This document shows, in pieces, positions 1 to 64,000 of a stretch of 64,000 nt of DNA. This DNA is from Bryobacteraceae bacterium (GTDB lineage: Bacteria > Acidobacteriota > Terriglobia > Bryobacterales > Bryobacteraceae). Made by a program: the position numbers and the translations under genes. The notes under the pieces were generated by a model. That model made no database searches. It saw nothing but the letters and a program-made list of their open reading frames with translations, and had not been told where the DNA came from. The stretch spans positions 6,881 through 70,880 of the forward strand of contig DATGZN010000030.1 in NCBI GenBank assembly GCA_035297145.1, given 5' to 3'. How positions within the stretch are numbered: the stretch's first letter is position 1; each line of letters starts with the position of its first letter.

Positions 1-1983
1 AGTGCCGAAGAAGGCTTCGAGATCGTGCGACGGCGGCTATTCGAGCCGCTCGCCGATCAGGCGCAATTTAAGGACCGCGACGTAGTGGCGCGGGCTTTTG
101 CAGATTTCTACCGGACTCAGCACCAGGAATTCCCGCCCGAGTGCCACGATGCCGATTACGAGAAGCGGATTAAGGCAGCTTATCCGATACACCCGGAGAT
201 TTTTGACCGGCTCTACACTGACTGGTCCACGCTCGTGAAGTTTCAGCGCACACGCGGCGTTCTCCGCCTGATGGCCGCGGTGATTCACAGCCTGTGGGAG
301 AAGGGCGACAAGAACCCATTGATTCTGCCCGCCAATATCCCTATCGACGATCCGCGCGTGCAGTTCGAACTCACGCGCTACTTGTCCGACAATTGGGTGC
401 CGATTCTTGAAAAGGACGTTGATGGCCCGAGCTCCCTGCCACTGAGGCTCGACGGGGAGGTGCCGAATCTTGGCAAATTCGCCGCTTGCCGGCGCGTGGC
501 CCGAACCATCTATCTAGGGTCGGCGCCTACGGCGACGGCCGCCAACCGTGGCATCGAGGACCGGCGCGTGAAGCTCGGGTGTGTGATGCCGGGTGAGTCT
601 CCTGCGGTATTTGGCGACGCCCTGCGACGACTCACCGCCGCCGCAACCTATCTCTATCAGGACGGGCCGCGCTATTGGTATTCGACGCAACCGACTGTTA
701 CCAAACTCGCTGATGACCGCGCGGAGCAATTTAAGCGAGACACGGATAAGGTCGTGCACGAGCTGGACAAGCGCCTGAGAGCCGATCTTCGCAAAATGGG
801 TGACTTCAAACGCGTGCATCCGATGCCGGGCTCCAGTGCCGATGTGCCGGACGACCTTGACGCACGACTTGTGGTTCTTGGCGTTGACCACGCCTACAGC
901 AAGGAGCCTGACAATGCCGCCGAGACGGCGGCCAAAGGAATTTTTGAAAAGCGCGGCGCCGCGCCGCGCCTCTACCGAAACACGATCATCTTTCTTGCCG
1001 CCGACAAGACCCGGCTGCAGGACCTGGACGAAGCTGTGCGAAAGTTCCTCGCGTGGGACTCGATCCTAGATGAGAAGGATAAGCTCGACCTCTCGCCACA
1101 CCAGGTAAAGCAGGCCGAGACGCAGAAAACGGCAGCCGACGGCGCCGTGACGGCCAGGCTTCCCGAAACGTATCAGTGGTTGCTGGTGCCAACGCAGGAG
1201 ACCCCGCAAGCCCCCGTCACGTGGCAGACAATACGTCTGTCAGGGAACGATGCGCTTGCGGAGCGTGCCAGTAAGAAGCTGAAAAACGATGAATTGCTCG
1301 TGGTCAACTTTGCCGCGTCGCGCCTTCGCATGGACATGGACCACGTACCCTTATGGCGCGGAAATCATGTGCCAATTCGCCAGCTCGTAGAGGACTTCGG
1401 TCGCTACCTCTACCTGCCGCGCTTGCAGACCACCACCGTTCTCCTGAATGCTATCCGCGCGGGGCTTGCGCTGTTGACGTGGGAGCACGACGCTTTCGCC
1501 TACGCTGAAAACTACGACGAATCTGGAGCCCGTTATCGCGGCCTTCACTCCTGCGCACAGGTGAATGTCGCCGCAGATGACACGGGCCTGCTCGTGCGGC
1601 CCGAAATAGCCAGACAGCAGATTGACCTTGAGACGGCTCCGCCTAGCCCTGCTGGCGCAGATACCGGCGATCCAAGGTCACCCGGACCCGACGGCCTGTC
1701 GCCGCAGCCGACCACTCTTCCATCCGGACCGGTTCAACCGTTAAAGCCCCAGCGGTATCACGGCACGGTCGTTCTTGACTCCGCGCGGGTTGGGCGCGAT
1801 GCCGGCAGGATCGCGGATGAGGTTGTTACCCATCTCGTCGGGCTCGTCGGATCATCGGTGCGCGTCACTTTGGAAATCGAAGCGGAGATCCCCGGCGGAA
1901 CTCCTGACAACGTCGTGCGGACGGTCACGGAGAACAGCCGGACCCTGAAGTTCGAGAGCAACAGCGGCTTCGAGACGGAGTAG
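1..1983 (+). CDS. DUF499-type (BrxC/PglY-like) defence-associated ATPase, C-terminal ~660 aa. The 5' end is outside the window.
   Basis: Frame 1 is open from nt 1 (SAEEGFEIV precedes the first Met at 25). Motifs IHPEIFDRLYTDWS and FQRTRGVLRLMA match my recollection of DUF499 proteins. A Pro-rich linker is followed by a small C-terminal domain. Stop at 1981-1983. Confidence 0.6.
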   Translation, partial: SAEEGFEIVRRRLFEPLADQAQFKDRDVVARAFADFYRTQHQEFPPECHDADYEKRIKAAYPIHPEIFDRLYTDWSTLVKFQRTRGVLRLMAAVIHSLWEKGDKNPLILPANIPIDDPRVQFELTRYLSDNWVPILEKDVDGPSSLPLRLDGEVPNLGKFAACRRVARTIYLGSAPTATAANRGIEDRRVKLGCVMPGESPAVFGDALRRLTAAATYLYQDGPRYWYSTQPTVTKLADDRAEQFKRDTDKVVHELDKRLRADLRKMGDFKRVHPMPGSSADVPDDLDARLVVLGVDHAYSKEPDNAAETAAKGIFEKRGAAPRLYRNTIIFLAADKTRLQDLDEAVRKFLAWDSILDEKDKLDLSPHQVKQAETQKTAADGAVTARLPETYQWLLVPTQETPQAPVTWQTIRLSGNDALAERASKKLKNDELLVVNFAASRLRMDMDHVPLWRGNHVPIRQLVEDFGRYLYLPRLQTTTVLLNAIRAGLALLTWEHDAFAYAENYDESGARYRGLHSCAQVNVAADDTGLLVRPEIARQQIDLETAPPSPAGADTGDPRSPGPDGLSPQPTTLPSGPVQPLKPQRYHGTVVLDSARVGRDAGRIADEVVTHLVGLVGSSVRVTLEIEAEIPGGTPDNVVRTVTENSRTLKFESNSGFETE

Positions 1984-2156
1984 GGGAGCCTTAGAGGGCA
2001 CGGCGATTGTGGCGGGCTGGCAAGGGTCCTGAAGCTGGAGGAAGTGCTTGGAATCTTGATGAAAACATCCTGCTACCCACCAGGGTGAGCAGGCTCCTGG
2101 GGAACAGCTTTGAAGCTATAAAGCATCGAAACGACTGCAGCAGCCGTTCGCCAGTC

Positions 2157-2193
2157 TTGACAATCGTCTCATAAACTGCCATAATCGTCTCAT
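2157..2193 (+). promoter_or_regulatory. Near-consensus sigma70-type promoter (TTGACA-17 nt-CATAAT) with an 11-nt direct repeat. It implies a leaderless or near-leaderless start for the AAA+ gene.
   Basis: TTGACA at 2157-2162, 17-nt spacer, CATAAT at 2180-2185, ATG at 2192. AATCGTCTCAT occurs at 2162-2172 and again at 2183-2193. Confidence 0.45.
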
Positions 2194-3349
2194 GAACAAG
2201 GACACTAGCTTCATGAGCGAGCTATTTCGTATCGTTAACGGTGCGCTTCGTCTCGACATAGACAAAGTCCGTAACTATACAGCGTTCCTCGCCGATAAAC
2301 TTGAAAAGGCAGGAGATGTAGCTTCTGCCGGACGCCTGCGCAAAATGCTCGAAGAGAGTGATCAGCAACTGCGGCCGGCCGGGGCGGCGTTTGCCAAAGT
2401 TCTGCCTGTCGATGCAGATAGCCGTTTCCCGCTCATAGAGCGGGTGAATCTAAAAACACTTTCCGAGCCTCCGGTTATGCTCGGCCAGGAGCAATGGGAC
2501 ACCGTCAACGAATTTCTGAGCATCGCGAAGAGCTATGCCCAGGCCGAAGTGAATGGCCTCACCACGTCGCTTAGCTTCTTGATGTACGGCCCGCCGGGAA
2601 CGGGGAAAAGCCGCCTCGCGCGGTACATCGCCCAGGAGCTGGGCCTTGACTTGTACGTCGCACGCCTCGATGGGTTGATCTCCTCATTCCTCGGAAGCAC
2701 GTCGAAAAACATTCGCGCTCTTTTTGACTTTGCGGCCAAGACTCCGTGTGTCCTGTTTCTCGATGAGTTCGATGCGATCGCGAAGCTGCGCGGCGACAGC
2801 CAGGAGCTGGGGGAACTGAAGCGCGTGGTGAACAGCTTCATCCAGAACCTGGATACGCTGGGCACTCAATCCATCGTGATCGCCGCGACGAACCACCAGG
2901 AACTGCTCGACTCGGCAATATGGAGGCGCTTCAGCTACCGGCTGGCGCTGGATTTTCCTACGGCGGATTTGCGCCGGAAGATGTGGGCTGCATTCATTGA
3001 GGAGTTGCAGTTCACGGCGCGGGAAATAGAGCTGCTGGTCGATCTGTCGGAAGGTTTCACCGGGTCAGACATTCACGAAGTCTGCGTGCGTCTCCACCGC
3101 CGCCGGATTACGAGGAAGGAGTTCCCCGAGCTGAAGGACGCCTTCCAGGTTCTCCAGAACATGGGCATCGGCGAAGGCGAAGACCGTCGCTTCTTATCGC
3201 TTCTGAGGGGTAAGGATGAGCATGCTGTCGCAACCAGGCTCCGTGACAGAAACGCCAAGCTATACAGTCACGCCGCTCTCGCCGATCTGTTGGGCGTTTC
3301 AAAAGCGACTGCTCATCGATGGGCGAAGGGAGTAAATACCGATGGCTGA
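2192..3349 (+). CDS. Classic-clade AAA+ ATPase with a C-terminal helix-turn-helix (IetA-like partner of the downstream subtilase).
   Basis: Walker A GPPGTGKS, Walker B VLFLDEFD, sensor-1 VIAATN, RRF arginine-finger region. C-terminal LADLLGVSKATAHRWAKG is HTH-like. 8-nt overlap with the next gene. Confidence 0.85.
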   Translation: MNKDTSFMSELFRIVNGALRLDIDKVRNYTAFLADKLEKAGDVASAGRLRKMLEESDQQLRPAGAAFAKVLPVDADSRFPLIERVNLKTLSEPPVMLGQEQWDTVNEFLSIAKSYAQAEVNGLTTSLSFLMYGPPGTGKSRLARYIAQELGLDLYVARLDGLISSFLGSTSKNIRALFDFAAKTPCVLFLDEFDAIAKLRGDSQELGELKRVVNSFIQNLDTLGTQSIVIAATNHQELLDSAIWRRFSYRLALDFPTADLRRKMWAAFIEELQFTAREIELLVDLSEGFTGSDIHEVCVRLHRRRITRKEFPELKDAFQVLQNMGIGEGEDRRFLSLLRGKDEHAVATRLRDRNAKLYSHAALADLLGVSKATAHRWAKGVNTDG

Positions 3350-5687
3350 TACACCGAGACCACCCCGGCAGGAACGCCTGCTGATAAAGGTCATCATGCC
3401 CAAACAAGGCACCGAGCGTAAGGTTGCGGGCGGCGGAGCGCCGCCTAAGCCGTTCCGGCCGGTTGACGCGAAGTACCGGGCGCGTCTTTCCAGCCAGGTT
3501 TCGGCTATACGCACCGCCATCGTTCCGCAGATCCGGACGGCCGGCGCCGCGCCCGTGCGGGTGAAGCTGCTCTCGAAGGCGGCGGCCAAAAGCCATCGGC
3601 CGGAGCATTTGTTCTCGCCTGAATCCTGCCCGATCGTGGGCGGCGGAAGCCTCGGGGAATTGTTCGTCAAGGCGACGCCGGAAGGATTGGACCGCCTCGC
3701 CGCGATGATCGAGAGCCGCGAGTCCGATCAGATGACGAAGGAGCTTTCTTGCGTTGAAACGATCGAGCCTGTGACGCCCGCCTATCGTCGCAGCGGTCTC
3801 GATGCCAAGGACCTGCTTCGCCGGAGCCCCCGCGGCAAACACGGTTTCATCACGCGGGTGGGTCTTTTCAACTTCGGCGCGGACCGCGACCAGCCCAAGT
3901 TGGTCGAAGATTTTGAAAGCACGTGCCGGAAGCGCGACATCAGGGTGCGCAGCAACCGGGGATATTCGCCGTCGAGCTTCACGTACGAAATCGAGTGCCG
4001 GAACGTCGACGATGTTGAGGCCCTGTCCCGCGTGATCGGCGTGCGTTCGATAACGCCCATGCCGCTCATTCGGACCATCCGTCCTCGGATGTTCGCGGCG
4101 AAGCCGTTGCCGCCTCTTCCGAGCGCCGATGACGTGACAGGAGACTTCCCCGTAGTGGTCGTTGTGGACAGCGGGATTTCCGACCAGATTCCCGGCCTGG
4201 AGAGCTGGGTCGTGGGGCGCGACTCTCAAGTCGCGCCGGAATACAGGAACACCGATCACGGTTCCTTCGTGGCGGGCCTCATCTGCTGGGGCGGCCAGCT
4301 TAATCCCACCATCGCCGGGCTCGACAACGGCCCGTGCGGAGTGTTCGATCTTCAGGTGATCCCGAATGAAGATCCCGCGAAAGGGGATACGCTCCCCTTG
4401 CTGGAATCAGAGTTTCTCGTCTCGCTGGACGAGGCGCTTCAGCAGCACGCCAATAGGTATAAGGTTTGGAATCTCTCGCTCGGCACGGACACTGTTTGCT
4501 CGCTCGACCAGTTTTCCAAGCTTGCCGAAGAACTCGACAATCTGCAGGAGCGATACCAGGTTTCCTTCGTCATCAGCGCCGGGAACTATGACACGCCGCC
4601 GCTCCTGGACTTCCCGCGCACGGGCGGCCAGGTGCAGGCCGGAAGGATCACCACGCCTGCCGACAGCGTCCTCGGGATCACTGTTGGCTCGGTGTCGCAC
4701 GTCGATTACAAGAAGGACGGGCCAAAGGAGCATCACCCTTCGGCCTTCTCGCGGCACGGCGCCGGGCCGAACTATGTGATCAAGCCTGACCTCATTCATT
4801 ACGGCGGATCGTGCTCTACGGACCTATCGCACATTTCCGGAATTCGTTCGGTGAACGGGACCGGCTCCGCTGAGAATGTTGGGACGAGCTTCGCTACGCC
4901 ACTTGTCGCCCGGACCCTTGCGCAGATCTATCATCAGGTCACGCCGACACCGTCGCCGGTGCTTGCCAGAGCCCTGCTGACGCACCACGCGCGCGATCCG
5001 CGTACCGCTCTCCGGGTGCCTGACGGAGACGAGAATTTCTTCGGGTTTGGCTTGCCTGCCCCGGTGCCGTATTGCCTGGAATGCACCCCGCATACGTCGA
5101 CGCTTGTTTTCGACGACGTGCTCCGGCCAGGGTATTTTCTCGAATGGAATGATTTCCCTTATCCGCCCTCGCTGAGCCGTGACGGGAAATATTTCGGCGA
5201 GATATGGATGACGGTGGCCTTCGCGCCGGCACGCGGCGCGAGATGGGGGACGGAATACTGTGAAACCCACATCGATGCTCATTTTGGGGTCTACCGGACC
5301 CAGAAATCGCGTGAGACAGGGCTGGTCAAAGCGAAACCAATATTTGTCGGCCTGGTGCCCCCGGAGCACAAGAACGTGGGCGAGCTTTACGAGTCCTACC
5401 AGGTGGAAAAGCTGCGCAAGTGGGCTCCGGTCCGGACGTATTACGGCGATCTCGGTGAGAACGGTGAGCGCGGCGATCGCTGGCGCATGATGGTTCGCCT
5501 TCTCACGCGGCATGGGATCGAGGATGAAGAAGCTTTCAAGCCGCAGCCTTTCTCTTTGATCGTGACGATTTCCGACCCGGAGAAGAAGGCACGGGTCTAT
5601 GACGAGATGGCGCAGATCGTTCGCAACCGCTTCCAGTCGCAGAACCTCACGGTTCGCGCGGCGGCGCGCGTTCGAGCAAAGCAATGA
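3342..5687 (+). CDS. S8 (subtilisin-family) serine peptidase, IetS-like.
   Basis: Catalytic motifs VVVVDSGIS (Asp), DHGSFVAGLI (His), NLSLG (oxyanion Asn) and GTSFATPLVAR (Ser). GAAGGGAG SD upstream. Start overlaps the stop of the AAA+ gene (ATGGCTGA). Confidence 0.9.
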   Translation: MADTPRPPRQERLLIKVIMPKQGTERKVAGGGAPPKPFRPVDAKYRARLSSQVSAIRTAIVPQIRTAGAAPVRVKLLSKAAAKSHRPEHLFSPESCPIVGGGSLGELFVKATPEGLDRLAAMIESRESDQMTKELSCVETIEPVTPAYRRSGLDAKDLLRRSPRGKHGFITRVGLFNFGADRDQPKLVEDFESTCRKRDIRVRSNRGYSPSSFTYEIECRNVDDVEALSRVIGVRSITPMPLIRTIRPRMFAAKPLPPLPSADDVTGDFPVVVVVDSGISDQIPGLESWVVGRDSQVAPEYRNTDHGSFVAGLICWGGQLNPTIAGLDNGPCGVFDLQVIPNEDPAKGDTLPLLESEFLVSLDEALQQHANRYKVWNLSLGTDTVCSLDQFSKLAEELDNLQERYQVSFVISAGNYDTPPLLDFPRTGGQVQAGRITTPADSVLGITVGSVSHVDYKKDGPKEHHPSAFSRHGAGPNYVIKPDLIHYGGSCSTDLSHISGIRSVNGTGSAENVGTSFATPLVARTLAQIYHQVTPTPSPVLARALLTHHARDPRTALRVPDGDENFFGFGLPAPVPYCLECTPHTSTLVFDDVLRPGYFLEWNDFPYPPSLSRDGKYFGEIWMTVAFAPARGARWGTEYCETHIDAHFGVYRTQKSRETGLVKAKPIFVGLVPPEHKNVGELYESYQVEKLRKWAPVRTYYGDLGENGERGDRWRMMVRLLTRHGIEDEEAFKPQPFSLIVTISDPEKKARVYDEMAQIVRNRFQSQNLTVRAAARVRAKQ

Positions 5688-5726
5688 GCAGTGCAGTAAC
5701 TGAATACACGAGAAGGAGAATTCAAA

Positions 5727-6188
5727 ATGTCTGAACAAGAACACAAGCACGAGGTACGCATTCATATCGATCAGCACCCCTACGAATCGCCGAACCCGAC
5801 CACGGGCGCGGCGCTCTACGCGCTAGGCAACGTTCCAGCGGGCCTTGAACTTTACCGGGAAGTGAGCGGCGACAGGGAAGACAAGCCGATCGAGAACGGG
5901 CCGGAGGTCGTCCACCTGAAGGAGGACGAGCACTTCCACAGCGGCCCGCCCAAGACATACACGATTTACGTGAACGGCGAACAGAAAGTGGTAACCACCA
6001 AAACCGTCTCCTTCGCCGAGATCGCCAAGCTCGCGTATCCGATACCGCCGACGGGCGACAACATTCTGTATACGGTTTCCTACGAAGATGGTCCGCCTGC
6101 CAACCCGCAGGGCTCGATGAAGGAGGGCGAAACCGTCAAGGTCAAGAACGGGATGATCTTCAATGTCACAGCGACCGATAAGTCGTAG
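5727..6188 (+). CDS. Multiubiquitin-domain protein (two tandem beta-grasp/ubiquitin-like repeats).
   Basis: AAGGAG SD 7 nt upstream. Two internally similar halves (VRIHIDQHPY... and YTIYVNGEQK...). The C-terminal ...[16 protein letters not shown] matches my memory of the multiubiquitin (Multi_ubiq) family ending. Confidence 0.8.
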   Translation: MSEQEHKHEVRIHIDQHPYESPNPTTGAALYALGNVPAGLELYREVSGDREDKPIENGPEVVHLKEDEHFHSGPPKTYTIYVNGEQKVVTTKTVSFAEIAKLAYPIPPTGDNILYTVSYEDGPPANPQGSMKEGETVKVKNGMIFNVTATDKS

Positions 6189-7347
6189 CGCGGACCTGAA
6201 AAAACTGCGCGACGAAGGATATGACCTGGAAATCCGATCCGGCTGTTTGCTGGTGAAAGATGTGCCGTATGTGAACTCCCTCAAGGAGGTCAAACGCGGA
6301 ATCCTGGTCATGAAGCTGGTGCTCGCGGACGACGAGACGGCGCGTCCCGACGACCACGTGGCCTACTTTTCAGGCGATCATCCGTGCTTTGAGGACGGTA
6401 CCGAAATCGCGAAGATCAAGCACGGGAGCGGCGAGCGCTCGCTGGCTGAAGGCGTGGTGATACAGCATTCGTTTTCGGCAAAGCCCAAGCCGCACGATTC
6501 CTACCCGGATTACTATGCCAAGGTGACGTGGTACGTGAGTATCCTTTCCGGCCCCGCCTGGAGGATCGACAAGTCCACGGCGAAGACCTTCCCGTTCATC
6601 GAGCCGGAGAAGGATGACGACGAGCCGTTCAATTACACCGATACCGCTTCCAGCAGGGCCGAAATCGTCGCCGTTACTAATAAGATGGCGCTGAAGAAGA
6701 TCGCGATCGTGGGCATGGGTGGGACCGGGTCTTATGTGCTGGATCTCGTCGCGAAGACGCCCGTCCGGAAAATTCACATCTATGACGGGGACGCCTTCCT
6801 GCAGCACAATGCGTTCCGGTCGCCAGGCGCGCCTTCGGGCGATGACCTGCGGGCCAAGCAGTCCAAGGTGACGTACTTCAAAAACCTTTACGCCCGGATG
6901 CACAATGGCATCGTCGATCACGCCGTTTATATCGATGCCGGGAATGTGGAAGAACTACGCGGCATGGATTTCGTGTTTCTTTGTGTCGACAAGGGCAGCG
7001 TGAAAAAAGTGATCGTCGAAAAACTCGAAGAGTTTAACGTCCCGTTCAGCGACGTGGGCATGGGCATCCAGTTGAAGAACGGAGCCCTGGGCGGCATCGT
7101 GCGGGTTACTGCGAGCACGGAGAAGAAGCGCGACCACTTTCGCGGCAGGGTTTCCTTCGGGGACGCCGCGAGCGGAAACGAATACGATCGCAACATCCAG
7201 ATCGCCGACATGAACGCCCTGAATGCCGCTCTCGCCGTCATCAAGTGGAAGAAGCTCTTCGGCTTCTACCGCGATCTTAAATCCGAGCATCATAGCCAGT
7301 TCAGCATCGACACCAACCTGCTCCTCAACGAAGATAGGCCGCAATGA
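6163..7347 (+). CDS. ThiF/E1-like adenylyltransferase with a ~170-aa N-terminal extension (possibly a prokaryotic E2-like domain).
   Basis: Rossmann motif [19 protein letters not shown] followed by IYDGDAF. The N-terminal [28 protein letters not shown] is typical of E1s linked to multiubiquitin. 26-nt overlap with the Ubl gene. Confidence 0.8.
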
Positions 7348-7799
7348 AACAGGGAATCGTCCTCAAGCACGAATTTGTCGAGTTCATCCCTGGCGAACTC
7401 AAGGAGGGGACGATTTACATTTCGATCCGGTTTGGGACGGCATCGCACCTGTGTTGTTGCGGCTGCGGCAACAAGGTCGTCACGCCGCTGCGACCCACGG
7501 ACTGGAAGCTCATTTTTGACGGCAAGACCGTTTCGCTCGACCCCTCGATCGGGAACTGGAGTTTCGCGTGCCGGTCTCACTACTGGATAAGGAATAACAG
7601 GGTTCGATGGGCGGCTCAGTGGTCTCCGGAAGAGATCGCGGCCGGAAGAGCCCATGACCGGTTTGCGAAGGATAGATATTTCGACACCGCTGACACGGCG
7701 ACGGATGGTGCGCTGAAGAAAGCTCCAGTGACGGTGGAAACCGCCAAGGCGGGACCGCGTTGGTGGTTGAGGATAAAGAAGTGGTGGCAGCGCTCATGA
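7344..7799 (+). CDS. DUF6527-family protein (Cys-cluster small protein of Ubl-conjugation operons).
   Basis: ATGA overlap with the E1 stop. Cys cluster [15 protein letters not shown] and the GNW motif (SIGNWSF), which I recall as the hallmark of DUF6527. Confidence 0.7.
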
Positions 7800-7835
7800 T
7801 GAAGCTCCGAGGGCGACGCCTGGAACAAGAGAACA

Positions 7836-9005
7836 ATGATACCTAAGCCGATAGACCAAATCACCGAAGCAGACCTCAGCGACCTCGTAAGCGCTAGCGT
7901 TGCCGAACGAAAAACACTCGATTACAAACAACAACTGCCGGATACGAACGATGCCGGCAAGAGAGAACTGCTGGCAGACGTTTCATCTTTTGCGAACACG
8001 GCGGGCGGAGATCTCGTTTTCGGCATGACGGAGAGCGCCGGCGTGCCGACAGCCATACCTGGGGTCCAGATCGGAAACACCGACCAGGAGATTTTGCGGT
8101 TCGACAACATCATCCGGGATGGGCTGTCCCCCCGCATCCGCCACACAACGAGGGCGGTGCCTCTGACGAACGGCGGTTATGTCCTGATCATCCGATCGGA
8201 GCGGAGCTGGTACGGTCCTCACCGAGTAATTTTCAAAGGCGACAGCAGGTTTTACGGGCGCACCACCAACGGCAAATATGAGCTTGATGTAACCGACTTG
8301 CGCAATGCGTTTCTCTTCGCAAGCGCCGTGACCGAAAAGATTTCAGCTTTCAGGGCAGAACGGGTCATCGCGTTGGAAAACGGCCAGCCGCTCGCCCCGC
8401 TCGCGGAAGGTCCGAAACTCGTTATCCATTGCATGGCCCTCGAATCCTTCGGAGCCAGGCCGCAATATGACGTCCTGGCCCTTGACGGAATTCAGCCCAT
8501 GTATGCGACACGCCTGAGCGGTTGGGGAGCGCGCATAAACTTTGAAGGCCGGATTTTCATTGCGTCGGGCGAACCCTCTAGCGCGTATACGCAAATCTAC
8601 AGGAACGGAGTGATAGAAGCCGTTCGCGTCGGCGTCTTGAACAGCCCCCAAAGTCCAGGCGTCATACCCAGTCTTGCGTACGAGGAAGCCGTGGTAGGCT
8701 ATCTGCCGCAGTGTTTCCAGATCATGAGGCAATTGGGATGTAGTCCGCCGGTTCTGGTTGGGATCACATTGATCGGCGTACGGGGGCTGAAGTTGGCGGT
8801 TGACGTGATGGTTGAATTGTCGATGGGGGGCGCCAAGGCAATCGACCGAGACGTCCTTATGCTGCCTGAGATCGTTGTCGAAGATCTTTCCACTCCGGCC
8901 GCGCCGCTGCTGAAGCGGACCCTCGACCTGGTTTGGAACGCCTGCGGATTTCCCTCGTCGCCATATTTCGATGCCGCTGGAAAATGGATGGGGCGAACCC
9001 GCTGA
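7836..9005 (+). CDS. AlbA_2 (Schlafen-like) domain protein with an uncharacterised ~260-aa C-terminal region.
   Basis: N-terminal ERKTLDYKQQL...LLADVSSFANTAGGDLVFGM...YVLIIRSERSW...FYGRT follows the AlbA_2/'divergent AAA' pattern (E-x-K ... AFANT-GG-L-GV ... Y-R). Confidence 0.7.
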   Translation: MIPKPIDQITEADLSDLVSASVAERKTLDYKQQLPDTNDAGKRELLADVSSFANTAGGDLVFGMTESAGVPTAIPGVQIGNTDQEILRFDNIIRDGLSPRIRHTTRAVPLTNGGYVLIIRSERSWYGPHRVIFKGDSRFYGRTTNGKYELDVTDLRNAFLFASAVTEKISAFRAERVIALENGQPLAPLAEGPKLVIHCMALESFGARPQYDVLALDGIQPMYATRLSGWGARINFEGRIFIASGEPSSAYTQIYRNGVIEAVRVGVLNSPQSPGVIPSLAYEEAVVGYLPQCFQIMRQLGCSPPVLVGITLIGVRGLKLAVDVMVELSMGGAKAIDRDVLMLPEIVVEDLSTPAAPLLKRTLDLVWNACGFPSSPYFDAAGKWMGRTR

Positions 9006-9043
9006 AGCGGAAGATCTGGGTACGGCCGGGGTGTCACGAACCA

Positions 9044-9502
9044 ATGATTGTCGAGTTTAATTTGCATCCGACGCTCGGTGAGGGGGTCTACGCACACGTT
9101 TTCCAAATAGATGATAAGGCATACAAGCTGTTCTTGGCCTTCCCTTCTCATCACAGCGAGGAGAAGCGTAGATCAACTTTCCAGTCGCAATGTGCGGCGT
9201 ATCAGCGTGCCGGTTCTGACCCTGATCTAAAGGAACACGTTGCTACTTTCTACGGCACTTGCGTCATTGAGGACGTGATTGATAAAACAGGACAGAGCAT
9301 CAAGGGCAACTATATGCTGGACTGTTGCTATGTTCTCGAAGCGCTGAACGGCAGCAAAACGAAGGTTCTGGCAGTCCGTGATGCCTTCAGCTATGTGGGC
9401 GAAGCTTACGTCGCCTTCCATCAGAAGGGTTTCACTTTGGCGGACGCCGATATTTTCAATTTTGACGACCCGGAGCGGTTTAAGTTTGTTGACTTTCACT
9501 GA
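9044..9502 (+). CDS. Small (152 aa) protein with protein-kinase-like motifs, ending right after a DFG-like motif.
   Basis: LGEGVYAHVF (Gly-loop-like), AYKLF (beta3 Lys-like), LADADIFN (xxDxxxxN catalytic-loop-like), VDFH at the C-terminus. Start is uncertain: ATG at 9044 (after the upstream stop), 8984 or 8933. Confidence 0.4.
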   Translation: MIVEFNLHPTLGEGVYAHVFQIDDKAYKLFLAFPSHHSEEKRRSTFQSQCAAYQRAGSDPDLKEHVATFYGTCVIEDVIDKTGQSIKGNYMLDCCYVLEALNGSKTKVLAVRDAFSYVGEAYVAFHQKGFTLADADIFNFDDPERFKFVDFH

Positions 9503-9604
9503 ACGATGGCCACTCAGGCCGCGCGGGCGTGGCCCGTGCGGAGACGGGGGACTTCGCCGTCGGCGTGAACAGCGCGGGGGCCGGGGAGAGGACGATTTCG
9601 GTGA

Positions 9605-10405
9605 TCATGGGTGCGCTCCTGGTGAAGGTTTCAAGCGATCGACGATCCTTAAAAGCTGGCTGGCGAATACGATCACCTCGGCGGCGTCTTCCGGATGCGT
9701 CGGGACGTGGCGGTGACTTTGTGGGTTCTTATAAAGACCGATCGCGCCCGCGAAGAGATTGGCCATCGCTTCCTGTTCGGCGGCCGGTAGCTGCGTATCC
9801 GTAAGCGGGCCGGGGGTTACCGCCTGGCCCTTCTTCTCGGCGGGCTTGAAGGCGTCGCGCATCAGCTCCGTGCCGTAGTCATTGGGTCCGAAGCTGCCTC
9901 CGGCGCGGACGGCGACTTCTACTTCCCGGAAGGCCTGGAAGACGGCCGTGTCGTATTCGCCGCGCATGAAAGCCGGATATACCTTGCTGGCGATGAGCGG
10001 GTGAAGCTGGGCTTTTGGCAACAGGCCCGCTTTGCGATAGGCCCCAAATTCATCGCGGGATGTGATCTGCTTGGCCCGCCGCGACACGAGGAACCAGCCC
10101 CCGGTCGAGCTTGGCTTTTCCACGAGTAAGCCCGCGCTCTGAAGCCATGCCCAGGCCTCCATGAGCGCCAGGTTCACGTCGGGTTGCCGGTTGCCGTACT
10201 CCGGCTGCTCTCGGGCGTTCGTGGGGGTCAGCGAATTAAAGAAATTGTGGCGGCTGATGCCGCCGTGCTGGTGGACGGTGTTCCCGGACACGCCCTCATA
10301 GCTGTTGAGGTGCAGGAGCAGGATGCCGGCGAGTTCTTCCACGGCGAGATCGAGGAGGTCTGCGGCATTCGGGACGAAAGACGATAAAGAGCGATACATG
10401 GTCAT
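9605..10405 (-). CDS. TIGR02391 (Hypoth_Ymh)-type protein, possibly HEPN-related.
   Basis: C-terminal half LHPLIASKVYPAFMRGEYDTAVFQAFREVEVAVR...LFAGAIGLYKNPQSHRHV...AAEVIVFASQLLRIVD fits the TIGR02391 pattern, with K where the usual RNP-x-x-H motif has R. ATG at 10405 overlaps the upstream stop (ATGA). Confidence 0.65.
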   Translation of the reverse strand: MTMYRSLSSFVPNAADLLDLAVEELAGILLLHLNSYEGVSGNTVHQHGGISRHNFFNSLTPTNAREQPEYGNRQPDVNLALMEAWAWLQSAGLLVEKPSSTGGWFLVSRRAKQITSRDEFGAYRKAGLLPKAQLHPLIASKVYPAFMRGEYDTAVFQAFREVEVAVRAGGSFGPNDYGTELMRDAFKPAEKKGQAVTPGPLTDTQLPAAEQEAMANLFAGAIGLYKNPQSHRHVPTHPEDAAEVIVFASQLLRIVDRLKPSPGAHP

Positions 10406-11106
10406 TGCACCGGGGGAACGCCGCGGACGATGACCAGGCGGCGGTTGTTGCGGGCGTCCCAGTCGAGCTCGATGCGGCTTAACGGCTCGGTGCATTGCTC
10501 GTCGCAGAACTGCGTGAAGTTAAACGTCACGTTGAAGGGATCGACGCTGACGACGGTGGCCATGCCCTCGCGATCAACGCCCGGCGCCCACTCCGGATAG
10601 TGGTTGCCGAGGCGCTTGTTGACGGTGCGGACGGTGACGTATTTGCCTTTGCACTTCAGCAGCTCTCCGGCCGGGCTGCAATGCGAGGTGAGGAGGTCAC
10701 GATAGAGACTGTCCGAGGCCTTCACGCTCCGGGAACCGGAGCGAATGTAGGCCGGGCCTGCAAAATGCGGCTTGTCCTTGCTATAGGAGATTTCGACGGC
10801 GACAACGCGCTTCCCGTCGAGATCCAGGACGCTCTTCCCCGGACGGATGGCCGGATAGCACTCTTCCCCGGCTTCGCCGACGCGCCTCTGCACTTTCTCG
10901 GGGTCATCGACTCCGAGGAGAGCGCCGGTCTTGTCGTCGACCCCGATGAACAGTACGGCCGTTTCCGTTTCTGGCAGGGAATTCGAAAAGGCGACCAGCG
11001 TCTGACGCAGCTCGTGGCCTTTGACGGATTGCGGCTTTCGTTCGACGAAATTATCTTCGGAGGGGCGTGTCGCCAGGCGAGCGGTGAGCCGTTGTTCGGT
11101 TGTCAT
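10402..11106 (-). CDS. AlbA_2 (Schlafen-like) domain protein, second copy.
   Basis: EDNFVERKPQS...LVAFSNSLPETETAVLFIGVDD...GKRVVAVEISYSKDKPHFAGPAYIRSGSRS matches the AlbA_2 pattern. The ATG at 11106 gives an ATGA overlap with the upstream stop (an alternative ATG lies at 11124). Confidence 0.7.
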   Translation of the reverse strand: MTTEQRLTARLATRPSEDNFVERKPQSVKGHELRQTLVAFSNSLPETETAVLFIGVDDKTGALLGVDDPEKVQRRVGEAGEECYPAIRPGKSVLDLDGKRVVAVEISYSKDKPHFAGPAYIRSGSRSVKASDSLYRDLLTSHCSPAGELLKCKGKYVTVRTVNKRLGNHYPEWAPGVDREGMATVVSVDPFNVTFNFTQFCDEQCTEPLSRIELDWDARNNRRLVIVRGVPPVQ

Positions 11107-12110
11107 GCGCTGGCCCTTTCCCACTGGTCATATTTCTGAACGAGAGGTTCCTTGGCGATGTCGAGGGGCTGTCCCCACAGCGCGCGACGCTGATCGTCCG
11201 GGAGCTTCCAGAAGGCCGCGATCGCGGCTTCCGTCCCGAAGTGGTTCCGGAGCGCGGCCTCGCGGAGCAACCGTGAATACGCGTCACGAGCGAGGTGCTC
11301 GATTTGCCTGGTCCTGTGCCAGCAAACGTCCTCCCGCTGGTCAGCGGGATAACTCTGCACGGCTTCGTCCCAGGGGTTCAGGTGCTCCGTGTCGCTGCGC
11401 ATGGCGAAGGCCTCCACCAACAGGTCGCGGGTGTCGTCGCCGGCGCGGGCGAAGGTCTGGCAGCGGTGTACGAATTGTTTTTCAGTCCGGCCGATGTCCG
11501 GGAGGATGAGGGCCTCCAGTGATCTGACGAATTGATGGAGACGGTCCTGGCCGGTCTCCTTCAGGCCGTTGAACAGCGTATTCATTCCTCGAATGACCCG
11601 CCTGAACTGGGTTTTGTCGGCGTCCATCGCTGCGACGCCCGCGCGTAGCGAGATGCCGTCTTCAAGCCAGGCCGTGTTGATGGGCGCACGCTTCCAGCCT
11701 TTGCTTTGGTGGAACGCGGGCATCTGGCTCATCTGCCGGATGCCGGGAACGCCGTTGACGGAAGATCCACACAACAGATCGGCGCCGTCGGCGACCTCGA
11801 TGCCGGCGCGGAGGTGCAGCATGTAGAACAGCAGGCTCAGGTCATTGTCCAGCCGGTGGTGCACAGCGTCGAGGATTTCGGGATTGTCCGATGGTTCTTC
11901 CACAAAGAGCACGAGATTGGCCCGGCCGAGGCGCTCCATGCGGATGGAACCGATCCACTCTTTCCAGATGCCGAGGTCGGGGACCGGCACGGCGGGCATC
12001 ACCCAGGTTCCATCGGAAAGCTGGAACGCGGCGCCGGGAAGGTCGGTGTAGACGTTATTGACTGTCAGCATGGCGAACTTGCTTTTAGTCTGGAACGAGT
12101 GGAGGCCCAT
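11103..12110 (-). CDS. Hypothetical 335-aa protein with an Rx4H (HEPN-like) motif in a helical C-terminal half.
   Basis: Long ORF with normal composition. FAMRSDTEHL contains R-x4-H. No other family recognised. Confidence 0.55.
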   Translation of the reverse strand: MGLHSFQTKSKFAMLTVNNVYTDLPGAAFQLSDGTWVMPAVPVPDLGIWKEWIGSIRMERLGRANLVLFVEEPSDNPEILDAVHHRLDNDLSLLFYMLHLRAGIEVADGADLLCGSSVNGVPGIRQMSQMPAFHQSKGWKRAPINTAWLEDGISLRAGVAAMDADKTQFRRVIRGMNTLFNGLKETGQDRLHQFVRSLEALILPDIGRTEKQFVHRCQTFARAGDDTRDLLVEAFAMRSDTEHLNPWDEAVQSYPADQREDVCWHRTRQIEHLARDAYSRLLREAALRNHFGTEAAIAAFWKLPDDQRRALWGQPLDIAKEPLVQKYDQWERASA

Positions 12111-12156
12111 GGTTCCATCGTAGCCGCGGTCTGGCGTGATGCCCCGCCAGTGCCAA

Positions 12157-12447
12157 CTATTCCGGGTCGTCCCAGCTCAAGGTGCACCGTTCTCCATGGG
12201 CAATCTGCCGCTCATAGCTGACCGGGTCGTCAGCCTTGAGCCGGAGTAACCAGTAAACGCGGTTCACGGCGTTCTTCATGATGAGCTTAATTTCGTCATC
12301 AGAGATCCGCGAATAGCCGACTTTGCCGTTGCAAGCGGGACAAGTTTTGCCGGCGTGCACGTCCTCGATCGGGCCGTTGCGAAACGCCAGGACGACAATG
12401 GCTTTTGCTTCACGGATAAGATCGCTCTGATCGGATTTTGGTGTCAT
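12157..12447 (-). CDS. Hypothetical 96-aa protein, first gene of the four-gene operon.
   Basis: ORF directly downstream of a strong promoter-like element. Contains CPAC. No family recognised. Confidence 0.5.
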   Translation of the reverse strand: MTPKSDQSDLIREAKAIVVLAFRNGPIEDVHAGKTCPACNGKVGYSRISDDEIKLIMKNAVNRVYWLLRLKADDPVSYERQIAHGERCTLSWDDPE

Positions 12448-12482
12448 TTCGAGTGCGCTTCTTTCAAGCTGACTGAAACGGC

Positions 12483-12511
12483 AGTATAACGGTACTTTGA
12501 GTCGCGGTCAA
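12483..12511 (-). promoter_or_regulatory. Sigma70-type promoter (TTGACC-17 nt-TATACT) reading into 12447->9605.
   Basis: The reverse complement of 12483-12511 reads TTGACC GCGACTCAAAGTACCGT TATACT, about 35 nt upstream of the ATG at 12447. Confidence 0.45.
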
Positions 12512-12560
12512 AACCTCGCGGCCAGTGCATGACGCGACCTAGAATGGAGCAAGCAGGCGG

Positions 12561-12854
12561 CTAGCGCAATGTCGGCCGCCGACTGAACAACAGCCCCTTC
12601 GGACCTTTCCACTCCTGGCGCCGCTGCTCAATCCACCGCTGCAGTGCGGCTCCTTCGACGGTGTACACCTTGCCGCTGTTCACGACCTCGAAAACCGTAG
12701 CCACGGTCGGGACCGGCAGTACCGCCTGCAGCTGCGCGTTGGCATGAGTGACGTAAAGATGCGCAGCGTCATAAGTACTCGACGCGATAACGTCCAGGCT
12801 GTGCCGGCGGCCGGACGCATCCGTGACGGTAACCGTGCACCAGTGTTCGGGCAT
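12561..12854 (-). CDS. Hypothetical 97-aa protein.
   Basis: ORF with plausible composition. No motif recognised. Confidence 0.4.
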   Translation of the reverse strand: MPEHWCTVTVTDASGRRHSLDVIASSTYDAAHLYVTHANAQLQAVLPVPTVATVFEVVNSGKVYTVEGAALQRWIEQRRQEWKGPKGLLFSRRPTLR

Positions 12855-12949
12855 ACCAAAAATAGTTTACCGCCATGGGCGAACAAACGGAGAATACACG
12901 CACGGACGCTGCGGGGCTACGCGGCTTCGGCTTCGTCGGCCGGCTGATT

Positions 12950-13402
12950 CTACCGGCGCGCGGATCGCCCCCGCGTTGAGCCGGACCGGTTGGGAGCAGG
13001 CGACAGAGCTTCCAGAATGCGGCAATTGCCGATTAGACTTTTTCCCGGACACCGGCGCTGGATTCGGCGCAGCTCAGCCGCAAGCCCTCGCAGGTCGGCG
13101 ACTTTCCGCTCAATTTCCTTCAGGTGGTTCGCAGTAATTCGATCGACCTCGGAACACTTCTGCCTAGGTTGAGTGGACAGGCGCAGAAGATCGCGGACCT
13201 GGTCGAGCGTGAAGCCGAAGCTCCGGCATCGGTGAATGAACTGCAGCCGGTGCAAGTGTTCCTGCTTGTAGGCGCGGTAATTACCCTCCGTGCGCGGCGG
13301 CGGCGGCATGAGTTTGATTTGCTCGTAATACCGGATGGTCACGACCTTGACCCCAGCTTCTTTCGAGAGATGGCCGATGCTCATACGCCCGGCTAAATTC
13401 AT
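12950..13402 (-). CDS. MerR-family, heavy-metal-type transcriptional regulator.
   Basis: N-terminal HTH MSIGHLSKEAGVKVVTIRYYEQIKL and NYRAY. C-terminal Cys pair CPGKSLIGNC plus an upstream Cys (QKCSEV), as in CueR/ZntR/CadR-type sensors. Start at 13402 (MNLAG) or 13384 (MSIGH). Confidence 0.8.
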   Translation of the reverse strand: MNLAGRMSIGHLSKEAGVKVVTIRYYEQIKLMPPPPRTEGNYRAYKQEHLHRLQFIHRCRSFGFTLDQVRDLLRLSTQPRQKCSEVDRITANHLKEIERKVADLRGLAAELRRIQRRCPGKSLIGNCRILEALSPAPNRSGSTRGRSARR

Positions 13403-13406
13403 ACGC

Positions 13407-13437
13407 TTGACCCTATAGTTACTATAGGCCGCATTCT
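13407..13437 (+). promoter_or_regulatory. MerR-type promoter/operator: TTGACC, 19-nt spacer containing a perfect 7-3-7 dyad, weak -10.
   Basis: TTGACC at 13407-13412. CCTATAG-TTA-CTATAGG at 13412-13428. CATTCT at 13432-13437. The ATG of the downstream gene is at 13444. Confidence 0.6.
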
Positions 13438-13443
13438 GTAAAG

Positions 13444-13971
13444 ATGAACAGGACCAAATGCGCGTTGATCGCATCTTTGTTTCTTTGCCGTGGAAACGCC
13501 TTCGCGCAGTCGGTCGACGTCGACAAGGAGCCGGAGCCTGTCGCAATCGTGGAGCTTGGGGGAGCTGGTAGCTGGAACCTCAAAGGCGGATCGAGCTTCG
13601 GCGCGGACCTAGCGGCTGAAGTTACGCCGATAGAGAACTGGCTGGAACTCGAAGCGGGCGTCACGCCGCTTTTCACCCGTCACTTGACAGAATGGGATAC
13701 CGACCTTCTGTTTAAGAAGCCTTGGACCCTCTCGAAAAAAGCGGAGTTCATGATCGGCATTGGCCCGGAGTGGATTCATACGCGGCAATACGGCGTGACA
13801 ACGAACTCGATCGCCGCTGAGGCCGTGCTGGATTTTATGTACTGGCCCTCCGGGAAGCATAGGTTCGGCTGGTTTATCGAACCGGGCTACGAGTACAACT
13901 TTGGGCGAGGGCATGAGCGATCAATTGGCATAAGCGGCGGCCTGCTGATCGCGATCCGACGAGGCCCATAG
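13444..13971 (+). CDS. Secreted small beta-rich protein (possibly outer-membrane), the likely MerR-controlled cargo.
   Basis: Signal-peptide-like N-terminus MNRTKCALIASLFLCRGNAFAQS. Alternating hydrophobic/aromatic pattern with Gly-rich turns. Confidence 0.55.
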   Translation: MNRTKCALIASLFLCRGNAFAQSVDVDKEPEPVAIVELGGAGSWNLKGGSSFGADLAAEVTPIENWLELEAGVTPLFTRHLTEWDTDLLFKKPWTLSKKAEFMIGIGPEWIHTRQYGVTTNSIAAEAVLDFMYWPSGKHRFGWFIEPGYEYNFGRGHERSIGISGGLLIAIRRGP

Positions 13972-14126
13972 GGGTCCGAGAGTCAAACGGATTCGCCGCT
14001 GCCGTGCCATGGATTGAAGTGAGAACGCCGGCGACGGAGGTCTATGCTTGCCAGTCCCCGATACCAGGAATCGGGACGAGCCATTGATGAGGTTTGGAGC
14101 GTTGAAGGGAAATTGAAGAGCGGCCG

Positions 14127-15071
14127 TCAGGCCGGCGCGCTCTCAGGTTTCGCCTGCAGGCCGTGCAGATAGTCTGCGGCCCGCTGTGCATGAGCCGCCG
14201 CGCTGAAAATCGCGCGCTTGTCTTCGCGCAGCACGTTGAGCCAGTGGCCGACGTAATCGGCGTGGTCCGCGCGGATATCAGGCGTGATGCCGAGGTCGGC
14301 GCAAAGGAAGGCGGCGCCAAGTTCCGCGACCAGCTCTTCGCGGCTGTACCCGGTATCGCCGAAGCGTTTCGCGCCGAAATCCCGGTTCAGCCGGCTTGGA
14401 TGTTTGGTGTAATGCGTGAGCTCATGCAGCGCCGTAGCGTAATAGCTTTCCTTGTCCTTGAACGCCTCGAACGGCGGCATCTGGATCATGTCTCTTGCCG
14501 GTGCGTAGAACGCCATGTTCCCGCCGTGCTGGATCGTCGCGCCGGTGGCGGCCAGGAAGCGGTCCGCCTCATCGATGCGCTCGGATGCTGGTAGCGGATT
14601 TTCCGGCCGTGCGTAATAGTGCTGCGGCAGGCCTTCGATCTGCTCGCAGTTGAAGACCGTGTAACCCTTCATGAACGGGATGTCACGCTCGACGTCGTCG
14701 CCGTTCTCGTCGCGCTCGGTGCGCGTCACGGTATTGGCGAAGACCACGAGGGAACCGTGCTCGCCCTTGCGGACGTGGGCGTCGAGCTCAAGCGCCTGCT
14801 TGAATGTCATCCAGATCGGCGTGGTGTAGCCCTTGGCCATGGCCTCGCCCCAGAGAAGCAGGATATTGATGCCGCGGTACGGCGTGCTGTTGTGGCGCAG
14901 CGGCCTGGTGATCTTGCCGGCCGCGTGTTCGGCGGGGCAGGGTTTCATCCACGGGCGGATGCCATTTTCGAGATCGGCGATGATGCGGTCGGTTACGCGG
15001 GAGTAAACGTCCTTGGTCAGCCGCTGTTCGCTGTCTTGCGTCTTCGATTGTTCTTTCGTCAGTGTTGCCAT
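14127..15071 (-). CDS. ardC: ArdC-like anti-restriction protein (N-terminal ssDNA-binding domain plus zincin metalloprotease domain).
   Basis: N-terminal VTDRIIADLENGIRPWMKP...PYRGINILLLW...TFKQA pattern. C-terminal HExxH (ALHELTHY) followed by EELVAELGAAFL. Confidence 0.85.
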   Translation of the reverse strand: MATLTKEQSKTQDSEQRLTKDVYSRVTDRIIADLENGIRPWMKPCPAEHAAGKITRPLRHNSTPYRGINILLLWGEAMAKGYTTPIWMTFKQALELDAHVRKGEHGSLVVFANTVTRTERDENGDDVERDIPFMKGYTVFNCEQIEGLPQHYYARPENPLPASERIDEADRFLAATGATIQHGGNMAFYAPARDMIQMPPFEAFKDKESYYATALHELTHYTKHPSRLNRDFGAKRFGDTGYSREELVAELGAAFLCADLGITPDIRADHADYVGHWLNVLREDKRAIFSAAAHAQRAADYLHGLQAKPESAPA

Positions 15072-15536
15072 ATAGGCCTCCTTGTTTTTTGCTCAACTAC
15101 GGGCAACAAGGGGCCGGCCGGAAAAGCGTGACTGTCACCGTTAGGGAAACGGCCAACACGGGAGCGAAGCGAACGGAGCGGGCAGAGCCGTTGACAGGCA
15201 CGCGCGGGCGGCCATGATGCCCGATAGTGGGTTGAGCAAAACGAGAGAGGCCGAGGCTGAGAAACTGACGGAAATCGAAGGCAGCTTTACGGCTGGTGTG
15301 CGGCTGTCCTAAAGAGGCCGGGCGGGAAACGCTGGCGAATCGGCCGTGGCTTAGAGGCGAGATGGGGCGCGGTCCCGGATTCGCAAGCCTGGGTCAGAAA
15401 AAGCAAGGAGTGGCAGATAGTTGGCGGAAGCGGTTCCCGGAAAACCTTCGGAGCAGATGACGGTTGGTAGACGCGCAATTGCGCGGCGAGGATGCATACG
15501 ATAGTGTGACGACGAGAATCTGAAGGGGACTATTTC

Positions 15537-17318
15537 ATGCGGCTTTCGCGACTGCAGATTGCCAATTTCCGAAACTTCCAGAGCATCGACATCGCTCTGA
15601 GCGAACATGCGATCTTCGTGGGCGAGAACAAAGTCGGGAAGTCGAACCTGATTTACGCGATTCGGCTGGTCCTCGATCCGTCGTTGCCGGATTCCCTTCG
15701 TCAACTCCGCATCGAGGACTTCTGGGACGGTGTTCCGCGCCCGTTGTCGAAGGATGACCGAATTGAGATTTCCATCGATATCGCTGACTTCGAGGACGAC
15801 CCGAAGCAGCTTGCGGTGCTCTGCGAGCATTTGGTGGCGCACGAGCCGATGGTCTCGCGCCTTACCTACGCGTTCGGTCCATTCAGAGCCGAGGGCGAGG
15901 AAGCGCCGAAGGACGCCGATTATGAGTGGGTGATTTACGGCGGTGATCGGATCGAGAACATCGTGGCAGGCGATGTGCGGCGACGGCTCCCCTTAGAGTT
16001 TCTGGCAGCGCTGCGCGATGCCGAGGCGGACCTCGGGAACTGGCGGCGGTCTCCGCTTCGCCCCCTGCTGGACCGGGCGGCGGCACAAATCGATCCTAAG
16101 ACGCTCGGAGGGATCGCCGCGTCGGTCACGGAGGTAACGAAGTCGGTTACGGAGACCGATGCGATCAGCGCGCTGTCGCAACAGATCAAAGATCGGCTGG
16201 AGGAGATTGGCGGGCCGTCGCAGGGGTTGGATACGTCGCTGGGATTTTCTCCGGCGGATGCCGACCGCCTGCTGCGGGCGCTGCGTATCTTCATCGACGA
16301 GGGTAAACGCGGGATCAGCGAGGCAAGCCTCGGTTCGGCCAACATCATCTATCTGGCGCTGAAGCTCCTGGAGATTGAGCAGCTCGTTGACGAGGGCGCG
16401 CGCGATCATACGTTTCTCGCAATTGAAGAACCGGAGGCGCATCTGCATCCATACCTTCAGCGGCTCGTGTATCGGGATGTGTTGCGGCGCCGAGCCCACC
16501 AAGAGGGAGAAGAAGCGGAAGGCGCGAACGAGCGCAGGACCATTCTGGTGACCACGCACTCCCCGCACATCGTGAGCGTCTCGCCGCTGGAATCTCTCGT
16601 TGCGCTGCGCAAGGTTGACGGCGCAACAGAGGCCGCGTCGGCTGCGGAATTGGAGTTCGAGGAAGCAGATCGGGCTGATATTGAGCGGTATCTGGATGTA
16701 TCGCGAGGCGAAATGCTGTTCGCCAAGGGCGTTTTACTGGTTGAGGGCGATGCGGAAGCGTATTTGGTGCCGGCTCTCGCCCGGTTGATGGACAAAGATC
16801 TCGACCAACTGGGGATTGTGGTCTGCTCGATTTCAGGGACTCATTTCGGGCCGTATGTGAAGCTGCTGAAAGGCCTGAACATTCCCTCTGCTGTGCTCAC
16901 AGATCGCGATCCGAGCGACCAGGGAGACCGTGGCGTCGCGAGAGTGCTCCAGCTTCTGCAGGATACTGTGCCCGCCAAAATCCTGGCGAAGTACCCGACC
17001 GAAGAGAAGCAGCTCGACCTGGCGCTTAAGCGGGGACTCTTCTTGAACGATCATTGTCTTGAGGTAGACCTGTTCAAGGCGGGTCGGCATAAGAGCATGT
17101 GCGGCGTAATCGCTGAATTGACGGAGAATGGCGCTGCGAAGAAGCGAGCCGGGGAATGGTCTACAAAGCCAGCGAATATGGATGCCGCCCAACTCGTAAA
17201 AGACATTACCGCGATCGGCAAGGGGCGCTTTGCTCAACGGCTCGCCAGCATCATCACAAAGGACATCTGTCCGAAGTACATCGGGAGCGCGATTACGTAT
17301 GTTGCGGAGCGGTGCTAG
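15537..17318 (+). CDS. gajA: OLD-family ATP-dependent nuclease (GajA-like; ABC-ATPase plus TOPRIM).
   Basis: LQIANFRNF...FVGENKVGKSNL (Walker A), FLAIEEPEAHLHP (Walker B/D-loop region), LLVEGDAEAYLVP (TOPRIM). GAAGGGGA SD. Confidence 0.8.
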   Translation: MRLSRLQIANFRNFQSIDIALSEHAIFVGENKVGKSNLIYAIRLVLDPSLPDSLRQLRIEDFWDGVPRPLSKDDRIEISIDIADFEDDPKQLAVLCEHLVAHEPMVSRLTYAFGPFRAEGEEAPKDADYEWVIYGGDRIENIVAGDVRRRLPLEFLAALRDAEADLGNWRRSPLRPLLDRAAAQIDPKTLGGIAASVTEVTKSVTETDAISALSQQIKDRLEEIGGPSQGLDTSLGFSPADADRLLRALRIFIDEGKRGISEASLGSANIIYLALKLLEIEQLVDEGARDHTFLAIEEPEAHLHPYLQRLVYRDVLRRRAHQEGEEAEGANERRTILVTTHSPHIVSVSPLESLVALRKVDGATEAASAAELEFEEADRADIERYLDVSRGEMLFAKGVLLVEGDAEAYLVPALARLMDKDLDQLGIVVCSISGTHFGPYVKLLKGLNIPSAVLTDRDPSDQGDRGVARVLQLLQDTVPAKILAKYPTEEKQLDLALKRGLFLNDHCLEVDLFKAGRHKSMCGVIAELTENGAAKKRAGEWSTKPANMDAAQLVKDITAIGKGRFAQRLASIITKDICPKYIGSAITYVAERC

Positions 17319-19128
17319 GTTTTCGCTGCTCTACCGGGCCGCGGCCGAGGATCTTCGGGACAACCCCGGACAGTGGCAGGCATACGAATCGACCGGCAAC
17401 TGTGTGGTGCTGGCCGGCCCTGGCAGCGGCAAGACGAAGACCCTCACAATCAAACTGGCGCGGATGATGGCGGAGGATGTCGAGCCTCCTCGCGGCATCG
17501 CCTGCATCACCTACAACTCCGAGTGTGCGGCGGAGCTCGGGCGCCGCCTGGACAAACTCGGAATTCAAGAATCCTCGCATGTATTCATCGGCACGATACA
17601 CAGCTTCTGCCTTAAGCATGTGGTGGTTCCGTACGGCAGGCTGGCAGGGCTCGAAATGCCCACCGATGTGAAGGTGGCGACGCCGGATGAACAGGAGCGC
17701 GTTTTCGCAGAAGCCGTAGCAGAGCTATACGGGCCGAACCGGGACCCGACCTATCTGCGCACCGACTTCGACCGGTATCGCCGGACGCATCTGGACCGGG
17801 ATCAACCGGAGTGGCTGGGGGATGATGCGGAAACGGCGCAGCTAATCGAAATCTACGAACGGAAATTGCGGGAGCGCGGGGCAATTGATTTCGACGACAT
17901 GATGTTACTCGGTCTTCGGCTGATCGAGGGAAACCAGTGGGTCCGGTCGTGTTTGCAGGCACGGTTTCCGATCATTGCCGTGGATGAATATCAGGATCTG
18001 GGACTCGCACTGCACAGGATGGTAGTAAGTCTCGTATACGACGCCGGCATCCGCCTGTTCGCGGTGGGCGACGCCGACCAATCGATTTACGGTTTCGCGG
18101 GAGCGATGCCGCACCTGCTTCAGGAACTGTCGGAAATGGAGGGCATGGAGACGGTTCCCCTGCGCTTCAACTACCGCTCTGGTCTGGAAATTGTTGAGGC
18201 GTCGGAAGCGGCTCTGGGCGAGGAGCGCGGATACGAGGCCAAGGCCGGGTACGCCGGCACGATCCACTTTTACAAACTCCCGAAGGGGCTGGAAGAGCAA
18301 GCCGAGCAGATTGCGAAGGTGCTGATCCCTGGCGCACTGGGGCGCCGCAAAGGCCGGACGCTGGGCGACATCGCGGTGCTCTACGTTGACAAGAACGATG
18401 GAGACGTCATTGAAGGGCAGGTGAGTGCGGCGGGGATGCAGTTTATCCGGGTCGATCGAGGCGCACCTTATCGTAAAACGAAGTTCACGCGATGGCTCGA
18501 AGAGTGCGCCGCATGGTGCGCCGGAGGCTGGCGGAGTGGCACGCCGCGTTTGTCCTCGCTGTTGTCGCGCTGGCAGCTGTTCAATCCCTCCATACGGTCG
18601 GAGAAAGAGCGGAGCCAACTGAAGGTGGATCTCGTGCAATTCTTGTTCGGTCACCGGGACGAGAAACTCTCGCTTAGGGATTGGCTCGGAGCGATGGTCG
18701 ATCAGTGTATAGCCCGCGCTTTTGCGGCAGATCCGACGCAGCGGGATGAGGCGGAGGCCCTCGAAGTGTTGCGGCGGGCGTGCGGCCCGAAGGGCAAACT
18801 GGCTAAGCTGACCGTGGGCGCATTCGGAGGCCAGGCGGGCGCGTCTGACCATGTAAACCTGATCACGCTCCACAGCGCCAAGGGCATGGAGTTTGACATT
18901 GTTCTGATGATGGGCCTCGAACAGGGTCGCATCCCGAAGTGGGATGCCAAGACCGCCGAGAAGAAGGGCGAAGCGCGGCGGCTGTTCTATGTGGGTCTGA
19001 CGAGGGCCAGGCACGAAGTGCACTTGCTGTGCTCGGGATTTACGCTGAACCGGAAAGGCCGGCGCTTTGATAACGGCGCCTCCGAATTCATGAGAGAAGT
19101 CTACCGCAAGGTCAAGAAACAGTCTTGA
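17299..19128 (+). CDS. gajB: UvrD/PcrA-type superfamily-1 helicase (GajB-like).
   Basis: VLAGPGSGKTKT (Walker A), AVDEYQD (motif II), TLHSAKGMEFD and LFYVGLTRAR (motifs V/VI). The ATG at 17299 overlaps the nuclease gene by 20 nt. Confidence 0.8.
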   Translation: MLRSGARFSLLYRAAAEDLRDNPGQWQAYESTGNCVVLAGPGSGKTKTLTIKLARMMAEDVEPPRGIACITYNSECAAELGRRLDKLGIQESSHVFIGTIHSFCLKHVVVPYGRLAGLEMPTDVKVATPDEQERVFAEAVAELYGPNRDPTYLRTDFDRYRRTHLDRDQPEWLGDDAETAQLIEIYERKLRERGAIDFDDMMLLGLRLIEGNQWVRSCLQARFPIIAVDEYQDLGLALHRMVVSLVYDAGIRLFAVGDADQSIYGFAGAMPHLLQELSEMEGMETVPLRFNYRSGLEIVEASEAALGEERGYEAKAGYAGTIHFYKLPKGLEEQAEQIAKVLIPGALGRRKGRTLGDIAVLYVDKNDGDVIEGQVSAAGMQFIRVDRGAPYRKTKFTRWLEECAAWCAGGWRSGTPRLSSLLSRWQLFNPSIRSEKERSQLKVDLVQFLFGHRDEKLSLRDWLGAMVDQCIARAFAADPTQRDEAEALEVLRRACGPKGKLAKLTVGAFGGQAGASDHVNLITLHSAKGMEFDIVLMMGLEQGRIPKWDAKTAEKKGEARRLFYVGLTRARHEVHLLCSGFTLNRKGRRFDNGASEFMREVYRKVKKQS

Positions 19129-19194
19129 GGCGCTGGAAAGAAGATATTGCTAGGCGGCAGGGAGAGGGACAGCAGATTTTGTATGGGACAAGCC

Positions 19195-19821
19195 TTACCT
19201 CGTCGCGCTCTTGCGGTTCAGGAGTTTTTGTCCATCGGGACGCAGAGAGCCATCTGGCGCCACGTGGCGGTAAAGCGTCTGGCGGGTAACACCCAGTTCC
19301 GTGCAGAGATCCCGTACGCTGGTTTCCGAGTTGCCCATCGATGCCCGTGCCAGGCGTAGCTTGGCGGAGGTCATCTTGTAGGGCCTGCCCCCGCGACGCC
19401 CGCGCGCCCGCGCTGCAGCCAGTCCCGCTTTCGTCCTTTCAACGATCAGTTCGCGCTCGAACTCCGCCAAGGCAGCGAAGAACCCGAAGACCAATTTTCC
19501 GCTCGGCGTCGTGGTGTCGATGGTGGCGCCGTGGCCGGTGAGCACTTTGAAGCCGATACCGCGTATGGTGAGCTCGTGGACGGTGTTGACGAGGTGGCGT
19601 AGATTGCGGCCGAGCCTATCGAGTTTCCAGACCAAGAGTGTATCGCCGCGGCGGAGAGCCTTCAGACAGGCGGTCAGGCCGGGCCGGTCGTCGCGCTTGC
19701 CCGAAGTCCTGTCCTCGTAAATGCGCACCAGGCTGACGCCGGCCGCCACCAGAGCGTCGCGTTGGAGGTCGGTTACCTGGCTGCCGTCCGCCTTGCTCAC
19801 GCGCATGTAGCCCACCAGCAT
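19195..19821 (-). CDS. Serine recombinase (resolvase/invertase family).
   Basis: LVGYMRVSKADGSQ (catalytic Ser), LLVWKLDRLGRN, C-terminal HTH VRDLCTELGVTRQTLYRHV. Start chosen at the MLVGY Met. Confidence 0.9.
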   Translation of the reverse strand: MLVGYMRVSKADGSQVTDLQRDALVAAGVSLVRIYEDRTSGKRDDRPGLTACLKALRRGDTLLVWKLDRLGRNLRHLVNTVHELTIRGIGFKVLTGHGATIDTTTPSGKLVFGFFAALAEFERELIVERTKAGLAAARARGRRGGRPYKMTSAKLRLARASMGNSETSVRDLCTELGVTRQTLYRHVAPDGSLRPDGQKLLNRKSATR

Positions 19822-19851
19822 CGTGTTCTCCGGTCTTGTTATGGTCACTGT

Positions 19852-19940
19852 GTTCGGTTACATAAACGGTCGGTTATGTGACAGCAGCCGAGACCGGTGT
19901 TTTGGACGAGAAGTTAGTAAGATAACTTGTCACATAATCT
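19852..19940. promoter_or_regulatory. Candidate res-like recombination site upstream of the resolvase.
   Basis: GTTACATAA-N8-TTATGTGAC imperfect dyad (19857-19882). AAGTTA-N6-TAACTT dyad (19911-19928). A third TGTCACATAA copy (19928-19937). Confidence 0.35.
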
Positions 19941-20820
19941 GTGTCCCGTAAACACCATTCGCATCGCGTTTTGATTGAGTGACAAACGGTTGGCCTAAGG
20001 TCTCTTATGGGAAGGAGTGTCTATCAGTTTTCCGGAACATCTGTGGACGGGCCAGCGACACGCCCAGCAGATCGTGGTCCGGATTACGGCTCGATGGGTT
20101 CTTTCATCATTCACAACAAGAGGCTCGGCAGGGAGGTGGCCAATTTCCGTAAAAAGCTCGTTCCGACTTGACGAAATCCTTGAAACCCTGCGGACGGCGG
20201 AAATTTCCTACCTCGACCGTCGGGCGGTCCAAAAACGCTTTGGCGTGCGCCAACAACGCGATCGAGGGTGCCCGGCCTCCGGGTCGGGAACGCTGCTGCG
20301 GTCCTCCGGCAGGCCTTAATCGCGTGTCTGGAAGGAAGCGGCTGCATCCGTTCGCTAAGTTTCGCGAATTCGCTATTCGCCATCAAATGGTTTTCGTGGC
20401 TTTGGTTCCTGAACGGCGGCTTCGAATACGACTTCGGCCTGAAGGAGCAATGCGGGAAGCGCTTCGTTCCGGGCAGGCTGACCCAACATCCATGCATCAG
20501 AATTCACTGCGCGTGCGCAGCACTCGCCCGCGTCATTCTCATAAATATGAACGATGAGGCCGGTGTCATGCTGGACACAACGGGCGTCGCGAAGCATGGT
20601 CCACTGGCGTTCCCAATCCTCTTTAATGATGTTATCAGCGCTCATGCGTTCTATAGATAGCGAAGTCGGACATAGAGGTCAAAGGAAAACCGACAGCCGA
20701 AAAGCTCGGGCGCTGGCCTACGTCGAAACCGTGGCGGCCGAGATGCACCGCAAGCGGGATAAGATCCGCGAGATGACGCAGAACTGCTGGCTATAAGGCG
20801 CGGCGCCTCCCGTACAATCG

Positions 20821-20849
20821 GGGCGGCTCCTTCGGGGCCGCCCTTTTTT
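20821..20849 (+). terminator. Rho-independent terminator (plus strand).
   Basis: GGGCGGCTC-loop-GGGGCCGCCC stem (one G-U pair) followed by TTTTTT at 20844-20849. Confidence 0.5.
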
Positions 20850-20909
20850 CGTTTGGGCATTCGTATGATCGTGTTTTTCGGGGCTGCGTAGATGCTTGCC
20901 TGGACTAAG

Positions 20910-21158
20910 TCAACTATCCGCCACGCTGCAACCGCCTCTTCTGTTGCTTTCCCTCTTGCCACCATTCCTCCGAGCCGTCTGCCCGCTCAATGGCTGGTCC
21001 TCTGTCACTGTGTAGTTGACCGAACCTCCACCATTCTCTACCGCCATCGGGGTATAAGACGGCGGGGCCGTCTTCGCGGTGCAGGAGGCCGTCGAGATAC
21101 CATCGCCGAGTGCCGTCGGGATATACACCCTGTTTTCAGCTGGCACCTGCGACTTCAT
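20910..21158 (-). CDS. Hypothetical 82-aa protein.
   Basis: The internal Met of ORF 20910..21272 is preceded by a strong SD (AGGAGGG, 4-nt spacer, ATG at 21158). No family recognised. Confidence 0.3.
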   Translation of the reverse strand: MKSQVPAENRVYIPTALGDGISTASCTAKTAPPSYTPMAVENGGGSVNYTVTEDQPLSGQTARRNGGKRESNRRGGCSVADS

Positions 21159-21269
21159 CAAACCCTCCTGTCGATAACTATAGCCCTTACACTTCCAGCG
21201 TGATCCGGCAGGAGATTCGTTACCTTGACTATAGTCAAGTCGTTCCAGGAAATGGGGAGCGGCGGAGTA

Positions 21270-21303
21270 CAAAAAGAAGCCCCCGGTGGTTTAGGTCCGG
21301 GGG
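21270..21303 (-). terminator. Rho-independent terminator-like hairpin (minus strand).
   Basis: CCCCCGG / CCGGGGG 7-bp stem (21280-21286 with 21297-21303) and a 10-nt loop. On the minus strand it is followed by CTTCTTTTTG. Confidence 0.4.
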
Positions 21304-21605
21304 ACGGAAGGTGATAGTTACCTTTCCCATGAAACTCTCCAGAGCCCCTGTTCTTATAGGTTGTCGTCGTCATCCGCGGCCGTTCCCCGATTCTGCGGTA
21401 TGGGTACTAAGGAAGGGTTAAGGATGGTTCCATCCTTAGGCTGCCGGGGCGGGAGCAGGTGTCCCGCTATTTCCCGGCACTTGGAAGAACTACGATTTGC
21501 CCTTCGCGGGATGGTGCCATCCCCTACGCCGAAGCGGGATCATGGTGACCCGCAAGCTTTCGGCTTCGAAGCGAGGGCAAAGGGGAGCTGGTGCGCGCGG
21601 AGGGC

Positions 21606-22787
21606 CTACTCCTCTGGTTCCGTGGGCGGCTCGCTTTTCTTCGCCTTCTTCCGCCTTATGTTGATCGCAGAGGCGTCGAGGCTGTTCTTGAGGTGGGAAG
21701 CGTAGTATTTCTCGATCATCTCGACGCTGGTGCGGCAGTTCTTCGCGATCTGGTAAATGTCCGCGCCTTCCATGAGACGCAGGCAGATGTAGGTGTGCCG
21801 CAGGCTGTAGGCCGTGCGGGGTTGTCCCTCGCGGTCTTTCTTGAGGCCTTCTTCGTCCAGGATGGTGTTGAAGAGTTGCCGGTGGGTCTTTGGGAAAATC
21901 ACATCGGTCGGCTGCGGCTTGTTCCTCTCGACTAGTCTCTGGAAAGGCTTTACGGCCCCGCTGGTGCTCTTGCAATAGCCGACACCGCGTTTGCCCCTGA
22001 CCTCGATCTCAAGGATGGTTTCCTTGCTGCCCTCGTCCTCGACGATCTTCACATCGCGATATTCAAGGTGGTTCGCCTCATCCGGCCGCAGGCCGGTATT
22101 GGCCATGAACAGGACGTAGTCGTGAAGCTGTTCGGATTCCCATTTGTAGCGGGGATTTTTCGGATTCCGCGCCCGTCGCCGGGTGGCATCATAGAGCTTC
22201 TTGTATTCCTCCGGGGAAAACCACGCACGGTGCGAGATTTTTCCGGATGCCCGATAGGGCTCGGAGAGATCCGGAAGCCGATCCAGCCATCGGTGGCGCA
22301 CGGCGGCTTTGAGGGTTTGCCGCAGAACGACGATTTCCTGGTGCATGGTGCTCCGGGCTGGCGGTTTTCCGTATTCCTTCACCGCTTCCTCGTGGCGATG
22401 AATGCGGTACTCCTGTATCTGGCCGGGCGTGATCTCGGAAAGTCCCATGTCGCCAAAGAAGGGCAGCAAATGAAGCCGGAGGCGAGTGCTGTGGCCTAAA
22501 ACGTACTCGGCATTACGTTGGCCCTCGGTGATGATCTGGTATTCGCGCTCGAATTGCACAGCGGCTTCGCGAAAGGTTTTTTCGTCGCGTATTTCGCCGT
22601 TGCGGGCCTTGCCGCGCAACTCCAGATACCAGTCCTCGGCGAAGTCCTTGGCCTTGGCCAGGCTGTCTTCCTTGGTGGAAACCCGCCGGTTCTTGCCGGC
22701 GAGGTAGGTGGCACATTGCCAGCGACTGCTGTTGTCCCGTCTATAGACGTGGACCTTGCCGCCGAGAATTGTGTGTTTCTCTGGCAT
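21606..22787 (-). CDS. int: Tyrosine site-specific integrase.
   Basis: NTGLRPDEANHL (Arg I), AYSLRHTYICLRL (H/Y-x-x-R box), EMIEKYYASHL (catalytic Tyr region). N-terminal SAM-like/arm-type region. Confidence 0.9.
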   Translation of the reverse strand: MPEKHTILGGKVHVYRRDNSSRWQCATYLAGKNRRVSTKEDSLAKAKDFAEDWYLELRGKARNGEIRDEKTFREAAVQFEREYQIITEGQRNAEYVLGHSTRLRLHLLPFFGDMGLSEITPGQIQEYRIHRHEEAVKEYGKPPARSTMHQEIVVLRQTLKAAVRHRWLDRLPDLSEPYRASGKISHRAWFSPEEYKKLYDATRRRARNPKNPRYKWESEQLHDYVLFMANTGLRPDEANHLEYRDVKIVEDEGSKETILEIEVRGKRGVGYCKSTSGAVKPFQRLVERNKPQPTDVIFPKTHRQLFNTILDEEGLKKDREGQPRTAYSLRHTYICLRLMEGADIYQIAKNCRTSVEMIEKYYASHLKNSLDASAINIRRKKAKKSEPPTEPEE

Positions 22788-23044
22788 CGCGCTTTACGGA
22801 GCGGAAACGGCCAAACTGTGCAACACTTGTGTAAGTATATCACAAGGGTTGTTGTTTTGCGCATGTCGATGAATTTAGGTGGCTTAGCATGCACGATAAT
22901 TCTTGTTTGTATGATTTTGAGTCCCGTGCGTCTGCCAGTTCCGCCACTCCAGCTTCGCGATTTCGCATTCAGTATAGCATCCGGACCTTTTCCGGCCGGA
23001 CTCGGTTCGACGGAACTCCTGGCGCACAAGGTTCGCAAATTCAC

Positions 23045-23200
23045 AGCGAGGTGTGGTGTGTGAACACCCTGGAACGACCTTCGATACGTGCTGCTGCCCC
23101 CGCTGGCTGCGACCGCGGTTTTGCCATCGGCGCGATCCTGGCTCTGGCGTTGGGCAGGAGGAAGACCAGCCGGGACACGGTCAATCCGTGGTCATCCCAA
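23045..23200 (+). pseudogene. Decayed fragment of an ADOP/MacB-like permease gene: the 5' end plus a piece from ~140 codons downstream, with an internal deletion and frame breaks.
   Basis: By eye, 23045-23150 aligns (roughly four bases in five) with 25485-25595, including the SD and start. 23155-23195 (AGGAGGAAGACCAGCCGGGACACGGTCAATCCGTGGTC) aligns with 25914-25951. The two pieces are in different frames and there is no downstream continuation. Confidence 0.6.
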
Positions 23201-23239
23201 GGCAGAAGCGGGCTGCGGACAATACTGCTCTAATTCGTG

Positions 23240-23268
23240 TTGACAACTTTCGAAGGGTGGATTAACAT
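23240..23268 (+). promoter_or_regulatory. Sigma70-type promoter (TTGACA-17 nt-TAACAT) upstream of the small peptide gene.
   Basis: TTGACA at 23240-23245, 17-nt spacer, TAACAT at 23263-23268. The leader contains a TCACTT-GTGA-AAGTGA hairpin. Confidence 0.4.
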
Positions 23269-23342
23269 CCGTGGGTCACTTGTGAAAGTGAGTCCTGAGT
23301 GCAGTGGTTTCTTGACATACAGCATGAAGCAGGGAGTGAATC

Positions 23343-23489
23343 ATGAACAAAGACAAGAAGGATAGCAAACGCAAACAGAATCCGAAAAGCAAGCAATCCG
23401 TTGTCCGCAAACCGGATGAAACCGAACTGACCGACGAACAACTCACCAAGGTCGCCGGCGGCGCAAGAAGAACCGGGGGCCTGTCGTAA
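23343..23489 (+). CDS. Unannotated 48-aa peptide with a double-glycine leader-type motif (candidate RiPP/bacteriocin-like precursor).
   Basis: GGGAG SD 7 nt upstream. MNKDKKDSKRKQNPKSKQSVVRKPDETELTDEQLTKVAGG|ARRTGGLS. ELTDEQLTKVAGG resembles the LS-x2-EL-x2-I-x-GG bacteriocin-type leader. TAA at 23487-23489. Below the 60-aa cut-off of the ORF track. Confidence 0.45.
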   Translation: MNKDKKDSKRKQNPKSKQSVVRKPDETELTDEQLTKVAGGARRTGGLS

Positions 23490-23508
23490 ATCCACCCTCG
23501 ATGGTGGT

Positions 23509-25413
23509 GTGAATCTCTGCGCGGCTGCTTTCCCGTGGAACCCTAGTCCAGCCGGCAAGTGGAGGGGTTTGTCCGCCGCCGAGGCAAACGGGCAGAAGCG
23601 GGCTTATGCGGCTGCTCACTGCCTCTACACCAACGGGCGACTCAGCGCCGCTGAGGCCGCGCTCCGGCGAATCCTGGTCCTCCACCCAAAGGATTTCGAC
23701 GCGCTTTTGCTTCTTGCGGCGATTCACTGCGGGAAAGATCAGGCGAAACGCGCCGAAATCCTGTCGCGCCGGGCGGTCGCCTCGAAGCCGAGTTCTCCCA
23801 TCGCGCAGCACCGCCTCGGCGTCGCATTCCAGAAGCAAAAGTGCTACGAGAAGGCGGCGAGGTGCTTTCGCCGGGCGCTCGCGCTTGATCCGTGCTTCGC
23901 CGAGGCCCACCTTGATCTCGGGCATGCGCTTTACGAACAGGGGCACCTCGACCAGGCCGTAAAGAGCTTCCACCGCGCGCTCGCAATCAATCCTGCGGTG
24001 GCCCAAGCCCACTACCGTCTGGGCAACGCGTTCTGGAATCAGGGACAGATCGCAGCGGCGATGGAGTGTTACCGCCGCGCCATCGCTCTCAAACCCGATT
24101 ATGCGGCCGCCCTCAGCAATCTCGCTTTCACGATGAACTACGACGCCGAAGCGAGCCGCTCGGACATCTACGCAGCGCATCGTGCCCGGGCCGCAGTGTT
24201 TCCGCCACTTGAGGTTTTCGGCCGCACCTATCCGAACGACCGCAGGCCTGAGCGGCGTTTGCGAATCGGCTACGTCTCGGGCGACTTCTGCGAACACTCC
24301 GTCAGCTATTTCTTCGAGCCGCTCGTTGCGTCGCACAACCACTCTGAAGTCGAGGTGTTCGCTTACAGCTCGCTCAACCAGGCCGAAGAGGACGAGACCA
24401 CTGCCCGGCTGCGGTCGCTTGCAGATCGCTGGATTTCCATCTGCCGCTGTGACGACCAGCATGCCGCGGAGCAAATTCACGCGGATCGTATCGATATCCT
24501 GGTCGACCTCGGAGGCTACACGACGCGAAGCCGCCTCGCTATCTTCGCTCTGAAGCCTGCGCCGGTGCAGGTCGCGTGGCTGGGATATCTCAACACCACT
24601 GGGCTTCGGGCGATGGACTATCGCATCACCGATGAGATCGCCGATCCGGCGGGAGAGACGGATCAGTTCAATAGTGAGACGCTAGTCCGTCTGCGGCCGC
24701 CCTTCCTCTGCTATCGTCCGTTCGATCACGCGCCACCGGTTTCCGCGCTGCCGGCGCACCGGGCAGGGCACGTGACGTTCGGCTCATTCAACGACCTTCC
24801 AAAGCTGACGCCGGGTGTCATCAAGCTGTGGGCAAGACTGTTGCACGCGGTCCGCGGCTCGCGCCTCATCATCAAGACGGAGCAGATGCGGGACGCCCCG
24901 ACCGCGGGCCAGTTGCGCAGCCGATTCGCCGATGAAGGTATAGCGCCCGAGCGGATTGACCTTCTGGCGTGGCGGGCTAGGACCGTACATCACCTTGCGC
25001 GCTACGGACTTGTCGACGTCGCGCTTGATCCCTTCCCCTTCAACGGCGTGACCACGACGTGCGAGGCGCTATGGATGGGTGTGCCGGTGGTGACGCTGCT
25101 CGGCGACCGGCCCTATGCCCGTGTCGGCGCGAGCTTACTCGCCTCGGTCGGGCTTCAGGAGTTTGTCGCGGAAGACCCGGAATCCTATGTGGAAACGGCC
25201 GCCAGCCTCGCGGACGATCTTTCCCGTCTGACGGAATTGCGGCTCGGATTGCGCGATCGGATGCGTGCGTCACCACTTTGTGACGGAGCGGGGTTCGCTC
25301 GCACCATAGAGCAGGCCTATCGCCGCATGTGGCAAAACTGGTGCGCGCAACGGCCGTCGCCCGACGAAAAACTCGGGGACAGTTCCACTCAAGGCGGACA
25401 TTGTCAAAGATAG
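23509..25413 (+). CDS. TPR-repeat protein fused to a GT41 (O-GlcNAc-transferase/SPINDLY-like) glycosyltransferase domain.
   Basis: Five to six TPR units (e.g. AHLDLGHALYEQGHLDQAVKSFHRALAINP). The C-terminal RIGYVSGDFCEHSVSYFFEPL... and DILVDLGGYT... are typical of bacterial GT41 domains. GTG start 20 nt after the peptide stop (start uncertain). Confidence 0.8.
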   Translation: MNLCAAAFPWNPSPAGKWRGLSAAEANGQKRAYAAAHCLYTNGRLSAAEAALRRILVLHPKDFDALLLLAAIHCGKDQAKRAEILSRRAVASKPSSPIAQHRLGVAFQKQKCYEKAARCFRRALALDPCFAEAHLDLGHALYEQGHLDQAVKSFHRALAINPAVAQAHYRLGNAFWNQGQIAAAMECYRRAIALKPDYAAALSNLAFTMNYDAEASRSDIYAAHRARAAVFPPLEVFGRTYPNDRRPERRLRIGYVSGDFCEHSVSYFFEPLVASHNHSEVEVFAYSSLNQAEEDETTARLRSLADRWISICRCDDQHAAEQIHADRIDILVDLGGYTTRSRLAIFALKPAPVQVAWLGYLNTTGLRAMDYRITDEIADPAGETDQFNSETLVRLRPPFLCYRPFDHAPPVSALPAHRAGHVTFGSFNDLPKLTPGVIKLWARLLHAVRGSRLIIKTEQMRDAPTAGQLRSRFADEGIAPERIDLLAWRARTVHHLARYGLVDVALDPFPFNGVTTTCEALWMGVPVVTLLGDRPYARVGASLLASVGLQEFVAEDPESYVETAASLADDLSRLTELRLGLRDRMRASPLCDGAGFARTIEQAYRRMWQNWCAQRPSPDEKLGDSSTQGGHCQR

Positions 25414-25494
25414 TCTCCGTCCATTTTTCAACCGGACAACGCTTGGGATGGAACTCCCGCCGCGTAGTATTCGTAATTCACCAGGAGGTGAAGT

Positions 25495-27927
25495 GTGGAA
25501 ACACTTGGGAATGACCTTCGATACGCTTTCCGCGCCCTGGCCCGCGACCGCGGTTTTGCCATCGTCGCTATCCTGACTCTGGCGCTGGGCATCGGCGCTA
25601 ATACTGCCATCTTCTCCATCGTCAATAGCGTGCTACTGCGCCCGCTGGCCTACCGCGAGCCGGGACAGCTCGTGACCATCCGTGAGGTGGTTCCGTCGCT
25701 GAGTCATATCTACCCCACTCTTCCAGTCAACGCGTTGCATTTCGACGCGTGGCGCAAGCAATGCGCATCATTCGAATCGCTGGCCGAGATTGGATCGGGC
25801 ACGCTCGACCTCACGGGCGCTGGTGAGCCCGTGCAACTTCACGCTGCTCTCGTTTCGGCGACTCTGTTCCACGTCCTCGGTGTCGAGCCCCGAATGGGCC
25901 GCAGTTTCCTCGAGGAGGAAGACCAGCCGGGACACGATCAATCCGTGGTTCTGACCGATTCCCTCTGGCGGAACCGCCTTGGCGCGGACCCATCCATTGT
26001 CGGCAAGAAAATCCGCCTCGACGGCCTTCCCCACACGGTGGTGGGTGTGCTGCCTGCCTGGTTTCGATTTCCTCGTACCGAAACGCTGGGAGCATCTGGC
26101 GCTTTGGACGTACCGGCCGACATTTTCAAACCAATTGCCATTAACTTGAAGGACACTTCGCCCGAGGGCGAGTTCAACTACAACGTGATCGCTCGCTTGA
26201 AGCACGGAGCCACCGAGGCACGGGCATTGGCGGAACTCAACGTCGTGCAGGCCGGCATCGCCAAGAAGCTTCCTGAGAAGTTGGAATTGAAGGCCAAGCT
26301 GGAGCCGCTCGAAGAGGTCGTAGTGGGACCGGCGCGTCAAGGCCTGCTGGTTCTACTCAGTGCGGTTGGCGCCGTGCTGCTTATTGTTTGCGTGAATCTG
26401 GCTAATCTCCTGCTGGCACGGAGCGCCGGTCGCGCGCGCGAGTCCGCTATCCGGACCGCTTTGGGCGCGAGCCGTGCGCGGCTGCTGCGACAGGCCTTGA
26501 CCGAGAGCCTTCTGCTCGCGATCGCTGGTGGTGCGCTGGGAGTAGTCCTCGCCTATTGGGGTCTGGAATTGCTGGTAAAGGGAGCACCTTTAGATTTACC
26601 GCGTCTGGATGAAGTGCATTTGGATGGACGGGTGCTCACCTTTGCGCTCTTGATTTCGACAATAACTGGGCTGCTCTTCGGCATCCTTCCTGCTTGGCGG
26701 CTTTCGGGGGCGTCGCCACAGGACGCCCTGAAGGCGGGCAGCCACACCACCACCGAAGGAACTCGTGGTACGAGATTACGTGGGTTGCTGGTGAGCCTGG
26801 AGGTCGGCTTGAGCGCCGTACTCCTGATTGCCGCTGGTCTGCTCACCACAAGCTTTGTCCGCCTTATGCAAGTCGATAAAGGCTTCACGACGGAAAGCGT
26901 GCTCGCCGTGGATGTGGCGCTGCCCGACTCCAAGTACGACAAGCAGGAGCAACGTGAGCAGTTCTACCAGCGCGCCGTCGCCGGTGTGGAATCACTCCCC
27001 GGCGTCCGTTCCGCGGCGGTCATCAATCAGCTGCCGCTCCAAGGGGAAATGTGGGTGGATATCGTCTGGCTGCCTGGCGACAACCGGCCCATGTTCGAGC
27101 GGCCGTTCGCCAACATGCGGTTCATCAGCCCGGGTTATTTCAAAACTCTCGGCATCCCTCTGCGTCGCGGACGAACGTTCGAACAGACCGACCGCGGCAA
27201 GAAGATGGCGATCATTTCGCAACGGGCGGCTGAGCGGCTGTGGCCCGGACAGGATCCTGTCGGGAGGCAGTTTGGCCACAACGAGAACGAAATGTACCAG
27301 GTGGCCGGAGTTGCCGCTGATGTGCGCGTAAGCTTGCACCAGGATCCGGTCCTCATGGTTTACCTGCCGTACTGGGATCGCGCCCGGTCCAATGCATCCT
27401 TGGTCGTGCGAACGGCAATGGATTCGCGCGCTATCGCCGCGGCCGTGCGCGCCGAGATCTGGAAGATCGACCCCGAGGTGCCGGTTCCCGCCATGCGCAC
27501 CATGGACCAGGTGGTGTCCGATTCTGTTGGGCAACGGCGCTTCCAGATGTCGCTGCTGGCGTCTTTTGCCGCGGGCGCGTTGCTTCTGGCGAGTCTCGGA
27601 ATCTACGGTGTGGTGTCGTATTCGGTATCGCGCCGCCGCAACGAAATCGGCATTCGTATAGCTCTGGGTGCGCGCGGAGGCGACGTCTACCGCATGGTCC
27701 TCCGCCAGGGATTGGCGCCGGTTGCGCTGGGCCTGATTGCCGGAGTCGCCGTTGCACTAGCGGCCGGCCGGATTTTGAGCAGCCTCCTATTCCAAGTGAG
27801 CCCTACCGATCCGTTCACGATTGGCGCCGTCACGATACTGCTAGCCGCAGTCGCCGTGGTTGCCTGCTCGGTTCCCGCGGTGCGCGCCATGCGCGTGGAG
27901 CCGATGAAGGCTCTGCGGTACGAATAA
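25495..27927 (+). CDS. ADOP-family (MacB/FtsX-like, duplicated) permease.
   Basis: N-terminal DLRYAFRALARDRGFAIVAILTLALGIGANTAIFS. Two FtsX-type 4-TM modules separated by a large periplasmic domain. C-terminal EPMKALRYE. GGAGGTG SD and GTG start. Confidence 0.85.
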   Translation: METLGNDLRYAFRALARDRGFAIVAILTLALGIGANTAIFSIVNSVLLRPLAYREPGQLVTIREVVPSLSHIYPTLPVNALHFDAWRKQCASFESLAEIGSGTLDLTGAGEPVQLHAALVSATLFHVLGVEPRMGRSFLEEEDQPGHDQSVVLTDSLWRNRLGADPSIVGKKIRLDGLPHTVVGVLPAWFRFPRTETLGASGALDVPADIFKPIAINLKDTSPEGEFNYNVIARLKHGATEARALAELNVVQAGIAKKLPEKLELKAKLEPLEEVVVGPARQGLLVLLSAVGAVLLIVCVNLANLLLARSAGRARESAIRTALGASRARLLRQALTESLLLAIAGGALGVVLAYWGLELLVKGAPLDLPRLDEVHLDGRVLTFALLISTITGLLFGILPAWRLSGASPQDALKAGSHTTTEGTRGTRLRGLLVSLEVGLSAVLLIAAGLLTTSFVRLMQVDKGFTTESVLAVDVALPDSKYDKQEQREQFYQRAVAGVESLPGVRSAAVINQLPLQGEMWVDIVWLPGDNRPMFERPFANMRFISPGYFKTLGIPLRRGRTFEQTDRGKKMAIISQRAAERLWPGQDPVGRQFGHNENEMYQVAGVAADVRVSLHQDPVLMVYLPYWDRARSNASLVVRTAMDSRAIAAAVRAEIWKIDPEVPVPAMRTMDQVVSDSVGQRRFQMSLLASFAAGALLLASLGIYGVVSYSVSRRRNEIGIRIALGARGGDVYRMVLRQGLAPVALGLIAGVAVALAAGRILSSLLFQVSPTDPFTIGAVTILLAAVAVVACSVPAVRAMRVEPMKALRYE

Positions 27928-28002
27928 TTGCCTCCTTTTCCCTGAACGAAACGTATTGTCTTTTGGCACCACTAATTCTAGGGAACTGCGCGGGGCGAAA
28001 GT

Positions 28003-30459
28003 ATGTTTCAAGACCTGGCCTTTGGACTCAAACTGCTGTGGAAAAATAAGGCGTTCACGCTGGCGGCGCTGGTGACCCTGGCGCTCTGCATTGGCGCAAA
28101 TACCTCCATCTTTACGGTTCTCGATGGTGTGCTCCTGCGCGGTCTGCCCTTTCCCGAGCCCGACCGCCTGGTCACCATGTACAACCTCTACCCGGGCGTC
28201 GGGGTTACCGATCATGGCTCGAACTCCGTCCCGAATTATCTCGACCGCCGCAAGCTGACCGGCGTCTTCTCGGAAGTCGCGCTCATCGGTGACGATGGCT
28301 ATGACGTGGGTCTGGCCAATACACCACAGCGCATCCACGGCCTGTATGTCACCCCCTCTTACTTCCGGATCCTGGCAGTCCAGCCGATTCTTGGGCGGAT
28401 TTTCACCGAAGAAGAAGCGACTCAAGGCAAAGACAACGTGGCGATCCTTAGCGAAGGCCTGTGGAAGGATATGTTCGGGCGCGATCGCAACGTGCTTGGC
28501 CGGGACATTCGTCTGAGTGGCGTGCCGCATCGGATTATAGGCGTTTTGCCGGAACGGTTTGCGTCTCTCGGCGGAGAGCCTCCTCGCATCTGGCTGCCAT
28601 TCGCCTTCACGCCCGACCAGACCTCCGATGACGCGCGCCACAACAACAACTGGGGGATGATCGCCAGACTACGGCCGGGCGTAACTGTCGCGCGCGCCCA
28701 GGAGCGAATCAACGCCCTGAACAGGCAGGACCTGGATCGCTTTCCGCAATACAAGGCGCTGCTGATAAGTGCCAAATTCCAGACGAGAGTGATCGGCTTG
28801 CAGGATGAGCTGGTGCGCGATGTGCGCCCTATCCTTTACCTTTTGCAGGCCGCAGTGGCGTTTGTACTGTTAATTGGCTGCGTCAATCTGGCCAACTTGA
28901 TGCTGGTTCGTTCGAACGTCCGCATGAAAGAGCTTGCCATCCGTTTCAGTCTGGGCGCCGGACGTTGGCGGATCGCGCGTCAGCTTCTGACGGAAAGCCT
29001 GACGCTGGCAGTGTTGGGCGGCGCGCTTGGCATCGCAGTTGGTATTGGCGGTGTGAAGCTGCTCGTCACGCTAGCCGCGGATAACCTGCCCCGCGCCGGC
29101 GACATCCATATTGATGGTGGTGTACTTGCATTTACGGCCGCCATGGCGGTGTTCACGGGGCTCGTATTTGGCAGTGTGCCCCTCATTCACGTAATGCGAA
29201 GTAATCTGAACGAGATATTCCGCGGCAATGAGCGCTCCGGCACCATGGGCCGCCACGCGATGTGGGTGCGCTCGGCGTTGGTTGTCTGCCAGGTGTCGCT
29301 CGCCTTCGTTCTCCTCATCGGCTCCGGCCTGCTCACGCTGAGCTTCGCCCGCCTGCTGACGGTCAGACCCGGCTTTCAATCGGAGAACGTGATCACCGCC
29401 CAGTTTTCACTGCCCGAAGCTCGATACAAAGACGATCCCGCAGTGCGGAACTTCGTCTCGTCGCTGCTGGAAAAGTTGCGCGCCACGCCTGGTGTGACGC
29501 ATGCCGGCGCTACCACGTATTTGCCATTCAGCGGCAACAATAATGCGAGCGTCATCTCAATCGACAGCTACCCGCTCGCGCCCGGCGAGAATCCGCCGGT
29601 ACCCGGCTGGAACACCGTGGACTCGGGTTATATCCCCACGATGAACATCCCGATCCTGGAGGGGCGCAACTTCACCGAGGGCGACGGGCCGGACTCGCAG
29701 AAAGTGGCTCTGATCGATCAGTTCCTTGCGCACAAGTATTGGCCGAACGGCGGCGCTATTGGCAATACTCTGCGCCGCGGCATCGACGACGGCGACAAAA
29801 ACGCGAAGAAAGAACCACATTTCACCATCGTCGGCGTAGTCGGCAGCGTGAAGACCGGCGACTTGGCGGAACAGAATCCGGTCGGGCAGGTCTACTTTTT
29901 CCATACACAGTGGCCGCATCGCGAAATGCACCTGGTGGTCAAAGCGACTCGCGACGATCCGCAGTTAATCAGTACAATCCGTCGCGAAATCCTCCAAGCC
30001 GACCCGGAGCTTCCGCTGTTTGACACCAAGACCATGCCCGAGCGCGTTTCCGCCTCGCTCGTGGACCGCCGCGCGCCGATGATTCTGTGCCTGATCTTCG
30101 GCGGTCTGGCGCTGTTGCTTTCCGCCATCGGCGTGTACGGCGTGCTGGCTTATTCCGTGACGCAGCGGACGCGTGAATTCGGCATCCGCATGGCGCTTGG
30201 CGCGGAAATGCGCGATGTCCTGGGCATGGTGCTCTGGCAAGGGCTTCGTCTGGCGGGCGTCGGCCTGATGATCGGCGCAGCCGTGGCATTTCTGCTCACG
30301 CGATTCATCGCCACCATGCTCTACGACGTCAAGCCCGCTGATCCCACGGTGTTCCTGCTCGGCGCGGCAGTGTTGGGCGCCGTCGCGGCTATTGCATCAC
30401 TCGTACCATCAGTGAGGGCGGTTCGCATCCGGCCGGCCGTGGCGCTGCGTTGGGAATAG
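28003..30459 (+). CDS. ADOP-family (MacB/FtsX-like, duplicated) permease.
   Basis: Same architecture as the previous gene. C-terminal RIRPAVALRWE. Confidence 0.85.
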   Translation: MFQDLAFGLKLLWKNKAFTLAALVTLALCIGANTSIFTVLDGVLLRGLPFPEPDRLVTMYNLYPGVGVTDHGSNSVPNYLDRRKLTGVFSEVALIGDDGYDVGLANTPQRIHGLYVTPSYFRILAVQPILGRIFTEEEATQGKDNVAILSEGLWKDMFGRDRNVLGRDIRLSGVPHRIIGVLPERFASLGGEPPRIWLPFAFTPDQTSDDARHNNNWGMIARLRPGVTVARAQERINALNRQDLDRFPQYKALLISAKFQTRVIGLQDELVRDVRPILYLLQAAVAFVLLIGCVNLANLMLVRSNVRMKELAIRFSLGAGRWRIARQLLTESLTLAVLGGALGIAVGIGGVKLLVTLAADNLPRAGDIHIDGGVLAFTAAMAVFTGLVFGSVPLIHVMRSNLNEIFRGNERSGTMGRHAMWVRSALVVCQVSLAFVLLIGSGLLTLSFARLLTVRPGFQSENVITAQFSLPEARYKDDPAVRNFVSSLLEKLRATPGVTHAGATTYLPFSGNNNASVISIDSYPLAPGENPPVPGWNTVDSGYIPTMNIPILEGRNFTEGDGPDSQKVALIDQFLAHKYWPNGGAIGNTLRRGIDDGDKNAKKEPHFTIVGVVGSVKTGDLAEQNPVGQVYFFHTQWPHREMHLVVKATRDDPQLISTIRREILQADPELPLFDTKTMPERVSASLVDRRAPMILCLIFGGLALLLSAIGVYGVLAYSVTQRTREFGIRMALGAEMRDVLGMVLWQGLRLAGVGLMIGAAVAFLLTRFIATMLYDVKPADPTVFLLGAAVLGAVAAIASLVPSVRAVRIRPAVALRWE

Positions 30460-30475
30460 GCGCGCTACTCCAACA

Positions 30476-31393
30476 TCACACCGGCTTGGCCAAGTCCCGG
30501 TGCGTTACCTTTGCCCGGTAACCGGCGTCAGCCAGGTTCTTGCGGATCTGGTCGGCCATCATCACCGAGCGGTGATGGCCGCCGGTGCAGCCGAACGCGA
30601 TGGTGAGATAACTCTTGCCCTCGCGAATGTAGTGGGGCAGCAGGTAGATGAGCAGGTCGGAGATGCGGTCGACGAACTCCACGGTTTGCGGGAACGAGCG
30701 GATGTAGCGCGCCACGCTGGGATGCCGGCCGGTGAGTTTCTTGAAGCGCGGGATGTAGTTGGGGTTGGGAAGAAACCGCACATCGAAGACAAGGTCGGCA
30801 TCGGGCGGTACGCCGTGACGGTAGCCGAAGCTGGTCACGTAGACCATGATCTTTTGCTCGTCGCGCTCACCGACAAACTTTTCGCGGATGAAATCGCGCA
30901 ACTCATGCACCGTAAACTTCGAAGTATTGATCGTCAAATCCGCCAACTTGCGAATGGGGCCGAGCAGCTTGCGCTCCTGCTGAATGCTCTTGCTGATGGA
31001 TTGATCGGTTCCCAGAGGGTGCGGACGGCGGGTCTCGCTGAAGCGGCGCACAATGGTGTCGTCGTCCGATTCCATGAAGAGCAGGCGCGTGGGAATCTCG
31101 CGGCGAATGCGTGCGTAAATCTCCGGGAAGCGCTTCAAACCCTGCCCCTCGCGGATATCCACTACTAACGCGGCGAAACGGATGGAGGCGGAATCGCGCG
31201 TGAGTTCCGCGAACTTGGGGATCAGGCCGATGGGCAGATTGTCGACGGAGTAATAGCCCAGGTCTTCGAATACCTTGAGCACGGAGCCTTTGCCCGAACC
31301 GCTCAGGCCCGTGATGATGACCAGTTCGGCGCTGGGCGCGGCGCCCTTGTCGCCTAAACGGCGCTGTGGCTGGTCCGGGCTAGGATGAGCCAT
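30476..31393 (-). CDS. rapZ: RNase adapter protein RapZ (P-loop NTPase).
   Basis: VIITGLSGSGKGSVLKVFEDLGYYSVDNLP, and AFGCTGGHHRSV near the C-terminus. Confidence 0.9.
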   Translation of the reverse strand: MAHPSPDQPQRRLGDKGAAPSAELVIITGLSGSGKGSVLKVFEDLGYYSVDNLPIGLIPKFAELTRDSASIRFAALVVDIREGQGLKRFPEIYARIRREIPTRLLFMESDDDTIVRRFSETRRPHPLGTDQSISKSIQQERKLLGPIRKLADLTINTSKFTVHELRDFIREKFVGERDEQKIMVYVTSFGYRHGVPPDADLVFDVRFLPNPNYIPRFKKLTGRHPSVARYIRSFPQTVEFVDRISDLLIYLLPHYIREGKSYLTIAFGCTGGHHRSVMMADQIRKNLADAGYRAKVTHRDLAKPV

Positions 31394-31399
31394 CCGGTG

Positions 31400-31942
31400 T
31401 CAGGCTTCCACCAGATCGAAATTGCCATCGCGGCGGCGCACGAGAACCGCCAGGCGGTCGGTCTCGGCGTCGCGATAGGCCAGATAGTCCCGGCCCTTTT
31501 CCATTTCGAGCAGCGCCTCATCCAGCGTCATAGGCTTGCGGCGCTCCTGGTGATTGATGCGAAAAATTTTCTTTTCTTCGGTTTCGCTGGAAAGCTCCGC
31601 CGGTGCCGGCGCAGTCTCGGCCTCCGCTACGGTTCTCCTTGGCGAGCGCTTTGTGTCCCGCCATTTGGCCCGAACCTTAATGGCCTGCTTTTCGAGCTTC
31701 TCGATGGCCGCGTGGATAGCCGTGAACAAGTCGGCATTCTCCCCTAAGCACACCAAGGGATGATTGTGGTAGTTGATCGTTATCTCGGCACGATGCAGGT
31801 GCCGCTCATGAGAGAGGACCACGTGGGCCTCTCGTTCGTCCTTCCCGTCGAGCAGTTTCCCAACCTTGTCCATCCGCGCTTTGATCTTCTGAAGCTGCGC
31901 GGGAGCCAGTTCCACTTGCCTGCCAGTGTATGTGATTCGCAT
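31400..31942 (-). CDS. hpf: Ribosome hibernation promoting factor (long form).
   Basis: MRITYTGRQVELAPAQ... sigma-54 modulation/S30EA pattern plus a C-terminal dimerisation domain (PMTLDEALLEME...FDLVE). Located in the rpoN-hpf-rapZ synteny. Confidence 0.85.
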   Translation of the reverse strand: MRITYTGRQVELAPAQLQKIKARMDKVGKLLDGKDEREAHVVLSHERHLHRAEITINYHNHPLVCLGENADLFTAIHAAIEKLEKQAIKVRAKWRDTKRSPRRTVAEAETAPAPAELSSETEEKKIFRINHQERRKPMTLDEALLEMEKGRDYLAYRDAETDRLAVLVRRRDGNFDLVEA

Positions 31943-31973
31943 GTGTGGACCTCCGGGGTCAACCGGGACCAGT

Positions 31974-33572
31974 CTAGTTCCGGATACGTCGTTGATGGGT
32001 GGAGGGGATTTTCATGTCTTCGCGGTACTTCGCCACCGTCCGGCGCGTTACCTGAATGCCCGAGGCTTGCAGCATCGCGGTGATCTGCTCGTCAGTGAGC
32101 GGATGGGCGCTATCCTCCTCTTCGATCATTTTCTTGACGCGGCGCTTCAGGAGCAGCAGCGGTGTACCGCTTCCCAAAGGCCCCTGGACGGCTTCGGAAA
32201 AGAAGTAACGCAGCTCGAACACTCCTTGCGGCGTGTGCACGTACTTGCCGGCAACGGCGCGGCTGACGGTGGAAGGATGCACGCCCACCTCCTCCGCCAC
32301 TTCCTTGATCATCATCGGCTTGAGAGAATCCAGGCCCTGCGCCAGAAACTCCATCTGCCGCCGTACAATGCTCTCGCAGACTTTCAGGATGGTCTGTTTC
32401 CGCTGTTCGATGTTCTTCATCAGCTGAATCGCCGATGTGTACCGCTCGCGCACGTAATCGCGTACGTCCTTGGTGGCGCCCTGGTCGCGGTCCAGCATCT
32501 TCCGGTATTGCGAATTCAGGCGAAGCTGCGGGATCTCCTCGTCGTTCATCTGGATGATCCAGTTGTCGCCGTCCTTGGTGATGTAAACGTCTGGTTCGAC
32601 CAGACGGGCGCCCGCCCCGGAGTACCGCAGGCCCGGACGCGGATTGAGGCGTTTGATCACCCGCACCGCGATCTCAATATGCTCCGGCGGCCGTGCCAAA
32701 ACCTTTGCCAACTCGCGCAACTGGCGGGTCTCAACCAGCCGGAGATGGTTAGCCACGATCTGCCACGCCACGCCGCCCTTGGCATTCCGGCTCTCCAATT
32801 GCAACAGAAGGCACTCGCGCAGATCGCGTGCGCCCACACCGGCTGGATCGAGCGATTGCACTGCTTTCAGCGCCGCTTCGATTTGCTCTTGCGTGTGCTC
32901 GCCCATGGCCGCGATTTCTTCGAGAGGCGCCGTTAAGTATCCGTCTTCATCCAAATTTCCGATCACGGTCTCCGCGGCATCCCGAGTTTCCTCGGACAGG
33001 ACGCTGACGCTCAATTGCGAGCGCAAGTGATCGCCTAGCGTCAGAGGGGCGGAGAGGAAAGTTTCGAAAGAGGGTTTCTCAACGGATTCGGCCGCGGGAC
33101 TTTTGTAGCCCGGATCCAGGTAGTCGTCGAAGAACGAGCCGAAGTCGATTTCGTCGAACGGATCCGTCGCCGCCGGAGCTTCCGGGGTTTCCGTGGCTTG
33201 CGGCAGTGCGGCATCCAGCAGAGTGACGCCATCCGCCGTCTCCTGCGGAAGGCTCGGCTCAAGCGCAATCTCAGCCGCGGCAATCTCCGCTATGCCGTCG
33301 GCAGTGCCATTTGTGCTCTCCAGGATCTGTTGATCGGCAGGCTCGATGCGTTCGGGAGCCTCCAGCAAGGGCTGCAACTCTTCTGGCGTGATCTCTTCCG
33401 CGCTATCTTCTGTGGCTTCTTCCAGGACGGGGTTGTTCACGATCTCCTGGTTGATCATCTCCTTCAATTCCAAACGGTTCAGCTGCAACACTGTCACCAT
33501 CTGGACAAGGCCGGGCGTGAGGATCTGCTTCTGCGCGACCTTCAGTTGTAGTCTGGGCGAAAGCAAACTCAT
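31974..33572 (-). CDS. rpoN: RNA polymerase sigma-54 factor.
   Basis: N-terminal LQLKVAQKQILTPGLVQMVTVLQL. C-terminal RpoN box ...TRRTVAKYRE. Confidence 0.95.
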   Translation of the reverse strand: MSLLSPRLQLKVAQKQILTPGLVQMVTVLQLNRLELKEMINQEIVNNPVLEEATEDSAEEITPEELQPLLEAPERIEPADQQILESTNGTADGIAEIAAAEIALEPSLPQETADGVTLLDAALPQATETPEAPAATDPFDEIDFGSFFDDYLDPGYKSPAAESVEKPSFETFLSAPLTLGDHLRSQLSVSVLSEETRDAAETVIGNLDEDGYLTAPLEEIAAMGEHTQEQIEAALKAVQSLDPAGVGARDLRECLLLQLESRNAKGGVAWQIVANHLRLVETRQLRELAKVLARPPEHIEIAVRVIKRLNPRPGLRYSGAGARLVEPDVYITKDGDNWIIQMNDEEIPQLRLNSQYRKMLDRDQGATKDVRDYVRERYTSAIQLMKNIEQRKQTILKVCESIVRRQMEFLAQGLDSLKPMMIKEVAEEVGVHPSTVSRAVAGKYVHTPQGVFELRYFFSEAVQGPLGSGTPLLLLKRRVKKMIEEEDSAHPLTDEQITAMLQASGIQVTRRTVAKYREDMKIPSTHQRRIRN

Positions 33573-33690
33573 TTCCGCCTCTTATGATAACAAAAGCACC
33601 AGCAAGTCCATTCGGCCCGCTGCGTGCTAAGGGCTACGCGCCAAGGGATACGTGCTAAGAGATACGTGCTAACAGATACGGAAAACGCGT

Positions 33691-34005
33691 TCAACCCAGC
33701 AGATCAAGAACTGCTTCCAGTTCGCTGCGTGTGTGCTGATCGCCGATCTCCATGCAGACGGCGATGCCGCGGCGGTAAAATTCACGCGCTTGATCGGGCT
33801 TGCCGATTTTTTCCAGCGCCTGTCCGCCGTGATAATAGGCAGCCACGTACTTGGGATTGATCTCGATTAACTTGGCGTACTCCTCCATGGCTTGCGCGTG
33901 GTCTCCGGCACTCGCGTACGCCATCGCCAGGCCATAGCGAGCGAAGCTGTCGCTTGCATTCTGCGCGACGAGATTCTTCAAAATGTCCAACCGATTCTCC
34001 GCCAT
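33691..34005 (-). CDS. Small tetratricopeptide-repeat protein.
   Basis: ARYGLAMAYASAGDHAQAMEEYAKLIEINPKYVAAYYHGGQALEKIGKPDQAREFYRRGI forms two to three TPR units. Start chosen at MAENR. Confidence 0.6.
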   Translation of the reverse strand: MAENRLDILKNLVAQNASDSFARYGLAMAYASAGDHAQAMEEYAKLIEINPKYVAAYYHGGQALEKIGKPDQAREFYRRGIAVCMEIGDQHTRSELEAVLDLLG

Positions 34006-34025
34006 CCCTGTGCTACTATACCTCG

Positions 34026-34433
34026 GTGGCGTGCCCATTTTTCGAGCCTCTCGAACGACTGCGGGAAGCTACAACCCGCGTGCCGCTGGGTGATCTCTGG
34101 CGCGGCGTTTGCAGAGTGGAGGGTGCGCCGTATACTCCCGACGATTCCGCAGTCAGCGAACTTTGCAACATGGGTTACGCGCGCGGAAGATGCCCGCGGT
34201 ATCCGCAGGCAGATGATGGTGACGCCGTCCGCTTCCTGATTGCGCGCGACCGGGATGAGTTGATCCGAATCCAATACGTCGTGGAACGCGATCATCATCC
34301 CTATGCGCATGGTGCGCTCGAATATAGCCGGCCGCTCGGCGCCTTTCCCGGCTCTAGCGCGGACGCGTTGCTCACGCGCCAGGCGCTGGCATATGTGACA
34401 AGCTATCTCCGCCGCCGCCCGGTCGCGGCTTGA
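34026..34433 (+). CDS. Conserved-looking hypothetical protein (Cys-rich N-terminus).
   Basis: The ORF ends with an ATGA-type junction to the next gene. The in-frame GTG at 34026 avoids overlap with the divergent TPR gene. No family recognised. Confidence 0.4.
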   Translation: MACPFFEPLERLREATTRVPLGDLWRGVCRVEGAPYTPDDSAVSELCNMGYARGRCPRYPQADDGDAVRFLIARDRDELIRIQYVVERDHHPYAHGALEYSRPLGAFPGSSADALLTRQALAYVTSYLRRRPVAA

Positions 34434-34924
34434 CGGATTCGGTCACCATGCAAGGCAAACGCGTTCAGGAATCGCAGTCGGAATACTCAGAACTCGCGCT
34501 GCCGAATGACGCCAACGTGCTGGGGCACGTGTTGGGCGGCAAAGTCATGCACCTGGTTGACCTGGCCGGCGCCCTGGCTGCGCTGCGTCATGCCCGATGT
34601 CCAGTGGTGACGGCATCGGTTGACCATATGAGTTTTCTGCATCCGGTGCACATCGGAGAGCTGATCATGCTGCGATCTTCGGTGAACCGCGTATTCCACA
34701 CTTCCATGGAGGTGGGCGTCAAGGTCTGGGTGGAGAATCTGCGAACGGGAGACCGGAGGCACACGTCGTCGGCCTATTTGACATTTGTCGCCGTCAACGC
34801 TGAGGGGACGTGTGTGCCAATCGTACCCGTAATTCCTGAAACCGCGGAAGAGAAGAGACGATTCGAAGAAGCATTGCAGAGGCGCGAGTATCGGCTGGAT
34901 CTGCGACGCAGGCCAAAGCACTAA
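34430..34924 (+). CDS. Acyl-CoA thioesterase (hotdog fold, YciA-like).
   Basis: PNDANVLGHVLGGKVMHLVDLAG...VTASVDHMSFLHPVHIGELI...TSMEVGVKV. Confidence 0.8.
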   Translation: MTDSVTMQGKRVQESQSEYSELALPNDANVLGHVLGGKVMHLVDLAGALAALRHARCPVVTASVDHMSFLHPVHIGELIMLRSSVNRVFHTSMEVGVKVWVENLRTGDRRHTSSAYLTFVAVNAEGTCVPIVPVIPETAEEKRRFEEALQRREYRLDLRRRPKH

Positions 34925-34954
34925 GCGGGAGTTCCCTTACCGAAAGGACACGTC

Positions 34955-35635
34955 ATGAACGCACCGAATTCATTTATCAACGCAATTGACGATCAAGTAA
35001 ATGCCCGTCGAATTTTGCTGCATCCGTTTTATCAGCGCTGGACCGCGGGACTTTTGAGCCGCGAGGCGCTGGCTGACTACGCAACGCAGTACTACCATCA
35101 CGTAGCGGCGTTTCCGACATATCTGTCCGCGGTACACGCGAATACCGGCGACGGAGAAACAAGGCGCGAAATCCTGGCGAACCTGGTGGATGAAGAGGCA
35201 GGGAATCCGAACCATCCCGAGCTTTGGCTGCGTTTCGCGGAAGGTGTGGGCGTTGATCGCGAAGACGCACGACGGGCTGAGCTGTGGGGCGAGACGCGGA
35301 ACCTCATAACGACCTTCCGGTCGATATGCCGGAACGGAAGCACTGCCGAAGGGCTGGCGGCACTGTATGCGTACGAGAGCCAGATTCCGGCAGTGGCGGA
35401 ATCGAAAATCGAAGGACTAAAAAAGCATTACGGTATCGACAGCGCGCGAACCCTGGCATACTTCGATGTGCACATCCAGGCTGACAAGGAACACGCCGCC
35501 GTGGAGCAAAAGCTGCTGGCGCGGTACGTCGATGAGAGCAACGCTGAGGCGGTTGAGAAGTCCGTGGCACAGGTACTCGATGCCCTGTGGGAAATGTTGT
35601 CGGGCGTGGAGCGGCGGCATCCTCTAGCGGCTTGA
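34955..35635 (+). CDS. CADD/PqqC/TenA-like haem-oxygenase-fold di-iron protein.
   Basis: HPFYQRWTAGLLSREALADYATQYYHHV...LVDEEAGNPNHPELWLRFAEGVG...AYESQIP...DVHIQADKEH. Confidence 0.7.
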   Translation: MNAPNSFINAIDDQVNARRILLHPFYQRWTAGLLSREALADYATQYYHHVAAFPTYLSAVHANTGDGETRREILANLVDEEAGNPNHPELWLRFAEGVGVDREDARRAELWGETRNLITTFRSICRNGSTAEGLAALYAYESQIPAVAESKIEGLKKHYGIDSARTLAYFDVHIQADKEHAAVEQKLLARYVDESNAEAVEKSVAQVLDALWEMLSGVERRHPLAA

Positions 35636-36490
35636 TCCGCCCGGAATACACAACAAGTTGTCGATGAGGCGCGTCTTGCCGATCCAGATAGCGCCCGCAA
35701 TACGCACGGGTTGCGTGATCTGGCCCACGGGCTGCATTTCGTCGGCGGCCACGATTTCGAGGTATTCGACTCGGACCTCAGGATGTTTTTCGAAAACCCG
35801 GGCCGCTTCGCGCTTGATGGCGTCCGCACCGGTGGCGCCCAAGGTGATGAGCGACTGTGCCGACCTCAGCGCTTGGATCAGCACCGGGGCGATTTGCCGC
35901 TCTTCGACGCTGAGGTGCTGGTTGCGTGAACTGAGCGCCAACCCGTCGGCCTCGCGGACGGTCGGCACCTCCACGATGGTGACTGCCACATTCAGATCGG
36001 AAACCATGCGCCGGATTACGGCGAGCTGCTGGGCGTCCTTCTCGCCGAAATAGGCGCGGTCGGGCCTCGCGATGTTGAGCAGCTTGAGCACAACCGTCGC
36101 CACACCGCGAAAATGTCCGGGACGGAACTGGCCGCAAAGGTAATCGGTCACGCGATCCACCTCGACGAACGCGCGCTGCGGCCGCGGGTACATTTCTTCA
36201 GCGGACGGCGCAAAAACAACATCCACGCCGCGTGCAGCGCAGAACTCCATGTCCGTCGCCAATGTGCGCGGATAGCGGTCATAGTCATCTCCGCCATCGA
36301 ATTGAATCGGATTGACGAAAATGCTCGCGACCACACAGGCGCATTCCGAGCGAGCGGTGTCGATCAGCCGGGCATGCCCGGCGTGGAGGGCGCCCATCGT
36401 GGGTACAAATCCGATGAGCTGTCGTGTTAACCGGACAGAGTCAAGGATACGTTGCAGATCTCCAATGGAGTGAACGAGCTGAACGCTCAC
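35624..36490 (-). CDS. panC: Pantoate--beta-alanine ligase.
   Basis: GFVPTMGALHAGHARLI and FGEKDAQQL motifs. Confidence 0.9.
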   Translation of the reverse strand: MSVQLVHSIGDLQRILDSVRLTRQLIGFVPTMGALHAGHARLIDTARSECACVVASIFVNPIQFDGGDDYDRYPRTLATDMEFCAARGVDVVFAPSAEEMYPRPQRAFVEVDRVTDYLCGQFRPGHFRGVATVVLKLLNIARPDRAYFGEKDAQQLAVIRRMVSDLNVAVTIVEVPTVREADGLALSSRNQHLSVEERQIAPVLIQALRSAQSLITLGATGADAIKREAARVFEKHPEVRVEYLEIVAADEMQPVGQITQPVRIAGAIWIGKTRLIDNLLCIPGGSSR

Positions 36491-37311
36491 TTCCCTGAGC
36501 CGGTCGCCTGACGGTCGAGTTGAGGAAACCGGCCGCAGCGGACATCCTGGGCGTACGCTTTGGCGGCCTCGACCATCTGCTCCGCGAGGTTGGCGTACTG
36601 TTTTACGAATGGCGGCACGGATTCGTCGTTCAAGCCGAAGGCATCGTAGCTAACAAGAACCTGGCCGTCGCAGTAGGGACCGGCGCCAATGCCAATGGTG
36701 GGAATCGTCAGCTCTCGGGTAACGGTTCTGGCGACCTCGGCAGGGATCGATTCCAACACGATTGAAAATGCGCCGGCTTCTTCCAACGCGTTAGCGTCTT
36801 CAACGAGTTGAGCGGCTTCTGGTTCGCTTTTGGCCTGCATCCGATAGCCACTTAACTGATGGACATGCTGGGGTAGCAACCCCAGGTGCCCCATCACAGG
36901 AATTCCCGCCTCGACCAGCCGAGCCACCACTTCCAGCATTGGGCGCCCGCCCTCGAGTTTCACGGCAGCGGCCCCGCCTTCTTGGAGTAATCTACCCGCA
37001 TTGCGCACGGCTTCGCTGGTGGTCAACTGATAGGTAAGAAAAGGCATATCGGCGACGACCAGCGCGTGCCGGGCGCCCCGCGTAACGGCTTGCGTATGGT
37101 GCAGAACGGCATCCAGTGTCACCGGCAGCGTGGAATCATGGCCTTCGATGATCATGCCAAGCGAATCGCCTACCAGGAGGACATCAATGCCGGCGCGATC
37201 CAGCAGGCGCGCCATAGTGGCGTCGTAGACAGTGAGCATGGCGATTTTTTCGCCGCGCTCTTTCTTTTCTTGCAGATCGCGAATGCGCACACGCCTGGCG
37301 GGCTCGGCCAT
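36487..37311 (-). CDS. panB: 3-methyl-2-oxobutanoate hydroxymethyltransferase.
   Basis: MLTVYDATMA...LLVGDSLGM...VVADMPF...VKLEGG...GHLGLLPQ. Confidence 0.9.
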   Translation of the reverse strand: MAEPARRVRIRDLQEKKERGEKIAMLTVYDATMARLLDRAGIDVLLVGDSLGMIIEGHDSTLPVTLDAVLHHTQAVTRGARHALVVADMPFLTYQLTTSEAVRNAGRLLQEGGAAAVKLEGGRPMLEVVARLVEAGIPVMGHLGLLPQHVHQLSGYRMQAKSEPEAAQLVEDANALEEAGAFSIVLESIPAEVARTVTRELTIPTIGIGAGPYCDGQVLVSYDAFGLNDESVPPFVKQYANLAEQMVEAAKAYAQDVRCGRFPQLDRQATGSGK

Positions 37312-37346
37312 TCCGCTTCTATGTTCTCACAGAGCAGAAAACGGTA

Positions 37347-37754
37347 CTACTGGGGCTCCTCTTTGTACATGTACTTTATATTGGGCTTATAGAGAAGTAG
37401 ATTGGGCTCGCCGTCGCGGTTCACCTTCAAGCACGATTTGTCGTACCACTCAATGACTCCACGGAGCGTTTCACCGTCGCGCAACACGAAGACCATGGGA
37501 GTTTTGGCCTGCATCTGCTTGACGTAATAAAAATTTTCAGCGTTGGTCTGATCCGGGGGAACAGGCTTCTTCTGCGGGGCGCGCCGCGGCGGGCTCAGCT
37601 GCTCTTTGATCTCGTTAAAGGACGGACGGATGAGTTTTCGATTCGCGGACTCCACAGCTTTACCTTCCTTGATTTCAAAATACTCGGTATCGTTGAGCTC
37701 AATCCGGGAGCCTTTGGTGGATCGAGGTGTACGACTTGAAATTATGAATATCAC
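37347..37754 (-). CDS. Hfq-like (Sm-fold) protein with an N-terminal extension. The start is uncertain.
   Basis: ENFYYVKQMQAKTPMVFVLRDGETLRGVIEWYDKSCLKVNRDGEPNLLLYKPNIKYMY parallels the Hfq Sm1/Sm2 pattern (F-L-N...V-x-I-x-L-x-NG-x-x-L-x-G-x-I-x-x-FD...L-x-YKHAI). The long ORF to 37982 would overlap the divergent gene, so I chose the in-frame GTG at 37754. Confidence 0.5.
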   Translation of the reverse strand: MIFIISSRTPRSTKGSRIELNDTEYFEIKEGKAVESANRKLIRPSFNEIKEQLSPPRRAPQKKPVPPDQTNAENFYYVKQMQAKTPMVFVLRDGETLRGVIEWYDKSCLKVNRDGEPNLLLYKPNIKYMYKEEPQ

Positions 37755-37904
37755 AACGGCGTGGCAGCCGCAACGCGGGGGTGTGTATGGAACAGGACGG
37801 TCTGAAGGGGTTGAATTACGGCTGGCCCGCGTGTCCGAATCCGCGCGATAGAAACTTTTAATTGGACCGCCTTCGGCTGGCCGCACTACGCTCGATGTTG
37901 GGTC

Positions 37905-38639
37905 ATGGCGTCGCAACTCGATCTTCTGCACCAGATCAGCAAGATTGTCAGCTCCGGTTCCACGCTGGACGAGATGCTGCAAGAGTTGGTGCGGCTAACC
38001 GTCGCGGTCACAAGCTGTGATGCATGCCTGCTCTATCTCGCCGAGCCAGATGGCGATGAGGTGCTGCGTGCGTCCCAGCTGCCGCATATCGCCGAGATCG
38101 GACAGATTCGCATCAAAGCGGGCGAAGGGGTGACTGGATGGGTGGCGGAACACAAGTCCGTAGTGGCGCTGGACGCCAACGCCTATGCCGACAAGCGGTT
38201 CAAGAAGCTCCCTGGCCTGGTGGAAGACACCTATGAGGCATTTCTGTCCGTACCTCTCGTCAGCCGGGGTGAAGTGATCGGCGTGATCAACGTGCATCAC
38301 AAACAACCGCGCCAGCACCCCAAGGAAGAAATCGCGCTGCTCACCTTCATGGGCGAGCAGATGGGCGGAGCGATCGCAAAGTCGCGCCTACACGCGGAGA
38401 ATGCGCGATTGCAGGAAGAAACCCTGGAAATGAAGCGCCAGCTGGAGACGCGCAAGCTGGTGGAGCGGGCTAAGGGGATTCTGCAATCCAAGTACAAACT
38501 GACGGAGGAGGCAGCGTACTTGCGCCTGCGCAACGAGAGCCGGCGGCTACGGCGACCCATGCGTGACCTGGCAGAAGCAATCATTCTTGCGGAGGACGTC
38601 AGCGGTGGATCGAAAATCGGCGGCGGAGAGCCGGTTTAG
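37905..38639 (+). CDS. GAF plus ANTAR domain RNA-binding regulator.
   Basis: GAF-like N-terminus (ACLLYLAEPDGD...GEGVTGWVAEH...GVINVHH). C-terminal ANTAR (LETRKLVERAKGILQSKYKLTEEAAYLRLRNESRRLRRPMRDLAEAII). Confidence 0.8.
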   Translation: MASQLDLLHQISKIVSSGSTLDEMLQELVRLTVAVTSCDACLLYLAEPDGDEVLRASQLPHIAEIGQIRIKAGEGVTGWVAEHKSVVALDANAYADKRFKKLPGLVEDTYEAFLSVPLVSRGEVIGVINVHHKQPRQHPKEEIALLTFMGEQMGGAIAKSRLHAENARLQEETLEMKRQLETRKLVERAKGILQSKYKLTEEAAYLRLRNESRRLRRPMRDLAEAIILAEDVSGGSKIGGGEPV

Positions 38640-39040
38640 TGGGCTATGGCCATAGCCGCCCGTTGTCCGGCCAGCAAGGCAGATTGAACCAGCCAGGAAA
38701 TATGCTGATGTTCGAACGGCGCAGCGCAATAGTCGGTCGCGCCGGCCTCGATGGCGTCCAGCCATTCCGACGTCTCCGGAATTCGACTCACCACCACCAC
38801 CGGCACTTGCAGGCTGCTCTGCCCGATAGCGGCCAGGAGGCGCTGGTACTCGCTCCGGTCCGAGTTGCAAAACACGACATCGGCCCGGAGCTTCTCCGCG
38901 ACGGAAATACATTCCAACGTGGAGACGGTCGCATGGAGCGTGCGTCCGGGCTGTGCAACTGCGTCACACAGTTGCGTGGCGAGCGTTGCGTCCAGTCCGT
39001 GCAAAATAAAGTTTTGGGTTGAATCACGATCTCTTAACAT
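38636..39040 (-). CDS. Single-domain response-regulator receiver-like protein.
   Basis: ADVVFCNSD...VPVVVVSR...WLDAIEAGATDYCAAPF receiver pattern. GGAAGGA SD before the ATG at 39040. Confidence 0.6.
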   Translation of the reverse strand: MLRDRDSTQNFILHGLDATLATQLCDAVAQPGRTLHATVSTLECISVAEKLRADVVFCNSDRSEYQRLLAAIGQSSLQVPVVVVSRIPETSEWLDAIEAGATDYCAAPFEHQHISWLVQSALLAGQRAAMAIAH

Positions 39041-39433
39041 ACGGGTCCTTCCACTCGACTGGGAGAATGGTTGGATCTGCGCGGACCGGCTTCTCATAAG
39101 GGGAGGTGACACCACCTACTAGTTACAAGAATAGGATACTAGGAGTACTAGGTCCAATTGAACTTACGAATGGCCGCGATAAGCGGAACAGTTGGGTAAT
39201 TATCTCGCCGTGTACCGCGATTCGGTGCGGGCGGCAGGGCGCGTTAACGTGCCCGGTTACAAATTTATTACCGGCGGTTGCACAACGAGCACCTTTGGAG
39301 TATCTTCGTCATTAACTTTCTTGGTTGGCTGGAGAAAAACCCGATTTACGCAGCCAGCCGGAAACTGCAAGGGGCACGAACATCGGATTTCAGGGGCCCG
39401 TTCACGTACACGGGATCAAAGGGAGGGTTGATC

Positions 39434-42400
39434 ATGACGAGAAGCAGCGTGGGAAGTCTGTTGACCGGGTTTCTGGTGGCCGCGTCTATTTCGCCGGTTT
39501 GGGGCCAGGCCGTAGCCAATGCGCAGATCTCGGGGTCGGTGGTCGATGCGTCCGGGGCCGCCGTGCCGGGCGCGAAAATAACGGCGAAGCAGACCGACAC
39601 GCAACAGGAGCGAACCACGGTTTCTGGGACGGATGGCGCCTACGTACTGCCGAATCTTCCGGTCGGCCCCTACCGTTTCGAGGTGCAAGCCAGCGGCTTC
39701 ACTACTTATCTCCAGACGGGAATCCGGCTTGAGGTCAGCAACGAAGTGACCTTGAACGTCACGCTGCGCGTTGGCGAGGTCAAGCAGCAGGTTGAAGTGT
39801 CGGCCGATGCCAGCATGGTGGAGACGCAGAACACTGCGGTCTCGCAAGTCATCGATCAACGTAGCGTTGTCGATCTGCCGCTAAACGGCCGCCAGGCCAC
39901 GCAGTTGATTATGTTGGCGGGCGGAGCGAACGACGTTGGGCCGGCGAACGGATACAGCGATTTGACGGGGAGCAAGAACTATTTCAGCGCGGACGCCATT
40001 TCCGTGGCTGGGGGACAGGCTGATGGCACAAACTACCTGCTAGATGGCGGCGAGCATATGGACACCTTTTCCAATGTGAACCTGCCATTCCCCTTCCCCG
40101 ACGCCATCCAGGAATTCAGTGTGCAGACCAGCAGTCTCTCCTCGCAATACGGAGTGCATCCCGGCGCTGTGGTAAACGCGATCACCAAATCTGGCACCAA
40201 CCAGTTCCATGGCGATGCCTTCGAGTTTGTGCGCAACGGCGACTTTAATGCACGCGATTTCTTTGCCCCAACGACGGACAGTCTCAAGCGGAATCAGTTT
40301 GGCGGAACGCTGGGCGCCCCGATAAAAAAGGACAAGATTTTCGGCTTTTTTGGATACCAGGGAACGGAGATCCGGACAGCACCGCCTTCGACGATTGCCC
40401 ACGTCCCAACTCAAGCAGCGATCGGCGGAGATTTCAGCCAGCTTGCATCGGCGGCTTGCCAGTCGAGCGGTACTGCTCGTACGCTGATTGATCCGACGAA
40501 CGGACAACCCTTCGCAGGAAATGTTATTCCTACGTCACGACTCAACCCACAGGCTTTGAATATTCTCAAGTATGTTCCGGTTTCGGGCGATCCTTGTGGC
40601 GAGATCACTTACTCAATTCCCGAGCCGCAAAGAGAGACACAATACATTGGCCGTGTGGATTGGAACCAGAGCTCTAAGCACAATCTGTTTGGGCGTTACT
40701 TCTACGCAGATTATGCCAGCCCGGCCGCGTTTAACAACGACTTGCTACTGACCACGCAGCGCGGCGTATTGGATCGCAGCCAATCGGCGACCATCGGCGA
40801 TACTTACTCGATCAATCCGACAACAGTGAATTCGGCGCACCTGACCTGGACACGCCTTGCGATTACGCGAGGCCCGGCACTCAATGACGTCAATTACACG
40901 GACGTTGGTGTAAACATGTATTCACCTGTAAATTTCTTGAACCTCGGCGTTAATGGCTATTTCAACTCAGGCTGTGGCTCATGCGCGCCTGCGTTGTTCG
41001 ATCAGGACTCGTACCAAGTTGCGGACGATATCGATATGATCCGCGGCCGGCATCACTTCTCATTCGGTGCAGACTATGTTCGGATGGGGTTCAATTACAG
41101 AAACAATGTCGTCTCCAACGGATTCTTTGGTTTTAACGGGCAATTCACCGGCGACGCTTTGGCTGATTTCATGCTGGGCGCGCCCAACAGCTTTCAGCAA
41201 GGAGCTATTCAGCCGTTTGATGGCCGGCAAAATTATGTAGGCGCCTACGCACACGACAACATTCGCCTCAGCAAGCAACTCAACGTGCAGCTCGGCGTGC
41301 GTTGGGAGCCTTACTTGGCTGCGAAAGAGAAGTATAACCGGATGCAGCACTTTGACGAAGCGGCCTTTATCGCGGGCGTGAAAACGGGCCAGTACGTCAA
41401 CGCTCCGCCAGGCCTGTCTTTTCCCGGAGATCCGGGGGAGCCAAGTGGGTACACGTTCAACAGACCCTGGATCTTTGAACCTCGCGTCGGCGTGGCCTGG
41501 GATCCGACCGGTGATGGAAAACAGACCGTTCGCGCCGGCTTCGGACTCTTCTATGACCTGATGCCGACCGCGTACCAGGAAGATCAAACTGCCGACGCTC
41601 CCTGGGCCGACGAGCTCAGTTTGCCCAGCCCCGCCGGAGGGCTGTCCAACCCATACGCTGGATATCCAGGTGGCAATCCCTTCCCGCAACCCAGCCCGCC
41701 CACCAAAAACCAGGCTTTTCCGCCGGCGGGATTTTACTATACATATCCGCTGCATGCGCATCCCACGTCCGTCTATCAGTGGAACCTGAGTTACGAGCGC
41801 CAGTTGGCCAACAACTGGCTGGTATCGGCAACTTACATTGGCAACAAGAGTAGTCACATATGGACGGGGGAAGACATCAACCACGCCGTTTATATTCCTG
41901 GAAACTGCGGCGGATCGCCTTGCTCTTCCACCTCGAATACGAACCAGAGGCGCGTACTTTACCTGATCAACCCGACGACCGGCGCCGCATTTTCAGATAT
42001 CTATCAGGCTGATGATGGGGCGAACTCTGAGTATCACGGATTGCTTGTCAAAGCCGAGCACCGGTTTAGTAACCATTACAGCGTGATCGCAAACTACACT
42101 TATTCACATTGCATCAGCGAGGCGGATTTTTCGGGCGACCTCGGTGGCGCCTATACCCAAAATCCCAACAATCGGAACGGCGAGCGAGGTAACTGTGGGT
42201 TTGACCTCCGTCAAATCGCCAACTTAACGTTCGTCGTGGAATCACCTCACTTTGCCAACGTGTGGACAAACCGGTTTGCGGGCGGCTGGCAGCTCGCGCC
42301 CATTCTTTCGATCCACAGCGGAACATGGTTTTCAGTCCTCGCCGGACTGGACAACTCCCTCTCAGGCGTCGGGAACGATCGTCCGAATGTCGTCGGAAGT

Positions 42401-42721
42401 CCATATGTCAGAAACCTGAGCACGCAGCAATGGATAAGCCCGGCTGCCTTCGCTCTAAGCCCACTAGGGACATTCGGTAACCTGGGTTCTGATTCGCTGC
42501 TGGGACCAGCCTTCTTCGAGATTGATGCAGCGGTGAGCCGCAACTTCGTCATCAAAGAAAAACAGAAAATTGAGTTGCGATTCGAATTCTTCAATATCAC
42601 CAACCATGTGAACTTCAACGTCCCCAATTTGGACGGCAACATACAGGACCCGACCTTCGGTCAGATTCTGGGTGATGTTACGCCTCGCATTCTGCAATTC
42701 GCAATGAAGTATACGTTCTGA
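39434..42721 (+). CDS. TonB-dependent receptor with an N-terminal carboxypeptidase-regulatory-like domain.
   Basis: GGGAGG SD. Signal peptide. [22 protein letters not shown] (CarboxypepD_reg-like). Plug motif DLPLNGRQ. C-terminal ...LQFAMKYTF. Confidence 0.85.
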
Positions 42722-42819
42722 GGTCATCTCGGGGGCGCGTTCTCCGCCGCGCCCCCAAACCGCTCGCCGATAAACCTAATCGATTCCCCACCGCGTATCA
42801 TGGAAACGGGGGTACTGCC

Positions 42820-44498
<1,679 letters not shown>

Positions 44499-44502
<4 letters not shown>

Positions 44503-45803
44503 GCGACGCTCTGCTGATCCGCAACGCCGGACAACTCCTGACGTTGCGGGGACCGCAAGCCCCCCGGCGCGGCGATAGCCTGGGCGACCTTGGACTCATT
44601 CGCGATGGGGCTGTGCTGATCCGAAACGGCTCCATTGAAGCGGCGGGACCAGCGGCGGAAGTGGAGCAGCAGGCCAGCGAGGAGCACGACGTCACCGAAA
44701 TCGACGCCAGGGGTTGCGTGGTGATGCCCGGCTTTGTCGACAGCCACACGCATCTTGTCCATGGTCCGCCGAGGCTGCTCGATTACGAGATGCGTCTGCG
44801 CGGCGCCGACTACCACGAGATCTCAGAAGCGGGCGGCGGTATTCTCGCCAGCGTCAAAGCAGTGCGCGCGGCGGCGCCTCAAGACCTGGAAGCACAAGCG
44901 CGGAGCGCGGTCCGCAACTTCGTGCGACATGGGACAACCACCATTGAGGCAAAGTCCGGCTATGGCCTGGATGAGACGGCGGAGTTCAAGACACTGGTGG
45001 TCGTCGCGGCGATCGATGGGCAGCCAGTTGACGTTGTCGCGACGTATCTCGGTGCGCACATCATTCCCGCCGAGTACAAGGGGAACGCCGATGCCTACAT
45101 CCAGTGGATGTGCGAGGAAATGATGCCGCGCATCCGGCGGCAGCGGCTGGCAACATTTGCCGATGTGTACTGCGACCGAGGCGCATTCACCATCGATCAA
45201 GCGCGCCAGTACCTCACATGGGCCCGCGAGCAGGGATTGGAGCTGAAGGTGCATGCCGAACAATTCGAGCACACCGGCGCGGTCCGGATGGCTTGCGAAC
45301 TCAGCGCCACCAGTGCGGACCACCTGGAGCAGGCAGACGCCGATGATGCGGCGGCGCTCGGGCACTCCTCCACCATCGCGACTCTGCTGCCGGGCTCGGT
45401 GTTTCATCTTGGCCTGGATCGCTACGCGCCCGCCCGCCTGCTCATTGAGAACGGCGCGGCGGTAGCGCTGGCAACAGATTTCAATCCCGGCACCAGCCCC
45501 ACGTGCAACATGTCGTTGGTTCTCTCGCTCGCTTGCACACATATGGGGATGTCGCCCGCGGAAGCGATTTCGGCGGCGACGATCAACGGCGCTCACGCCG
45601 TGGGGCGGGCGGAAAGCATTGGATCCCTGGAGCCGGGAAAACAGGCGGATATGATTCTTCTGAACGCTAATGATTACCGTGAAATCCCTTATTGGTTCGG
45701 AGTCAATCTCGTGGATCTAACCATCAAGCGCGGCGTGGTCATCTACCGTCAAGGCGAGGTGATGGAAACAGTAGCCAGGGAGAGGGCCGCGGATGCCCGA
45801 TGA
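44499..45803 (+). CDS. hutI: Imidazolonepropionase.
   Basis: [11 protein letters not shown]...SGYGL...DHLE...ATDFNPG amidohydrolase motifs. ATGA overlap with hutU. Confidence 0.9.
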
Positions 45804-46707
45804 TCCGCACTGGCCGCGCGCCAGTGGATGGCTGAGCGGCGAGCACTCTGCCGATCCCGCGTGCCGCCTTGCCGTATTGGGAGCACCGCTACACTTGGGC
45901 TCCATCACCCCGGGCCGGGCCGATCTCGCGCCTGCCGCGATTCGATCCGTCTTGCACCGGTTCAGCACCTATGACCTGGAGTTCAACCGCGATCTCAGCC
46001 GTATTGCGGCAATCGACCGCGGCGACGTTCCTCTGGCCGATACAAGTCCGGCCGATGCACTCGGTCCTCTGGCGGCTGCGGTGCGGGGTGCGGGCGCTGA
46101 AGCACAAGCCCTCGTAATGATAGGTGGCGACAACAGCATCACTCGGCCTGGGTGCCACGGCATGTGCCACGAGCTCGCGCGTGCCGGCTTGATCACGCTA
46201 GACGCTCATCTGGATCTACGCGATTTGCATCCCGGGCTGACCAATGGAAATCCGGTGCGCGCTCTCCTGGCGGACGGTCTGCCAGGCGCCCAAATCGTGC
46301 AAATTGGCATCCAGCCCTTCGCGAATTCCCGCAAGTACTTTGACGTGGCGCGCGAGGCAGGCATCAAAGTGATTTCTATAGCCGAGGTGCGCGCTATGGG
46401 CATCGAGACTGCCATCTCGGAAGCGCTGGACCGGCTGGATCAGGATGTGGAGGCGATCTACGTCGATCTGGACCTCGACGTTCTCGATCGCGCGTTCGCG
46501 CCGGCTACACCAGGCTCGCGTCCAGGCGGGCTGACTCCGTCGGAAGTCCGCACTGCCGCCCGCTTGTGCGGCGCTCACGCGAAGGTGCGAGTGCTGGACT
46601 TGGTCGAGATCGATCCGACGAAGGACATCGCGGACGCCACGGTATTCGCGGCCGGACTTGCGATGCTTTCATTCGCTTCGGGACTATTGGGCCGCTTTGG
46701 CGGCTAA
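45793..46707 (+). CDS. hutG: Arginase-family formimidoylglutamase/agmatinase-like hydrolase.
   Basis: [16 protein letters not shown] and VDLDLDVLD metal-binding motifs. Positioned after hutU and hutI. Confidence 0.75.
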
Positions 46708-48669
46708 GTGGCCGTCAAACCAGGCGATGGCGCGGCGGACGATATCGCGGCGATGGTCCGGCCGTCCGATCCGATGCCCCTCATTCGCGTAGACGACGAA
46801 TTGATTTTCGACACCCAATGTCTGCAAAGCGTGCCAGTATTCATATGATTGCGGCAGAGGGCACTCGCCATCGCGCTCGCCAACAACAATCAGCGTAGGC
46901 GTTTTTACATTCTTGATAAACGTGATGGGAGAGCTGCGCGCGTAAACCGCCGGATCATCGTAAACCGAAGCCCCGAAATACGGGATCATCCATTTGTCGA
47001 TGGAGTTCTCGCCGTAGTAGCTTTGCCAGTTGGCGAGGCCGGCGCCCGCCACCGCGGCGTGGAACCGGTCGGTTTGAGTGATGGCCCACATGGTCATGAA
47101 CCCGCCGTAGCTCCAGCCGGTGATGCCGATGCGGTTGGGATCGACGGGCAGGGTCCGCAACACTTCGTCCACTCCCGCCAGAATGTCGCGCAAGTCGCCG
47201 TATCCGAAGTCTTTCACGTTGGCCTTGGTGAACGCTTCCCCTTCGCCGAAGCTGCCGCGCGGATTGGGGCAAAGCACGAAATATCCCGCGGCCGCGAGCA
47301 TGATGTCGTAGTTGTACGTGTTCGGCCAATGCGAGGTGACCATGCCCGCCGGCCCACCGTGCACGGCCACGACCATGGGATACCGGCGCCCAGGATCGTA
47401 TTTCTGCGGGTAGAGCAACCAGCCCTGCACGGGAGAGTTTTCACTGGTCCAATGCAGGCTTTTGGCTTCGCCCCAATACGGATGCAGTTCCCCATTGATG
47501 CGCGTGATCTGTTTCCATTCGCCGATCGGACCGGCCCACACTTCCGGCGGATTGCTGAACGAATCGCGGATGACGGCCGAGGTCTTCATATCGGGGGTCA
47601 CCGAAAGCGCCAGCGCGGAGTGCTCGGTCCAGAGTGATTTCACGTCGGGACCGGACGGCTCGACTAACCCAACCCCGATCGCACCATCCGCATTCTCGGT
47701 GAACAGAATCTGTCCTGAAGGAAGCCAGCGCAGCCACTTAGGCGATGCTTTGCGATCAGGAGTCAGGTCGCGCGGCTCGCCTCCGGATGCCGGCACTGAG
47801 AAAATGTCGCCTCCGTTGAAGCCTGCGTCGCTCATCAGCCCGCCGATAAAAGCCACATTCATGCCATCGGGAGACCAGACCGGATTCGCGATCTGCATCG
47901 CGGTTTTCAGAATCGAAGTGGCCTTGCCGCTGTCTACATTGATGGAGTAGATTTGCGCAATCCACCAGTTGTCGTCGCCGGGACCAGGCGCGGCGGTTGC
48001 CACGAACCGCTGGCCGTCCGGCGACCAGTCGTATTCATACACGTAAAGATCGGGCGGCGAGACTTGGCGCATTTTACCGGATGCGACGTCGATGATCGCG
48101 AGCCGCTGGATGAAATTCTGCTGATTGATCACTCCTGTCTGGGGCGGGACCGGCTCCAGCGGACCAGGAGTATGGGGAGCATTCTCGGTGAACAGGACAG
48201 CGATGCTTTTTTCATCCGGCGACCAGGCAGGATTCGTCAGAGCTCCCGTAACGCCGGTCAGCTTGCGGACTTGTCCTCGGCCCAACTCCATGACGTAGAG
48301 CTGCGGTTGGCCTGTTTTCTCCGCGTCGGAAAGAAACGCCAGATTCCTCCCATCCGGTGACCACGCGATGGAATTCTCGTAATGTTCCGCCTTTTCCTTG
48401 TCAGCCGTCACGCGACGGGGAGCGCTGCCGGGCTTGCGCAGGTCTGCAACATAGATGGACAGCGTCATCGCGCCCGTAACTGGATCTTCGCGGGACTGCA
48501 CCCAGGCAACGGACGCGCCATCAGGCGCGATTTGCACTTCGCTCACCTGGCGTAGGTGGAACAACGAATCGACCACATCATCCAGGGCCGATCGGGAATT
48601 CCCCTGCGCCAGCAAAGAGCAGCCGCCGGAAACAAGCAGGCTAAGCGTACTAACCAAGGTCAATCGCAT
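46684..48669 (-). CDS. S9-family serine peptidase with an N-terminal beta-propeller.
   Basis: Signal peptide. Repeated WSPDG propeller motifs. Catalytic GWSYGGFMT with downstream D and H (GHRIG). Confidence 0.85.
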   Translation of the reverse strand: MRLTLVSTLSLLVSGGCSLLAQGNSRSALDDVVDSLFHLRQVSEVQIAPDGASVAWVQSREDPVTGAMTLSIYVADLRKPGSAPRRVTADKEKAEHYENSIAWSPDGRNLAFLSDAEKTGQPQLYVMELGRGQVRKLTGVTGALTNPAWSPDEKSIAVLFTENAPHTPGPLEPVPPQTGVINQQNFIQRLAIIDVASGKMRQVSPPDLYVYEYDWSPDGQRFVATAAPGPGDDNWWIAQIYSINVDSGKATSILKTAMQIANPVWSPDGMNVAFIGGLMSDAGFNGGDIFSVPASGGEPRDLTPDRKASPKWLRWLPSGQILFTENADGAIGVGLVEPSGPDVKSLWTEHSALALSVTPDMKTSAVIRDSFSNPPEVWAGPIGEWKQITRINGELHPYWGEAKSLHWTSENSPVQGWLLYPQKYDPGRRYPMVVAVHGGPAGMVTSHWPNTYNYDIMLAAAGYFVLCPNPRGSFGEGEAFTKANVKDFGYGDLRDILAGVDEVLRTLPVDPNRIGITGWSYGGFMTMWAITQTDRFHAAVAGAGLANWQSYYGENSIDKWMIPYFGASVYDDPAVYARSSPITFIKNVKTPTLIVVGERDGECPLPQSYEYWHALQTLGVENQFVVYANEGHRIGRPDHRRDIVRRAIAWFDGHLAAKAAQ

Positions 48670-49079
48670 CGTGAAAACGACTATATCTCACCCGCCGATT
48701 GGCCGACAAACAACAGCCGCATACTAACTATCGGTGTTGCAGGCCGCCTTTGATGGGAACACCAGTTCGCAGCAAACAGCGCAGGGCCAGCGAATTTCGC
48801 GATGTTAACCAAAAGCGATCTGGATTTTGAGAGCGGGATGGACAAAAATTGGGTTAGAGCAAACCCAGGCTAGTAGCACAGAGTCGCACACTGAGCGATC
48901 CGCCGGCTGGAAGCCGCTCCAACTTTCGGCCGGCGCTCCCGTTCCGTATCGATTCCAGGTTTTGTGAAGGAAGAGTGGCCAGCCGCGCCGAACAGCCTTC
49001 CCTTGGGAGTGAACCACCGAGAGCCTGCAAGTTGCGGCCAGCCACCTGCCAGATTATCACGACCTTGTTTTTGGCGCTC

Positions 49080-50138
49080 TTACGCGCCGGCCTGTTCGCG
49101 CACGTAGACCGTCCTAGTGGGATACGGCATCTGGATCCCCTCGGCCCGAAAGCGCTTCAATATTCGCTTGCGCAGTTCATGCTGCACGCGGTACTGGTCC
49201 GCGAATTCCGACACGGAGTAGCCCAATGTAAAATTCATGGCGGATTCTCCAAAGCCGGGAATCAACTGTACCGAGGGCGCGGGCTCAGCGAGCAGGCCGG
49301 CAACCGCTGCCGCTGCGCCCTGTGCTTCCTCGAGCAGCACGCGCTCCACGAGGTCCGGATCGGCGTCATAGCTCACGCTCACTGGAATGCCCAACGACAC
49401 GCGCCGCTCCGGAAGATAGTAATTGGTGACCACCGCCTGCGCCAGCTTGGAATTGGGAATGATGATCAGGTTGTTGGCGAGCGCGCGAATGGTTGTGCTG
49501 CGCCAACTGATATCCGTCACATAGCCTTCCTCACCCGTGTTGAGCTTGATGTAATCGCCGAGCCGCACCTGGCCGGCCACGCTGATGTAAAAACCAGCGA
49601 ACAGATTCGAGAGCGTGTCTTGCAGCGCCAGCGCCACCGCCAGGCCGCCGACGCCGAACGCGGTCAGAATCGGCGTGATGGAAACGCCGAAATGGTAGAG
49701 CAGAATCAGCAGCCCCATCAGCACCACGAACAACTGCGCAAGGTTCTGTGTCAGGGTGGTTACGGGCCGGGCGCCCTGCGAGCGCTCCCCAAAGTGCCGG
49801 ACCAGGTTCCCCGCCAGCCGCGACGCCATCATGGTGAGCGAGATGATGACCAGGATCAGCAGCGTGCGCTCAATCAGCCGCGTCGAGCGGTCGGGGAGTT
49901 CCAGCCATTCGGTGGCGTAGTAGATGCCCAGAATCAGCGACCAAATCATGATGGGACCGCCGAGGGACCGTGTCAGGACGTCATCAACCTTGCTCGATGT
50001 CTTCGACGCCCAGCGGTGCAGCGCGCGGAAAAGCAGCCGTTTCACCACGTAGCCGACGGCCAACGTCCCCAGCAGCAGGCAGACAGGAGCCACCAGTTGC
50101 AGTGGGTCATGCAGGGCGATTTGCTGGATGGGTTTCAT
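49080..50138 (-). CDS. Mechanosensitive ion channel (MscS family).
   Basis: TM helices followed by LSNLFAGFYISVAGQVRLGDYI...GYVTDISWRSTTIR (MscS beta-domain pattern). Confidence 0.8.
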   Translation of the reverse strand: MKPIQQIALHDPLQLVAPVCLLLGTLAVGYVVKRLLFRALHRWASKTSSKVDDVLTRSLGGPIMIWSLILGIYYATEWLELPDRSTRLIERTLLILVIISLTMMASRLAGNLVRHFGERSQGARPVTTLTQNLAQLFVVLMGLLILLYHFGVSITPILTAFGVGGLAVALALQDTLSNLFAGFYISVAGQVRLGDYIKLNTGEEGYVTDISWRSTTIRALANNLIIIPNSKLAQAVVTNYYLPERRVSLGIPVSVSYDADPDLVERVLLEEAQGAAAAVAGLLAEPAPSVQLIPGFGESAMNFTLGYSVSEFADQYRVQHELRKRILKRFRAEGIQMPYPTRTVYVREQAGA

Positions 50139-50193
50139 GACCGCTATTGTCCAATGATTTGACGCAACAGCGCGAGCATAGGGGTTGTAGCAT

Positions 50194-50694
50194 TTGAAGA
50201 TGCGCGCACGGCTCGCCACACCCGATGATGCCGAGGCTATCGCACTCGTCTATAACGAAGGGATTGCCGACCGTACTGCAACGTTTGAAACGCGTCCGCG
50301 AACGGCGGAAGACGTGCGCGTTTGGTTCGACGGCAGACATCCAATTGTCGTTGTCGAGCAGGATGGCGCCGTAGTGGCATTCGCTTCCAGTTCCTCCTAC
50401 CGCAACCGCGAATGCTACACGGGGATCGCCGAGGCCTCTGTATATGTGGCAAGAGTGTGGCGAGGCCACGGCGCAGGACGCATGGCTCTCCAGGCGCTGA
50501 TCGAGAGTGCCGAGCGAGCAGGCTATTGGAAATTGGTTTCCCGCATCTTCCCTGAGAATCACGCCAGCCGGCGCCTCATTCGGTCCTTAGGCTTCCGCGA
50601 AGTCGGAACCTACGAGAAACACGGGAAACTGGATGGCGTTTGGCGTGACGTGATTATCGTCGAGCGGCTGATTGAGGCAAATTTGCAGGATTAA
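50194..50694 (+). CDS. GNAT N-acetyltransferase (phosphinothricin-acetyltransferase-like).
   Basis: ATPDDAEAIALVYNEGI...ATFET...VYVARVWRGHGAGRMALQALI...FPENHASRRL...GFREVG. Confidence 0.8.
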   Translation: MKMRARLATPDDAEAIALVYNEGIADRTATFETRPRTAEDVRVWFDGRHPIVVVEQDGAVVAFASSSSYRNRECYTGIAEASVYVARVWRGHGAGRMALQALIESAERAGYWKLVSRIFPENHASRRLIRSLGFREVGTYEKHGKLDGVWRDVIIVERLIEANLQD

Positions 50695-52184
50695 CGGATT
50701 CGTAGCGAGATCGCATAGTCGCAAGGTTTCTCGGCCGGCAGCTCGACATGCAAGCCGTCTTTGCTGCGCTGCCATTTGAGCTTCGCAGTGGAGCCAACGA
50801 GTTCAACACTCTTGATATCTGCTTTGGTATTAGACGCTCCGCTACCAAGCGATTTGATCATGAGTTTGTCATCCTGAGGCCACGCCAGCGCGATCGCGTA
50901 CAGCGCGTCCTTCTGGGTCGTGAACCGGATGTCTTGAGACGTAAATGGGTGCCCGGCCGTATCCTTAAACGAGCCACCCACCACTTTCGTCGGACCTTCC
51001 CCGTATACAGCCCACGGTCTGGACCCATAGATGGCTTCCCCGTTGACGGAAAGCCATTGGCCGAGTTCCAGCAGAATTTTCTCCGCTTGTTCGGGAATGG
51101 TCCCGTCGGGTCGCGGGCCGATGTTCAGAAGTAGCGCCCCGTTCTTGCTGACGATGTCCACCAGCTCACTGACCAGGGAATCCGCCGTCCGGAACTTTTC
51201 ACCTTCGATATATCCCCAGGACTTCTCGCCGATCGAGGTATCAGTCTGCCAGAATATCGGCCGCGGCTTATCGAGCTGCCCGCGCTCGATGTCGAGAACC
51301 GCGGCCTTGTCGGGAAAGGACTTGTTTTTGTAGTTGATGGCCACGCCGCGCTTCCACTCCGCGCCGCGGTTGTAGTAGAAGGCCGCGAACTTCTGCAAGT
51401 ACGACTGGAAGACTGGCTGCTCAATCCACCAATCGAACCAGACCAGCTCGGGCTGATACTTGTCCACGATCTCGGTGGTTCGGGCGAGCCAGTCTTTAAG
51501 GTAGGCTTCGTCCGGTTGCGTCTTATCGGGCTTGGCAGGGCCGTACAGGCCGGCGTAGCGCGGATCTTTCACGTCGGAGTCGAACGTCATGCCACCGTTG
51601 TAAAACCACCAGTGCTCTGCTCGATGCGACGATGCCCCAAAGTGCAAACCTTCGGCACGAACTGCCGATGCCAGCTCACCGACGACATCGCGCTTGGGCC
51701 CCATCTTGGCCGCGCTCCAGTCGGTAAAGCTGCAGTCGTACATAGGAAAGCCATCGTGATGCTCGGCCACCGGAACAACGTACTTTGCGCCGGACTTCCG
51801 AAAAACCTCTGCCCAGTGCCGGGCGTCGAAGTGTTCGGCGGTGAATCGCGGGATGAAATCCTTATAACCAAACTGGTTTTGCGGGCCAAACGTGGCGATG
51901 TGGTGCTTGAACGTAGCCTCTTTCTGTAGATACATATTGCGCGGATACCACTCGCTCTCGAACGCGGGCACGGAGTACACACCCCAGTGAATGAAGATGC
52001 CGAATTTGGCATCGCGATACCAATCGGGCACCTGGTAGGCTTCGAGCGATTGCCAGTTGCCCTGGAATGGGCCCTGCGCGACGGTGTGATCGACGCGGCT
52101 CATGGCTTCCTTGATGCGCTCGTCGTACGTTTGCGCGAAGGCGGCCAGACTAAAAGCTAGCAGGCAAAGGCGACTCGGTCTCAT
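50691..52184 (-). CDS. Alpha-L-fucosidase (GH29).
   Basis: Signal peptide. FGIFIHWGVYSVPAFESEWYPRNMY and YVVPVAEHHDGFPMYD motifs. Confidence 0.85.
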   Translation of the reverse strand: MRPSRLCLLAFSLAAFAQTYDERIKEAMSRVDHTVAQGPFQGNWQSLEAYQVPDWYRDAKFGIFIHWGVYSVPAFESEWYPRNMYLQKEATFKHHIATFGPQNQFGYKDFIPRFTAEHFDARHWAEVFRKSGAKYVVPVAEHHDGFPMYDCSFTDWSAAKMGPKRDVVGELASAVRAEGLHFGASSHRAEHWWFYNGGMTFDSDVKDPRYAGLYGPAKPDKTQPDEAYLKDWLARTTEIVDKYQPELVWFDWWIEQPVFQSYLQKFAAFYYNRGAEWKRGVAINYKNKSFPDKAAVLDIERGQLDKPRPIFWQTDTSIGEKSWGYIEGEKFRTADSLVSELVDIVSKNGALLLNIGPRPDGTIPEQAEKILLELGQWLSVNGEAIYGSRPWAVYGEGPTKVVGGSFKDTAGHPFTSQDIRFTTQKDALYAIALAWPQDDKLMIKSLGSGASNTKADIKSVELVGSTAKLKWQRSKDGLHVELPAEKPCDYAISLRIR

Positions 52185-52282
52185 GAATGTTTGCAAGTGT
52201 ATCATCGACGGCGTCTATATTTGTACGAACATCAGGGCGACTGGCTGCGTATACAATTGGCTACAAATCCGGAGGTGTGCTA

Positions 52283-54721
52283 ATGAGCATTTGGCTCGAT
52301 CTTCGCTACGCTCTGCGGATGCTTCGCCGGGCGCCTTCCTTGAGTGCAATCGTCATTCTGACCCTTGCCTTGTGCATCGGCGCCAATACCGCCATCTTCA
52401 GCGTCATTGACGCAACGTTGCTGCGGCCGTTGCCATATCCCGAACCGGACAGAATGGCTGGCATCGTGACGCATTTCCGATACCATGGCGAGGAGGGAGA
52501 CCAGCGGGGCCAGACGGGCGCCACCTGGGAACTGGTGCGCGATCATGCCACCGATCTCGACGCCGCGGTTTACTCGGATGGCGCGGGTGGCGTCAATTTC
52601 GCTTCCGGCGGGACCGCGCAATACGTCCAGCAGCAGCGCGTAGGCGCGGGGTTCTTCCGTGTCCTCGGAGTGCATCCTCAAATCGGGCGGGAGTTCACGC
52701 GCGATGAGGATCGCCCTGGAGGTCCCGCGGTCGTTGTTCTGAGCCATCACTTTTGGAGGCGAGTGTTTCACGAGGACGCGTCTATAGTCGGGCGATCCAT
52801 CAATTTGCGCGGTGAGCCGTATACCGTAGCCGGCGTCATGCCCGAGAACTTCCGTTCCGATGCCGCGGCTGACCTCTGGACGCCGCTGCGCCCTGCGACT
52901 ACGGGTGAAGGCGGCGGCATGAATTACGCCATCATCGCGCGATTGAAACCGGGCGTCACGTGGGCTCAGGCTGATAGCCAGATGGAAGCGGTGGGTGCGC
53001 GCGCCATCGAGGCAATGCACGTTGGCAAGGAGGTTTCGGCGCGGATGCGCCTGGAGACTCTGCAACGGTACGAAACACAGGACACCAGACTCCCGCTCTT
53101 CATCGTCTGGGCCGCTGTAGGGCTGGTTTTACTGATCGGCTGCGCCAATGTCACGAGTTTGCTGCTAGCAAGAGGGAACACGCGTTCCCGGGAAATTGCG
53201 ACGCGTCTGGCGCTGGGCGGAGGACGCCGGGTGGTGGCACGCCAGTTTCTTGTGGAAAGCTTCGTTCTGGCGGTTGCCGGCGGCGTAGCGGGATTGTTGG
53301 TCGCCGTCGCCGGCTTGCGTGGTTTGCAAGTACTGGCGGCGGATAGCTTTCCGATTGCCGATGTGAGCCTCAACGCCCGCGTTCTCATGGCGACCGCTAG
53401 TCTGGCGCTTCTATCAAGCCTGCTGGCCGGGATTTTTCCCGCGCTCGATGCCAGCGGCGTGGACATCCGCACAGCTCTGACCGAGGCAGGCGCTCGCGGC
53501 GTTGCGGGCGCGCGCAAGCGCTGGACGCGGAGGGTGCTGGTGTCGGGCGAGGTCGCTGTTGCGGTGGTCCTATTGATCGGCGCCGGACTGCTGGTCCGCA
53601 CATTAGCGCATCTTTACCAACTGCGGCCGGGATTTGATCCCGCAAATGTGATCACCGCCAGTTTTTCCCTTCAAGACGCGCGCTATGCTACGGCCCAGAA
53701 GGTGAACCAGCTTTTCGATTCCGGCCTGGTGCGCATGCGTGGGCTGCCCGGCGTCGAGTCGGCAGCCGTGGGGCTCAGTTTGCCATACCAGCGCGGCCTG
53801 AATGATGGGTTTCAACGTGTCGACGGCCCTGAGGCCGGCCCGGAAGGTCTGATCACCGACGTCAACTACGTCAGCCCCGACTATTTCCGTACGCTCCGAA
53901 TCCCGTTACTCCGTGGTCGTGACTTCCGGGCGGGTGATGGTCCGAAGTCCGCGCCCGTGGCCATCGTGAACAATGCCTTCGCCAGAAAGTACCTCTCGAA
54001 ACAGGAAGCGCTGGGCAGGCATGTCGCCGTAGTCGATGCCGCACGTGAGATCGTCGGGCTCGTGGGCGACGTACAAGAAACGGCGGGTTGGGGCGACTTC
54101 GGTCCGCTCGGCGCAGTGCCCATGATTTACATTCCGGCATCGCAGACGGTCGACGGTTACTTGAATGTGGTGCATGTCTGGTTTTCGCCGAACTGGGTGG
54201 TCCGTTCCTCCGTCCCCGCAGAGGGCGTAACGCGCGCCATGCAGCAGGCGGCGTCCTCTGTAGATCCTCTGCTTCCGATTGCGAGCTTTCGCTCAATGCA
54301 GGAGCTTCGCTCACGATCCCTCGGCGAGCAACGGTTCCAATCCACATTGTTGGCCACGCTCTCCGGTCTGGCTTTGCTGCTCGCGGTAGTCGGCCTCTAC
54401 GGTTTGATGTCGCAATCAGTTGTCGAGCGCAGGCGTGAAATCGGAATCCGGTTAGCGCTTGGCGCGAGCGTTGCCCGGGCGGTTCGCGATGCCGCTATTC
54501 CAGGCGTTTCTCTGGCTCTGGCAGGCGTGGTGGCAGGGTGTGTGTTCGCCGGCCTGTCGGTACGAGTTCTGCAGCACTTGCTGTGGGGTGTGAGCACAAC
54601 CGACCCGCTTACGTTTGTCAGCGTGGCTTTCGGATTGCTGCTGGTAGCGGCATTTGCCAGCCTTATCCCCGCTCTGCGCATCACGCGCCTGAATCCCGCC
54701 GACACGCTGCGGGATGAGTAA
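52283..54721 (+). CDS. ADOP-family (MacB/FtsX-like, duplicated) permease, third copy.
   Basis: GGAGG SD. DLRYALRMLRRAPSLSAIVILTLALCIGANTAIFS. C-terminal RITRLNPADTLRDE. Confidence 0.85.
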   Translation: MSIWLDLRYALRMLRRAPSLSAIVILTLALCIGANTAIFSVIDATLLRPLPYPEPDRMAGIVTHFRYHGEEGDQRGQTGATWELVRDHATDLDAAVYSDGAGGVNFASGGTAQYVQQQRVGAGFFRVLGVHPQIGREFTRDEDRPGGPAVVVLSHHFWRRVFHEDASIVGRSINLRGEPYTVAGVMPENFRSDAAADLWTPLRPATTGEGGGMNYAIIARLKPGVTWAQADSQMEAVGARAIEAMHVGKEVSARMRLETLQRYETQDTRLPLFIVWAAVGLVLLIGCANVTSLLLARGNTRSREIATRLALGGGRRVVARQFLVESFVLAVAGGVAGLLVAVAGLRGLQVLAADSFPIADVSLNARVLMATASLALLSSLLAGIFPALDASGVDIRTALTEAGARGVAGARKRWTRRVLVSGEVAVAVVLLIGAGLLVRTLAHLYQLRPGFDPANVITASFSLQDARYATAQKVNQLFDSGLVRMRGLPGVESAAVGLSLPYQRGLNDGFQRVDGPEAGPEGLITDVNYVSPDYFRTLRIPLLRGRDFRAGDGPKSAPVAIVNNAFARKYLSKQEALGRHVAVVDAAREIVGLVGDVQETAGWGDFGPLGAVPMIYIPASQTVDGYLNVVHVWFSPNWVVRSSVPAEGVTRAMQQAASSVDPLLPIASFRSMQELRSRSLGEQRFQSTLLATLSGLALLLAVVGLYGLMSQSVVERRREIGIRLALGASVARAVRDAAIPGVSLALAGVVAGCVFAGLSVRVLQHLLWGVSTTDPLTFVSVAFGLLLVAAFASLIPALRITRLNPADTLRDE

Positions 54722-54729
54722 CCCGCCCG

Positions 54730-55692
54730 TTATTCAGCGATCAGGAGATTTTCGGCGAAAGGCCACTCATGGTCGATCCATCGAGCCTCGCACCGGAACC
54801 CCGCATCCGCGGCCATGGAGTTCACTTCGTCGAGAGAGTACTTGTGGCAGCTCTCGGTCCAAATGGTCTCGTTCTCCAGAATCGGGACGGAGATTCCCGC
54901 TTCCCGAACGGTCACCACTTGATCCCGCGTCGACCGCAGGTGCATTTCAATGCTCCGCGTCTCAAAATTGAATCGTGCCTCGTGCTCGAACTGTTCGATC
55001 ACAAAATCCGCGCCGAGTTCGCGATTGATGCGTGCCAAAAGATTGAGGTTGAAGGCGGCGGTGACTCCCAGCGGATCGTCATAAGCCCGGATCAACTTGT
55101 CGATCGGTTTTTCGAGATCGGTGCCGAGCAGCAAAGCGTCGCCGGGCTGCAGGATCAGACGGACCTCGCGGAGAAAGTGAACATCCGCCGGCCGGTCGAA
55201 GTTTCCAATGGTACTTCCGAGGAACAATACCAGGATATGCTGGTCCCTCTGCCGGCGGGAAGCCACCTCTAACAATCCATCCAGGTATTCGCGCTCGAAG
55301 CCAACAATGCTGACGGCATCTATGTCGGACAACTCTCGCCGGCACATGGCGAGCGCTGTGGCCGAGATTTCGATGGGGTAATAGGACGTCGGCCGGTGCC
55401 GCGAAACCGCTTCCAGAATCCATCGCGTCTTCTTGCCGCTGCCGCTTCCCAGTTCCGCCACGACCATTGGTCCTGGAATACGCGCCACCATTTCGTGCGC
55501 GTAAGCGTGAAGCAGCCGTTCGTCGGCTCGGGTCAGGCCGTATTCCGAAAGTTCGCAAATCGCCTCAAACAGCCGCGAGCCGATGGGATCATACAAGTAT
55601 TTCGAAGGCAGCTCTTTCTGTCCGGGTTTCGTCAATCCCCGGCACACGTCTGCGGCAAACTCAACGGGGGCATTCGCGATAATGGGGGTCAT
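54730..55692 (-). CDS. egtD: L-histidine N-alpha-methyltransferase (ergothioneine pathway).
   Basis: FAADVCRGLTKPGQKELPSKYLYDPIGSRLFEAICELSEYGLTRAD...ELGSGSGKKT. Confidence 0.85.
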   Translation of the reverse strand: MTPIIANAPVEFAADVCRGLTKPGQKELPSKYLYDPIGSRLFEAICELSEYGLTRADERLLHAYAHEMVARIPGPMVVAELGSGSGKKTRWILEAVSRHRPTSYYPIEISATALAMCRRELSDIDAVSIVGFEREYLDGLLEVASRRQRDQHILVLFLGSTIGNFDRPADVHFLREVRLILQPGDALLLGTDLEKPIDKLIRAYDDPLGVTAAFNLNLLARINRELGADFVIEQFEHEARFNFETRSIEMHLRSTRDQVVTVREAGISVPILENETIWTESCHKYSLDEVNSMAADAGFRCEARWIDHEWPFAENLLIAE

Positions 55693-57005
55693 TCCGGCGT
55701 CTCCTCATTACTTACGCAGCGAAATCCCGCGTAGACGTACTGATAGTGCGGCTGAAACCAGTTGCGGAACGAACGGCGCAGCATGCACGCCCCGGTTCGC
55801 GTGGAGCCGCCCTTCATCACGTAATGTTTGCCGTCGAAGAAATTGGCGGAGTAGCCCGGGTAAAACGGGAACGGCTGGAACCCATCGAAAGGTTCGAACA
55901 CGCTGGAGGTCCACTCCCATCCGTTTGCCAGCAGGCCGGCCACATCGAATGCGCTGCGCCCTCGTGGAAATGCATTTACGGGTGATGGCTCCCATTTTTG
56001 AAAATCAAAATACCCGTGACGGCGGCCTGGCGCGTCCGATCCCCACGGGTACGGCCGCTCCGACTTCTGGTGAGATCCATAGGCGGCGCGGTGCCACTGC
56101 GCCTCGCTGGGCAACTTTTTTCCGGCCCAACGCGCATACGCGCTGGCTTCGGCGTGGCTCACGTAAACGGGCCACTCCGCGGGCAGAGGAATTTCCTCGA
56201 ACATGGTTCGTTGAAACCATTTCCCATCTCGCCGAAGCCAGAAAACCGGCTGTGTAACGTTTTGCTCAGTCTTCCAAGTCCAATTAGCGGGTGACCACAA
56301 CGACTTGTCGTCGTAGCCACCGGCATCCATGAACTGCTGATACTGGCCGTTCGTGACCTTGAACTGGTCGATGGCGAATGCTGGAACCGCGACCGAGTGC
56401 GCTTCATATTCGTTATCCCAGCCGAACGATGCCGGGTCGTTGTGAGAGAGCCCAAGCGTCGCTGAACCAGCCGGGATTTCGATCGTTCGGAACTCGACCG
56501 ATCCCGCCGAAGACACCAGCGGCCCATACTGATGGGCTTTGTCCTCGAACGGCAACTGGTGCAGCATGTACGCCAGCGTCTCCGCGTGCATCAGCCGGTG
56601 TTCAATCGCCACGTTCAATAACGTAGGTTCGCCGAAGCTATCTAGCGCCGCATCCAGGGTATTTCGCACACGGTTTACGTAACCGCGCACCTCGGCGGGC
56701 GAAGGCCAGTCCCCAGGCTGATCGGACGGCAGCCCGCCATCCACCGGATCGATACCAAACGCAAACAACTGGTCGAACTGCGGATGAAATGGCTTGAAAC
56801 CGGGGAGCCGCGCGCTGAAGAGATTCCAATCGAACGCCTCGAGGTGGCCAATGTAAAAAACAATCCGGTGCCGTTCCGGAATTGGCCGCGCGTAGAGCGC
56901 TTCCGGCCTAACCATTTCGAACAGGCTATCGGTCTGGATCCGAGCATCGGCCAGGCGTGTCAATAGGTTATGCTGAACTTCCACTTGTGGTTGGATAGCG
57001 AGCAT
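55689..57005 (-). CDS. egtB: Ergothioneine biosynthesis sulfoxide synthase (DinB-like plus FGE-sulfatase domains).
   Basis: HRIVFYIGHLEAFDW (DinB_2 His motif). C-terminal GWEWTSS...GGS...R FGE-type motifs. 4-nt overlap with egtD. Confidence 0.8.
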   Translation of the reverse strand: MLAIQPQVEVQHNLLTRLADARIQTDSLFEMVRPEALYARPIPERHRIVFYIGHLEAFDWNLFSARLPGFKPFHPQFDQLFAFGIDPVDGGLPSDQPGDWPSPAEVRGYVNRVRNTLDAALDSFGEPTLLNVAIEHRLMHAETLAYMLHQLPFEDKAHQYGPLVSSAGSVEFRTIEIPAGSATLGLSHNDPASFGWDNEYEAHSVAVPAFAIDQFKVTNGQYQQFMDAGGYDDKSLWSPANWTWKTEQNVTQPVFWLRRDGKWFQRTMFEEIPLPAEWPVYVSHAEASAYARWAGKKLPSEAQWHRAAYGSHQKSERPYPWGSDAPGRRHGYFDFQKWEPSPVNAFPRGRSAFDVAGLLANGWEWTSSVFEPFDGFQPFPFYPGYSANFFDGKHYVMKGGSTRTGACMLRRSFRNWFQPHYQYVYAGFRCVSNEETPE

Positions 57006-57115
57006 CGGTATTCTCCGCAGCAGCAGCGATTGATTATAGATGACCATTGACCTGTCCCGGCGTCACAAAATAATGAGGAGTCGAGCGGAATAGTACCCTC
57101 GGGAAGGCCAGACAA

Positions 57116-59077
57116 ATGTGCCGATTTGACCACACAATCTGCCGTGACCTGGATGCGGCCTGCCGCCGCGAATGGCTGGAGACCAACGGAATCGGCGGTT
57201 TTGCGTCCTCGACCATCGTTGGTTTGAATACCCGACGCTACCACGGGCTGCTGGTGGCAGCCACCAAACCACCCGTCGGCCGCATGGTTTTGCTTTCCAA
57301 AATCGAGGAAACGCTGGTCATCGACGGACGCCGGGTGGAACTGTCTTGCAATCAGTATCCGGGCGCGATCCATCCGCAAGGGCACCTGCATATGAAGGAG
57401 TTCCGCCGCGATCCGTTCCCTGTATTTGTCTACGAAGTGGACGGGTGCATGCTCGAGAAATCGGTATTCATGATTCACGGTGAGAACAGCGTGGTCATAC
57501 AGTACAAGCTCAAGGACCGGGTGCGGCGCGCTGGCTCACTCGAACTGCGCCCGCTGATCGCGTTTCGCGATTACCACCGCTTGACTGACGAAAACGGAGT
57601 ATTGAATCCATCGCTGGAGATCGAGAGCGGGAGCGTGCGAATTTCCCCGTACCCGGACCTGCCTTCACTCTATCTGGCTCACTCGAGCGGCGAACTGAAT
57701 CCAGCCGGATATTGGTACCGCAATTTCGAGTACGCGGTTGATCAGCAACGCGGTCTCGACTTCCGGGAAGACCTATTCCAACCCTTCGTGCTGGTGTTCG
57801 ACCTGAGTCGCGAACCGAGTCCGGCGGTGATTGCCTCGACCGAGGCTCACAACATCGAATCGGCCCGTGCGGCTCGAACGGCCGAGATCGAGCGACGGGA
57901 AAGAATTCTGCTATGCGCCCCGTCTAAGAATCCCTTTGTCGTGGAATTGGCACGCGCCGCCGATCAGTTCTTGGTCCGACGCGGCCAGTTCCATTCCGTG
58001 ATCGCCGGTTACCACTGGTTCAGCGACTGGGGCCGTGACGCGATGATTTCCCTCCCCGGTTTAACCCTGGCCATCGGCCGTCCCGAAATCGCGAAGAGCA
58101 TTCTGCTAGCCTTTGCTGCCCACGTGGACCGCGGCATGTTGCCAAATCGATTTCCCGATGCCGGTGAAACGCCGGAGTACAACACGGTGGACGCAACGCT
58201 GTGGTTCTTCGAAGCCGTGCGGGCGTACACCGCGTACACCAACGATTACGAATTCGTCCGCACCAGGCTGTACGAAGTGCTCGCGGACATCATCTCCTGG
58301 CATGAGCGCGGCACGCGCTATGGAATCCGCGTGGACCGCGACGGGCTGCTGCTGGCCGGCGAACCCGGCGTGCAGCTCACCTGGATGGATGCGAAGGCCG
58401 GCGATTGGGTCGTCACTCCGCGGCGCGGCAAGGCCGTCGAGATCCAGGCTCTCTGGTACAATGCGCTGCGCTTCATGGAAGACCTGGCACAAAGACTCGG
58501 CCAGAACGCAGATCGCGCACATTTCGGGGCGTTGGCGGATCGCGCGCAACAGAGCTTTCCAGGGCTGTTTTGGAACGAAGCCGGCGGCTGCCTGCATGAC
58601 GTGGTGGACGGCGAAACGCGTGACGCCTCCATCCGGCCGAATCAGATCTTCGCCGTCAGCCTAGCTCACAAAATGCTGACACCTCAGAAGGCAAGAAGTC
58701 TAGTCGAAACCGTCGAGCGCCACCTGCTCACGCCGTATGGCCTCAGGAGCCTGGCGCCGGGCGATCCGCAGTATCGCGGCCGCTATGAAGGCGACGTCCG
58801 GAGCCGCGACGGCGCCTACCACCAAGGCACGGTTTGGCCTTGGCTCATGGGACCGTTCATTACCGCCTACCTGGAGGTACACGGTCGAGCGCCGGCCGCC
58901 CTGAAGCAGGTCGCGCAATGGCTGGACGAATTGCGCCGCTACATGAACGATGAGAGCGTGGGGCAGATTCCGGAGATCTTCGACGGTGACCCGCCCCACC
59001 GCTCCGGCGGTTGCATTGCACAGGCCTGGAGCGTCGCGGAAGTGTTGCGCGCGGCGATGGAGTTGGAAGTAACATAG
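57116..59077 (+). CDS. Glycogen debranching enzyme / amylo-alpha-1,6-glucosidase family protein.
   Basis: EWLETNGIGGFASSTIVGLNTRRYHGLLV (GDE_N) and GYHWFSDWGRDAMISLPGL...TWMDA (GDE_C). Confidence 0.85.
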   Translation: MCRFDHTICRDLDAACRREWLETNGIGGFASSTIVGLNTRRYHGLLVAATKPPVGRMVLLSKIEETLVIDGRRVELSCNQYPGAIHPQGHLHMKEFRRDPFPVFVYEVDGCMLEKSVFMIHGENSVVIQYKLKDRVRRAGSLELRPLIAFRDYHRLTDENGVLNPSLEIESGSVRISPYPDLPSLYLAHSSGELNPAGYWYRNFEYAVDQQRGLDFREDLFQPFVLVFDLSREPSPAVIASTEAHNIESARAARTAEIERRERILLCAPSKNPFVVELARAADQFLVRRGQFHSVIAGYHWFSDWGRDAMISLPGLTLAIGRPEIAKSILLAFAAHVDRGMLPNRFPDAGETPEYNTVDATLWFFEAVRAYTAYTNDYEFVRTRLYEVLADIISWHERGTRYGIRVDRDGLLLAGEPGVQLTWMDAKAGDWVVTPRRGKAVEIQALWYNALRFMEDLAQRLGQNADRAHFGALADRAQQSFPGLFWNEAGGCLHDVVDGETRDASIRPNQIFAVSLAHKMLTPQKARSLVETVERHLLTPYGLRSLAPGDPQYRGRYEGDVRSRDGAYHQGTVWPWLMGPFITAYLEVHGRAPAALKQVAQWLDELRRYMNDESVGQIPEIFDGDPPHRSGGCIAQAWSVAEVLRAAMELEVT

Positions 59078-59081
59078 ATCC

Positions 59082-60530
59082 ATGTTGCCGGTGAGAAATC
59101 CAACGCGCCGCAGTGTGTTGCAGCAAGCCGGCGGTGTCGTCGCGGCGAGCTTCCACATTCTTCGAGCGGCGGTGCGGAATACCGATATCCGCGTCGAAGA
59201 CGTCTCAATCGCCTACGAGGATTACAAATACCGTACGCCCATCAAGTTTGGCGGCCACGTACTGGACCGCGCGACGCTGCTTAACGTGAATTGCTCCGTG
59301 CGCACGGGCGACGGGCGTATTGCCAAGGGTTTTGGATCGATGCCGCTGGGTAACATCTGGTCGTTCCCATCGAAGGTTTTGTCCTATGAAGCAACGCTTG
59401 GGGCGATGCAGGCGCTCGCGGCGCAGCTCGCCAAAATCACCGCGCACTACAAAGACTTTGGTCATCCCATCGACATCAGTTGGGCACTTGATCCCATGTA
59501 TCGCAAAGCGGCCGCCGATGTTTCGGAGCGGCTCAGCCTCGCCGAGCCCATTCCGCCGCTCTGCGCACTGGTAACGGCAAGCGCGTTCGATGCCGCCATT
59601 CACGATGCTTTCGGCAAGGCGCACGGTCTCAATTGCTATCACACCTACGGCCCGGAATTCATGAAGTACGATCTGGGCCACTACCTGGGACCGGAGTACA
59701 AGGGGGAATTTCCCAGCCGCTATGTGAGCCAGGAACCCAAGCGCCGGATGCCGGTGTATCATCTGGTTTCGGCGATCGATCCGATCGAAGAATCCGACAT
59801 CACCAAGCGCATCAACGACGGCCTACCGGAAACCCTGCCGGAGTGGATACGCTACAACGGCCTGACGCACTTTAAGATCAAACTCAACGGTGACGATCGA
59901 AAATGGGACGTCGAGCGCGTGCTGCACGTCGACCGCGTCACCACGCAAACGCAGCGGCAGCGCGGCGCCAAGGAGTGGGTCTACTCGCTGGACTTTAATG
60001 AGAAATGCCCCAACGTGCAGTACCTGCTGGATTTTCTGCACGAGGTCAAAGAGAAGACTGCCGAAGGTTACGAGCGCATCCAGTATGTGGAGCAGCCCAC
60101 GGCGCGCGATCTCAAAGCGCATCCCGAAAACATGATGCAGGAGGCGGCGAAGCTGCGGCCGGTCGTGATCGACGAGTCACTGACCGACGTCGAGGCCTTG
60201 CTGTTATCGCAGAAAATGGGCTACACGGGAGCGGCGCTGAAGGCCTGCAAGGGGCAGAGCCACATGATGCTGATCGCCTCTGTCGCGGAGAAGCACAAGT
60301 TATTCCTCTGCGTTCAGGATCTGACCTGCCCGGGCGCCTCGCTGATTCAATCCGCCGCACTCGCCGCGCACGTGCCGGGTGTCGCCGCCATCGAGGCTAA
60401 CTCGCGCCAGTTCATGCCCGAGGCCAACCGGGCGTGGGAGAGCAGATTTCCAGGGATCTTTCGCATCACCGATGGAACGATGGACACCTCAGAACTGAAC
60501 AAGGTCGGACTCGGCGCCGTGGAAGGTTGA
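59082..60530 (+). CDS. Enolase-superfamily (mandelate racemase/muconate-lactonising-like) protein with a twin-arginine-type N-terminus.
   Basis: PTRRSVLQQAGG Tat-like motif. HFKIKLNGDD, YVEQPT and VIDESL metal-ligand-region motifs. Confidence 0.65.
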   Translation: MLPVRNPTRRSVLQQAGGVVAASFHILRAAVRNTDIRVEDVSIAYEDYKYRTPIKFGGHVLDRATLLNVNCSVRTGDGRIAKGFGSMPLGNIWSFPSKVLSYEATLGAMQALAAQLAKITAHYKDFGHPIDISWALDPMYRKAAADVSERLSLAEPIPPLCALVTASAFDAAIHDAFGKAHGLNCYHTYGPEFMKYDLGHYLGPEYKGEFPSRYVSQEPKRRMPVYHLVSAIDPIEESDITKRINDGLPETLPEWIRYNGLTHFKIKLNGDDRKWDVERVLHVDRVTTQTQRQRGAKEWVYSLDFNEKCPNVQYLLDFLHEVKEKTAEGYERIQYVEQPTARDLKAHPENMMQEAAKLRPVVIDESLTDVEALLLSQKMGYTGAALKACKGQSHMMLIASVAEKHKLFLCVQDLTCPGASLIQSAALAAHVPGVAAIEANSRQFMPEANRAWESRFPGIFRITDGTMDTSELNKVGLGAVEG

Positions 60531-60929
60531 TCACGCCGTCCGGAAGAGTTCGTCGATCTCAACCTGGTATCCACTTGCCAGGCGATTGGTCTCGTTAGCC
60601 ATGCCGACCACCGACATCAACTCCGCCAGCATGGCGTCGGTCATCCCGGCCTTTCGAGCGGCGGCGGTGTGTGAGGCGATGCAATATCCGCACTGGTTGG
60701 TCGCGCTCACAGCGAGATAAAGCATCTCCTTGGTGAGGGCGTCGAGCGCTCCCGGCGCCATGATTTCCTTAATACTCAGCCAGGTGCGCCGCAAAGTTGC
60801 CGGATCGTTGGCCAGCGCTTTCCAGAAATTGTTGATCCAATCCGTCTGGCGCGTGGCCATGATGTCGTCGTAGATGGCCCGCACCTCGGCGGTCGCGTTT
60901 TCGTATTCGATGAGTCCCAATGTCGCCAT
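60531..60929 (-). CDS. Carboxymuconolactone decarboxylase (AhpD-like) family protein.
   Basis: CGYCIASH CxxC motif within the AhpD-like helical pattern. Confidence 0.75.
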   Translation of the reverse strand: MATLGLIEYENATAEVRAIYDDIMATRQTDWINNFWKALANDPATLRRTWLSIKEIMAPGALDALTKEMLYLAVSATNQCGYCIASHTAAARKAGMTDAMLAELMSVVGMANETNRLASGYQVEIDELFRTA

Positions 60930-60969
60930 GAGGGCAATCTAACACCCTCGTGGCGACAAAGGCGGGTAT

Positions 60970-63900
60970 CTAGAAGCTAATGCGCAGCGCGAGTTGCAGC
61001 AAGCGCGGGTCATACGTGCCGGTGATCTGGCCCAGATTCCCTGTCCCTACCGATATGAAGTTGCACTGAGGGACGCCGTTGACACCGGTGGAGCACCCTG
61101 GATTTTCGAACTCGGTGTGATTGAAGAGGTTGAACGCCTCCGCACGGAATTCCGCCTTCCACCGCTCCCCAAATTGAAACGTCTTGGCGAGTGCCAGATC
61201 CAGATTCGTCCGGCCGGGACCGCGGATGGCATTGCGAGGCAGCGTCCCGTAGGTTCCCTGACCGGCGGCGTGCGGCGATCCGTCGCCTTGCGGAAGAGTG
61301 AAATCGTTGGGACTATACCAGAAGTTCCCCGTGACGGGTCCGTTGGGCGTATTGATGGTCTGCGTTTGCTTTGGATTGAGAATCTGCACACGGGATGTGG
61401 TGAGGTCCGCCTGAACGTTACCCGGGTCTCCGGCGCCGGATGGGCCCGGATCGGTGGGGTCAAAGCTTGAGAAGCCGGCACTTACGTTGATCGGGAAACC
61501 TGTGCGCCAGCTCAATATGGGATATAGGGACCATCCTTTCGTCAGGAGTTTAGGCCCGCCGCCAAACCAACGGTCAAACGGTAGGTCCCAACCGCCGCTG
61601 AAAGAGAACCGCTGGCGAACGTCCTGATCCGAATCGGCCCGGAACTCATTGTGGTTGTAATAGGGGACCACATTACTCCGCTGGCGAAAGCCAGACGCGT
61701 TGTCGATGCTGTGCCCCCACGTGTAAGCAAGGGTGAAAAACGTATTTCCGATCCCGCGCGAATCCGCAAATTGGCGCGTCAGGCTGGCTTCGAACGCGTT
61801 GTAAACTTGGTTGACAATGTTGTCGAATGTATCCAAATATGCGAATCCGTTGCTGGCGGTCAGACCGTATTCGGCATTCAGGAGCCGGTTGGTTGTCCCA
61901 AGGATCATCGGATTTTCGTCGACTAGCGAGGTTAGACCGTGGGCCGAGCTACCGACGTAGGTTAGTTCTCCCACAAGGCTGTGCGCCAATTCCTGCTGCA
62001 GGCTGAAACTGTAGTCATACACATATGGCGTGTAAATATGCGGGTTCACAAGGAATACCGAGCCGATTCCAAACGGGAGCGCGCCGATCGCGTTAAAGTC
62101 AACGTTTTTCGACGGCGGCCTGGATGGGAATGGGTCTGCGATTCCAGCGGCGGCATAAGGATCAGAAAGGTAGTTCAGGGGGCCGGTGGGATTGGCCGAA
62201 AGCGGGTTGAGCGCGAAGCCCACGGCACCAAAGAAGGGCGCCTGCCCGTTGAATTGCAGGTTGTCTTCGCCCTTCAAGATGTCGTAGAAAACTCCGAAGC
62301 CCGTGCGGATGCTGGTTTTTCCATTGCCGAAGACGTCCCAGGCGATTCCCACACGCGGCGCAAAGTTGTCCTTATCCGGAAAGTTGACTCCACGTGGAGC
62401 TCCGGGATCTCCGGGGAACAATACGCCAACGGGAGCGTTCACGAAGCGCTGCGACTGTTTTCCGGGAATGATCGAAAACGTGCGGCCCTGCGTATCCAGT
62501 TTCGGCGTGGCGTATTCATAGCGAAGACCCAAGGTCAGGGTAAGGTTCCTGCGCATGTGCCACTCATCTTGAGCAAAGAAATCCGTATGCTTGGTGCGGA
62601 TATTAGACGGCGCTGCTCCATACTGCGTAAAGGAGTCTGGCAGGCCAAAAAGGAAATCTGCCAGCGAATTTCCGGACCCGATGCCGCCACCGGTTCCGGA
62701 GATGTTGAAGGACCCGTCTATGATGAAGTCGTACACCGTGTTGCCCTGATAGGCGGAGAAGTCTGCGCCGAACTTCCAGTTGTGACGCCCGCGAATCCAT
62801 GTGAGAACGTCCGAGTAAATATACGTGGTGTTGTTGAACGTGGTTGGCCCGCTGTAATCGAACCCAGTGGCTAAACCTGACTGGAATGATAACAATGGAG
62901 GACCAGTGGCGTTATCCGAGGGGATATTCATCCCGAGTTGGGACGCCGTGGGCAGCTTCGCTGCCGGCGCGGCTTGCAGATCGTGAGATCGCTGCACGGT
63001 CACGCGTGCTTCGTTTAATAGCGTGGGGGAGAAGGTTTTCGTGTAGACGACGTTGCCAAAGTACTGGGCGAAGAGAGTTGTGTCTGGGTAGCCAGGAACA
63101 TCGGCGGCAATCGTAAACGGACTGAGGGTTGGGTTCCGGTTCCACCCTAATGTTCCGGACAGCCGATCATTGGGCGTAATCAGATAGTCGATCTTCCCAG
63201 TCAGTTCATTACGGTTGTCAGTGGACGCGCCTTCGGGAGTCAGCAAGCCTGAAGCGGTACTGGGAAGCAGCCCAGCCTTGATGTAAGCCTGTGCGACCGG
63301 GTCGATTCTAGTGGGATCAATAATGGCCTGTGCTGCCAAGGTCGGGTTGGGCTGGAAGTAGGGAAACTGCTGTAGGAATTTAGACACAAGAGTATCCGGA
63401 CTGCCCCCCGCCGCCTGCGAAAAATCGCCGTTGAGCTCAGCCGGTGTATAGATCGTTACGGTTGGGTTGGACGCCGTGGCCGATTGGTGCTGGCCTTGAT
63501 AACCCACGAAAAAGAACAACTTGTCGTGTCCGTGAATTACCTTTGGAATCGTGACTGGCCCGCCCAGCGTAGCCCCGAATTGGTTCCGCTTTAGGATAGG
63601 CACGGGCAGACTCTGCTGGTTGTTCAAGAAGGTGTTGGCATTGAAATCGTTGTTGCGGACAAACTCAAACAAACTGCCGTGAAGGTCGTTGGTACCCGAC
63701 TTGGTCACCACGCTGACGATTCCGCCGGAGTTGCGGCCGTATTCGGCCGTGTAGTTGTTCTGGAGCACTCGGAATTCCGCTACGGTATCGGGGTTGGGAT
63801 TGTATACAACGCTATTGTTAGTCAAGTCGTTGTTCATTCCGCCATCCAGCAGGAAGGTCACGGAATCGGACCGCCCTCCGGCCACGCTGTAGTTACCCGC

Positions 63901-64000
63901 TGAGCCGTTGTCTGGATTTGTCTCGACGACACCCGGAAGGGTGAGGGCGAGGTCAAGCACGTTGCGGCCGTTCAGAGGCAGTTCCTGGACTGGCCGGCCG
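60970..64000 (-). CDS. TonB-dependent receptor (Acidobacteria-type). The N-terminus is outside the window.
   Basis: The frame stays open to nt 64000. The plug motif ELPLNGRNVLDL spans the called 'start' at 63960. C-terminal ...LQLALRISF. Confidence 0.85.
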   Translation of the reverse strand, partial: GRPVQELPLNGRNVLDLALTLPGVVETNPDNGSAGNYSVAGGRSDSVTFLLDGGMNNDLTNNSVVYNPNPDTVAEFRVLQNNYTAEYGRNSGGIVSVVTKSGTNDLHGSLFEFVRNNDFNANTFLNNQQSLPVPILKRNQFGATLGGPVTIPKVIHGHDKLFFFVGYQGQHQSATASNPTVTIYTPAELNGDFSQAAGGSPDTLVSKFLQQFPYFQPNPTLAAQAIIDPTRIDPVAQAYIKAGLLPSTASGLLTPEGASTDNRNELTGKIDYLITPNDRLSGTLGWNRNPTLSPFTIAADVPGYPDTTLFAQYFGNVVYTKTFSPTLLNEARVTVQRSHDLQAAPAAKLPTASQLGMNIPSDNATGPPLLSFQSGLATGFDYSGPTTFNNTTYIYSDVLTWIRGRHNWKFGADFSAYQGNTVYDFIIDGSFNISGTGGGIGSGNSLADFLFGLPDSFTQYGAAPSNIRTKHTDFFAQDEWHMRRNLTLTLGLRYEYATPKLDTQGRTFSIIPGKQSQRFVNAPVGVLFPGDPGAPRGVNFPDKDNFAPRVGIAWDVFGNGKTSIRTGFGVFYDILKGEDNLQFNGQAPFFGAVGFALNPLSANPTGPLNYLSDPYAAAGIADPFPSRPPSKNVDFNAIGALPFGIGSVFLVNPHIYTPYVYDYSFSLQQELAHSLVGELTYVGSSAHGLTSLVDENPMILGTTNRLLNAEYGLTASNGFAYLDTFDNIVNQVYNAFEASLTRQFADSRGIGNTFFTLAYTWGHSIDNASGFRQRSNVVPYYNHNEFRADSDQDVRQRFSFSGGWDLPFDRWFGGGPKLLTKGWSLYPILSWRTGFPINVSAGFSSFDPTDPGPSGAGDPGNVQADLTTSRVQILNPKQTQTINTPNGPVTGNFWYSPNDFTLPQGDGSPHAAGQGTYGTLPRNAIRGPGRTNLDLALAKTFQFGERWKAEFRAEAFNLFNHTEFENPGCSTGVNGVPQCNFISVGTGNLGQITGTYDPRLLQLALRISF

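Follow-up and report, generated by a model that had tools for sequence, protein, structure and literature searches.

Seven co-directional genes occupy positions 2157–9502 of the window, the 64,000-nt stretch of DNA analysed here, and all seven lie on the + strand, as the first-pass annotation had proposed. Based on the ORF listing, they are ietA (2192–3349, 385 aa), ietS (3342–5687, 781 aa), bubA (5727–6188, 153 aa), bubBD (6163–7347, 394 aa), bubE (7344–7799, 151 aa), a gene for an SLFN_AlbA_2 protein (7836–9005, 389 aa), and a small last ORF. Recomputed from the ORF coordinates, the junctions measure -8, +39, -26, -4, +36, and +38 nt, the same values as those originally given. For the last ORF the listing gives 8933–9502, starting at TTG; homologues of 144–174 aa, five of them 150–154 aa, support the ATG start at 9044 and a 152-aa product (9044–9502). 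The best + strand terminator-like site (9807–9830) lies past the cluster end, and such matches are overall at chance level (16 found vs. 12.7 ± 4.0), but weak matches with stems of 5–6 bp do exist within coding sequences at 2731, 2938, 5024, 6226, 6957, 9414, and 9437. The surroundings form a dense defence island, with HmaC upstream at 25–1983 and Gabija downstream at 15537–19128. A serine recombinase and an ArdC-like gene were also observed near the cluster, and tRNA genes adjoin some islands.

The first two genes encode IetAS, which has been published as an anti-phage system and also as a pair resembling toxin-antitoxin modules, and the original label was correct. IetA matches the PADLOC IetA profile (8.5e-124) and Pfam AAA (2.5e-29). 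Against NCBIfam IteA it scores 375.6 bits, under the equivalog cut-off of 510, and the NCBIfam matches ranking after IteA are CdvC, CDC48, FtsH, and PAN. Walker A spans G133–S140 (with K139), Walker B is DEFD at 191, and SFLG, as read from the sequence, is an aromatic-hydrophobic-Gly motif at the pore-loop position. The C-terminal HTH at approximately residues 354–385 matches HTH_23 with 21.2 bits, under the Pfam cut-off of 24.6. IetA is a classic-clade AAA+ ATPase with a weak C-terminal HTH, in agreement with the first reading. IetS, whose start codon region overlaps ietA by 8 nt, matches PADLOC IetS (PDLC02200, 1418.6 bits) over its full length, as well as Pfam Peptidase_S8 (3.6e-26). Its catalytic residues D276, H306, N415, and S516 are invariant across 48 homologues, confirming the intact D/H/N/S set noted before.

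The next three genes make up a complete Type II Bub (6E.2) operon of the published Multi_ubiq / DUF6791+ThiF / DUF6527 type, so that the earlier Bub/6E label also stands. BubA (Pfam Multi_ubiq, 1e-24) is a ubiquitin-like beta-grasp protein with TDKS directly before the stop codon. BubBD had been described as an E1 with an N-terminal extension; it is in fact an E2-E1 fusion (DUF6791, 8.7e-53; ThiF, 7.2e-10). Across 83 homologues, the conserved residues are H65, S105, and K107 in the E2 part and G184–G189, R219, and the crossover-loop tyrosine Y341 in the ThiF adenylation domain, matching the published S106/R219/Y342 of the E. coli protein. BubE, whose start overlaps the bubBD stop within ATGA, was correctly recognised as DUF6527 (2.9e-26), a family named BubE in the precomputed Pfam annotation. 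Residue conservation marks a zinc site (C37/C39/C41/C76), the serine candidates S68 and S78, and H79. In the published mechanism of Type II Bub, BubBD adenylates the C-terminal Ser of BubA and hands it on through Tyr and Ser oxyester intermediates to target proteins, and BubE takes BubA off the targets again.

The first-pass annotation had suggested that the subtilase matures the ubiquitin-like protein, standing in for the JAB peptidase of Type I Bub. Two features speak for this and nothing else does: a JAB peptidase is absent, and the BubA C-terminus is not Gly. However, JAB is typically missing from Type II Bub operons, and the non-Gly end is nothing special, as T[DN][KR]S stands right before the stop codon in 80 of 81 Type II BubA proteins, whether IetAS is present or absent, and leaves no extension to trim. 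Moreover, E. coli BubA, BubBD, and ATP yield conjugates in vitro. With this conserved Ser end and in vitro conjugation, nothing is left for a subtilase to mature. Nor does the locus lack a DUB-type peptidase, as had been stated, since BubE (DUF6527) has been published as a BubA-specific Ser-His peptidase that cleaves both BubA fusions and conjugates. Maturation by IetS is therefore close to refuted, and we consider it highly improbable.

The near-consensus promoter reported at 2157–2185 is real. The IetAS promoter region (2157–2191, + strand) abuts the ietA ATG at 2192, with a -35 TTGACA at 2157–2162 and a -10 CATAAT at 2180–2185; it matches the consensus at 11 of 12 positions, with a 17-nt spacer and TG ahead of the -10. 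It is the sole + strand promoter-like site in 1–13000, although the scan alone is not significant (two sites found on both strands vs. 3.5 expected from shuffles). The real evidence for the promoter is conservation, as both hexamers are kept across 51 distinct homologous upstream regions. Within it lie two + strand copies of CGTCTC (2165–2170 and 2186–2191), spaced 21 nt apart. Four positions of copy 1 and two of copy 2 are invariant in 51/51 regions, and every position but the fourth of each copy is kept in at least 47 of the 51. No conservation was found 5' of the -35 among these regions, and DNA homology with approximately 50 IetAS loci begins at 2153–2157. This arrangement suggests a leaderless ietA mRNA and an operator made of the two CGTCTC copies, to which the IetA HTH probably binds.

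The ietS and bubA genes are separated by a 39-nt spacer (5688–5726, + strand) containing only an SD (AAGGAGAAT). This spacer serves as the Bub leader and is fused straight onto the ietS stop codon. In 15 related loci a spacer of 33–51 nt carries the same SD, and L011, an unlinked Bub operon, has the same leader after an AT-rich promoter region of its own. Unlinked relatives have their own promoter or regulator, which IetAS-linked Bub modules lack. At this locus the Bub module likewise has no promoter of its own among the + strand sites in 1–13000. With the leader joined to the ietS stop codon, this suggests that all five genes are transcribed from the IetAS promoter.

The conserved unit ends there, and the seven-gene unit originally proposed does not stand. 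DNA homology with related cassettes ends at approximately 7800. The AlbA_2 label itself is sound (Pfam SLFN_AlbA_2, 1.8e-13), and the gene starts 36 nt after bubE. It sits in a variable segment flanked by anchors common to a related locus (L008) and is a lineage-specific addition outside the conserved cassette. Except for one unrelated upstream AlbA_2 match, neither this protein nor the 152-aa ORF has a homologue in 153 related loci. The 152-aa ORF is rare, with 10 homologues among 5.8 billion proteins, in unrelated genomic contexts. It had been called kinase-like, but no match was found in Pfam, NCBIfam, or PADLOC, and its AlphaFold2 model has a pLDDT of 40.8. Both genes are somewhat more probably than otherwise unrelated local additions in the dense defence island.

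To place the five-gene cassette in context, neighbourhoods of IetS and Bub homologues were compared. The co-occurrence check on IetS homologues was positive: of 54 close IetS relatives that were informative, 22 carry BubA-BubBD-BubE directly downstream and co-directional, and 17 of 46 do so once duplicates are removed. Bub fills 41% of after-IetS slots, far above any other cargo, and is found next to IetAS of three different subfamilies, across three phyla. From the Bub side, IetAS is directly upstream in 4 of 75 species-representative loci and directly downstream in one. Leaving regulators aside, the PADLOC family seen most often beside Bub among the matches listed is that of IetS-like proteins (7/74 loci). 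In L051 the order is reversed, with IetAS after Bub. Two archaeal loci, L042 and L044, have an IetS-like S8 protein next to BubE but lack IetA, and in L044 the orientation is convergent. Similar peat and soil metagenomes are the source of many linked loci, whose IetAS are 80–92% identical, so these loci are not fully independent. IetAS-Bub adjacency is far above chance in related microbes. No description of the pairing was found in the searched papers on Bub, CapK/CapS, and IetAS, and the first-pass annotation was not aware of one either.

The specificity and recurrence of this association speak for an integrated, ubiquitin-proteasome-like pathway, the logic proposed initially, in which Bub would tag phage or host proteins for IetA to unfold and IetS to degrade, or BubA would switch IetA/IetS on or off. 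The three IetAS subfamilies, both gene orders, and the S8-only archaeal partners fit it, as do the classic AAA clade of IetA with its CdvC, CDC48, FtsH, and PAN matches, the SFLG motif, and the different E2-E1-JAB conjugation system that takes the after-IetS slot on Hymenobacter plasmids. In addition, no phage-defence phenotype has been published so far for Bub alone, which a missing partner would explain. However, the modules also live apart. Of 74 species-representative Bub loci, 69 have no adjacent IetA+IetS pair, the same holds for 3/3 plasmid loci with inspected flanks, and most of the IetS clade lacks Bub. In the tree, linked IetS branch among unlinked ones, and no domain is specific to the linked ones. 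In the same IetAS clade, the after-IetS slot alternatively carries, with equally tight spacing, CBASS, Thoeris, and Gabija-like genes unrelated to ubiquitin-like tagging, or an E2-E1-JAB fusion together with an MBL-like protein, among other cargo. Furthermore, Bub carries its own deconjugating peptidase, and subtilases are not self-compartmentalised proteases. The shared slot and the many Bub operons without IetAS weaken the proteasome-like logic and make such a pathway unlikely; direct coupling of tagging to IetAS proteolysis is possible but unsupported.

The promiscuous slot also fits passive adjacency, in which mobile defence cassettes share one hotspot and both descent and horizontal transfer carried the arrangement through soil bacteria, with no functional or regulatory meaning. 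The dense island with its HmaC, Gabija, recombinase, and ArdC-like genes, the metagenomic origin and similarity of the linked loci, and the tRNA genes beside some islands all favour it. In contrast, at least five Bub lineages are represented among the IetAS-linked Bub modules, although their IetAS are mostly 80–92% identical, which indicates that module exchange rebuilt the architecture or kept it in place. The IetAS partners belong to three subfamilies; among the matches listed, no non-regulator defence family exceeds IetS-like proteins as the immediate Bub neighbour. The operon-tight, SD-only junction in 15 loci and the lack of a separate promoter or regulator in linked Bub modules also argue against mere proximity, which we regard as a doubtful explanation.

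Collectively, these results favour, with a probability of roughly 55%, a composite five-gene defence operon (2157–7799) whose two modules are biochemically autonomous yet co-regulated and co-inherited, rather than parts of one pathway. In such an operon, the modules would be coupled through regulation and probably not through direct biochemistry, and selection may favour their pairing because the two defences are complementary or synergistic, or because they share expression control. The pairing thus offers a concrete lead to the roles of both systems.

The autonomy of the two modules is visible elsewhere. In IetAS-only loci, DNA homology spans 2155 to approximately 5690, and stand-alone Bub triads are found on plasmids and among the closest Bub relatives, preceded by HTH + Peptidase_M78 (CapH/CapP-like) or HATPase-type (CapK-like) genes. 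If IetAS were purely a regulatory front end, L051 and the archaeal L042 and L044 would be unexplained, and these loci hint at a more specific affinity; moreover, IetAS is itself a defence system and no known regulator. The 41% share of Bub among after-IetS slots also speaks against the favoured reading, unless it simply mirrors how abundant Bub is in these soil taxa. The cargo after IetS is largely the repertoire published for Cap-type controllers. Most Bub operons have CapH/CapP-type regulators in place of IetAS, and here IetAS takes the position held by CapH/CapP, CapW, or CapK/CapS regulators in other Bub operons.

The reading that we favour for this region is that two autonomous modules, an IetAS pair and a Bub operon, have been fused into one transcription unit, with IetAS at a position that, in other Bub operons, belongs to regulators. 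As proposed in the first-pass annotation, the cluster contains seven co-directional plus-strand ORFs. Six of them lie at exactly the coordinates assigned there (2192–3349, 3342–5687, 5727–6188, 6163–7347, 7344–7799, and 7836–9005), and the ORF table opens the seventh at a TTG codon (8933–9502) instead of the annotated ATG at 9044. The ATG is supported by the lengths of the homologues of this ORF, which are 144–174 aa, five of them at 150–154 aa. The junctions of −8, +39, −26, −4, +36, and +38 nt likewise match the ORF coordinates. A consensus scan recovered the annotated promoter at 2157–2185, which consists of TTGACA, a 17-nt spacer, and CATAAT, with TG ahead of the −10 element; it is the sole plus-strand promoter-like site in 1–13000. 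Terminator-like matches inside the cluster are short-stemmed and occur at chance frequency (16 versus 12.7 ± 4.0), in agreement with the proposed lack of an internal terminator, and the folding of 9498–9608, after the last ORF, gives no significant terminator signal (z = −1.03).

The transcription unit had been drawn with seven genes, but the last two do not belong to its conserved part. The gene at 7836–9005 encodes an SLFN_AlbA_2 domain (51.5 bits; Pfam cut-off 25.3). The 152-aa ORF (9044–9502) has no match in profile searches of Pfam, NCBIfam, and PADLOC, and its AlphaFold2 model, built from a 10-sequence alignment, has a pLDDT of 40.8. Its sole kinase-like traits are a conserved Gly-rich stretch and the invariant residues K28, E40, D134, and D150, and its homologues occur in unrelated genomic contexts. 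Because neither gene is found beside the cassette in any related locus, and because DNA homology with related cassettes stops near 7800, the conserved unit comprises five genes, ietA, ietS, bubA, bubBD, and bubE.

The cassette lies in a dense defence island. On the plus strand, 25–1983 encodes a DUF499 ATPase of the HmaC type, of which the C-terminal two-thirds is present (PADLOC HmaC, 2.8e-210). Where longer contigs cover the island, the complete protein of 1111 aa includes a HEPN_Swt1 domain and its gene lies after one for DUF1156, which places an Hma system directly 5′ of the IetAS promoter. The density of the island is confirmed 6 kb downstream of the cluster by a complete plus-strand Gabija pair (GajA, 15537–17318, 5.9e-225; GajB, 17230–19128, 7.8e-234; PADLOC). 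Between them, the variable segment 7836–12447 holds the plus-strand AlbA_2 gene, the 152-aa ORF, a convergent minus-strand block of three genes at 9605–12110 (Hypoth_Ymh with weak HEPN-like matches, another AlbA_2 protein, and a product of 335 aa without a family match), and a minus-strand 96-aa ORF at 12157–12447. In a Bryobacterales locus (L008) only ~1 kb stands in its place. The two loci share as anchors a 97-aa ORF (12559–12896 in the window, 12698–13035 in L008) and a serine recombinase gene (19161–19984 and 15454–16272), each 89% identical, which suggests a common mobile-island framework with variable cargo slots. An ArdC-like gene is also present in the island, which was found on more than 20 peat-soil contigs. 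The GC profile of the window has no sharp island boundary, and no tRNA genes were found within the window. In four related loci (L081, L084, L096, and L130), a tRNA 3′-end-like sequence, GGTTCAAATCC, lies ~30–40 nt 5′ of the IetAS −35 box, suggesting that these IetAS islands integrated at tRNA genes.

The identification of the first two genes as IetAS was borne out by PADLOC, in which IetA matches its profile over residues 7–380 (8.5e-124) and IetS matches PDLC02200 over residues 5–780 (1418.6 bits). IetA falls in the classic AAA+ clade and has intact Walker A (GPPGTGKS at 133, including K139) and Walker B (DEFD at 191) motifs and an SFLG motif that resembles a pore loop. For IetS, D276, H306, N415, and S516 are invariant among 48 homologues. 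The two genes are adjacent and co-directional with an 8-nt overlap, an arrangement seen in all related loci. Both proteins score under the NCBIfam equivalog cut-offs (IetA versus IteA, 375.6 bits, cut-off 510; IetS versus IteS, 495 bits, cut-off 900) and thus form a divergent subfamily. As described in the available text of PMC13069673, IetAS was first reported from an Agrobacterium Ti plasmid, was later assigned a defence role, and is a protease-toxin/ATPase-antitoxin pair whose anti-phage mechanism is unknown. In E. coli, according to the accessible part of the literature, it synergises with Zorya II and co-localises with type III restriction-modification. Anti-phage or toxin-antitoxin activity, known from other members, is predicted for the pair in the window.

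The IetAS promoter is conserved as a compound element. In an alignment of 51 distinct upstream regions, the order from the −35 box is TTGACA, two variable bases, CGTCTC, a variable stretch, cATAAT, CGTCTC, and ATG, and conservation is essentially absent 5′ of the −35 box. The CGTCTC direct repeat, with copies 21 nt apart, is near-invariant in these loci: four positions of copy 1 and two of copy 2 are invariant in 51/51, and each position of the copies except the fourth is retained in at least 47. The ietA ATG lies 6 nt past the −10 element, so the ietA mRNA would be leaderless. Judged from the sequence, the repeats with their 21-nt spacing are a putative operator; its simplest ligand would be the HTH at the IetA C-terminus, the profile match of which falls under the Pfam cut-off. 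A plasmid IetAS copy, 68% identical, retains the element as AATAAT, CGTCTC, and ATG, and a divergent IetAS subfamily has other direct repeats at ~24-nt spacing.

The next three genes encode Multi_ubiq (BubA, 1e-24), DUF6791+ThiF (BubBD), and DUF6527 (BubE, 2.9e-26) domains in Pfam and correspond exactly to the Type II Bub (formerly 6E.2) operon as published, in line with the 6E/Bub assignment already made from the sequence. BubA, a ubiquitin-like β-grasp protein, is encoded by a separate gene, the order is A, BD, E, and no JAB/JAMM peptidase is present in the operon. Since the gene set equals the published one, 6163–7347 encodes an E2–E1 fusion; the E1 of the first-pass annotation stands, and what had been taken for its N-terminal extension is the E2 part. 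In an alignment of 83 BubBD homologues, the window protein retains H65, S105, K107, R219, and Y341, among which S105/R219/Y341 correspond to E. coli S106/R219/Y342, and it has no catalytic Cys. The window BubBD is 100% identical to a protein of a Bryobacteraceae (Acidobacteriota) metagenome-assembled genome. Similarly, among 74 BubE homologues, the BubE of the window retains the Cys4 zinc site C37/C39/C41/C76 and, for the Ser–His dyad, S68/S78 and H79, both Ser residues being candidates for the catalytic one. ATP-dependent BubA conjugation via oxyester intermediates has been demonstrated for E. coli and Citrobacter proteins only, as far as the available literature extends, and is predicted for the proteins encoded here. 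In the same accessible sources, no Bub operon has so far been reported to protect against phage.

These assignments also bear on the earlier suggestion that, with no DUB-type peptidase in the locus, the subtilase might mature a ubiquitin-like protein lacking a terminal Gly. According to the available text, DUF6527 (BubE) is a Ser–His peptidase that cuts BubA fusions and conjugates, so such a peptidase is encoded in the locus. Moreover, T[DN][KR]S stands directly at the stop codon in 80/81 Type II BubA proteins, whatever their neighbours (TDKS in the window), and the maturation idea fails on this point. IetS was consequently rejected as a maturation enzyme for BubA, given the family-wide C-terminal Ser and the published activities of BubE and BubBD.

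From the Bub side, 75 BubBD loci from a one-genome-per-species set of bacteria and archaea were compared, nearly all of which carry the BubA–BubBD–BubE triad. Four of them, L008, L071 (Bryobacteraceae), L014 (Gallionellaceae), and L021 (Rufibacter, Bacteroidota), have a bona fide IetA+IetS pair immediately 5′ in the same direction, that of L021 belonging to a different IetAS subfamily. In an Actinomycetota locus (L051), a third subfamily lies directly downstream of BubE. Adjacent pairs thus occur in only 5/74 Bub loci. As a control, the two closest genes on each side of the 74 Bub loci were scanned against PADLOC. Among the top-25 matches listed, the leading upstream families were capP (25), HTH_VI (11), capH (9), PDC-M69B (6), IetS (4), and IetA (4), IetS (3) was joint first downstream, and no non-regulator defence family exceeded IetS-like proteins as an immediate Bub neighbour. 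In a plasmid collection, Bub was found on 126 plasmids and an IetS-like protein on 32; the matches listed include no plasmid with both, and the Bub plasmids inspected hold stand-alone triads. A viral origin was also rejected, since viral contigs scanned with BubBD gave no match.

Further genes were observed around Bub. In two thaumarchaeal loci (L042, 11747–14257; L044, 4050–6876), an IetS-like S8 peptidase flanks the triad beside BubE and IetA is absent; these flanks also hold a small protein resembling a PD-(D/E)xK nuclease. In two Bacteroidota loci, a 73–77-aa ORF matching the PADLOC candidate PDC-S16 (5e-30) lies immediately 5′ of BubA (L021, 9300–9521; L029, 9439–9672).

From the IetS side, the pairing is frequent. 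Among 78 metagenome loci with IetS at 66–92% identity, 54 have at least 800 nt after IetS, and BubA, usually with BubBD and BubE, is directly downstream in 22 of these (41%; 17/46 without near-duplicates). The co-occurrence check proposed from the sequence alone has thus been run, and the link is not confined to this genome. The remaining 32 of the 54 carry other cargo. In 15 loci, including the window, the IetS–BubA spacer is 33–51 nt and contains only an SD; in the remaining linked loci, it is 315–323 nt and holds a conserved 62-aa ORF. An ORF of ~62 aa with the consensus ..GLRPGETVPVSGLYQQIGPRGGKGSEVTSVKGEPLPPAP..YKLVDPAKHKSG was seen directly 3′ of IetS in many related loci, whether Bub is present or not (for example, L078, 2456–2644; L087, 6827–7027; L096, 6607–6798; L115, 8374–8565). 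The window does not contain it, and it matches nothing in Pfam, NCBIfam, or PADLOC.

DNA homology of ~50 IetAS loci to the window starts at 2153–2157, the −35 box, and in loci without Bub it stops at 5669–5690, the ietS stop codon. The IetAS of linked loci are mostly 80–92% identical, and the linked Bub modules span at least five Bub lineages, with BubBD 46% to 79% identical to that of the window. The closest Bub relatives of the window are unlinked (L001, 89%; L002 and L011, 84%); of these, L011 shares the Bub leader of the window, preceded there by an AT-rich region of its own. In five more close Bub relatives, genes resembling Cap-type regulators come before the operon: HTH + Peptidase_M78 in the manner of CapH/CapP, a small protein paired with a large one bearing a HATPase domain in the manner of CapK/CapS, and HTH genes. 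The same regulators appear in the Bub operon counts of the Corbett laboratory, as far as these are accessible. Linked loci are scattered among unlinked ones in the IetS tree; no co-divergence of IetS and BubBD was found, the linked Bub modules being spread over several lineages, and no domain specific to linked IetA or IetS was found.

Where Bub is absent, the slot directly after ietS holds other self-contained immune systems, from −3 to about +320 nt after IetS. They include an HNH-SAVED effector (L102, 8334–9527), type III CBASS with TRIP13-like AAA, HORMA, and SMODS proteins (L112, 8337–11147; L114), SMODS-domain proteins (L147 and L149), AAA_21/AAA_15 ATPases (L113 and L136, with a UvrD helicase in L113), a HEPN protein (L078), and Thoeris ThsB and ThsA (L084, 8660–10605). 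Some of the Thoeris, CBASS, and HNH-SAVED start codons in L084, L112, and L102 overlap the ietS stop codon. On two Hymenobacter plasmids (L160, pHA of Hymenobacter sp. APR13, 5874–12932; L161), an MBL-like protein and a Prok-E2_A/ThiF/JAB fusion follow IetS, so that the slot holds a different ubiquitin-like conjugation system. There, the IetA-like and IetS-like pair precedes, in the same direction, a protein of 394 aa whose N-terminus is MBL/LmuA-like and the 770-aa Prok-E2_A/ThiF/Prok-JAB fusion. The cargo after IetS largely matches the list published for CapK/CapS, in which Bub dominates (PMC13373217, available text).

Collectively, the pairing is non-random, as it occurs with several Bub lineages and three IetAS subfamilies, in both gene orders, and with a junction of operon tightness. 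The first-pass annotation had seen in it the logic of the ubiquitin–proteasome pathway. In such an antiviral degradation pathway, BubA would tag phage or host proteins, IetA would engage them, and IetS would destroy them. If true, this would explain both the lack of a Bub-alone defence phenotype and the unknown IetAS mechanism. However, the near-obligate co-occurrence that belongs to this logic is not observed (5/74 Bub loci; 32/54 IetS relatives without Bub). Facultative co-occurrence on both sides, Thoeris or CBASS after the same IetAS clade, and the lack of any linked-specific feature render a single tag–unfoldase–protease pathway uneconomical, and we consider antiviral degradation of this kind unlikely. 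Direct coupling of tagging and IetAS stays under consideration as a minority hypothesis: an affinity of IetS-type proteases for conjugation systems is hinted at by the S8 neighbours in archaea, by L051, and by the Hymenobacter E2–E1–JAB system, and IetA, of the classic AAA+ clade, bears the pore-loop-like SFLG motif. We therefore favour the fusion of two autonomous modules. By analogy, IetAS may act as a regulator of the adjacent immune operon; in location it corresponds to a Cap-type controller, lying directly upstream of Bub, CBASS, Thoeris, Gabija-like, and MBL-like + E2–E1–JAB systems.

The accessible literature on Bub, Cap controllers, and IetAS does not mention IetAS, a subtilase, or an AAA+ protein as a neighbour of Bub, and a search returned no paper on the pairing, consistent with the earlier impression that the two had not been described as one unit. 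Within these sources, the cassette therefore joins two known systems in a new way and does not represent a new kind. Bub has been characterised biochemically as a ubiquitin-like conjugation pathway, and IetAS is validated as a defence system. As a recurrent, operon-tight arrangement, it is a natural construct in which each system may reveal the role of the other, with synergy, shared induction, or direct coupling as possible outcomes. The conserved, putatively leaderless promoter with its repeat, ahead of interchangeable cargo (Bub, CBASS, Thoeris, and E2–E1–JAB), resembles Cap-type controllers and may matter equally. If neither holds, the locus is a well-annotated case of defence-island modularity.

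Compared with known IetAS, the window pair has the same overlapping A-then-S gene order, an AAA+ ATPase with Walker A/B, and an ~780-aa S8 peptidase with an intact triad, both with full-length PADLOC matches. It differs in belonging to a soil-bacterial subfamily under the NCBIfam equivalog cut-offs, in being followed directly by Bub without an intervening promoter, as in ~40% of its close relatives, and in its conserved, putatively leaderless promoter with repeated CGTCTC, of which the available text of PMC13069673 makes no mention. Like ietHAS in that text, it is modular and takes extra genes into its operon, but the ietHAS addition is one upstream SNF2 helicase needed for function, whereas here it is a three-gene conjugation system downstream. 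The Bub genes resemble Type II Bub as presented by Ye, Gong, Chambers, and Corbett in the accessible part of PMC11601596 in their order, overlapping junctions, and lack of a JAB peptidase, and in the conserved E2 Ser/Lys/His, adenylation Arg, crossover-loop Tyr, and BubE Cys4 + Ser + His. In contrast to about half of Bub operons in the available counts, they lack CapW, CapH/CapP, or CapK/CapS; instead, they are placed behind IetAS and appear to depend on its promoter. Similar to the Cap controllers of PMC13373217 (available text), IetAS directly precedes immune cargo that lacks a promoter, chiefly Bub and after it CBASS, Thoeris, and MBL/E2–E1 systems, has a conserved operator-like repeat inside its promoter, and, like CapH/CapP, pairs an HTH-bearing protein with a protease. 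However, neither IetA nor IetS is related to any Cap protein by sequence, and IetAS in itself constitutes a defence system or toxin-antitoxin pair. Finally, as in the eukaryotic ubiquitin-proteasome and actinobacterial Pup-proteasome systems, a protease and an AAA+ ATPase are encoded alongside a tag that is attached covalently to proteins, but here the protease is a subtilase and not chambered, and the tag set co-occurs with the ATPase and protease only facultatively.

Follow-up and report, generated by a model that had tools for sequence, protein, structure and literature searches.

The three genes at 5727-7799 of the window (the whole 64,000-nucleotide stretch of the Bryobacteraceae contig DATGZN010000030.1 that was analysed) constitute, to judge by their sequences, an intact Type II Bub operon for ubiquitin-like conjugation. 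Type II Bub, formerly 6E.2, was described by Ye, Gong, Chambers and Corbett (bioRxiv 10.1101/2024.11.21.623953), and the main text of that preprint gives its components as BubA (a ubiquitin-like protein, Ubl), BubBD (an E2-E1 fusion) and BubE (a DUF6527 protein). The architecture has thus been published since 2024, and the operon of the window is a further member of the type and not a discovery. The best explanation of the gene set, with a probability of about 0.9, is a Type II Bub operon that would operate by the mechanism of the E. coli and Citrobacter systems. No other bacterial relatives of the ubiquitin machinery are as diverged as the Bub operons, which use oxygen esters in place of thioesters. 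The operon itself adds nothing on mechanism, and the comparative work around it provides three concrete leads: an invariant C-terminal serine in BubA, a fixed 26-nt overlap of the first two genes, and a linkage to ietAS.

Operon layout and distribution

The genes are arranged in the order bubA, bubBD, bubE, with no JAB/JAMM peptidase, which is the complement of Type II Bub:

5713..5718, + strand: Shine-Dalgarno-like AAGGAG, 8 nt 5′ of the bubA ATG, read from the sequence
5727..6188, + strand: bubA, Ubl with two beta-grasp domains (Ubl2 type), 153 aa, ending in T-D-K-S
6163..6188, + strand: 26-nt dual-coding overlap of the bubA 3′ end and the bubBD 5′ end, reading AATGTCACAGCGACCGATAAGTCGTAG
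6163..7347, + strand: bubBD, predicted E2-E1 fusion protein, 394 aa, DUF6791 and ThiF
7344..7799, + strand: bubE, predicted DUF6527 zinc-binding Ser-His peptidase, 151 aa, Pfam DUF6527 E 3e-26

An earlier note, made from the DNA letters alone, had described three overlapping genes encoding a ubiquitin-like conjugation module that lacks a JAB peptidase. Its gene boundaries are correct, the 26-nt and ATGA overlaps can be read directly from the sequence, and the module is borne out by Pfam matches to Multi_ubiq (E 1e-24), DUF6791 (E 9e-53), ThiF (E 7e-10) and DUF6527 (E 3e-26) and by a scan of the neighbours from 25 to 19128 in which JAB was absent. The AAGGAG site falls within the 39-nt gap that follows the ietS stop (5687). 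No terminator-like or sigma-70-like site was found between ietS and bubA, nor any sigma-70-like site in a promoter scan of 5300-9300 that may not suit Acidobacteria.

The same three-gene arrangement was found in approximately 65 further loci or genomes of many bacterial phyla and of archaea, including Xanthomonas hortorum, a species that the preprint text lists among Type II operons (10.1101/2024.11.21.623953). Homologues of BubBD number at least 7981 at E<=1e-10. In NCBI, the entry 'ThiF family adenylyltransferase [Bryobacteraceae bacterium]' has the same sequence as the BubBD protein of the window (100% identity), and the identical protein is recorded on 29 contigs. Relatives of BubBD are present on 130 plasmids and were absent from 50,697 phage records, so that within this collection the module is not carried by phages. 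Every residue named in the Type II Bub preprint (10.1101/2024.11.21.623953) is present here and conserved across 64 relatives, both in BubBD (H65, S105, K107, R219, Y341) and likewise in BubE (C37, C39, C41, C76, S68, H79).

BubA and its C-terminal serine

BubA is a Multi_ubiq beta-grasp Ubl as in Type II Bub, a family with a range of one to three beta-grasp domains; the Pfam model covers residues 78-151. Residues 76-153 match PDB 9cd2, the structure of the Type II BubA of E. coli ZDHYS365, with E 2e-13, and the TDKS end is common to both. The match of the C-terminal half is to the last domain of 9cd2 (E 2e-13), and the N-terminal half, searched as a profile, matches the middle beta-grasp (9d59 E 2e-4, 9cd2 E 4e-3, 8u38 E 0.01). 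Because both halves match beta-grasp domains of solved multi-ubiquitin structures, the tandem beta-grasp proposed for this Ubl holds by homology. The two halves had also been called internally similar, a claim that is not supported: compared with each other they have no significant similarity (BLASTP E 3, hhalign probability 1%), and the internal repeat was dropped as a feature of BubA.

6183..6185, + strand: codon of BubA Ser153, the last residue and the presumed site of adenylation and conjugation

The C-terminus was correctly read in the earlier note as NVTATDKS, without Gly-Gly, but it is no anomaly: the last residue is serine in 72 of 72 BubA relatives and in E. coli BubA (9cd2), and the consensus end of Type II BubA is T-[D/N]-[K/R]-S. 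All four TCN codons are used for the serine, whereas the BubBD codon that overlaps it can encode R, H, L or P, and so the constraint lies on BubA. From this codon usage the terminal serine of Type II BubA is evidently under purifying selection. The main text of 10.1101/2024.11.21.623953 does not mention a terminal-serine rule. Ser153 is presumed to be the adenylated residue by analogy with E. coli BubA, which according to published work is active in vitro without processing, and the invariant serine would define the substrate end that E1 must recognise.

The overlap with bubBD, from its ATG at 6163 to the bubA TAG at 6186-6188, has exactly the same length of 26 nt in 62 of 63 related loci, and an ATG occupies that position in 61 of the 63. 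The same overlap has been annotated by PGAP on a Klebsiella plasmid, and it is kept from Proteobacteria to Thaumarchaeota. bubBD and bubE share a 4-nt ATGA overlap at 7344-7347. Such a fixed 26-nt overlap points to an obligatory translational coupling of bubA and bubBD, and the two overlaps together would couple the translation of all three genes.

BubBD, a predicted E2-E1 fusion

The DUF6791 match covers residues 10-161 of BubBD and the ThiF match residues 173-295:

6190..6645, + strand: E2-like domain (DUF6791), with the putative active-site residues H65 at 6355-6357, S105 at 6475-6477 and K107 at 6481-6483
6679..7344, + strand: E1 adenylation domain, with GMGGTG at 6712-6729, R219 at 6817-6819 and crossover-loop Y341 at 7183-7185

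The first approximately 170 residues had been suggested to be E2-like, and they correspond to DUF6791, which in this family is the E2 half of the E2-E1 fusion; the structure search did not yield a significant match. The AF2 model of residues 1-170 (mean pLDDT 82) consists of a helix, four strands, a hairpin bearing S105 and a long helix, an order of elements that is UBC-like. A Foldseek search with the model of this domain returned nothing at E<=0.001, the best matches being Atg10, Cdc34 and Atg3 (E 0.17-0.25, TM<=0.35), and about one third of the top 50 matches, all non-significant, are E2 or UEV proteins. A DUF6791 profile of 64 sequences matched nothing among PDB sequences, neither an E2 nor Citrobacter BubB. 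Thus the E2 assignment is made by family membership. The domain contains an F-S105-x-K107-P motif and H65, the Ser/Lys/His set of the Type II E2. All 64 relatives have H65. At position 105, 60 of them carry Ser and 4 carry Cys; at position 107 there is Lys in 57, Arg in 4 and Cys in 3; and Cys75 is conserved in 59 of the 64.

In the E1 domain, the Rossmann motif reported in the earlier note is confirmed as GMGGTG at residues 184-189. The glycines of this loop, R219 and Y341, the latter two being the adenylation arginine and crossover tyrosine of Type II Bub, are without exception conserved in the 64 relatives. In E. coli BubBD, according to the preprint, BubA conjugates are lost with each of the substitutions R219A, Y342F and S106A (10.1101/2024.11.21.623953). 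Foldseek with the full BubBD model retrieved TcdA, Citrobacter BubCD (9eav, 9ea4; E 5e-7), UBA5, MccB and Cap2, and a sequence search of PDB retrieved UBA5 and Citrobacter BubCD. The full-length AF2 model has a mean pLDDT of only 56, and below 40 in the region that holds Y341, because the alignment was shallow (77-100% identity); its C-terminal third is consequently unusable.

The Pfam match to ThiF, the NCBI name and the structural resemblance of the adenylation domain to TcdA, MccB and PaaA, which rank among its best matches, would also suit a sulfur-carrier or cofactor pathway (ThiF/MoeB-ThiS/MoaD) or a peptide-tailoring E1-like enzyme of the MccB/PaaA/TcdA kind, whose substrate would be a small beta-grasp protein that is not conjugated to other proteins. 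A ThiF/MoeB pathway is recognised by a Gly-Gly carrier and by biosynthetic genes in the operon, whereas BubA has no C-terminal Gly-Gly and ends in T-D-K-S throughout its family, and no thiamine, molybdopterin or microcin genes are nearby. The adenylation domain is fused to DUF6791 with its nucleophile site and is followed by a dedicated peptidase gene, and the E. coli orthologue forms covalent BubA conjugates according to the preprint text (10.1101/2024.11.21.623953), all of which makes a non-conjugating pathway highly improbable.

A cysteine-based thioester system, either Bil or Type II CBASS (Cap2/Cap3), is contradicted already by the gene content: JAB/JAMM, CD-NTase and a separate E2 are all absent within approximately 8 kb. 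The PADLOC 'E1-E2' (Cap2) models do match BubBD weakly (best E 1e-10, residues 167-277) and Cap2 is among the Foldseek matches, but the PADLOC matches extend over residues ~147-316 only, which is the adenylation region, while the E2 nucleophile position is Ser and the crossover loop has Tyr and no conserved Cys. Thioester chemistry of this kind is therefore extremely unlikely in the operon.

BubE, a predicted peptidase

BubE has the C4 zinc site, Ser-His dyad and hydrophobic terminal extension of Type II BubE; the functions given to its residues are those of Citrobacter BubE mutants:

7452-7466, + strand: predicted zinc ligands C37, C39 and C41, each conserved in 64 of 64 relatives
7545-7547, + strand: S68, conserved in 64 of 64
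7569-7571, + strand: predicted zinc ligand C76, conserved in 64 of 64
7578-7580, + strand: H79, conserved in 63 of 64
7752-7796, + strand: Trp-rich amphipathic tail, with tails of the W..K[LI]KKWW type in relatives

The cysteine cluster and GNW motif previously noticed in this protein are CCCGC at residues 37-41 and GNW at residues 70-72, two residues after the predicted catalytic Ser68. BubE is described in the preprint text as a zinc-binding Ser-His protease, with loss of peptidase activity in the S92A and H102A mutants of Citrobacter BubE and a requirement for zinc (10.1101/2024.11.21.623953). By analogy, the DUF6527 protein is predicted to be the pathway's own peptidase, a point that the earlier note missed; if so, the absence of JAB does not mean the absence of a deconjugating enzyme. 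Searches of PDB sequences with BubE gave chance-level matches only, in agreement with the account in the preprint of a fold with no close structural homologue (10.1101/2024.11.21.623953).

Proposed mechanism

If the operon works like its characterised homologues from E. coli and Citrobacter, BubBD would adenylate the free C-terminal carboxylate of BubA Ser153 by means of the Gly-rich ATP loop (184-189) and R219. BubA would then form an oxyester with Tyr341 of the flexible crossover loop and pass from there to Ser105 of the E2-like domain, aided by H65 and K107 and probably on the opposite protomer, before being moved onto an amino group of a target protein. BubA is synthesised with a free reactive end, so that no processing protease would be needed. 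BubE would undo the conjugation; it is predicted to form a small beta-sandwich that contains a C4 zinc site and the dyad of Ser68 and His79 and carries a Trp-rich tail, possibly for binding to membranes. Oxyester chemistry is the mechanism published for Type II Bub in the preprint text (10.1101/2024.11.21.623953), and it matches the oxyester conjugation mentioned in the earlier note; a literature search found no later Bub papers on oxyester chemistry.

Genomic setting and linkage to ietAS

The operon is located in a defence island on a mobile element, together with Hma, Iet, Schlafen-like, ArdC and Gabija genes. This setting, previously proposed from the sequence, is confirmed by PADLOC v2, which has no models for BubA or BubE, and by annotation of the neighbours (HmaC, IetA/IetS, GajA/GajB, two Schlafen/AlbA_2 genes and ArdC). 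The island makes it likely that the operon serves in defence against phage or in the response to stress. The biological role had been left open in the earlier note, which agrees with a statement in EMBO J 2026 (PMC13373217) that no protection against phage has been demonstrated for Bub operons.

The adjacent hmaC frame matches only positions 287-940 of a PADLOC model of 941 positions, and some genes of the island may therefore be damaged or cut; moreover, none of the regulators common beside Bub operons (CapW, CapH+CapP, CapK+CapS) is adjacent. Both features could be expected if the operon were a decayed, non-functional remnant carried in the mobile element, a reading that has very little probability given that the three orfs are full length against the Pfam models, the conserved residues are all intact, BubBD is identical on 29 contigs, and codon use in the overlap indicates purifying selection across the family. 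An intact Type II Bub operon remains the preferred reading.

2192..5687, + strand: ietA (2192-3349) and ietS (3342-5687), an ATPase-subtilase defence pair immediately upstream of bubA

The ietAS pair was identified by PADLOC (IetA E 9e-124, IetS E 0) and by the Pfam families AAA and Peptidase_S8. Homology to Bub relatives that lack Iet begins at ~5689-5745, and ietAS is therefore outside the Bub cassette.

Sixty metagenome loci contain a close relative of IetS followed by a sufficient length of sequence, and 22 of them have a Type II Bub operon 37-360 nt downstream; these counts are not independent because the loci were chosen via IetS and are closely related. Among the gene sets directly downstream of this ietS clade, Bub is by far the most frequent, and linkage of the two cassettes has been gained or lost repeatedly.

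Such adjacency raises the alternative that ietAS and Bub are not independent neighbours but a composite system, co-transcribed and acting together, in which, for example, Bub tagging controls the IetS protease or is controlled by it. To such a system ietAS would contribute an antitoxin-like ATPase and a toxin-like subtilase. The two are on the same strand with a gap of 39 nt and no terminator-like site between them, Iet pairs flank Bub in loci L071, L008, L014, L021 (where Iet is very divergent) and L051, no downstream family other than Bub occurs in more than 3 of the 60 IetS loci, and the linked or unlinked state switches at least 7 times on the BubBD tree. However, the closest Bub relatives (L001, L002, L011 and L003, with 80-89% identity) have no Iet and their homology ends at the cassette borders, 38 of the 60 IetS loci have no Bub, Iet and Bub each exist and work alone elsewhere, and defence genes cluster in islands anyway. 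A composite system is unlikely on this evidence, and it is quite doubtful that in this lineage ietAS and Type II Bub form one functional five-gene unit. If they did, the unit would offer the first handle on the purpose of Bub, for instance the tagging or releasing of a protease-based abortive-infection effector. Nothing was found in the literature on Iet together with Bub; their recurrent adjacency suggests a partner system for seeking a Bub phenotype.

Comparison with known systems

Like BubBD, Cap2 of Type II CBASS joins E2 and E1 in a single polypeptide, and the E1 is homodimeric and of the noncanonical Atg7/UBA5-like kind. However, the protein that Cap2 conjugates is a CD-NTase and not a Ubl, its chemistry depends on Cys residues, and its partner is the JAB peptidase Cap3, whereas no CD-NTase or JAB is near the operon of the window. 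The Bil system (BilA-D) has in common with it a multi-beta-grasp Ubl, E1/E2-type conjugation and a defence-island setting. Bil differs in its Cys thioesters, separate E2 (BilB), JAB deubiquitinase (BilC) and E1 with tandem adenylation domains (BilD, IAD-AAD-CYS), none of which is found here; BubBD has a single adenylation domain and a crossover Tyr.

The reference for Type I Bub (6E.1) is BubAB/BubCD/BubE of Citrobacter sp. RHBSTW-00271 (9ea4, 9ea5, 9ea8, 9eae, 9eav). Shared with it are a Multi_ubiq Ubl, a DUF6527 peptidase, oxyester chemistry via a crossover-loop Tyr and an E2 Ser (predicted here), and an E1 domain that is a structural neighbour of the E1 of the window (Foldseek E 5e-7). In Type I, Ubl is fused to E2 (BubAB) and JAB to E1 (BubCD), and JAB cleavage exposes a C-terminal Gly; here, E2 is fused to E1 such that DUF6791 and not JAB precedes it, and the Ubl is encoded by a separate gene and ends in Ser without processing. 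The residues that accompany the E2 Ser are Lys and His here, and His and Asp in Type I.

The closest counterpart is the Type II Bub of E. coli ZDHYS365. The host here is a metagenome-assembled Bryobacteraceae (Acidobacteriota) genome, and ietAS is directly upstream in place of an adjacent CapW, CapH/CapP or CapK/CapS. BubA has two beta-grasp domains instead of the three of E. coli, a Ubl2 architecture already listed in the companion paper. The genes, their order, the lack of JAB, the last beta-grasp domain of BubA and its TDKS end are the same, BubE has the C4 zinc site and Ser-His dyad of the type, and the BubBD active sites are nearly equal in numbering (S105/R219/Y341 here, S106/R219/Y342 in E. 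coli).

The bub operon and its overlaps

The three genes occupy the following positions in the window:

5727-6188, +, bubA, ORF of 153 aa (Ubl)
6163-7347, +, bubBD, ORF of 394 aa (E2-E1 fusion)
7344-7799, +, bubE, ORF of 151 aa (DUF6527 protein)

In Pfam searches, BubA matches Multi_ubiq (residues 78-151, E 1e-24), BubBD matches DUF6791 (residues 10-161, E 9e-53) and ThiF (residues 173-295, E 7e-10), and BubE matches DUF6527 (residues 32-90, E 3e-26). The GMGGTGS, CCCGCG-cluster, GNW and NVTATDKS motifs quoted in an earlier note made from sequence alone are all found in these proteins, and the three-gene observation is real and far above chance. Two preprints of the Corbett laboratory, found through the DUF6527 family, define such bacterial ubiquitination-like operons, once named 6E or DUF6527 operons, as Bub (one of them Ye, Gong, Chambers and Corbett, bioRxiv 10.1101/2024.11.21.623953). 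For comparison, 75 genomic loci with BubBD relatives of 37-89% identity were fetched from many bacterial phyla, Thaumarchaeota and Bathyarchaeota, and the three proteins were extracted from them.

The gene overlaps described in the earlier note can be read from the sequence at both junctions. bubA and bubBD share 26 nt (...TTC AAT GTC ACA GCG ACC GAT AAG TCG TAG), with the bubBD ATG at 6163, inside the Asn/Asp-Val codons of BubA (overlap 6163-6188); bubBD and bubE share ATGA at 7344-7347, and AAGGAG lies 8 nt 5′ of the bubA ATG. The 26-nt overlap recurs in 62 of 63 related loci, 61 of these with ATG, and its DNA is strongly conserved from Proteobacteria to Thaumarchaeota (consensus AATGTCACAGCAACTGATAAGTCGTAG); the PGAP annotation of a Klebsiella plasmid has the identical overlap. 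It is read here as conserved translational coupling, of which no mention was found in the available text of the Bub preprint.

The serine terminus of BubA

BubA residues 76-153 match E. coli Type II BubA (PDB 9cd2, E 2e-13). Pfam detects the second half only, and the internal similarity of the two halves claimed earlier found no statistical support when they were compared. Because a profile of the first half matches the middle beta-grasp of structurally solved three-domain Ubls (9d59, E 2e-4; 9cd2, E 4e-3; 8u38, E 0.01), BubA is assigned as a two-beta-grasp Ubl, an architecture that appears in the list of the companion Corbett-laboratory preprint.

The NVTATDKS ending, pointed out earlier for its lack of GG, is present but is the family norm and no oddity: all 72 Type II BubA relatives from the fetched loci end in Ser and none in Gly (consensus T-[D/N]-[K/R]-S), and 9cd2 likewise ends in TDKS. 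All four TCN codons are used for the terminal Ser (6183-6185) and the overlapping BubBD codon varies among R, H, L and P, so the constraint is on the BubA end. Since the E. coli assay of the preprint used BubA and BubBD alone (10.1101/2024.11.21.623953), BubA presumably serves as substrate with its Ser end unprocessed. The available main text does not discuss the invariant Ser terminus.

Domains of BubBD

Foldseek with a full-length BubBD model matched TcdA, Citrobacter BubCD (E 5e-7), UBA5, MccB and Cap2, matches that lend structural support to the predicted E1 domain; UBA5 and BubCD were also among the matches of a PDB sequence search.

For the roughly 170 N-terminal residues, which the earlier note took as possibly E2-like, a DUF6791-domain profile had zero matches among PDB sequences. 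With a more diverse alignment, AF2 modelled residues 1-170 confidently (mean pLDDT 82, pTM 0.74), in the order helix, four strands, S105-bearing hairpin and long helix, which fits a UBC core minus its last two helices, the form reported for BubB (10.1101/2024.11.21.623953). Foldseek with this model gave no significant match; the best (E 0.17-0.25, TM at most 0.35) were Atg10, Cdc34 and Atg3, and E2/UEV proteins made up about one-third of the top 50. The putative E2 assignment thus has DUF6791 family membership and the published S106A mutant behind it, not the structure search; of the features examined it is the only one for which independent confirmation was not obtained.

Genomic setting

Genes assigned with PADLOC and Pfam surround the operon:

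25-1983, HmaC, C-terminal part
2192-3349, +, IetA
3342-5687, +, IetS
7836-9005, +, Schlafen/AlbA_2 protein
9605-10495, -, Hypoth_Ymh
10402-11124, -, Schlafen/AlbA_2 protein
12950-13546, -, MerR regulator
14127-15071, -, ArdC (ArdcN and zincin-like metallopeptidase domains; anti-restriction)
15537-17318, GajA (Gabija pair with GajB)
17230-19128, GajB, UvrD-type helicase

The HmaC, IetA/IetS, Schlafen-like, ArdC and GajA/GajB genes bear out the defence-island setting suggested earlier, and ArdC together with the adjoining Gabija pair identifies this island as part of a mobile element. The ORF at 25-1983 covers positions 287-940 of the 941-position PADLOC HmaC model (DUF499 ATPase, Hma system) and is either cut by the window start or a truncated gene. 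The first Schlafen/AlbA_2 gene shares the strand of bubE and begins 37 nt past its stop, and the Hypoth_Ymh gene, close 3′ of bubE, is flanked by both; neither Schlafen/AlbA_2 protein adjoins Bub in the related loci.

A Bryobacteraceae MAG protein that NCBI lists as "ThiF family adenylyltransferase" shows 100% identity with BubBD; relatives occur on 130 plasmids and in none of 50,697 phage records. In DNA comparisons with the closest Bub relatives, homology runs from about 5689-5745 to about 7624-7787, so the mobile unit is the three bub genes only. A divergent HEIAH metallopeptidase gene accompanies Bub in about half of the related loci, in some together with an HTH gene; by motif these look like CapP and CapH, and no such genes are present at the window locus.

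The ietA-ietS pair, an ATPase-subtilase defence pair, lies 39 nt 5′ of bubA on the same strand. Iet flanks Bub in six genomic cases (the window, L008, L014, L021, L051 and L071), and in a reciprocal metagenome scan, Type II Bub was directly downstream in 22 of the 60 loci that had close IetS relatives and enough downstream sequence; every other gene family there occurred in at most three of the 60. The BubBD tree requires at least seven changes between Iet-linked and unlinked states, and the adjacency may reflect only island dynamics plus the manner of locus selection. Functional coupling of Iet and Bub is considered unlikely; no paper mentioning the pairing was found.

Comparison with published Bub systems

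According to the preprint, conjugation proceeds via oxyesters on an E1 crossover-loop Tyr and an E2 Ser, R219A, Y342F and S106A each abolish conjugates in E. coli BubBD, and BubE clears conjugates as a zinc-dependent Ser-His protease, its key residues in Citrobacter being C57/C59/C61/C99, S92 and H102 (10.1101/2024.11.21.623953). The oxyester chemistry mentioned in the earlier note matches this pathway. The note's account of the DUF6527 protein needs correction, as by this comparison the protein is the pathway's own peptidase.

Conservation of window residues over 64 distinct sequences

BubBD H65: 64/64
BubBD S105: Ser 60, Cys 4
BubBD K107: Lys 57, Arg 4, Cys 3
BubBD Gly loop 184-189: glycines 64/64
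BubBD R219: 64/64
BubBD Y341: 64/64
BubE C37, C39, C41, C76: each 64/64
BubE S68: 64/64
BubE H79: 63/64

Window BubBD residue numbers differ by at most 1 from those of the E. coli protein. The same invariants align in BubBD of the Klebsiella plasmid, one archaeon and Xanthomonas hortorum, a species named in the preprint's list (10.1101/2024.11.21.623953).

Cys75 (6385-6387) of the E2-like domain, in a G-x-x-P-C motif, is kept in 59 of 64 BubBD relatives; the family is described as having no catalytic Cys, and Cys75 may have a structural role or act as an auxiliary nucleophile. In four Sphingomonas loci (L053, L054, L057 and L060; BubBD around locus positions 6001-7200), Cys replaces the E2 Ser within L-C-S/H-R/K-P, and a search of these loci found no bubE; they may represent a thioester-using variant that lacks the peptidase. 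Long ORFs 3′ of the L053 operon appear by eye to be TnsA/TnsB (Tn7)-like.

Full Type II Bub operons are also present in seven Thaumarchaeota/Nitrosopumilus and Bathyarchaeota MAG loci (L038, L039, L042, L043, L044, L049 and L056), with BubBD 43-53% identical to that of the window; Bub is described as bacterial in the papers. In Type I Bub, one protein joins Ubl and E2, a second joins JAB and E1, and the third is a DUF6527 protein (10.1101/2024.11.21.623953); the window architecture is the same as that of Type II (formerly 6E.2). This architecture and the Pfam families support the earlier reading of a ubiquitin-like conjugation operon, and the window operon is an intact, ordinary member of the published Type II Bub family.

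Follow-up and report, generated by a model that had tools for sequence, protein, structure and literature searches.

The 64,000-nucleotide stretch of Bryobacteraceae DNA analysed here (hereafter, the window) carries a real and conserved gene for a 152-aa protein, which we call the mini-kinase and which belongs to an unnamed and undescribed family of stripped-down kinase-like proteins. The gene lies directly behind that of a 389-aa prokaryotic Schlafen-type protein (pSlfn). With a probability of roughly 0.6, we consider the two genes to be independent single-gene modules that became neighbours by chance within a defence island carried on an integrative element. Both open reading frames had been recognized in a preliminary description of the window, made from the sequence and its translations, and both are present at the positions given there (Table 1).

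Table 1 Features of the pSlfn and mini-kinase genes (window coordinates)
Feature	Position	Strand	Evidence
pSlfn gene, 389-aa prokaryotic Schlafen-type protein	7836..9005	+	ORF, translation, PF04326 match, homologues
Schlafen/AlbA_2 nuclease domain, aa 24-150	7905..8285	+	Pfam match
Ex4DxK motif, E24...D29.K31	7905-7928	+	within Schlafen/AlbA_2 domain
pSlfn C-terminal ~240-aa domain, conserved, presumed sensor	8286..9002	+	conservation along entire length
38-nt spacer, pSlfn to mini-kinase	9006..9043	.	between the two ORFs
Mini-kinase gene, 152-aa minimal kinase-like protein	9044..9502	+	ORF, homologues, fold
Lys28 codon (equivalent of the β3 'VAIK' Lys, in AYKLF)	9125..9127	+	121/125; aligns with Lys of NleH1 VLKMF
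Gln49 codon (αC Glu position)	9188..9190	+	family only E (92) or Q (33); model helix 39-58
Asp134 codon (equivalent of the catalytic-loop Asp, G-I-x3-D context)	9443..9445	+	120/125
Asp150 codon (equivalent of the DFG Asp)	9491..9493	+	116/125; aligns with Asp of NleH1 'IDI'; stop two residues on

A family of kinase-like proteins ending at the DFG position

The mini-kinase has 10 close homologues and is part of a family of ~160-aa proteins comprising 388 representative clusters, nearly all of which are 150-190 aa long and end shortly past the DF motif. The family has no match in Pfam, NCBIfam, PHROGs or PADLOC. Among the 125 members of the alignment from which all residue counts given here were taken, PF00069 (Pkinase) matches a single protein (E 0.021) and the Bud32 model matches two, weakly (E 0.021). 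Nevertheless, the kinase motifs listed in the preliminary description were all found in the translation, and the three residues corresponding to the β3 Lys (Lys28, 121/125), the catalytic-loop Asp (Asp134, 120/125) and the DFG-type Asp (Asp150, 116/125) are near-invariant across the family, far above chance; G14 is conserved in 112 members. The acidic position of helix αC is occupied by either Glu (n = 92) or Gln (n = 33), the window copy having Gln49. The D-x4-N pattern pointed out in the preliminary description is indeed present in the window copy, with Asn139 located five residues past the catalytic Asp, where canonical kinases have a metal-binding Asn, but it is not a feature of the family, in which only 30 of the 125 members have this residue. 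We know of no counterpart to a further, family-specific motif, L-L-D-C-C-Y.

The early end of the protein at the DFG position was also read correctly: the mini-kinase terminates two residues past Asp150. Tails beyond the DFG-like Asp are short throughout the family (median 12.5 aa, range 2-42), and the short end is therefore a family trait, most pronounced in the subgroup of the window copy, which has the shortest tail of all (2 aa). Because homologues across the family are of equal length, identification of the mini-kinase as a truncated pseudogene was ruled out.

Predicted structure of the mini-kinase

The AlphaFold (AF2) model of the mini-kinase, generated with the 125-sequence alignment, has a pLDDT of 96.5 (a run on a shallow alignment of 11 sequences yielded a pLDDT of 41 and was discarded). 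An independent ESM Atlas model (pTM 0.87) agrees with it and matches APH, RIO1 and Pkinase structures. In a Foldseek search against the PDB, kinases accounted for all 50 top matches, and kinases were also returned from a viral structure library. The top structural matches span residues 1-152 of the mini-kinase, from the N-lobe through the DFG Asp. The highest VIA-align Z-scores were obtained for BRAF (9.7), OspG (9.4), Rio2 (9.4), RIOK3 (9.3) and Rio1 (9.0), followed by Ark1 (8.9), HopBF1 (8.4), NleH1 (8.3), Bud32 (8.1) and APH(2'') (8.0-8.1). The kinase-like reading of the preliminary description, which had proposed a comparison with Bud32, RIO and aminoglycoside phosphotransferase folds, is thus borne out, with the model matching solely protein-kinase-like folds.

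In the model, the N-lobe is formed by five strands with the Gly-rich loop, the β3 Lys and helix αC, and is followed by the hinge, helix αE, the catalytic loop, which is shortened and contains Asp134, strands β7-β8 and the metal-binding Asp150, at which point the chain ends without an activation segment and helices αF-αI. Two marks of the protein kinase-like (PKL) superfamily are found, namely, the bilobal fold (N-lobe β-sheet and αC, hinge, αE, catalytic loop and β7-β8) in the model, and the combination of β3 Lys, catalytic-loop Asp and DFG Asp in the family. By contrast, the activation segment (DFG...APE) and the C-lobe helices αF-αI, which characterize PF00069, are absent. The mini-kinase is accordingly predicted to have a minimal protein-kinase-like fold.

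Comparison with known minimal kinases

When the profile of the mini-kinase family was compared with PDB sequences, NleH1 was the sole significant match to a solved structure (E 8.8e-4), with an OspG-like protein and NleH2 at E 0.022, which links the family to NleH/OspG by a sequence similarity that is significant, albeit weak. The profile alignment with NleH1 pairs the Gly-loop and Lys, as well as the stretch from the hinge and αE through the catalytic loop to the DFG-like Asp, with their equivalents in the mini-kinase. Similar to the mini-kinase, NleH1, NleH2 and OspG (PDB 4lrj, 4lrk, 4q5h) have a ~160-170 aa core devoid of an activation loop, and the structural alignments with OspG and NleH1 extend over 115-119 residues. 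However, NleH/OspG run ~33-37 residues beyond the DFG-like Asp, whereas the mini-kinase stops after 2; residue 152 of the model aligns to residue 159 of OspG and 260 of NleH1, and both of these chains go on. The Asn of D-x4-N is not conserved in the mini-kinase family, unlike in NleH/OspG. Enteric pathogens use the latter as type III effectors; the mini-kinase, by contrast, is the product of a cytoplasmic gene in a bacterium from peat.

RIO1/RIO2 and Bud32, which likewise lack an activation loop, are also among the best structural matches. In RIO and Bud32 kinases, a Ser or Thr is found two residues past the catalytic Asp; the same position is occupied by Ser in 90 of the 125 members of the mini-kinase family and by Asp136 in the window copy. 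Unlike the mini-kinase, RIO and Bud32 belong to the universal housekeeping genes and retain both the Asn and the C-lobe helices past DFG; they also have HMMs of their own, which do not match the mini-kinase.

Two further groups of small kinase-like proteins deserve comparison. The Kinase-PolyVal domain (PF18762) has lost the entire C-terminal subdomain but retains the residues for ATP binding and phosphotransfer; it occurs in conflict settings of phages and mobile elements and, in some versions, stands alone (PMC5512222). The loss of the C-terminal subdomain and the retention of catalytic residues are shared with the mini-kinases, which, unlike Kinase-PolyVal, have neither a conserved His ahead of the catalytic Asp (position 132 is Y, L or H) nor an insert between the two. 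The lineages differ as well, with Kinase-PolyVal found in Verrucomicrobia-Chlamydia and Bacteroidetes prophages, and the mini-kinases mostly in soil and peat metagenomes. The PF18762 model did not match the mini-kinase at E<=0.1 (hmmscan) or anything in the whole genome at E<=1. YrbL-PhoP_reg (PF10707), represented by the 210-aa YrbL of E. coli, is also a small stand-alone bacterial kinase-like protein, ~55 aa longer than the mini-kinase, with an ESM Atlas feature score of 0.95 against it. The hhalign comparison of the mini-kinase with E. coli YrbL gave an E-value of 3e-4 at a probability of just 39% and covered the N-lobe only (M-I-x-L...G-x-G...K...R-R...Y...G), and the PF10707 HMM matched neither the mini-kinase protein nor its genome. 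Because both HMMs fail to match, membership of the mini-kinase in PF18762 was rejected, and membership in PF10707 is considered unlikely.

Possible activity of the mini-kinase

Kinase cores without a C-lobe are known in phage polyvalent proteins and in a few pathogen effectors. The mini-kinase family offers a convenient minimal model for the question of how a core ending at the DFG Asp would bind ATP, keep its fold and recognize a substrate, because its members are ~150-160 aa long, confidently modelled, fairly diverse (388 clusters) and keep the Lys/Asp/Asp set. From the predicted fold, we infer that the mini-kinase would bind ATP-Mg in the inter-lobe cleft and, by analogy with RIO and Bud32, might either pass the γ-phosphate to a substrate or hydrolyse it; the substrate would then have to dock on the open face where the C-lobe is missing.

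The window copy, judging from Gln49 and the shortest tail in the family, may be a weak enzyme or a nucleotide binder only. The same features, namely, the replacement of the αC Glu by Gln49 and the mere 2 residues past the DFG Asp, together with the poor conservation of the catalytic-loop Asn across the family and the absence of the αF helix to anchor the spines, would also fit a pseudokinase-like protein without catalytic activity, serving as a nucleotide sensor or scaffold. We regard this alternative as improbable, although it is the most credible of those considered. The phosphotransfer residues K28, D134 and D150 are near-invariant in 125 diverse members, which argues for chemistry beyond binding alone; furthermore, NleH, OspG and HopBF1 are minimal kinases with activity, and activity is also assumed for other kinases without the C-lobe (Iyer et al. 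2017, PMC5512222).

The neighbouring Schlafen-type protein

The AlbA_2 pattern noted earlier at the N-terminus of the 389-aa protein corresponds to a clear match to PF04326 (SLFN_AlbA_2; hmmscan, E 1.8e-13); a profile of the pSlfn family compared with the PDB gave weak Schlafen matches only (E 0.27-0.7). More than 1,182 full-length homologues, ~387 aa in length, were identified. E24 and K31 are invariant among 105 homologues, and position 29 is either D or E, as in Ex4(E/D)xK, defined as the catalytic motif of prokaryotic Schlafen RNases (PMC13056530). The C-terminal domain is conserved throughout and terminates in DLVWNACG. The last ~240 residues have no match in Pfam, NCBIfam or PADLOC, and an ESM Atlas search with this part returned only unnamed clusters and no model.

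Published pSlfns, for which 55 architectures have been described, play a role in defence and act as single genes (PMC13056530). The 389-aa protein resembles them in having an N-terminal Slfn/AlbA_2 domain with Ex4(E/D)xK followed by a C-terminal domain, the part that varies among pSlfns, and in being encoded by a single gene within a defence island; its C-terminal domain, however, matches no named family. The protein is likely a Schlafen defence system made up of one gene, with a presumed sensor domain that is unclassified. By analogy with the characterised pSlfns, this domain probably detects a component of the phage and, in response, switches on tRNA cleavage by the N-terminal Ex4DxK RNase.

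The preliminary description had envisaged that the kinase-like protein works with the Schlafen-like one, in which case phosphorylation or ATP binding could gate the RNase, or the mini-kinase could be an antitoxin-like regulator. The arrangement of the two genes is compatible with such a partnership: they are on one strand, 38 nt apart, and a promoter and terminator scan detected no promoter-like or terminator-like site in the spacer. Peat metatranscriptome contigs that are 100% identical to the window cover positions 8703-9088 and 9194-9994, and one of the contigs (8721-9088) bridges the junction of the two genes (the 2.6-5.0 kb portion of the window has no coverage in all four runs). Identical pSlfn sequences are found on 29 contigs and identical mini-kinase sequences on 13 and 17, with the same longest contig (272,782 bp) in both cases, but these similar numbers are due solely to repeated assemblies of one strain. 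Comparison of loci points in the opposite direction. Among 80 loci that encode pSlfn homologues (35-79% identity), none has the mini-kinase in the surrounding sequence, which was inspected for up to 8 kb, and an AlbA_2 gene is found at none of the four foreign mini-kinase loci. Furthermore, members of the pSlfn family far outnumber those of the mini-kinase family, pSlfns are published as acting singly, as mentioned above, and GC content drops sharply at the mini-kinase gene, which has the lowest values in the island (GC 0.49, GC3 0.58; all neighbours GC 0.57-0.64). The predicted complex of the two proteins scored 0.00, below the mark, which is evidence for neither side. Collectively, we consider a functional partnership quite unlikely, although a pairing specific to this lineage is conceivable. 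The 80 pSlfn loci have no Bub genes (0/80) and no common neighbour, and no neighbour is shared by the four foreign mini-kinase loci; hence, the mini-kinase has no conserved partner among the contexts compared.

Distribution of the mini-kinase and its place in the defence island

The mini-kinase was found in 1 out of 401 genomes of the phylum sample, as opposed to 17 out of 401 for BubE; in the other 400 genomes, the sole matches were N-lobe matches inside two proteins of >600 aa. The family was absent from 60 out of 60 relatives in a whole-genome search, from 5 picked genomes and from 401 genomes of a second phylum. The few matches across these genome searches indicate that the family is rare. 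A scan of genome contigs with the alignment of close homologues detected no relative, a metagenome scan recovered three short contigs only, and tblastn searches of plasmids and phages were negative. Three viral scans returned one and the same IMG/VR contig, and another returned none. One of the foreign loci is located in this IMG/VR prophage, in an accessory slot between the tail genes and the excisionase. The mini-kinase may function in phage-host conflict, as suggested by the location of its gene in one defence island and in one accessory slot of a prophage.

The island in the window contains HmaC, IetAS, Bub, a Gabija-like pair, ArdC, a resolvase and an integrase, and is best read as a mobile defence island with Hma, Iet, Bub, pSlfn, Gabija and integrase. 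The ubiquitin-like (Ubl) gene set upstream of pSlfn comprises all three genes (BubA, BubBD, BubE) of the Type II Bub operon in its published definition. The proposal that the kinase-like gene is the tail end of this operon was not sustained: the operon is complete without it, the mini-kinase is absent from the 16 other Bub-bearing genomes of the 401-genome sample, and at seven syntenic Bub loci no Schlafen gene is found behind BubE. With regard to annotation, four adjacent systems (Iet, Bub, pSlfn and mini-kinase), which the reading from sequence alone had fused into one operon, are thus separated.

A more specific link to Bub would be a mini-kinase that serves the operon as an accessory output and is activated in the manner of OspG by BubA or the BubA~BubBD conjugate, with the OspG/NleH effector kinases originating from this environmental family. 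If true, a bacterial Ubl would thereby signal to a kinase in the defence against phages. In line with this possibility, NleH1 and OspG are the closest sequence relatives with solved structures, OspG is among the top structural matches, and the mini-kinase gene follows BubE on the same strand at a distance of 1.2 kb; moreover, ubiquitin and E2~Ub are reported to activate OspG (PMC3585378, PMC11078946). Nevertheless, we deem this scenario very improbable, given that the published three-gene Bub operon includes no kinase, the 16 Bub-bearing genomes have no member of the mini-kinase family, the seven syntenic loci have neither pSlfn nor mini-kinase behind BubE, a Ubl gene is near none of the four foreign mini-kinase loci and the pSlfn gene intervenes.

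The mini-kinase gene and its start

The least tenable alternative, that the 152-aa frame is not a real gene but a chance ORF or a decayed leftover of a full-length kinase, as its low GC content and the lack of matches in curated family libraries might hint, is effectively refuted by the hundreds of same-length homologues with conserved motifs and by the confidently predicted fold, and is further countered by the RNA-library contigs covering the gene and by the few longer homologues, which have N-terminal extensions or fused domains rather than a full kinase C-lobe. With respect to the start codon, the first Met of most close homologues aligns with position 9044 rather than 8984, and gene models of both 152 aa and 172 aa are on record in the databases.

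A compact kinase-like family ending at the DFG position

Judged by its homologs, the small ORF encoding the 152-aa kinase-like protein (hereafter mini-kinase) is a genuine gene and belongs to a genuine family. The protein has no match in Pfam, NCBIfam, PADLOC, or PHROGs; a word-indexed search returned ten homologs with 47–93% identity, seven of them 144–161 aa long, and an exhaustive profile search covering 1.84 billion representatives yielded 388 clusters at E ≤ 1e-3, of which 186 reach E ≤ 1e-10. Nearly all clusters are 150–190 aa long, and because the match reaches within a few residues of their C-termini, the stop at the DFG position noticed in the preliminary description is a family-wide trait and truncation of the window copy can be rejected. 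The tail beyond the DFG-like Asp has a median length of 12.5 residues (range 2–42) in an alignment of 125 members, the window's subgroup forming the extreme with 2 residues. Most close homologs begin at a Met aligned with position 9044, which favors this start over 8984; public gene models of both 152 and 172 aa are on record. Fusions are rare and give no clear functional lead: in one representative (P0090) an XRE-type HTH (HTH_31) is fused to the N-terminus, and in one other (P0146) the octameric-membrane-protein domain “8xMP” (PF24838).

The kinase-like reading is well supported by the agreement of fold models, structure matches, and profile comparison. AlphaFold reached a pLDDT of 41 with 11 sequences and of 96.5 (pTM 0.88) with 125, and the independent ESM Atlas model has a pTM of 0.87. 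The modeled secondary structure follows the order of a kinase N-lobe (strands, helix 39–58, strands), continued by the hinge, a short helix, and helix 116–127, with two short strands flanking the D134 and D150 region; as had been predicted, the activation segment and helices αF–αI, that is, everything beyond the DFG Asp, are lacking. Only protein kinases were among the top 50 Foldseek matches in the PDB, and kinases were also returned from a viral structure library. A second, Foldseek-independent search of 48,161 chains, with alignments covering model residues 1–152 or nearly so, matched BRAF (Z = 9.7), OspG (9.4), RIOK3 (9.3), Ark1 RNA kinase (8.9), HopBF1 (8.4), NleH1 (8.3), and ArkI (8.1), as well as the folds with which comparison had been proposed, namely, Rio2 (9.4), Rio1 (9.0), Bud32 (8.1), and the aminoglycoside phosphotransferase APH(2'') (8.0–8.1). 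Among PDB sequences, the family profile matched NleH1 (E = 8.8e-4) and OspG-like and NleH2 chains (E = 0.022) over two blocks, one with the Gly-loop and the Lys and one from the hinge to DFG, and nothing else significantly. NleH and OspG differ from the mini-kinase in having a C-terminal segment of ~35 residues. The N-lobe was also aligned by hhalign with that of Escherichia coli YrbL, annotated as kinase-like, with an E-value of 3e-4 but a probability of only 39%. By their models, the mini-kinase belongs to none of PF18762, PF10707, RIO, Bud32, and Pkinase. It represents an unnamed family among C-lobe-less kinase-like domains, a known kind.

All motifs named for the protein in the preliminary description were found. 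In the numbering of the window protein, G14 is present in 112 of the 125 aligned members, K28 in 121, the hinge G103 in 114, D134 in 120, and D150 in 116. Position 49 in αC is E in 92 members and Q in 33, including the window copy, and position 136 is S in 90 and D in 14, again including the window copy. The D-x4-N motif does exist in the window copy, but its Asn (N139) is shared by only 30 of the 125 members and is thus not a family feature. Specific to the family is a motif in the strand before the hinge, [YF]-L-L-D-C-C-Y-x-[LM]-E (D93 in 95/125, C94 in 90, C95 in 106, Y96 in 98), for which we know of no counterpart in canonical kinases.

Putative mechanism

The family combines a conserved gene, a kinase-like fold, and conserved Lys, Asp, and Asp residues with no conserved partner, and it putatively works as known minimal kinases do. 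ATP-Mg would be held between the N-lobe and a rudimentary C-lobe, with K28 (together with E/Q49) positioning the phosphates, D150 binding the metal, and D134 serving in phosphotransfer or hydrolysis; the substrate might dock on the face exposed where the C-lobe is missing, or this face might come from a partner. Cores of this kind have precedents for activity in NleH, OspG, and HopBF1 and in RIO and Bud32, which are largely ATPases. A further precedent is the Kinase-PolyVal domain of polyvalent proteins encoded by phages and plasmids; it too lacks the C-lobe and has been predicted to phosphorylate host proteins (PMC5512222). There is a minor but real chance that the window copy only binds nucleotide, as its Gln49 at the αC position and its tail of 2 residues might indicate.

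Genomic neighborhood of the mini-kinase

Features of the window and of one foreign mini-kinase locus
Feature	Position	Strand	Remarks
HmaC-like DUF499 ATPase, cut by window start	within 1–5687	+	PADLOC E = 2.8e-210
IetA/IetS pair (AAA+ ATPase, S8 subtilase)	within 1–5687, after HmaC-like	+	IetS E = 0
Type II Bub (bacterial ubiquitin-like) operon, complete	5727–7799	+	BubA (Multi_ubiq), BubBD (DUF6791+ThiF E2-E1 fusion), BubE (DUF6527 protease)
Prokaryotic Schlafen (pSlfn), 389 aa	7836–9005	+	Schlafen/AlbA_2, residues 24–150, Pfam E = 1.8e-13
Mini-kinase, 152 aa	9044–9502	+	38 nt downstream of pSlfn ORF, same strand
Family motif of mini-kinase	9304–9343		aa 90–99
Hypoth_Ymh/TIGR02391 HEPN-like protein	9605–10495	-	weak PADLOC match to PD-Lambda-3_B; comes after 240-aa AlbA_2
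Second AlbA_2 protein, 240 aa	10402–11124	-	shorter than pSlfn
ArdC-N + MPTase-PolyVal anti-restriction protein	14127–15071
OLD-family AAA_15/TOPRIM ATPase (Gabija-like pair)	15537–17318
UvrD helicase (Gabija-like pair)	17230–19128
Serine resolvase	19195–19848
Tyrosine integrase	21606–22787
Three-gene cassette, IMG/VR UViG_3300047160_035141 (own coordinates)	8890–10489	+	134 aa, 225 aa, mini-kinase homolog (162 aa) last

The pSlfn upstream of the mini-kinase is a further member of an already known kind. Its AlbA_2/Schlafen-like N-terminus, recognized earlier, is borne out by the Pfam match and by E24-x4-D29-x-K31, the Ex4(E/D)xK catalytic motif of prokaryotic Schlafen nucleases, which mutation has shown to be needed for RorSlfn5 phage defence (PMC13056530); E24 and K31 are invariant among 105 homologs. 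The family comprises more than 1182 proteins of ~387 aa from bacteria and archaea. The C-terminal ~240 residues (beyond residue 150), which the preliminary description could not place, show conservation over the full length, yet match neither Pfam nor any named family. The published classification treats such C-terminal domains as sensors of phage, and 17% of pSlfns have unclassified ones (PMC13056530).

The proposal that the mini-kinase works with this pSlfn now looks improbable. The two genes are close and co-directional, with no recognizable terminator between them, and one metatranscriptome contig spans their junction; however, none of 80 genomic loci of pSlfn homologs (35–79% identity), taken with flanks of up to 8 kb, contains a mini-kinase at E ≤ 1, and the co-occurrence check was equally negative for AlbA_2 genes in four foreign loci of the mini-kinase, one on an IMG/VR contig and the other three on short metagenome contigs (five contexts with the window). 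The GC content (0.49) and GC3 (0.58) of the mini-kinase gene are the lowest of the 17 island genes, against 0.57–0.64 and 0.64–0.80 for its neighbors, and therefore point to a separate origin. No family neighbors pSlfn in more than 6 of the 80 loci, and no neighbor is common to the four foreign loci. The suggestion that the mini-kinase ORF is the tail end of the Bub operon looks very improbable, as the published operon, whose genes overlap or abut here, is complete without it, Ubl genes are absent from the four foreign loci, and an evenly drawn sample of 401 genomes from the phylum has the mini-kinase in the window's genome only, versus 17 genomes with BubE above the family cut-off. BubA, BubBD, and BubE are also absent from all 80 pSlfn loci. 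Behind BubE, pSlfn is missing in seven Bub loci that share the BubA-BubBD-BubE order.

Judging from gene content, the mini-kinase appears to lie in a defence island carried by a mobile element, probably an integrative one, with the order HmaC, IetA/IetS, Bub, pSlfn, mini-kinase, AlbA_2 plus Hypoth_Ymh/HEPN-like (minus strand), MerR, ArdC, Gabija-like pair, resolvase, and integrase. HmaC and Iet, immediately upstream of Bub, are two further defence systems that are already known. In the 240-aa AlbA_2 protein the Schlafen motif reads E-x4-S-x-K, its second acidic residue being replaced. AlbA_2 and Ymh may be a recurring pair, because in another locus (L034) a Ymh homolog (E = 2.4e-65) lies directly upstream of a homolog of the 389-aa pSlfn.

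On the prophage-like IMG/VR contig, the mini-kinase cassette is flanked by tail genes on the minus strand and by an excisionase-like HTH gene, as is typical of an accessory slot in a prophage. Its last two genes are one base apart, and the sole match of the 225-aa protein is PHROG 18578 (function not assigned).

Transcription and environment

Four peat metatranscriptome runs of one study contain contigs 100% identical over 8703–9088 and 9194–9994. The deepest (depth 6–21) lie over 9194–9994, running from the 3′ half of the mini-kinase gene across the convergent intergenic region into the 3′ end of the Ymh gene, whereas none of the four runs covers IetS (2.6–5.0 kb). Such uneven coverage suggests that the contigs, which tell neither strand nor transcript ends, derive from RNA and not from contaminating DNA. 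The DNA runs in which the stretch occurs are from peat metagenomes and the closest pSlfn homologs come from Bryobacterales and Solibacteraceae MAGs, which makes a peat acidobacterium the probable host.

Follow-up and report, generated by a model that had tools for sequence, protein, structure and literature searches.

Organisation of the locus

Between positions 9605 and 12511 of the 64,000-nt stretch of DNA analysed here (the window), the ORF list and the sequence support four real open reading frames on the minus strand, encoding proteins of 96, 335, 234 and 266 amino acids (Table 1). The last gene had been given as 267 aa in a preliminary description of the locus; the gene stands, but this length includes the stop codon. 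Below, the 335-aa protein and its homologues are referred to as fam335, the 234-aa protein as pSlfn and the 266-aa protein as the Ymh protein. The genes are housed in a defence island carried by an integrative mobile element with ArdC, in an Acidobacteriota (Bryobacteraceae-like) genome, and the window also holds a Gabija-like OLD/UvrD, a multiubiquitin/E1 operon, a second Slfn gene, an integrase and a resolvase.

Table 1. Features of the locus, with positions numbered from the first letter of the window.
Feature	Position	Strand	Basis
Sigma-70-like promoter element TTGACC-17-TATACT, upstream of the 96-aa gene	12483..12511	-	consensus scan
96-aa gene	12447..12157	-	ORF
335-aa gene (fam335)	12110..11103	-	ORF
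R238-S-D-T-E-H243, R-x3-E-H (Rx4H) motif of fam335	11382..11399	-	homologue alignment
234-aa gene (pSlfn)	11106..10402	-	ORF
E17-DNFV-E22-R-K24, Ex4ExK catalytic motif	11035..11058	-	homologue alignment
266-aa gene (Ymh/TIGR02391 HEPN)	10405..9605	-	ORF
K226-N-P-Q-S-H231, HEPN motif with Lys for Arg	9713..9730	-	homologue alignment
42-codon ORF, tyrosine recombinase 5'-end remnant	9480..9608	-	DNA alignment, BLASTP E 3e-4

ATGA stop/start overlaps had been reported at 11106-11103 and 10405-10402 and read as a sign of stoichiometric co-expression. The overlaps are exactly in place, and a third ATGA, which the preliminary description did not list, opens the 42-codon ORF at 9608-9605. Further ATGA junctions join long ORFs in the window (e.g., at 7344, 44499, 51590 and 55692), and such overlaps are not special to this locus. 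Moreover, in the related locus L028 the whole series RHH-PIN-335-pSlfn-Ymh-stub is linked via 1-4 nt overlaps, and in L113 an overlap links the Ymh gene to an integrase gene; since unrelated modules of the same lineage (RHH-PIN-335, Ymh-integrase) overlap too, the ATGA overlaps are no proof of joint protein action. An integron-type cassette array was ruled out, as attC sites cannot fit in the 4-nt overlaps.

The promoter-like element described as strong is present and is the sole match within 3.7 kb in a consensus scan, although it is not statistically significant, as it matches at 10/12 positions and 0.6 such matches are expected by chance. Both hexamers are invariant in the related loci L028 and L033, and the predicted promoter probably drives the whole read-through transcription unit. 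No RNA element was matched by Rfam in 8500-13500.

The small 96-aa protein carries a CPxC motif and was assigned to no family by Pfam, NCBIfam, PADLOC or PHROGs, and the dN/dS of its gene is 0.4-0.6. In four close relatives (L028, L029, L030 and L033), a 48-aa ORF and an RHH-PIN pair separate this gene from the 335-aa gene; because of the intervening RHH-PIN pair, the 96-aa gene is placed outside the nuclease cassette, as a member of an ArdC-97aa-96aa mobile-element backbone. The cassette itself (12110..~9550) opens precisely on the ATG start codon of the 335-aa gene and runs into a truncated integrase gene, with homology to related loci stopping at about 9549-9577. At the DNA level, the 42-codon ORF aligns with the start of the integrase gene, which is intact in L113, and with an equal stub in L028, L033, L121 and L122. 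All three cassette genes remain intact and evolve under purifying selection, with dN/dS values of 0.09-0.21 for fam335, 0.13-0.18 for pSlfn and 0.05-0.11 for the Ymh gene.

A predicted Schlafen nuclease and a Ymh/TIGR02391 HEPN protein

The AlbA_2 domain recognised earlier in the 234-aa protein was confirmed by Pfam (PF04326, E 3.3e-15, 57 bits vs a 25.3-bit cut-off). In the AF2 model (pLDDT 90), an N-terminal Slfn/AlbA_2 RNase domain (residues 17-130) is followed by a C-terminal, six-stranded all-beta domain (156-228), for which the pLDDT is likewise around 90, and Foldseek matched the model with a probability of 1.0 to 2kyy, 3lmm, SLFN11, SLFN13, SLFN5, SLFN14 and the SAMD9 tRNase domain. 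E17, E22, R23 and K24 are invariant across 37 homologues of 36-82% identity. The Ex4(E/D)xK motif of Schlafen nucleases has been defined and shown to be needed for defence (PMC13056530). Its sequence and predicted structure identify the 234-aa protein as a Schlafen nuclease of the prokaryotic type, the catalytic motif of which is intact.

Its closest described counterparts are the prokaryotic Schlafen defence proteins, and it resembles those of class pSlfn5, in which the sensor is Ig-like; an example is RorSlfn5, a Slfn nuclease to which an Ig-like sensor is fused at the C-terminus (Perez Taboada et al., Nat Microbiol 2026, PMC13056530). Single-gene pSlfn proteins with a fused sensor defend against phage, and their tRNA cleavage depends on Ex4(E/D)xK (PMC13056530). 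Both proteins carry the Slfn/AlbA_2 domain at the N-terminus, with E17/E22 at nearly the same position as E15/D20 of RorSlfn5. Like pSlfn proteins, the 234-aa protein has a short beta-rich C-terminal domain, is located in a defence island and is encoded by a single gene in most relatives. Its C-terminal domain is a putative counterpart of the sensor, for which the Foldseek search of the model gave no specific fold match. It differs in that translational coupling links its gene to two further nuclease-type genes in this lineage and in that the host is an acidobacterium.

For the 266-aa protein, the proposed TIGR02391-type domain was recovered above both curated cut-offs (PF09509, E 2.5e-25, 89.1 bits vs 25; TIGR02391, 63.4 bits vs 39.45), and the KNPQSH motif is present as described. 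N227 and H231 are invariant, while position 226 is Lys in one sub-clade and Arg in a sister sub-clade (YRNSTGH). By sequence, this is a Ymh/TIGR02391 HEPN protein with K/R-N-x3-H, belonging to the family of Anantharaman et al. (2013, PMC3710099), and, as described there for Ymh, it is found as a 'solo' gene whose neighbourhoods are variable or of the R-M or defence type. It departs from the usual Ymh motif in the replacement of the catalytic Arg by Lys in its sub-clade, and it has an extra conserved N-terminal domain of ~130 aa (residues 1-130), for which Pfam, NCBIfam and PHROG gave no family. The search for homologues retrieved 1,997 sequences.

PADLOC returned weak matches of the Ymh protein to Aga_HEPN and to PD-Lambda-3_B, the latter a partial match to its HEPN half (E 1.1e-5). 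PD-lambda-3 is given, in the passages of PMC10952713 and PMC13190303 that cite Vassallo et al. (2022), as an experimentally validated two-gene abortive-infection system of E. coli. There, too, the B protein is paired with a nuclease gene in abortive infection; however, the nuclease partner named in those passages is a PD-(D/E)XK protein, whereas here it is a Schlafen protein, no PD-Lambda-3_A homologue is found here, and the pSlfn/Ymh pairing is not conserved past close relatives.

The 335-aa protein, a widespread family with a conserved R-x3-E-H motif

Homologue searches with fam335 yielded 368 and 1,179 clusters, so that the family comprises at least 1,179 clusters, counted at 50% identity. 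Its members come from Acidobacteriota, Nitrospirota, Gemmatimonadota, Nitrospinota, 'Deltaproteobacteria' and one conjugative Bradyrhizobium plasmid, and none was found on phages in IMG/VR (pattern scan) or INPHARED (tblastn). The AF2 model (pLDDT 92) comprises an alpha/beta domain (residues 1-130) and an all-alpha domain (146-312). In longer members no recognisable fused domain was detected, and the extra residues resemble N-terminal extensions or read-through.

The string FAMRSDTEHL, on which the HEPN assignment in the preliminary description was based, is present, and alignment of 76 homologues of 25-75% identity revealed strong conservation of its motif (R238 in 76/76, S239 in 63/76, E242 in 72/76 and H243 in 75/76), while the four remaining R-x4-6-H strings of the protein are not conserved. 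An acidic residue two helices upstream, E/D199, is conserved in 76/76; R171, R190, H192, R196, R216, R238, E242 and H243 are likewise conserved in the helical domain. In the model, E/D199 lies in helix 188-202, the motif closes helix 225-242 on its C-terminal side, beside a low-confidence loop, and a long helix (256-283) follows. HEPN motifs have been described at such a helix-end position (PMC3710099).

Pfam, NCBIfam, PADLOC and PHROG assigned fam335 to no family. Comparison of 76 divergent members with Pfam (E up to 1) and PADLOC gave scattered chance matches and no HEPN model, a profile search of PDB sequences returned spurious Gla-domain matches alone, hhalign against the Ymh profile reached a probability of 0.07, and Foldseek searches of PDB and BFVD yielded nothing below E 0.07; these searches thus detected no resemblance of fam335 to any established HEPN family, be it in sequence, profile or fold. 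Among the weak Foldseek matches with the best target TM-scores, HEPN domains are the sole recognisable folds (6m6u HepT and 1wwp, TM 0.41-0.43); over the matches to HepT and 1wwp, TM is 0.34-0.43 and E 2.6-3.6.

With canonical HEPN RNase toxins (HepT/MntA, RnlA, AbiV and the HEPN domains of Csm6/Cas13), fam335 shares R-x4-H, a polar residue after the Arg, the position at a helix end before a loop and a long helix, and the upstream acidic residue, and its best, non-significant fold matches by target TM are HepT and 1wwp. It differs from them in having no significant HMM, profile-profile or Foldseek similarity and no MNT-type or other antitoxin partner, as well as in its extra alpha/beta N-terminal domain, for which no relatives were detected, and in the conserved R171, R190, H192, R196 and R216. 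HEPN membership of fam335 is plausible but unproven, and the motif and the secondary-structure pattern make it a candidate RNase.

It is quite possible, if short of probable, that fam335 is no nuclease at all but an anti-defence protein, a regulator or a sensor that binds nucleotides or signals, in which the conserved Arg/His are incidental. The missing significant likeness to HEPN or any other nuclease in sequence, profile or fold agrees with this, and the conserved residues are largely Arg, which would fit phosphate binding as well as catalysis. Against it, an R-x3-E-H with a polar residue after the Arg at a helix end, a long helix next and E/D199 upstream correspond to the published HEPN description, and those weak fold matches that are recognisable and best by target TM are to HEPN proteins. 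Rather more tentatively, we consider that fam335 may be an undescribed, widespread single-gene immune family with no detectable structural neighbour, either divergent HEPN-like or a wholly new metal-independent RNase built around R238/E242/H243, with the N-terminal domain serving as an infection switch.

Co-occurrence and history of the cassette

The proposal that the four genes form one system is contradicted by their distribution: they are not co-conserved, as the RHH-PIN pair splits off the 96-aa gene and the other three families are overwhelmingly found apart. None of the 24 genome loci of fam335 carries a member of the 234-aa pSlfn family or a Ymh gene, even though 21 of them extend at least 1.5 kb downstream. 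Of 80 metagenome loci of the pSlfn family, only 4 carry fam335 (each at least 82% identical to that of the window) and 5 carry Ymh, and about 75/80 lack both partners. The Ymh gene stands alone in L115-L120. Two further, independent co-localisations do occur: a Ymh gene immediately precedes a 36%-identical pSlfn in L102, and in L009 a different Slfn protein is encoded 0.9 kb upstream of fam335.

The trio and its ATGA overlaps stay in register in eight or more loci, which have at least four different flanks (the window, L028/29/30/33, L034/35, L044 and L121), and the trio appears to be ancestral to the deletion variants; it has therefore been a unit of inheritance for some time. It is found only in loci at least 82% identical to the window, which corresponds to roughly one evolutionary event. 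Close relatives contain subsets of it: fam335 occurs alone, behind a CBASS operon, at 85% identity (L031/L032); pSlfn and Ymh are paired at 80% and 91% identity in L113, where a ~55-nt stub is left from a deleted fam335; and pSlfn is alone at 79% identity in L122. The history is mosaic, with a dS between the window and L028 of 0.42 for fam335 and 0.15 for pSlfn.

Relatives neighbour Qat, CBASS, KAP NTPase, an Ssp-like cluster, R-M, MADS, AbiV and toxin-antitoxin pairs, and fam335 is enriched beside CBASS, Qat, AbiV, R-M and toxin-antitoxin genes. All-against-all clustering of the neighbours of fam335 and pSlfn revealed no conserved partner or upstream ORF, only overlapping-frame artefacts and small subsets with transposases, HigBA, KAP NTPase, HsdS or AbiE. 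Likewise, no conserved adjacent antitoxin ORF of a type II toxin-antitoxin system was found by fam335 or pSlfn among neighbour ORFs from about 60-70 aa, a scan confined to protein-coding antitoxins.

Discussion

With a Schlafen RNase domain in the 234-aa protein and a Ymh HEPN domain in the 266-aa protein, both within a dense defence island, the earlier view of an immune-type locus is supported, and an abortive-infection or toxin-type role appears most likely from the sequence. On balance, we lean towards the explanation that separable single-gene modules of the abortive-infection type are stacked and co-transcribed at this locus, adjoining through recent gene shuffling and not as parts of one conserved four-gene machine. 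Each protein would be a self-contained sensor-effector that is inactive before infection. In pSlfn, the C-terminal beta domain would recognise a phage protein, upon which the Ex4ExK Schlafen domain would cut tRNA, as for RorSlfn5, while in the Ymh protein the N-terminal domain would control a metal-independent HEPN RNase (K/R-N-x3-H). In fam335, the alpha/beta N-terminal domain may be a sensor or autoinhibitor and the helical C-terminal domain a phosphate-/RNA-binding, HEPN-like RNase. The outcome each time would be translation arrest, leading to a smaller phage burst or abortive infection. Expression from the promoter of the backbone, ahead of the 96-aa gene, would be shared because modules are inserted and deleted at gene boundaries inside one transcription unit, and it implies no assembly into a single complex.

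Alternatively, the trio, or at least the pSlfn/Ymh pair, could be a genuine, young and lineage-restricted multi-gene system whose proteins cooperate, e.g. one as the sensor and the others as effectors, or as two RNases with different RNA targets that need mutual control. The retention of the trio and its overlaps over at least four flanking contexts, the survival of the pSlfn/Ymh pair after deletion of fam335, the independent pairing in L102 and the weak resemblance of the Ymh protein to the nuclease-paired PD-Lambda-3_B all speak for this. We nevertheless regard it as unlikely: each family is mostly solo, solo versions occur at the same divergence as the trio, the trio loci trace back to about one event, sensor-fused pSlfn proteins function as single genes (PMC13056530), and the overlaps link plainly unrelated modules as well. 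That the trio is addiction or stabilisation (toxin-type) cargo for the maintenance of a plasmid or ICE rather than for phage defence is improbable, as the mobile-element setting (ArdC, integrase, resolvase), the RHH-PIN pair inserted in relatives' version of the transcription unit and the HigB/HTH pairs near fam335 homologues are set against the lack, among neighbour ORFs from about 60-70 aa, of a small cognate antitoxin gene conserved beside any of the three, the experimentally established anti-phage role of the pSlfn family (PMC13056530) and the many chromosomal fam335 and Ymh loci with no element genes nearby.

For the separable modules that we favour, the locus illustrates that tight ATGA coupling and a common promoter in a defence island do not alone define a system, as modules here were gained and lost precisely at gene boundaries. 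One of the genes can be placed in the newly validated class of prokaryotic Schlafen defence proteins, and this in Acidobacteriota, a phylum in which, to the best of our knowledge, Schlafen defence systems have not been studied. The only part able to yield something new is fam335, which, as a large and unannotated family with a confident model and no fold match, stands out as a candidate for a new immune effector consisting of a single protein.

Organization of the locus

The four minus-strand ORFs lie where the preliminary description had placed them, the last comprising 266 aa plus the stop codon. Both ATGA overlaps reported there, at 11106-11103 and 10405-10402, were read in the sequence as exact, and a third, absent from that description, lies at 9608-9605 at the end of the 266-aa gene. 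The two overlaps of that description had been taken there as a sign of stoichiometric co-expression. ATGA junctions joining long ORFs occur at other sites in the window too, and the same coupling joins a canonical toxin-antitoxin pair (RHH-PIN) to its neighbours in related loci, so that it provides no evidence of a stoichiometric partnership. The promoter-like element TTGACC-17-TATACT (12511-12483) is present as the sole sigma-70-like match within 9300-13000; since 0.6 matches are expected in shuffles, statistics alone do not support it as a promoter, whereas both hexamers are unchanged in two related loci and the intergenic stretch around them is highly conserved.

Features of the locus and its surroundings in the window, with blocks of homology to the related loci L028/L033
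Feature	Position	Strand	Basis
DUF499 protein, cut by window edge, then AAA ATPase and S8 subtilase pair	1-5684	+	
Multiubiquitin (PF14452), DUF6791-ThiF E1-like (NF004805, E 5e-170) and DUF6527 operon	5727-7799	+	
Second Schlafen/AlbA_2 protein, 389 aa, convergent to the 335-, 234- and 266-aa genes	7836-9005	+	
189-aa ORF, convergent on the same three genes; 5' end overlaps end of 389-aa Schlafen gene	8933-9502	+	
266-aa ORF plus stop (Ymh)	10405..9605	-	ORF calling and sequence
234-aa ORF (pSlfn)	11106..10402	-	ORF calling and sequence
335-aa ORF (fam335)	12110..11103	-	ORF calling and sequence
96-aa ORF	12447..12157	-	ORF calling and sequence
MerR-family regulator	12950-13546	-	
175-aa ORF	13444-13971	+	
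OLD-family ATPase/TOPRIM, then UvrD-type helicase	15537-19125	+	
Serine resolvase	19198-19848	-	
Tyrosine integrase	21609-22787	-	
Homology block 1: ArdC			blastn, window vs L028/L033
Homology block 2: 97-aa and 96-aa genes			blastn, window vs L028/L033
Homology block 3	exact ATG of 335-aa gene (12110) to ~30-55 nt past Ymh stop		blastn

The 234-aa and 266-aa proteins

Pfam and NCBIfam profile searches bear out the assignment of the 234-aa protein to AlbA_2 and of the 266-aa protein to Hypoth_Ymh/TIGR02391 (hereafter Ymh). The AF2 model of the former (pLDDT 90) consists of an N-terminal alpha/beta domain, which matched bacterial AlbA_2 structures (2kyy, 3lmm) as well as human SLFN11/13/5/14 and the SAMD9 tRNase domain at a Foldseek probability of 1.0, and a beta domain of six strands spanning residues 156-228. 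Alignment of 37 homologues revealed E17, E22, R23 and K24 as invariant, giving an E-x4-E-x-K motif; this type of motif is the catalytic motif of prokaryotic Schlafens (pSlfn) and is needed for defence (Perez Taboada et al., PMC13056530). The same study describes RorSlfn5, in which a Slfn nuclease is combined with an Ig-like sensor domain at the C terminus; functioning as a single gene, it senses a phage tail assembly chaperone, upon which it cuts tRNA. The survey in that study found putative sensors fused to 97% of pSlfn domains and known defence genes within 10 kb of 70% of them (PMC13056530). The 234-aa protein agrees with this class in its fold, its motif and its context, and probably in its architecture too, and its gene is a new example of an already known kind.

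The same holds for the Ymh gene. Its product is full-length and well conserved within a large Ymh clade (1,997 matches), including the N-terminal 130 residues. The KNPQSH motif (K226-H231), correctly described as carrying K for the usual R, has invariant N227 and H231; because position 226 is K in the sub-clade of the window and R in its sister group, K226 is a clade feature, and decay of the motif was rejected. Ymh is listed as a HEPN family that occurs as solos and as fusions to paraMORC, AbiJ-NTD1 and AbiTii, and in R-M contexts (Anantharaman et al., PMC3710099). PADLOC yielded weak matches to an Argonaute-associated HEPN and to PD-Lambda-3_B, the B protein model of PD-lambda-3, a system that serves as a control for abortive infection in PMC13190303 and that PMC10952713 lists together with a PD-(D/E)XK nuclease.

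One system or separate modules

Homologues of the 96-aa, 234-aa and Ymh proteins were absent by tblastn and profile HMM from 24 genome loci of the family of the 335-aa gene (fam335), drawn from Acidobacteriota, Nitrospirota, Gemmatimonadota, Nitrospinota and 'Deltaproteobacteria', and from three long contigs; 21 of the 24 offered at least 1.5 kb of downstream sequence. When the ORFs around fam335 were clustered, none emerged as a recurrent partner; transposases and HigB/HTH pairs alone turned up repeatedly, in three loci each. Among 80 metagenome loci with a 234-aa homologue, 49-54 of which had informative flanks, fam335 was also present in four and Ymh in five, and in the four loci with both partners fam335 is at least 82% identical to that of the window. 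The other loci have KAP NTPases, HsdS, AbiEi/Eii or integrases as neighbours, and Ymh homologues of 72-74% identity stand solo beside transposases or housekeeping genes. The three families thus mostly occur without one another in the loci compared, which speaks against the co-conserved four-gene unit proposed in the preliminary description, on that description's own terms. We are therefore inclined to regard the three genes as a stack of single-gene modules that evolve independently and have one transcript in common, although with no great confidence. A dedicated multi-gene system is less likely and, in our view, improbable, even though the three genes are passed on as a block within one lineage: the 335-234-266 order with the same overlaps is common to L028, L029, L030, L033, L034, L035, L044 and L121.

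Two independent, distant co-localizations were also observed. At L102 (24-1604), Ymh immediately precedes a pSlfn of 36% identity, in reversed order relative to the window, and at L009 (3953-6972) a fam335 of 63% identity has a different, 375-aa Slfn protein 0.9 kb upstream of it.

Mosaic history of the lineage

Within the lineage that carries all three genes, homology between the window and L028/L033 falls into three separate blocks. In these relatives a 48-aa ORF and the RHH-PIN pair are located between the 96-aa and 335-aa genes (L028 5179-6004; window 12139-12151), with overlaps of 1-4 nt linking them among themselves and to the 335-aa gene. Because they separate the 96-aa gene from the 335-aa gene, the former belongs to the element backbone. 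The modules are separable, since solo and pair variants exist at the same divergence level as the complete set: fam335 alone (85% identity) directly after a DndB/CBASS cluster in L031/L032, pSlfn and Ymh without fam335 (80% and 91%) in L113/L114, and pSlfn alone (79%) in L122. Upstream of this pair, a stub of ~55 nt from the 3' end of fam335 is still recognizable, which indicates a deletion. Gain and loss of modules fall precisely on gene boundaries. Purifying selection acts on all three genes (dN/dS 0.05-0.21); the dS of adjacent genes differs two- to three-fold (window vs L028: 0.42 for fam335, 0.15 for pSlfn), and this difference in synonymous divergence between neighbours indicates a mosaic history.

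A short ORF overlapping the Ymh stop (9480-9608, minus strand) represents a tyrosine recombinase gene truncated to its 5' end; L113 (8792-9790) and L114 have this gene whole. The stub follows Ymh in L028, L033 and L121 and directly follows pSlfn in L122. At the fam335-deletion junction, L113 (~7165-7200) and L122 (~4930-4965) have in common the element TAGAGTGTGATAACGT..ACACTCT, which contains a perfect inverted repeat of 7 nt and might be an operator or the end of an IS or MITE. Besides, DUF4007, a 1,149-aa protein and PAPS-reductase form a cluster that adjoins the pSlfn-Ymh(-integrase) block in L113 (9962-15153) and L121 (8270-8539) and resembles Ssp/Dnd-type phosphorothioation systems.

The surrounding defence island

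Bases 1-22,800 of the window constitute a defence island on an integrative element. The DUF499/AAA ATPase and S8 protease group is possibly another defence module, and the compact multiubiquitin operon (ATGA overlap at 7344) looks like a defence-associated, bacterial ubiquitin-like conjugation system of E1 type. The 389-aa Schlafen protein and the 234-aa protein are not close paralogues; the former has a whole E24-x4-D29-x-K31 motif and a C-terminal region of ~240 aa without family match. The 189-aa ORF had no match in any family library. Relative to L028/L033, the MerR gene and the 175-aa ORF form an insertion between ArdC and the 97-aa gene (window 12912-14092). The OLD-TOPRIM and UvrD pair resembles Gabija (GajA/GajB), and the resolvase and integrase near the island edge are in keeping with carriage of the entire cluster by an integrative mobile element.

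The 335-aa protein family

Neither the 335-aa nor the 96-aa protein matched Pfam, NCBIfam, PADLOC or PHROGs. The fam335 family is nevertheless large (368 close clusters; 1,179 representatives at 50% identity), its members being almost all ~320-340 aa long with a single architecture. A confident AF2 model (pLDDT 92, pTM 0.90), based on 41 homologues, divides the protein into two domains, alpha/beta in residues 1-130 and helical in 146-312. Among 76 members (25-75% identity), G54, R216, R238 and W301 are invariant, and K11, F12, W49, G115, R171, G175, R190, H192, R196, E/D199, E242, H243 and R266, among others, are kept in at least 67, most in at least 90%. The window's protein has five R-x4-6-H strings, of which R238-H243 alone is conserved; in the model this string marks the C-terminal end of helix 225-242 and precedes a loop of low confidence and a long helix. 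The Rx4H motif noted earlier is thus real, whereas the suggested HEPN relation found no significant profile or fold support: no Pfam HEPN model matched any of the 76 members, PADLOC gave nothing consistent, no sequence relatives were found in the PDB, hhalign against the Ymh profile returned a probability of 0.07, and Foldseek detected nothing significant in PDB or BFVD. The best target-normalised TM-scores belong to HEPN domains (HepT 6m6u, 1wwp; 0.41-0.43), but at E ~3. A HEPN-like RNase is the leading hypothesis for fam335, held tentatively and not as a finding.

Near fam335 homologues we encountered CBASS, Qat, PIN toxin-antitoxin, GmrSD, R-M, MADS, transposases and integrases, and on a conjugative Bradyrhizobium plasmid a 27%-identical homologue sits beside a HEPN/Toprim-associated protein, AbiV and a CBASS operon, but many neighbours are plain metabolic genes. 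No homologues were found on phages. This context supports an immune or conflict role for fam335. The proteins encoded by the locus are plausibly RNA-targeting immune effectors, and fam335 is the part of it worthy of experimental follow-up.
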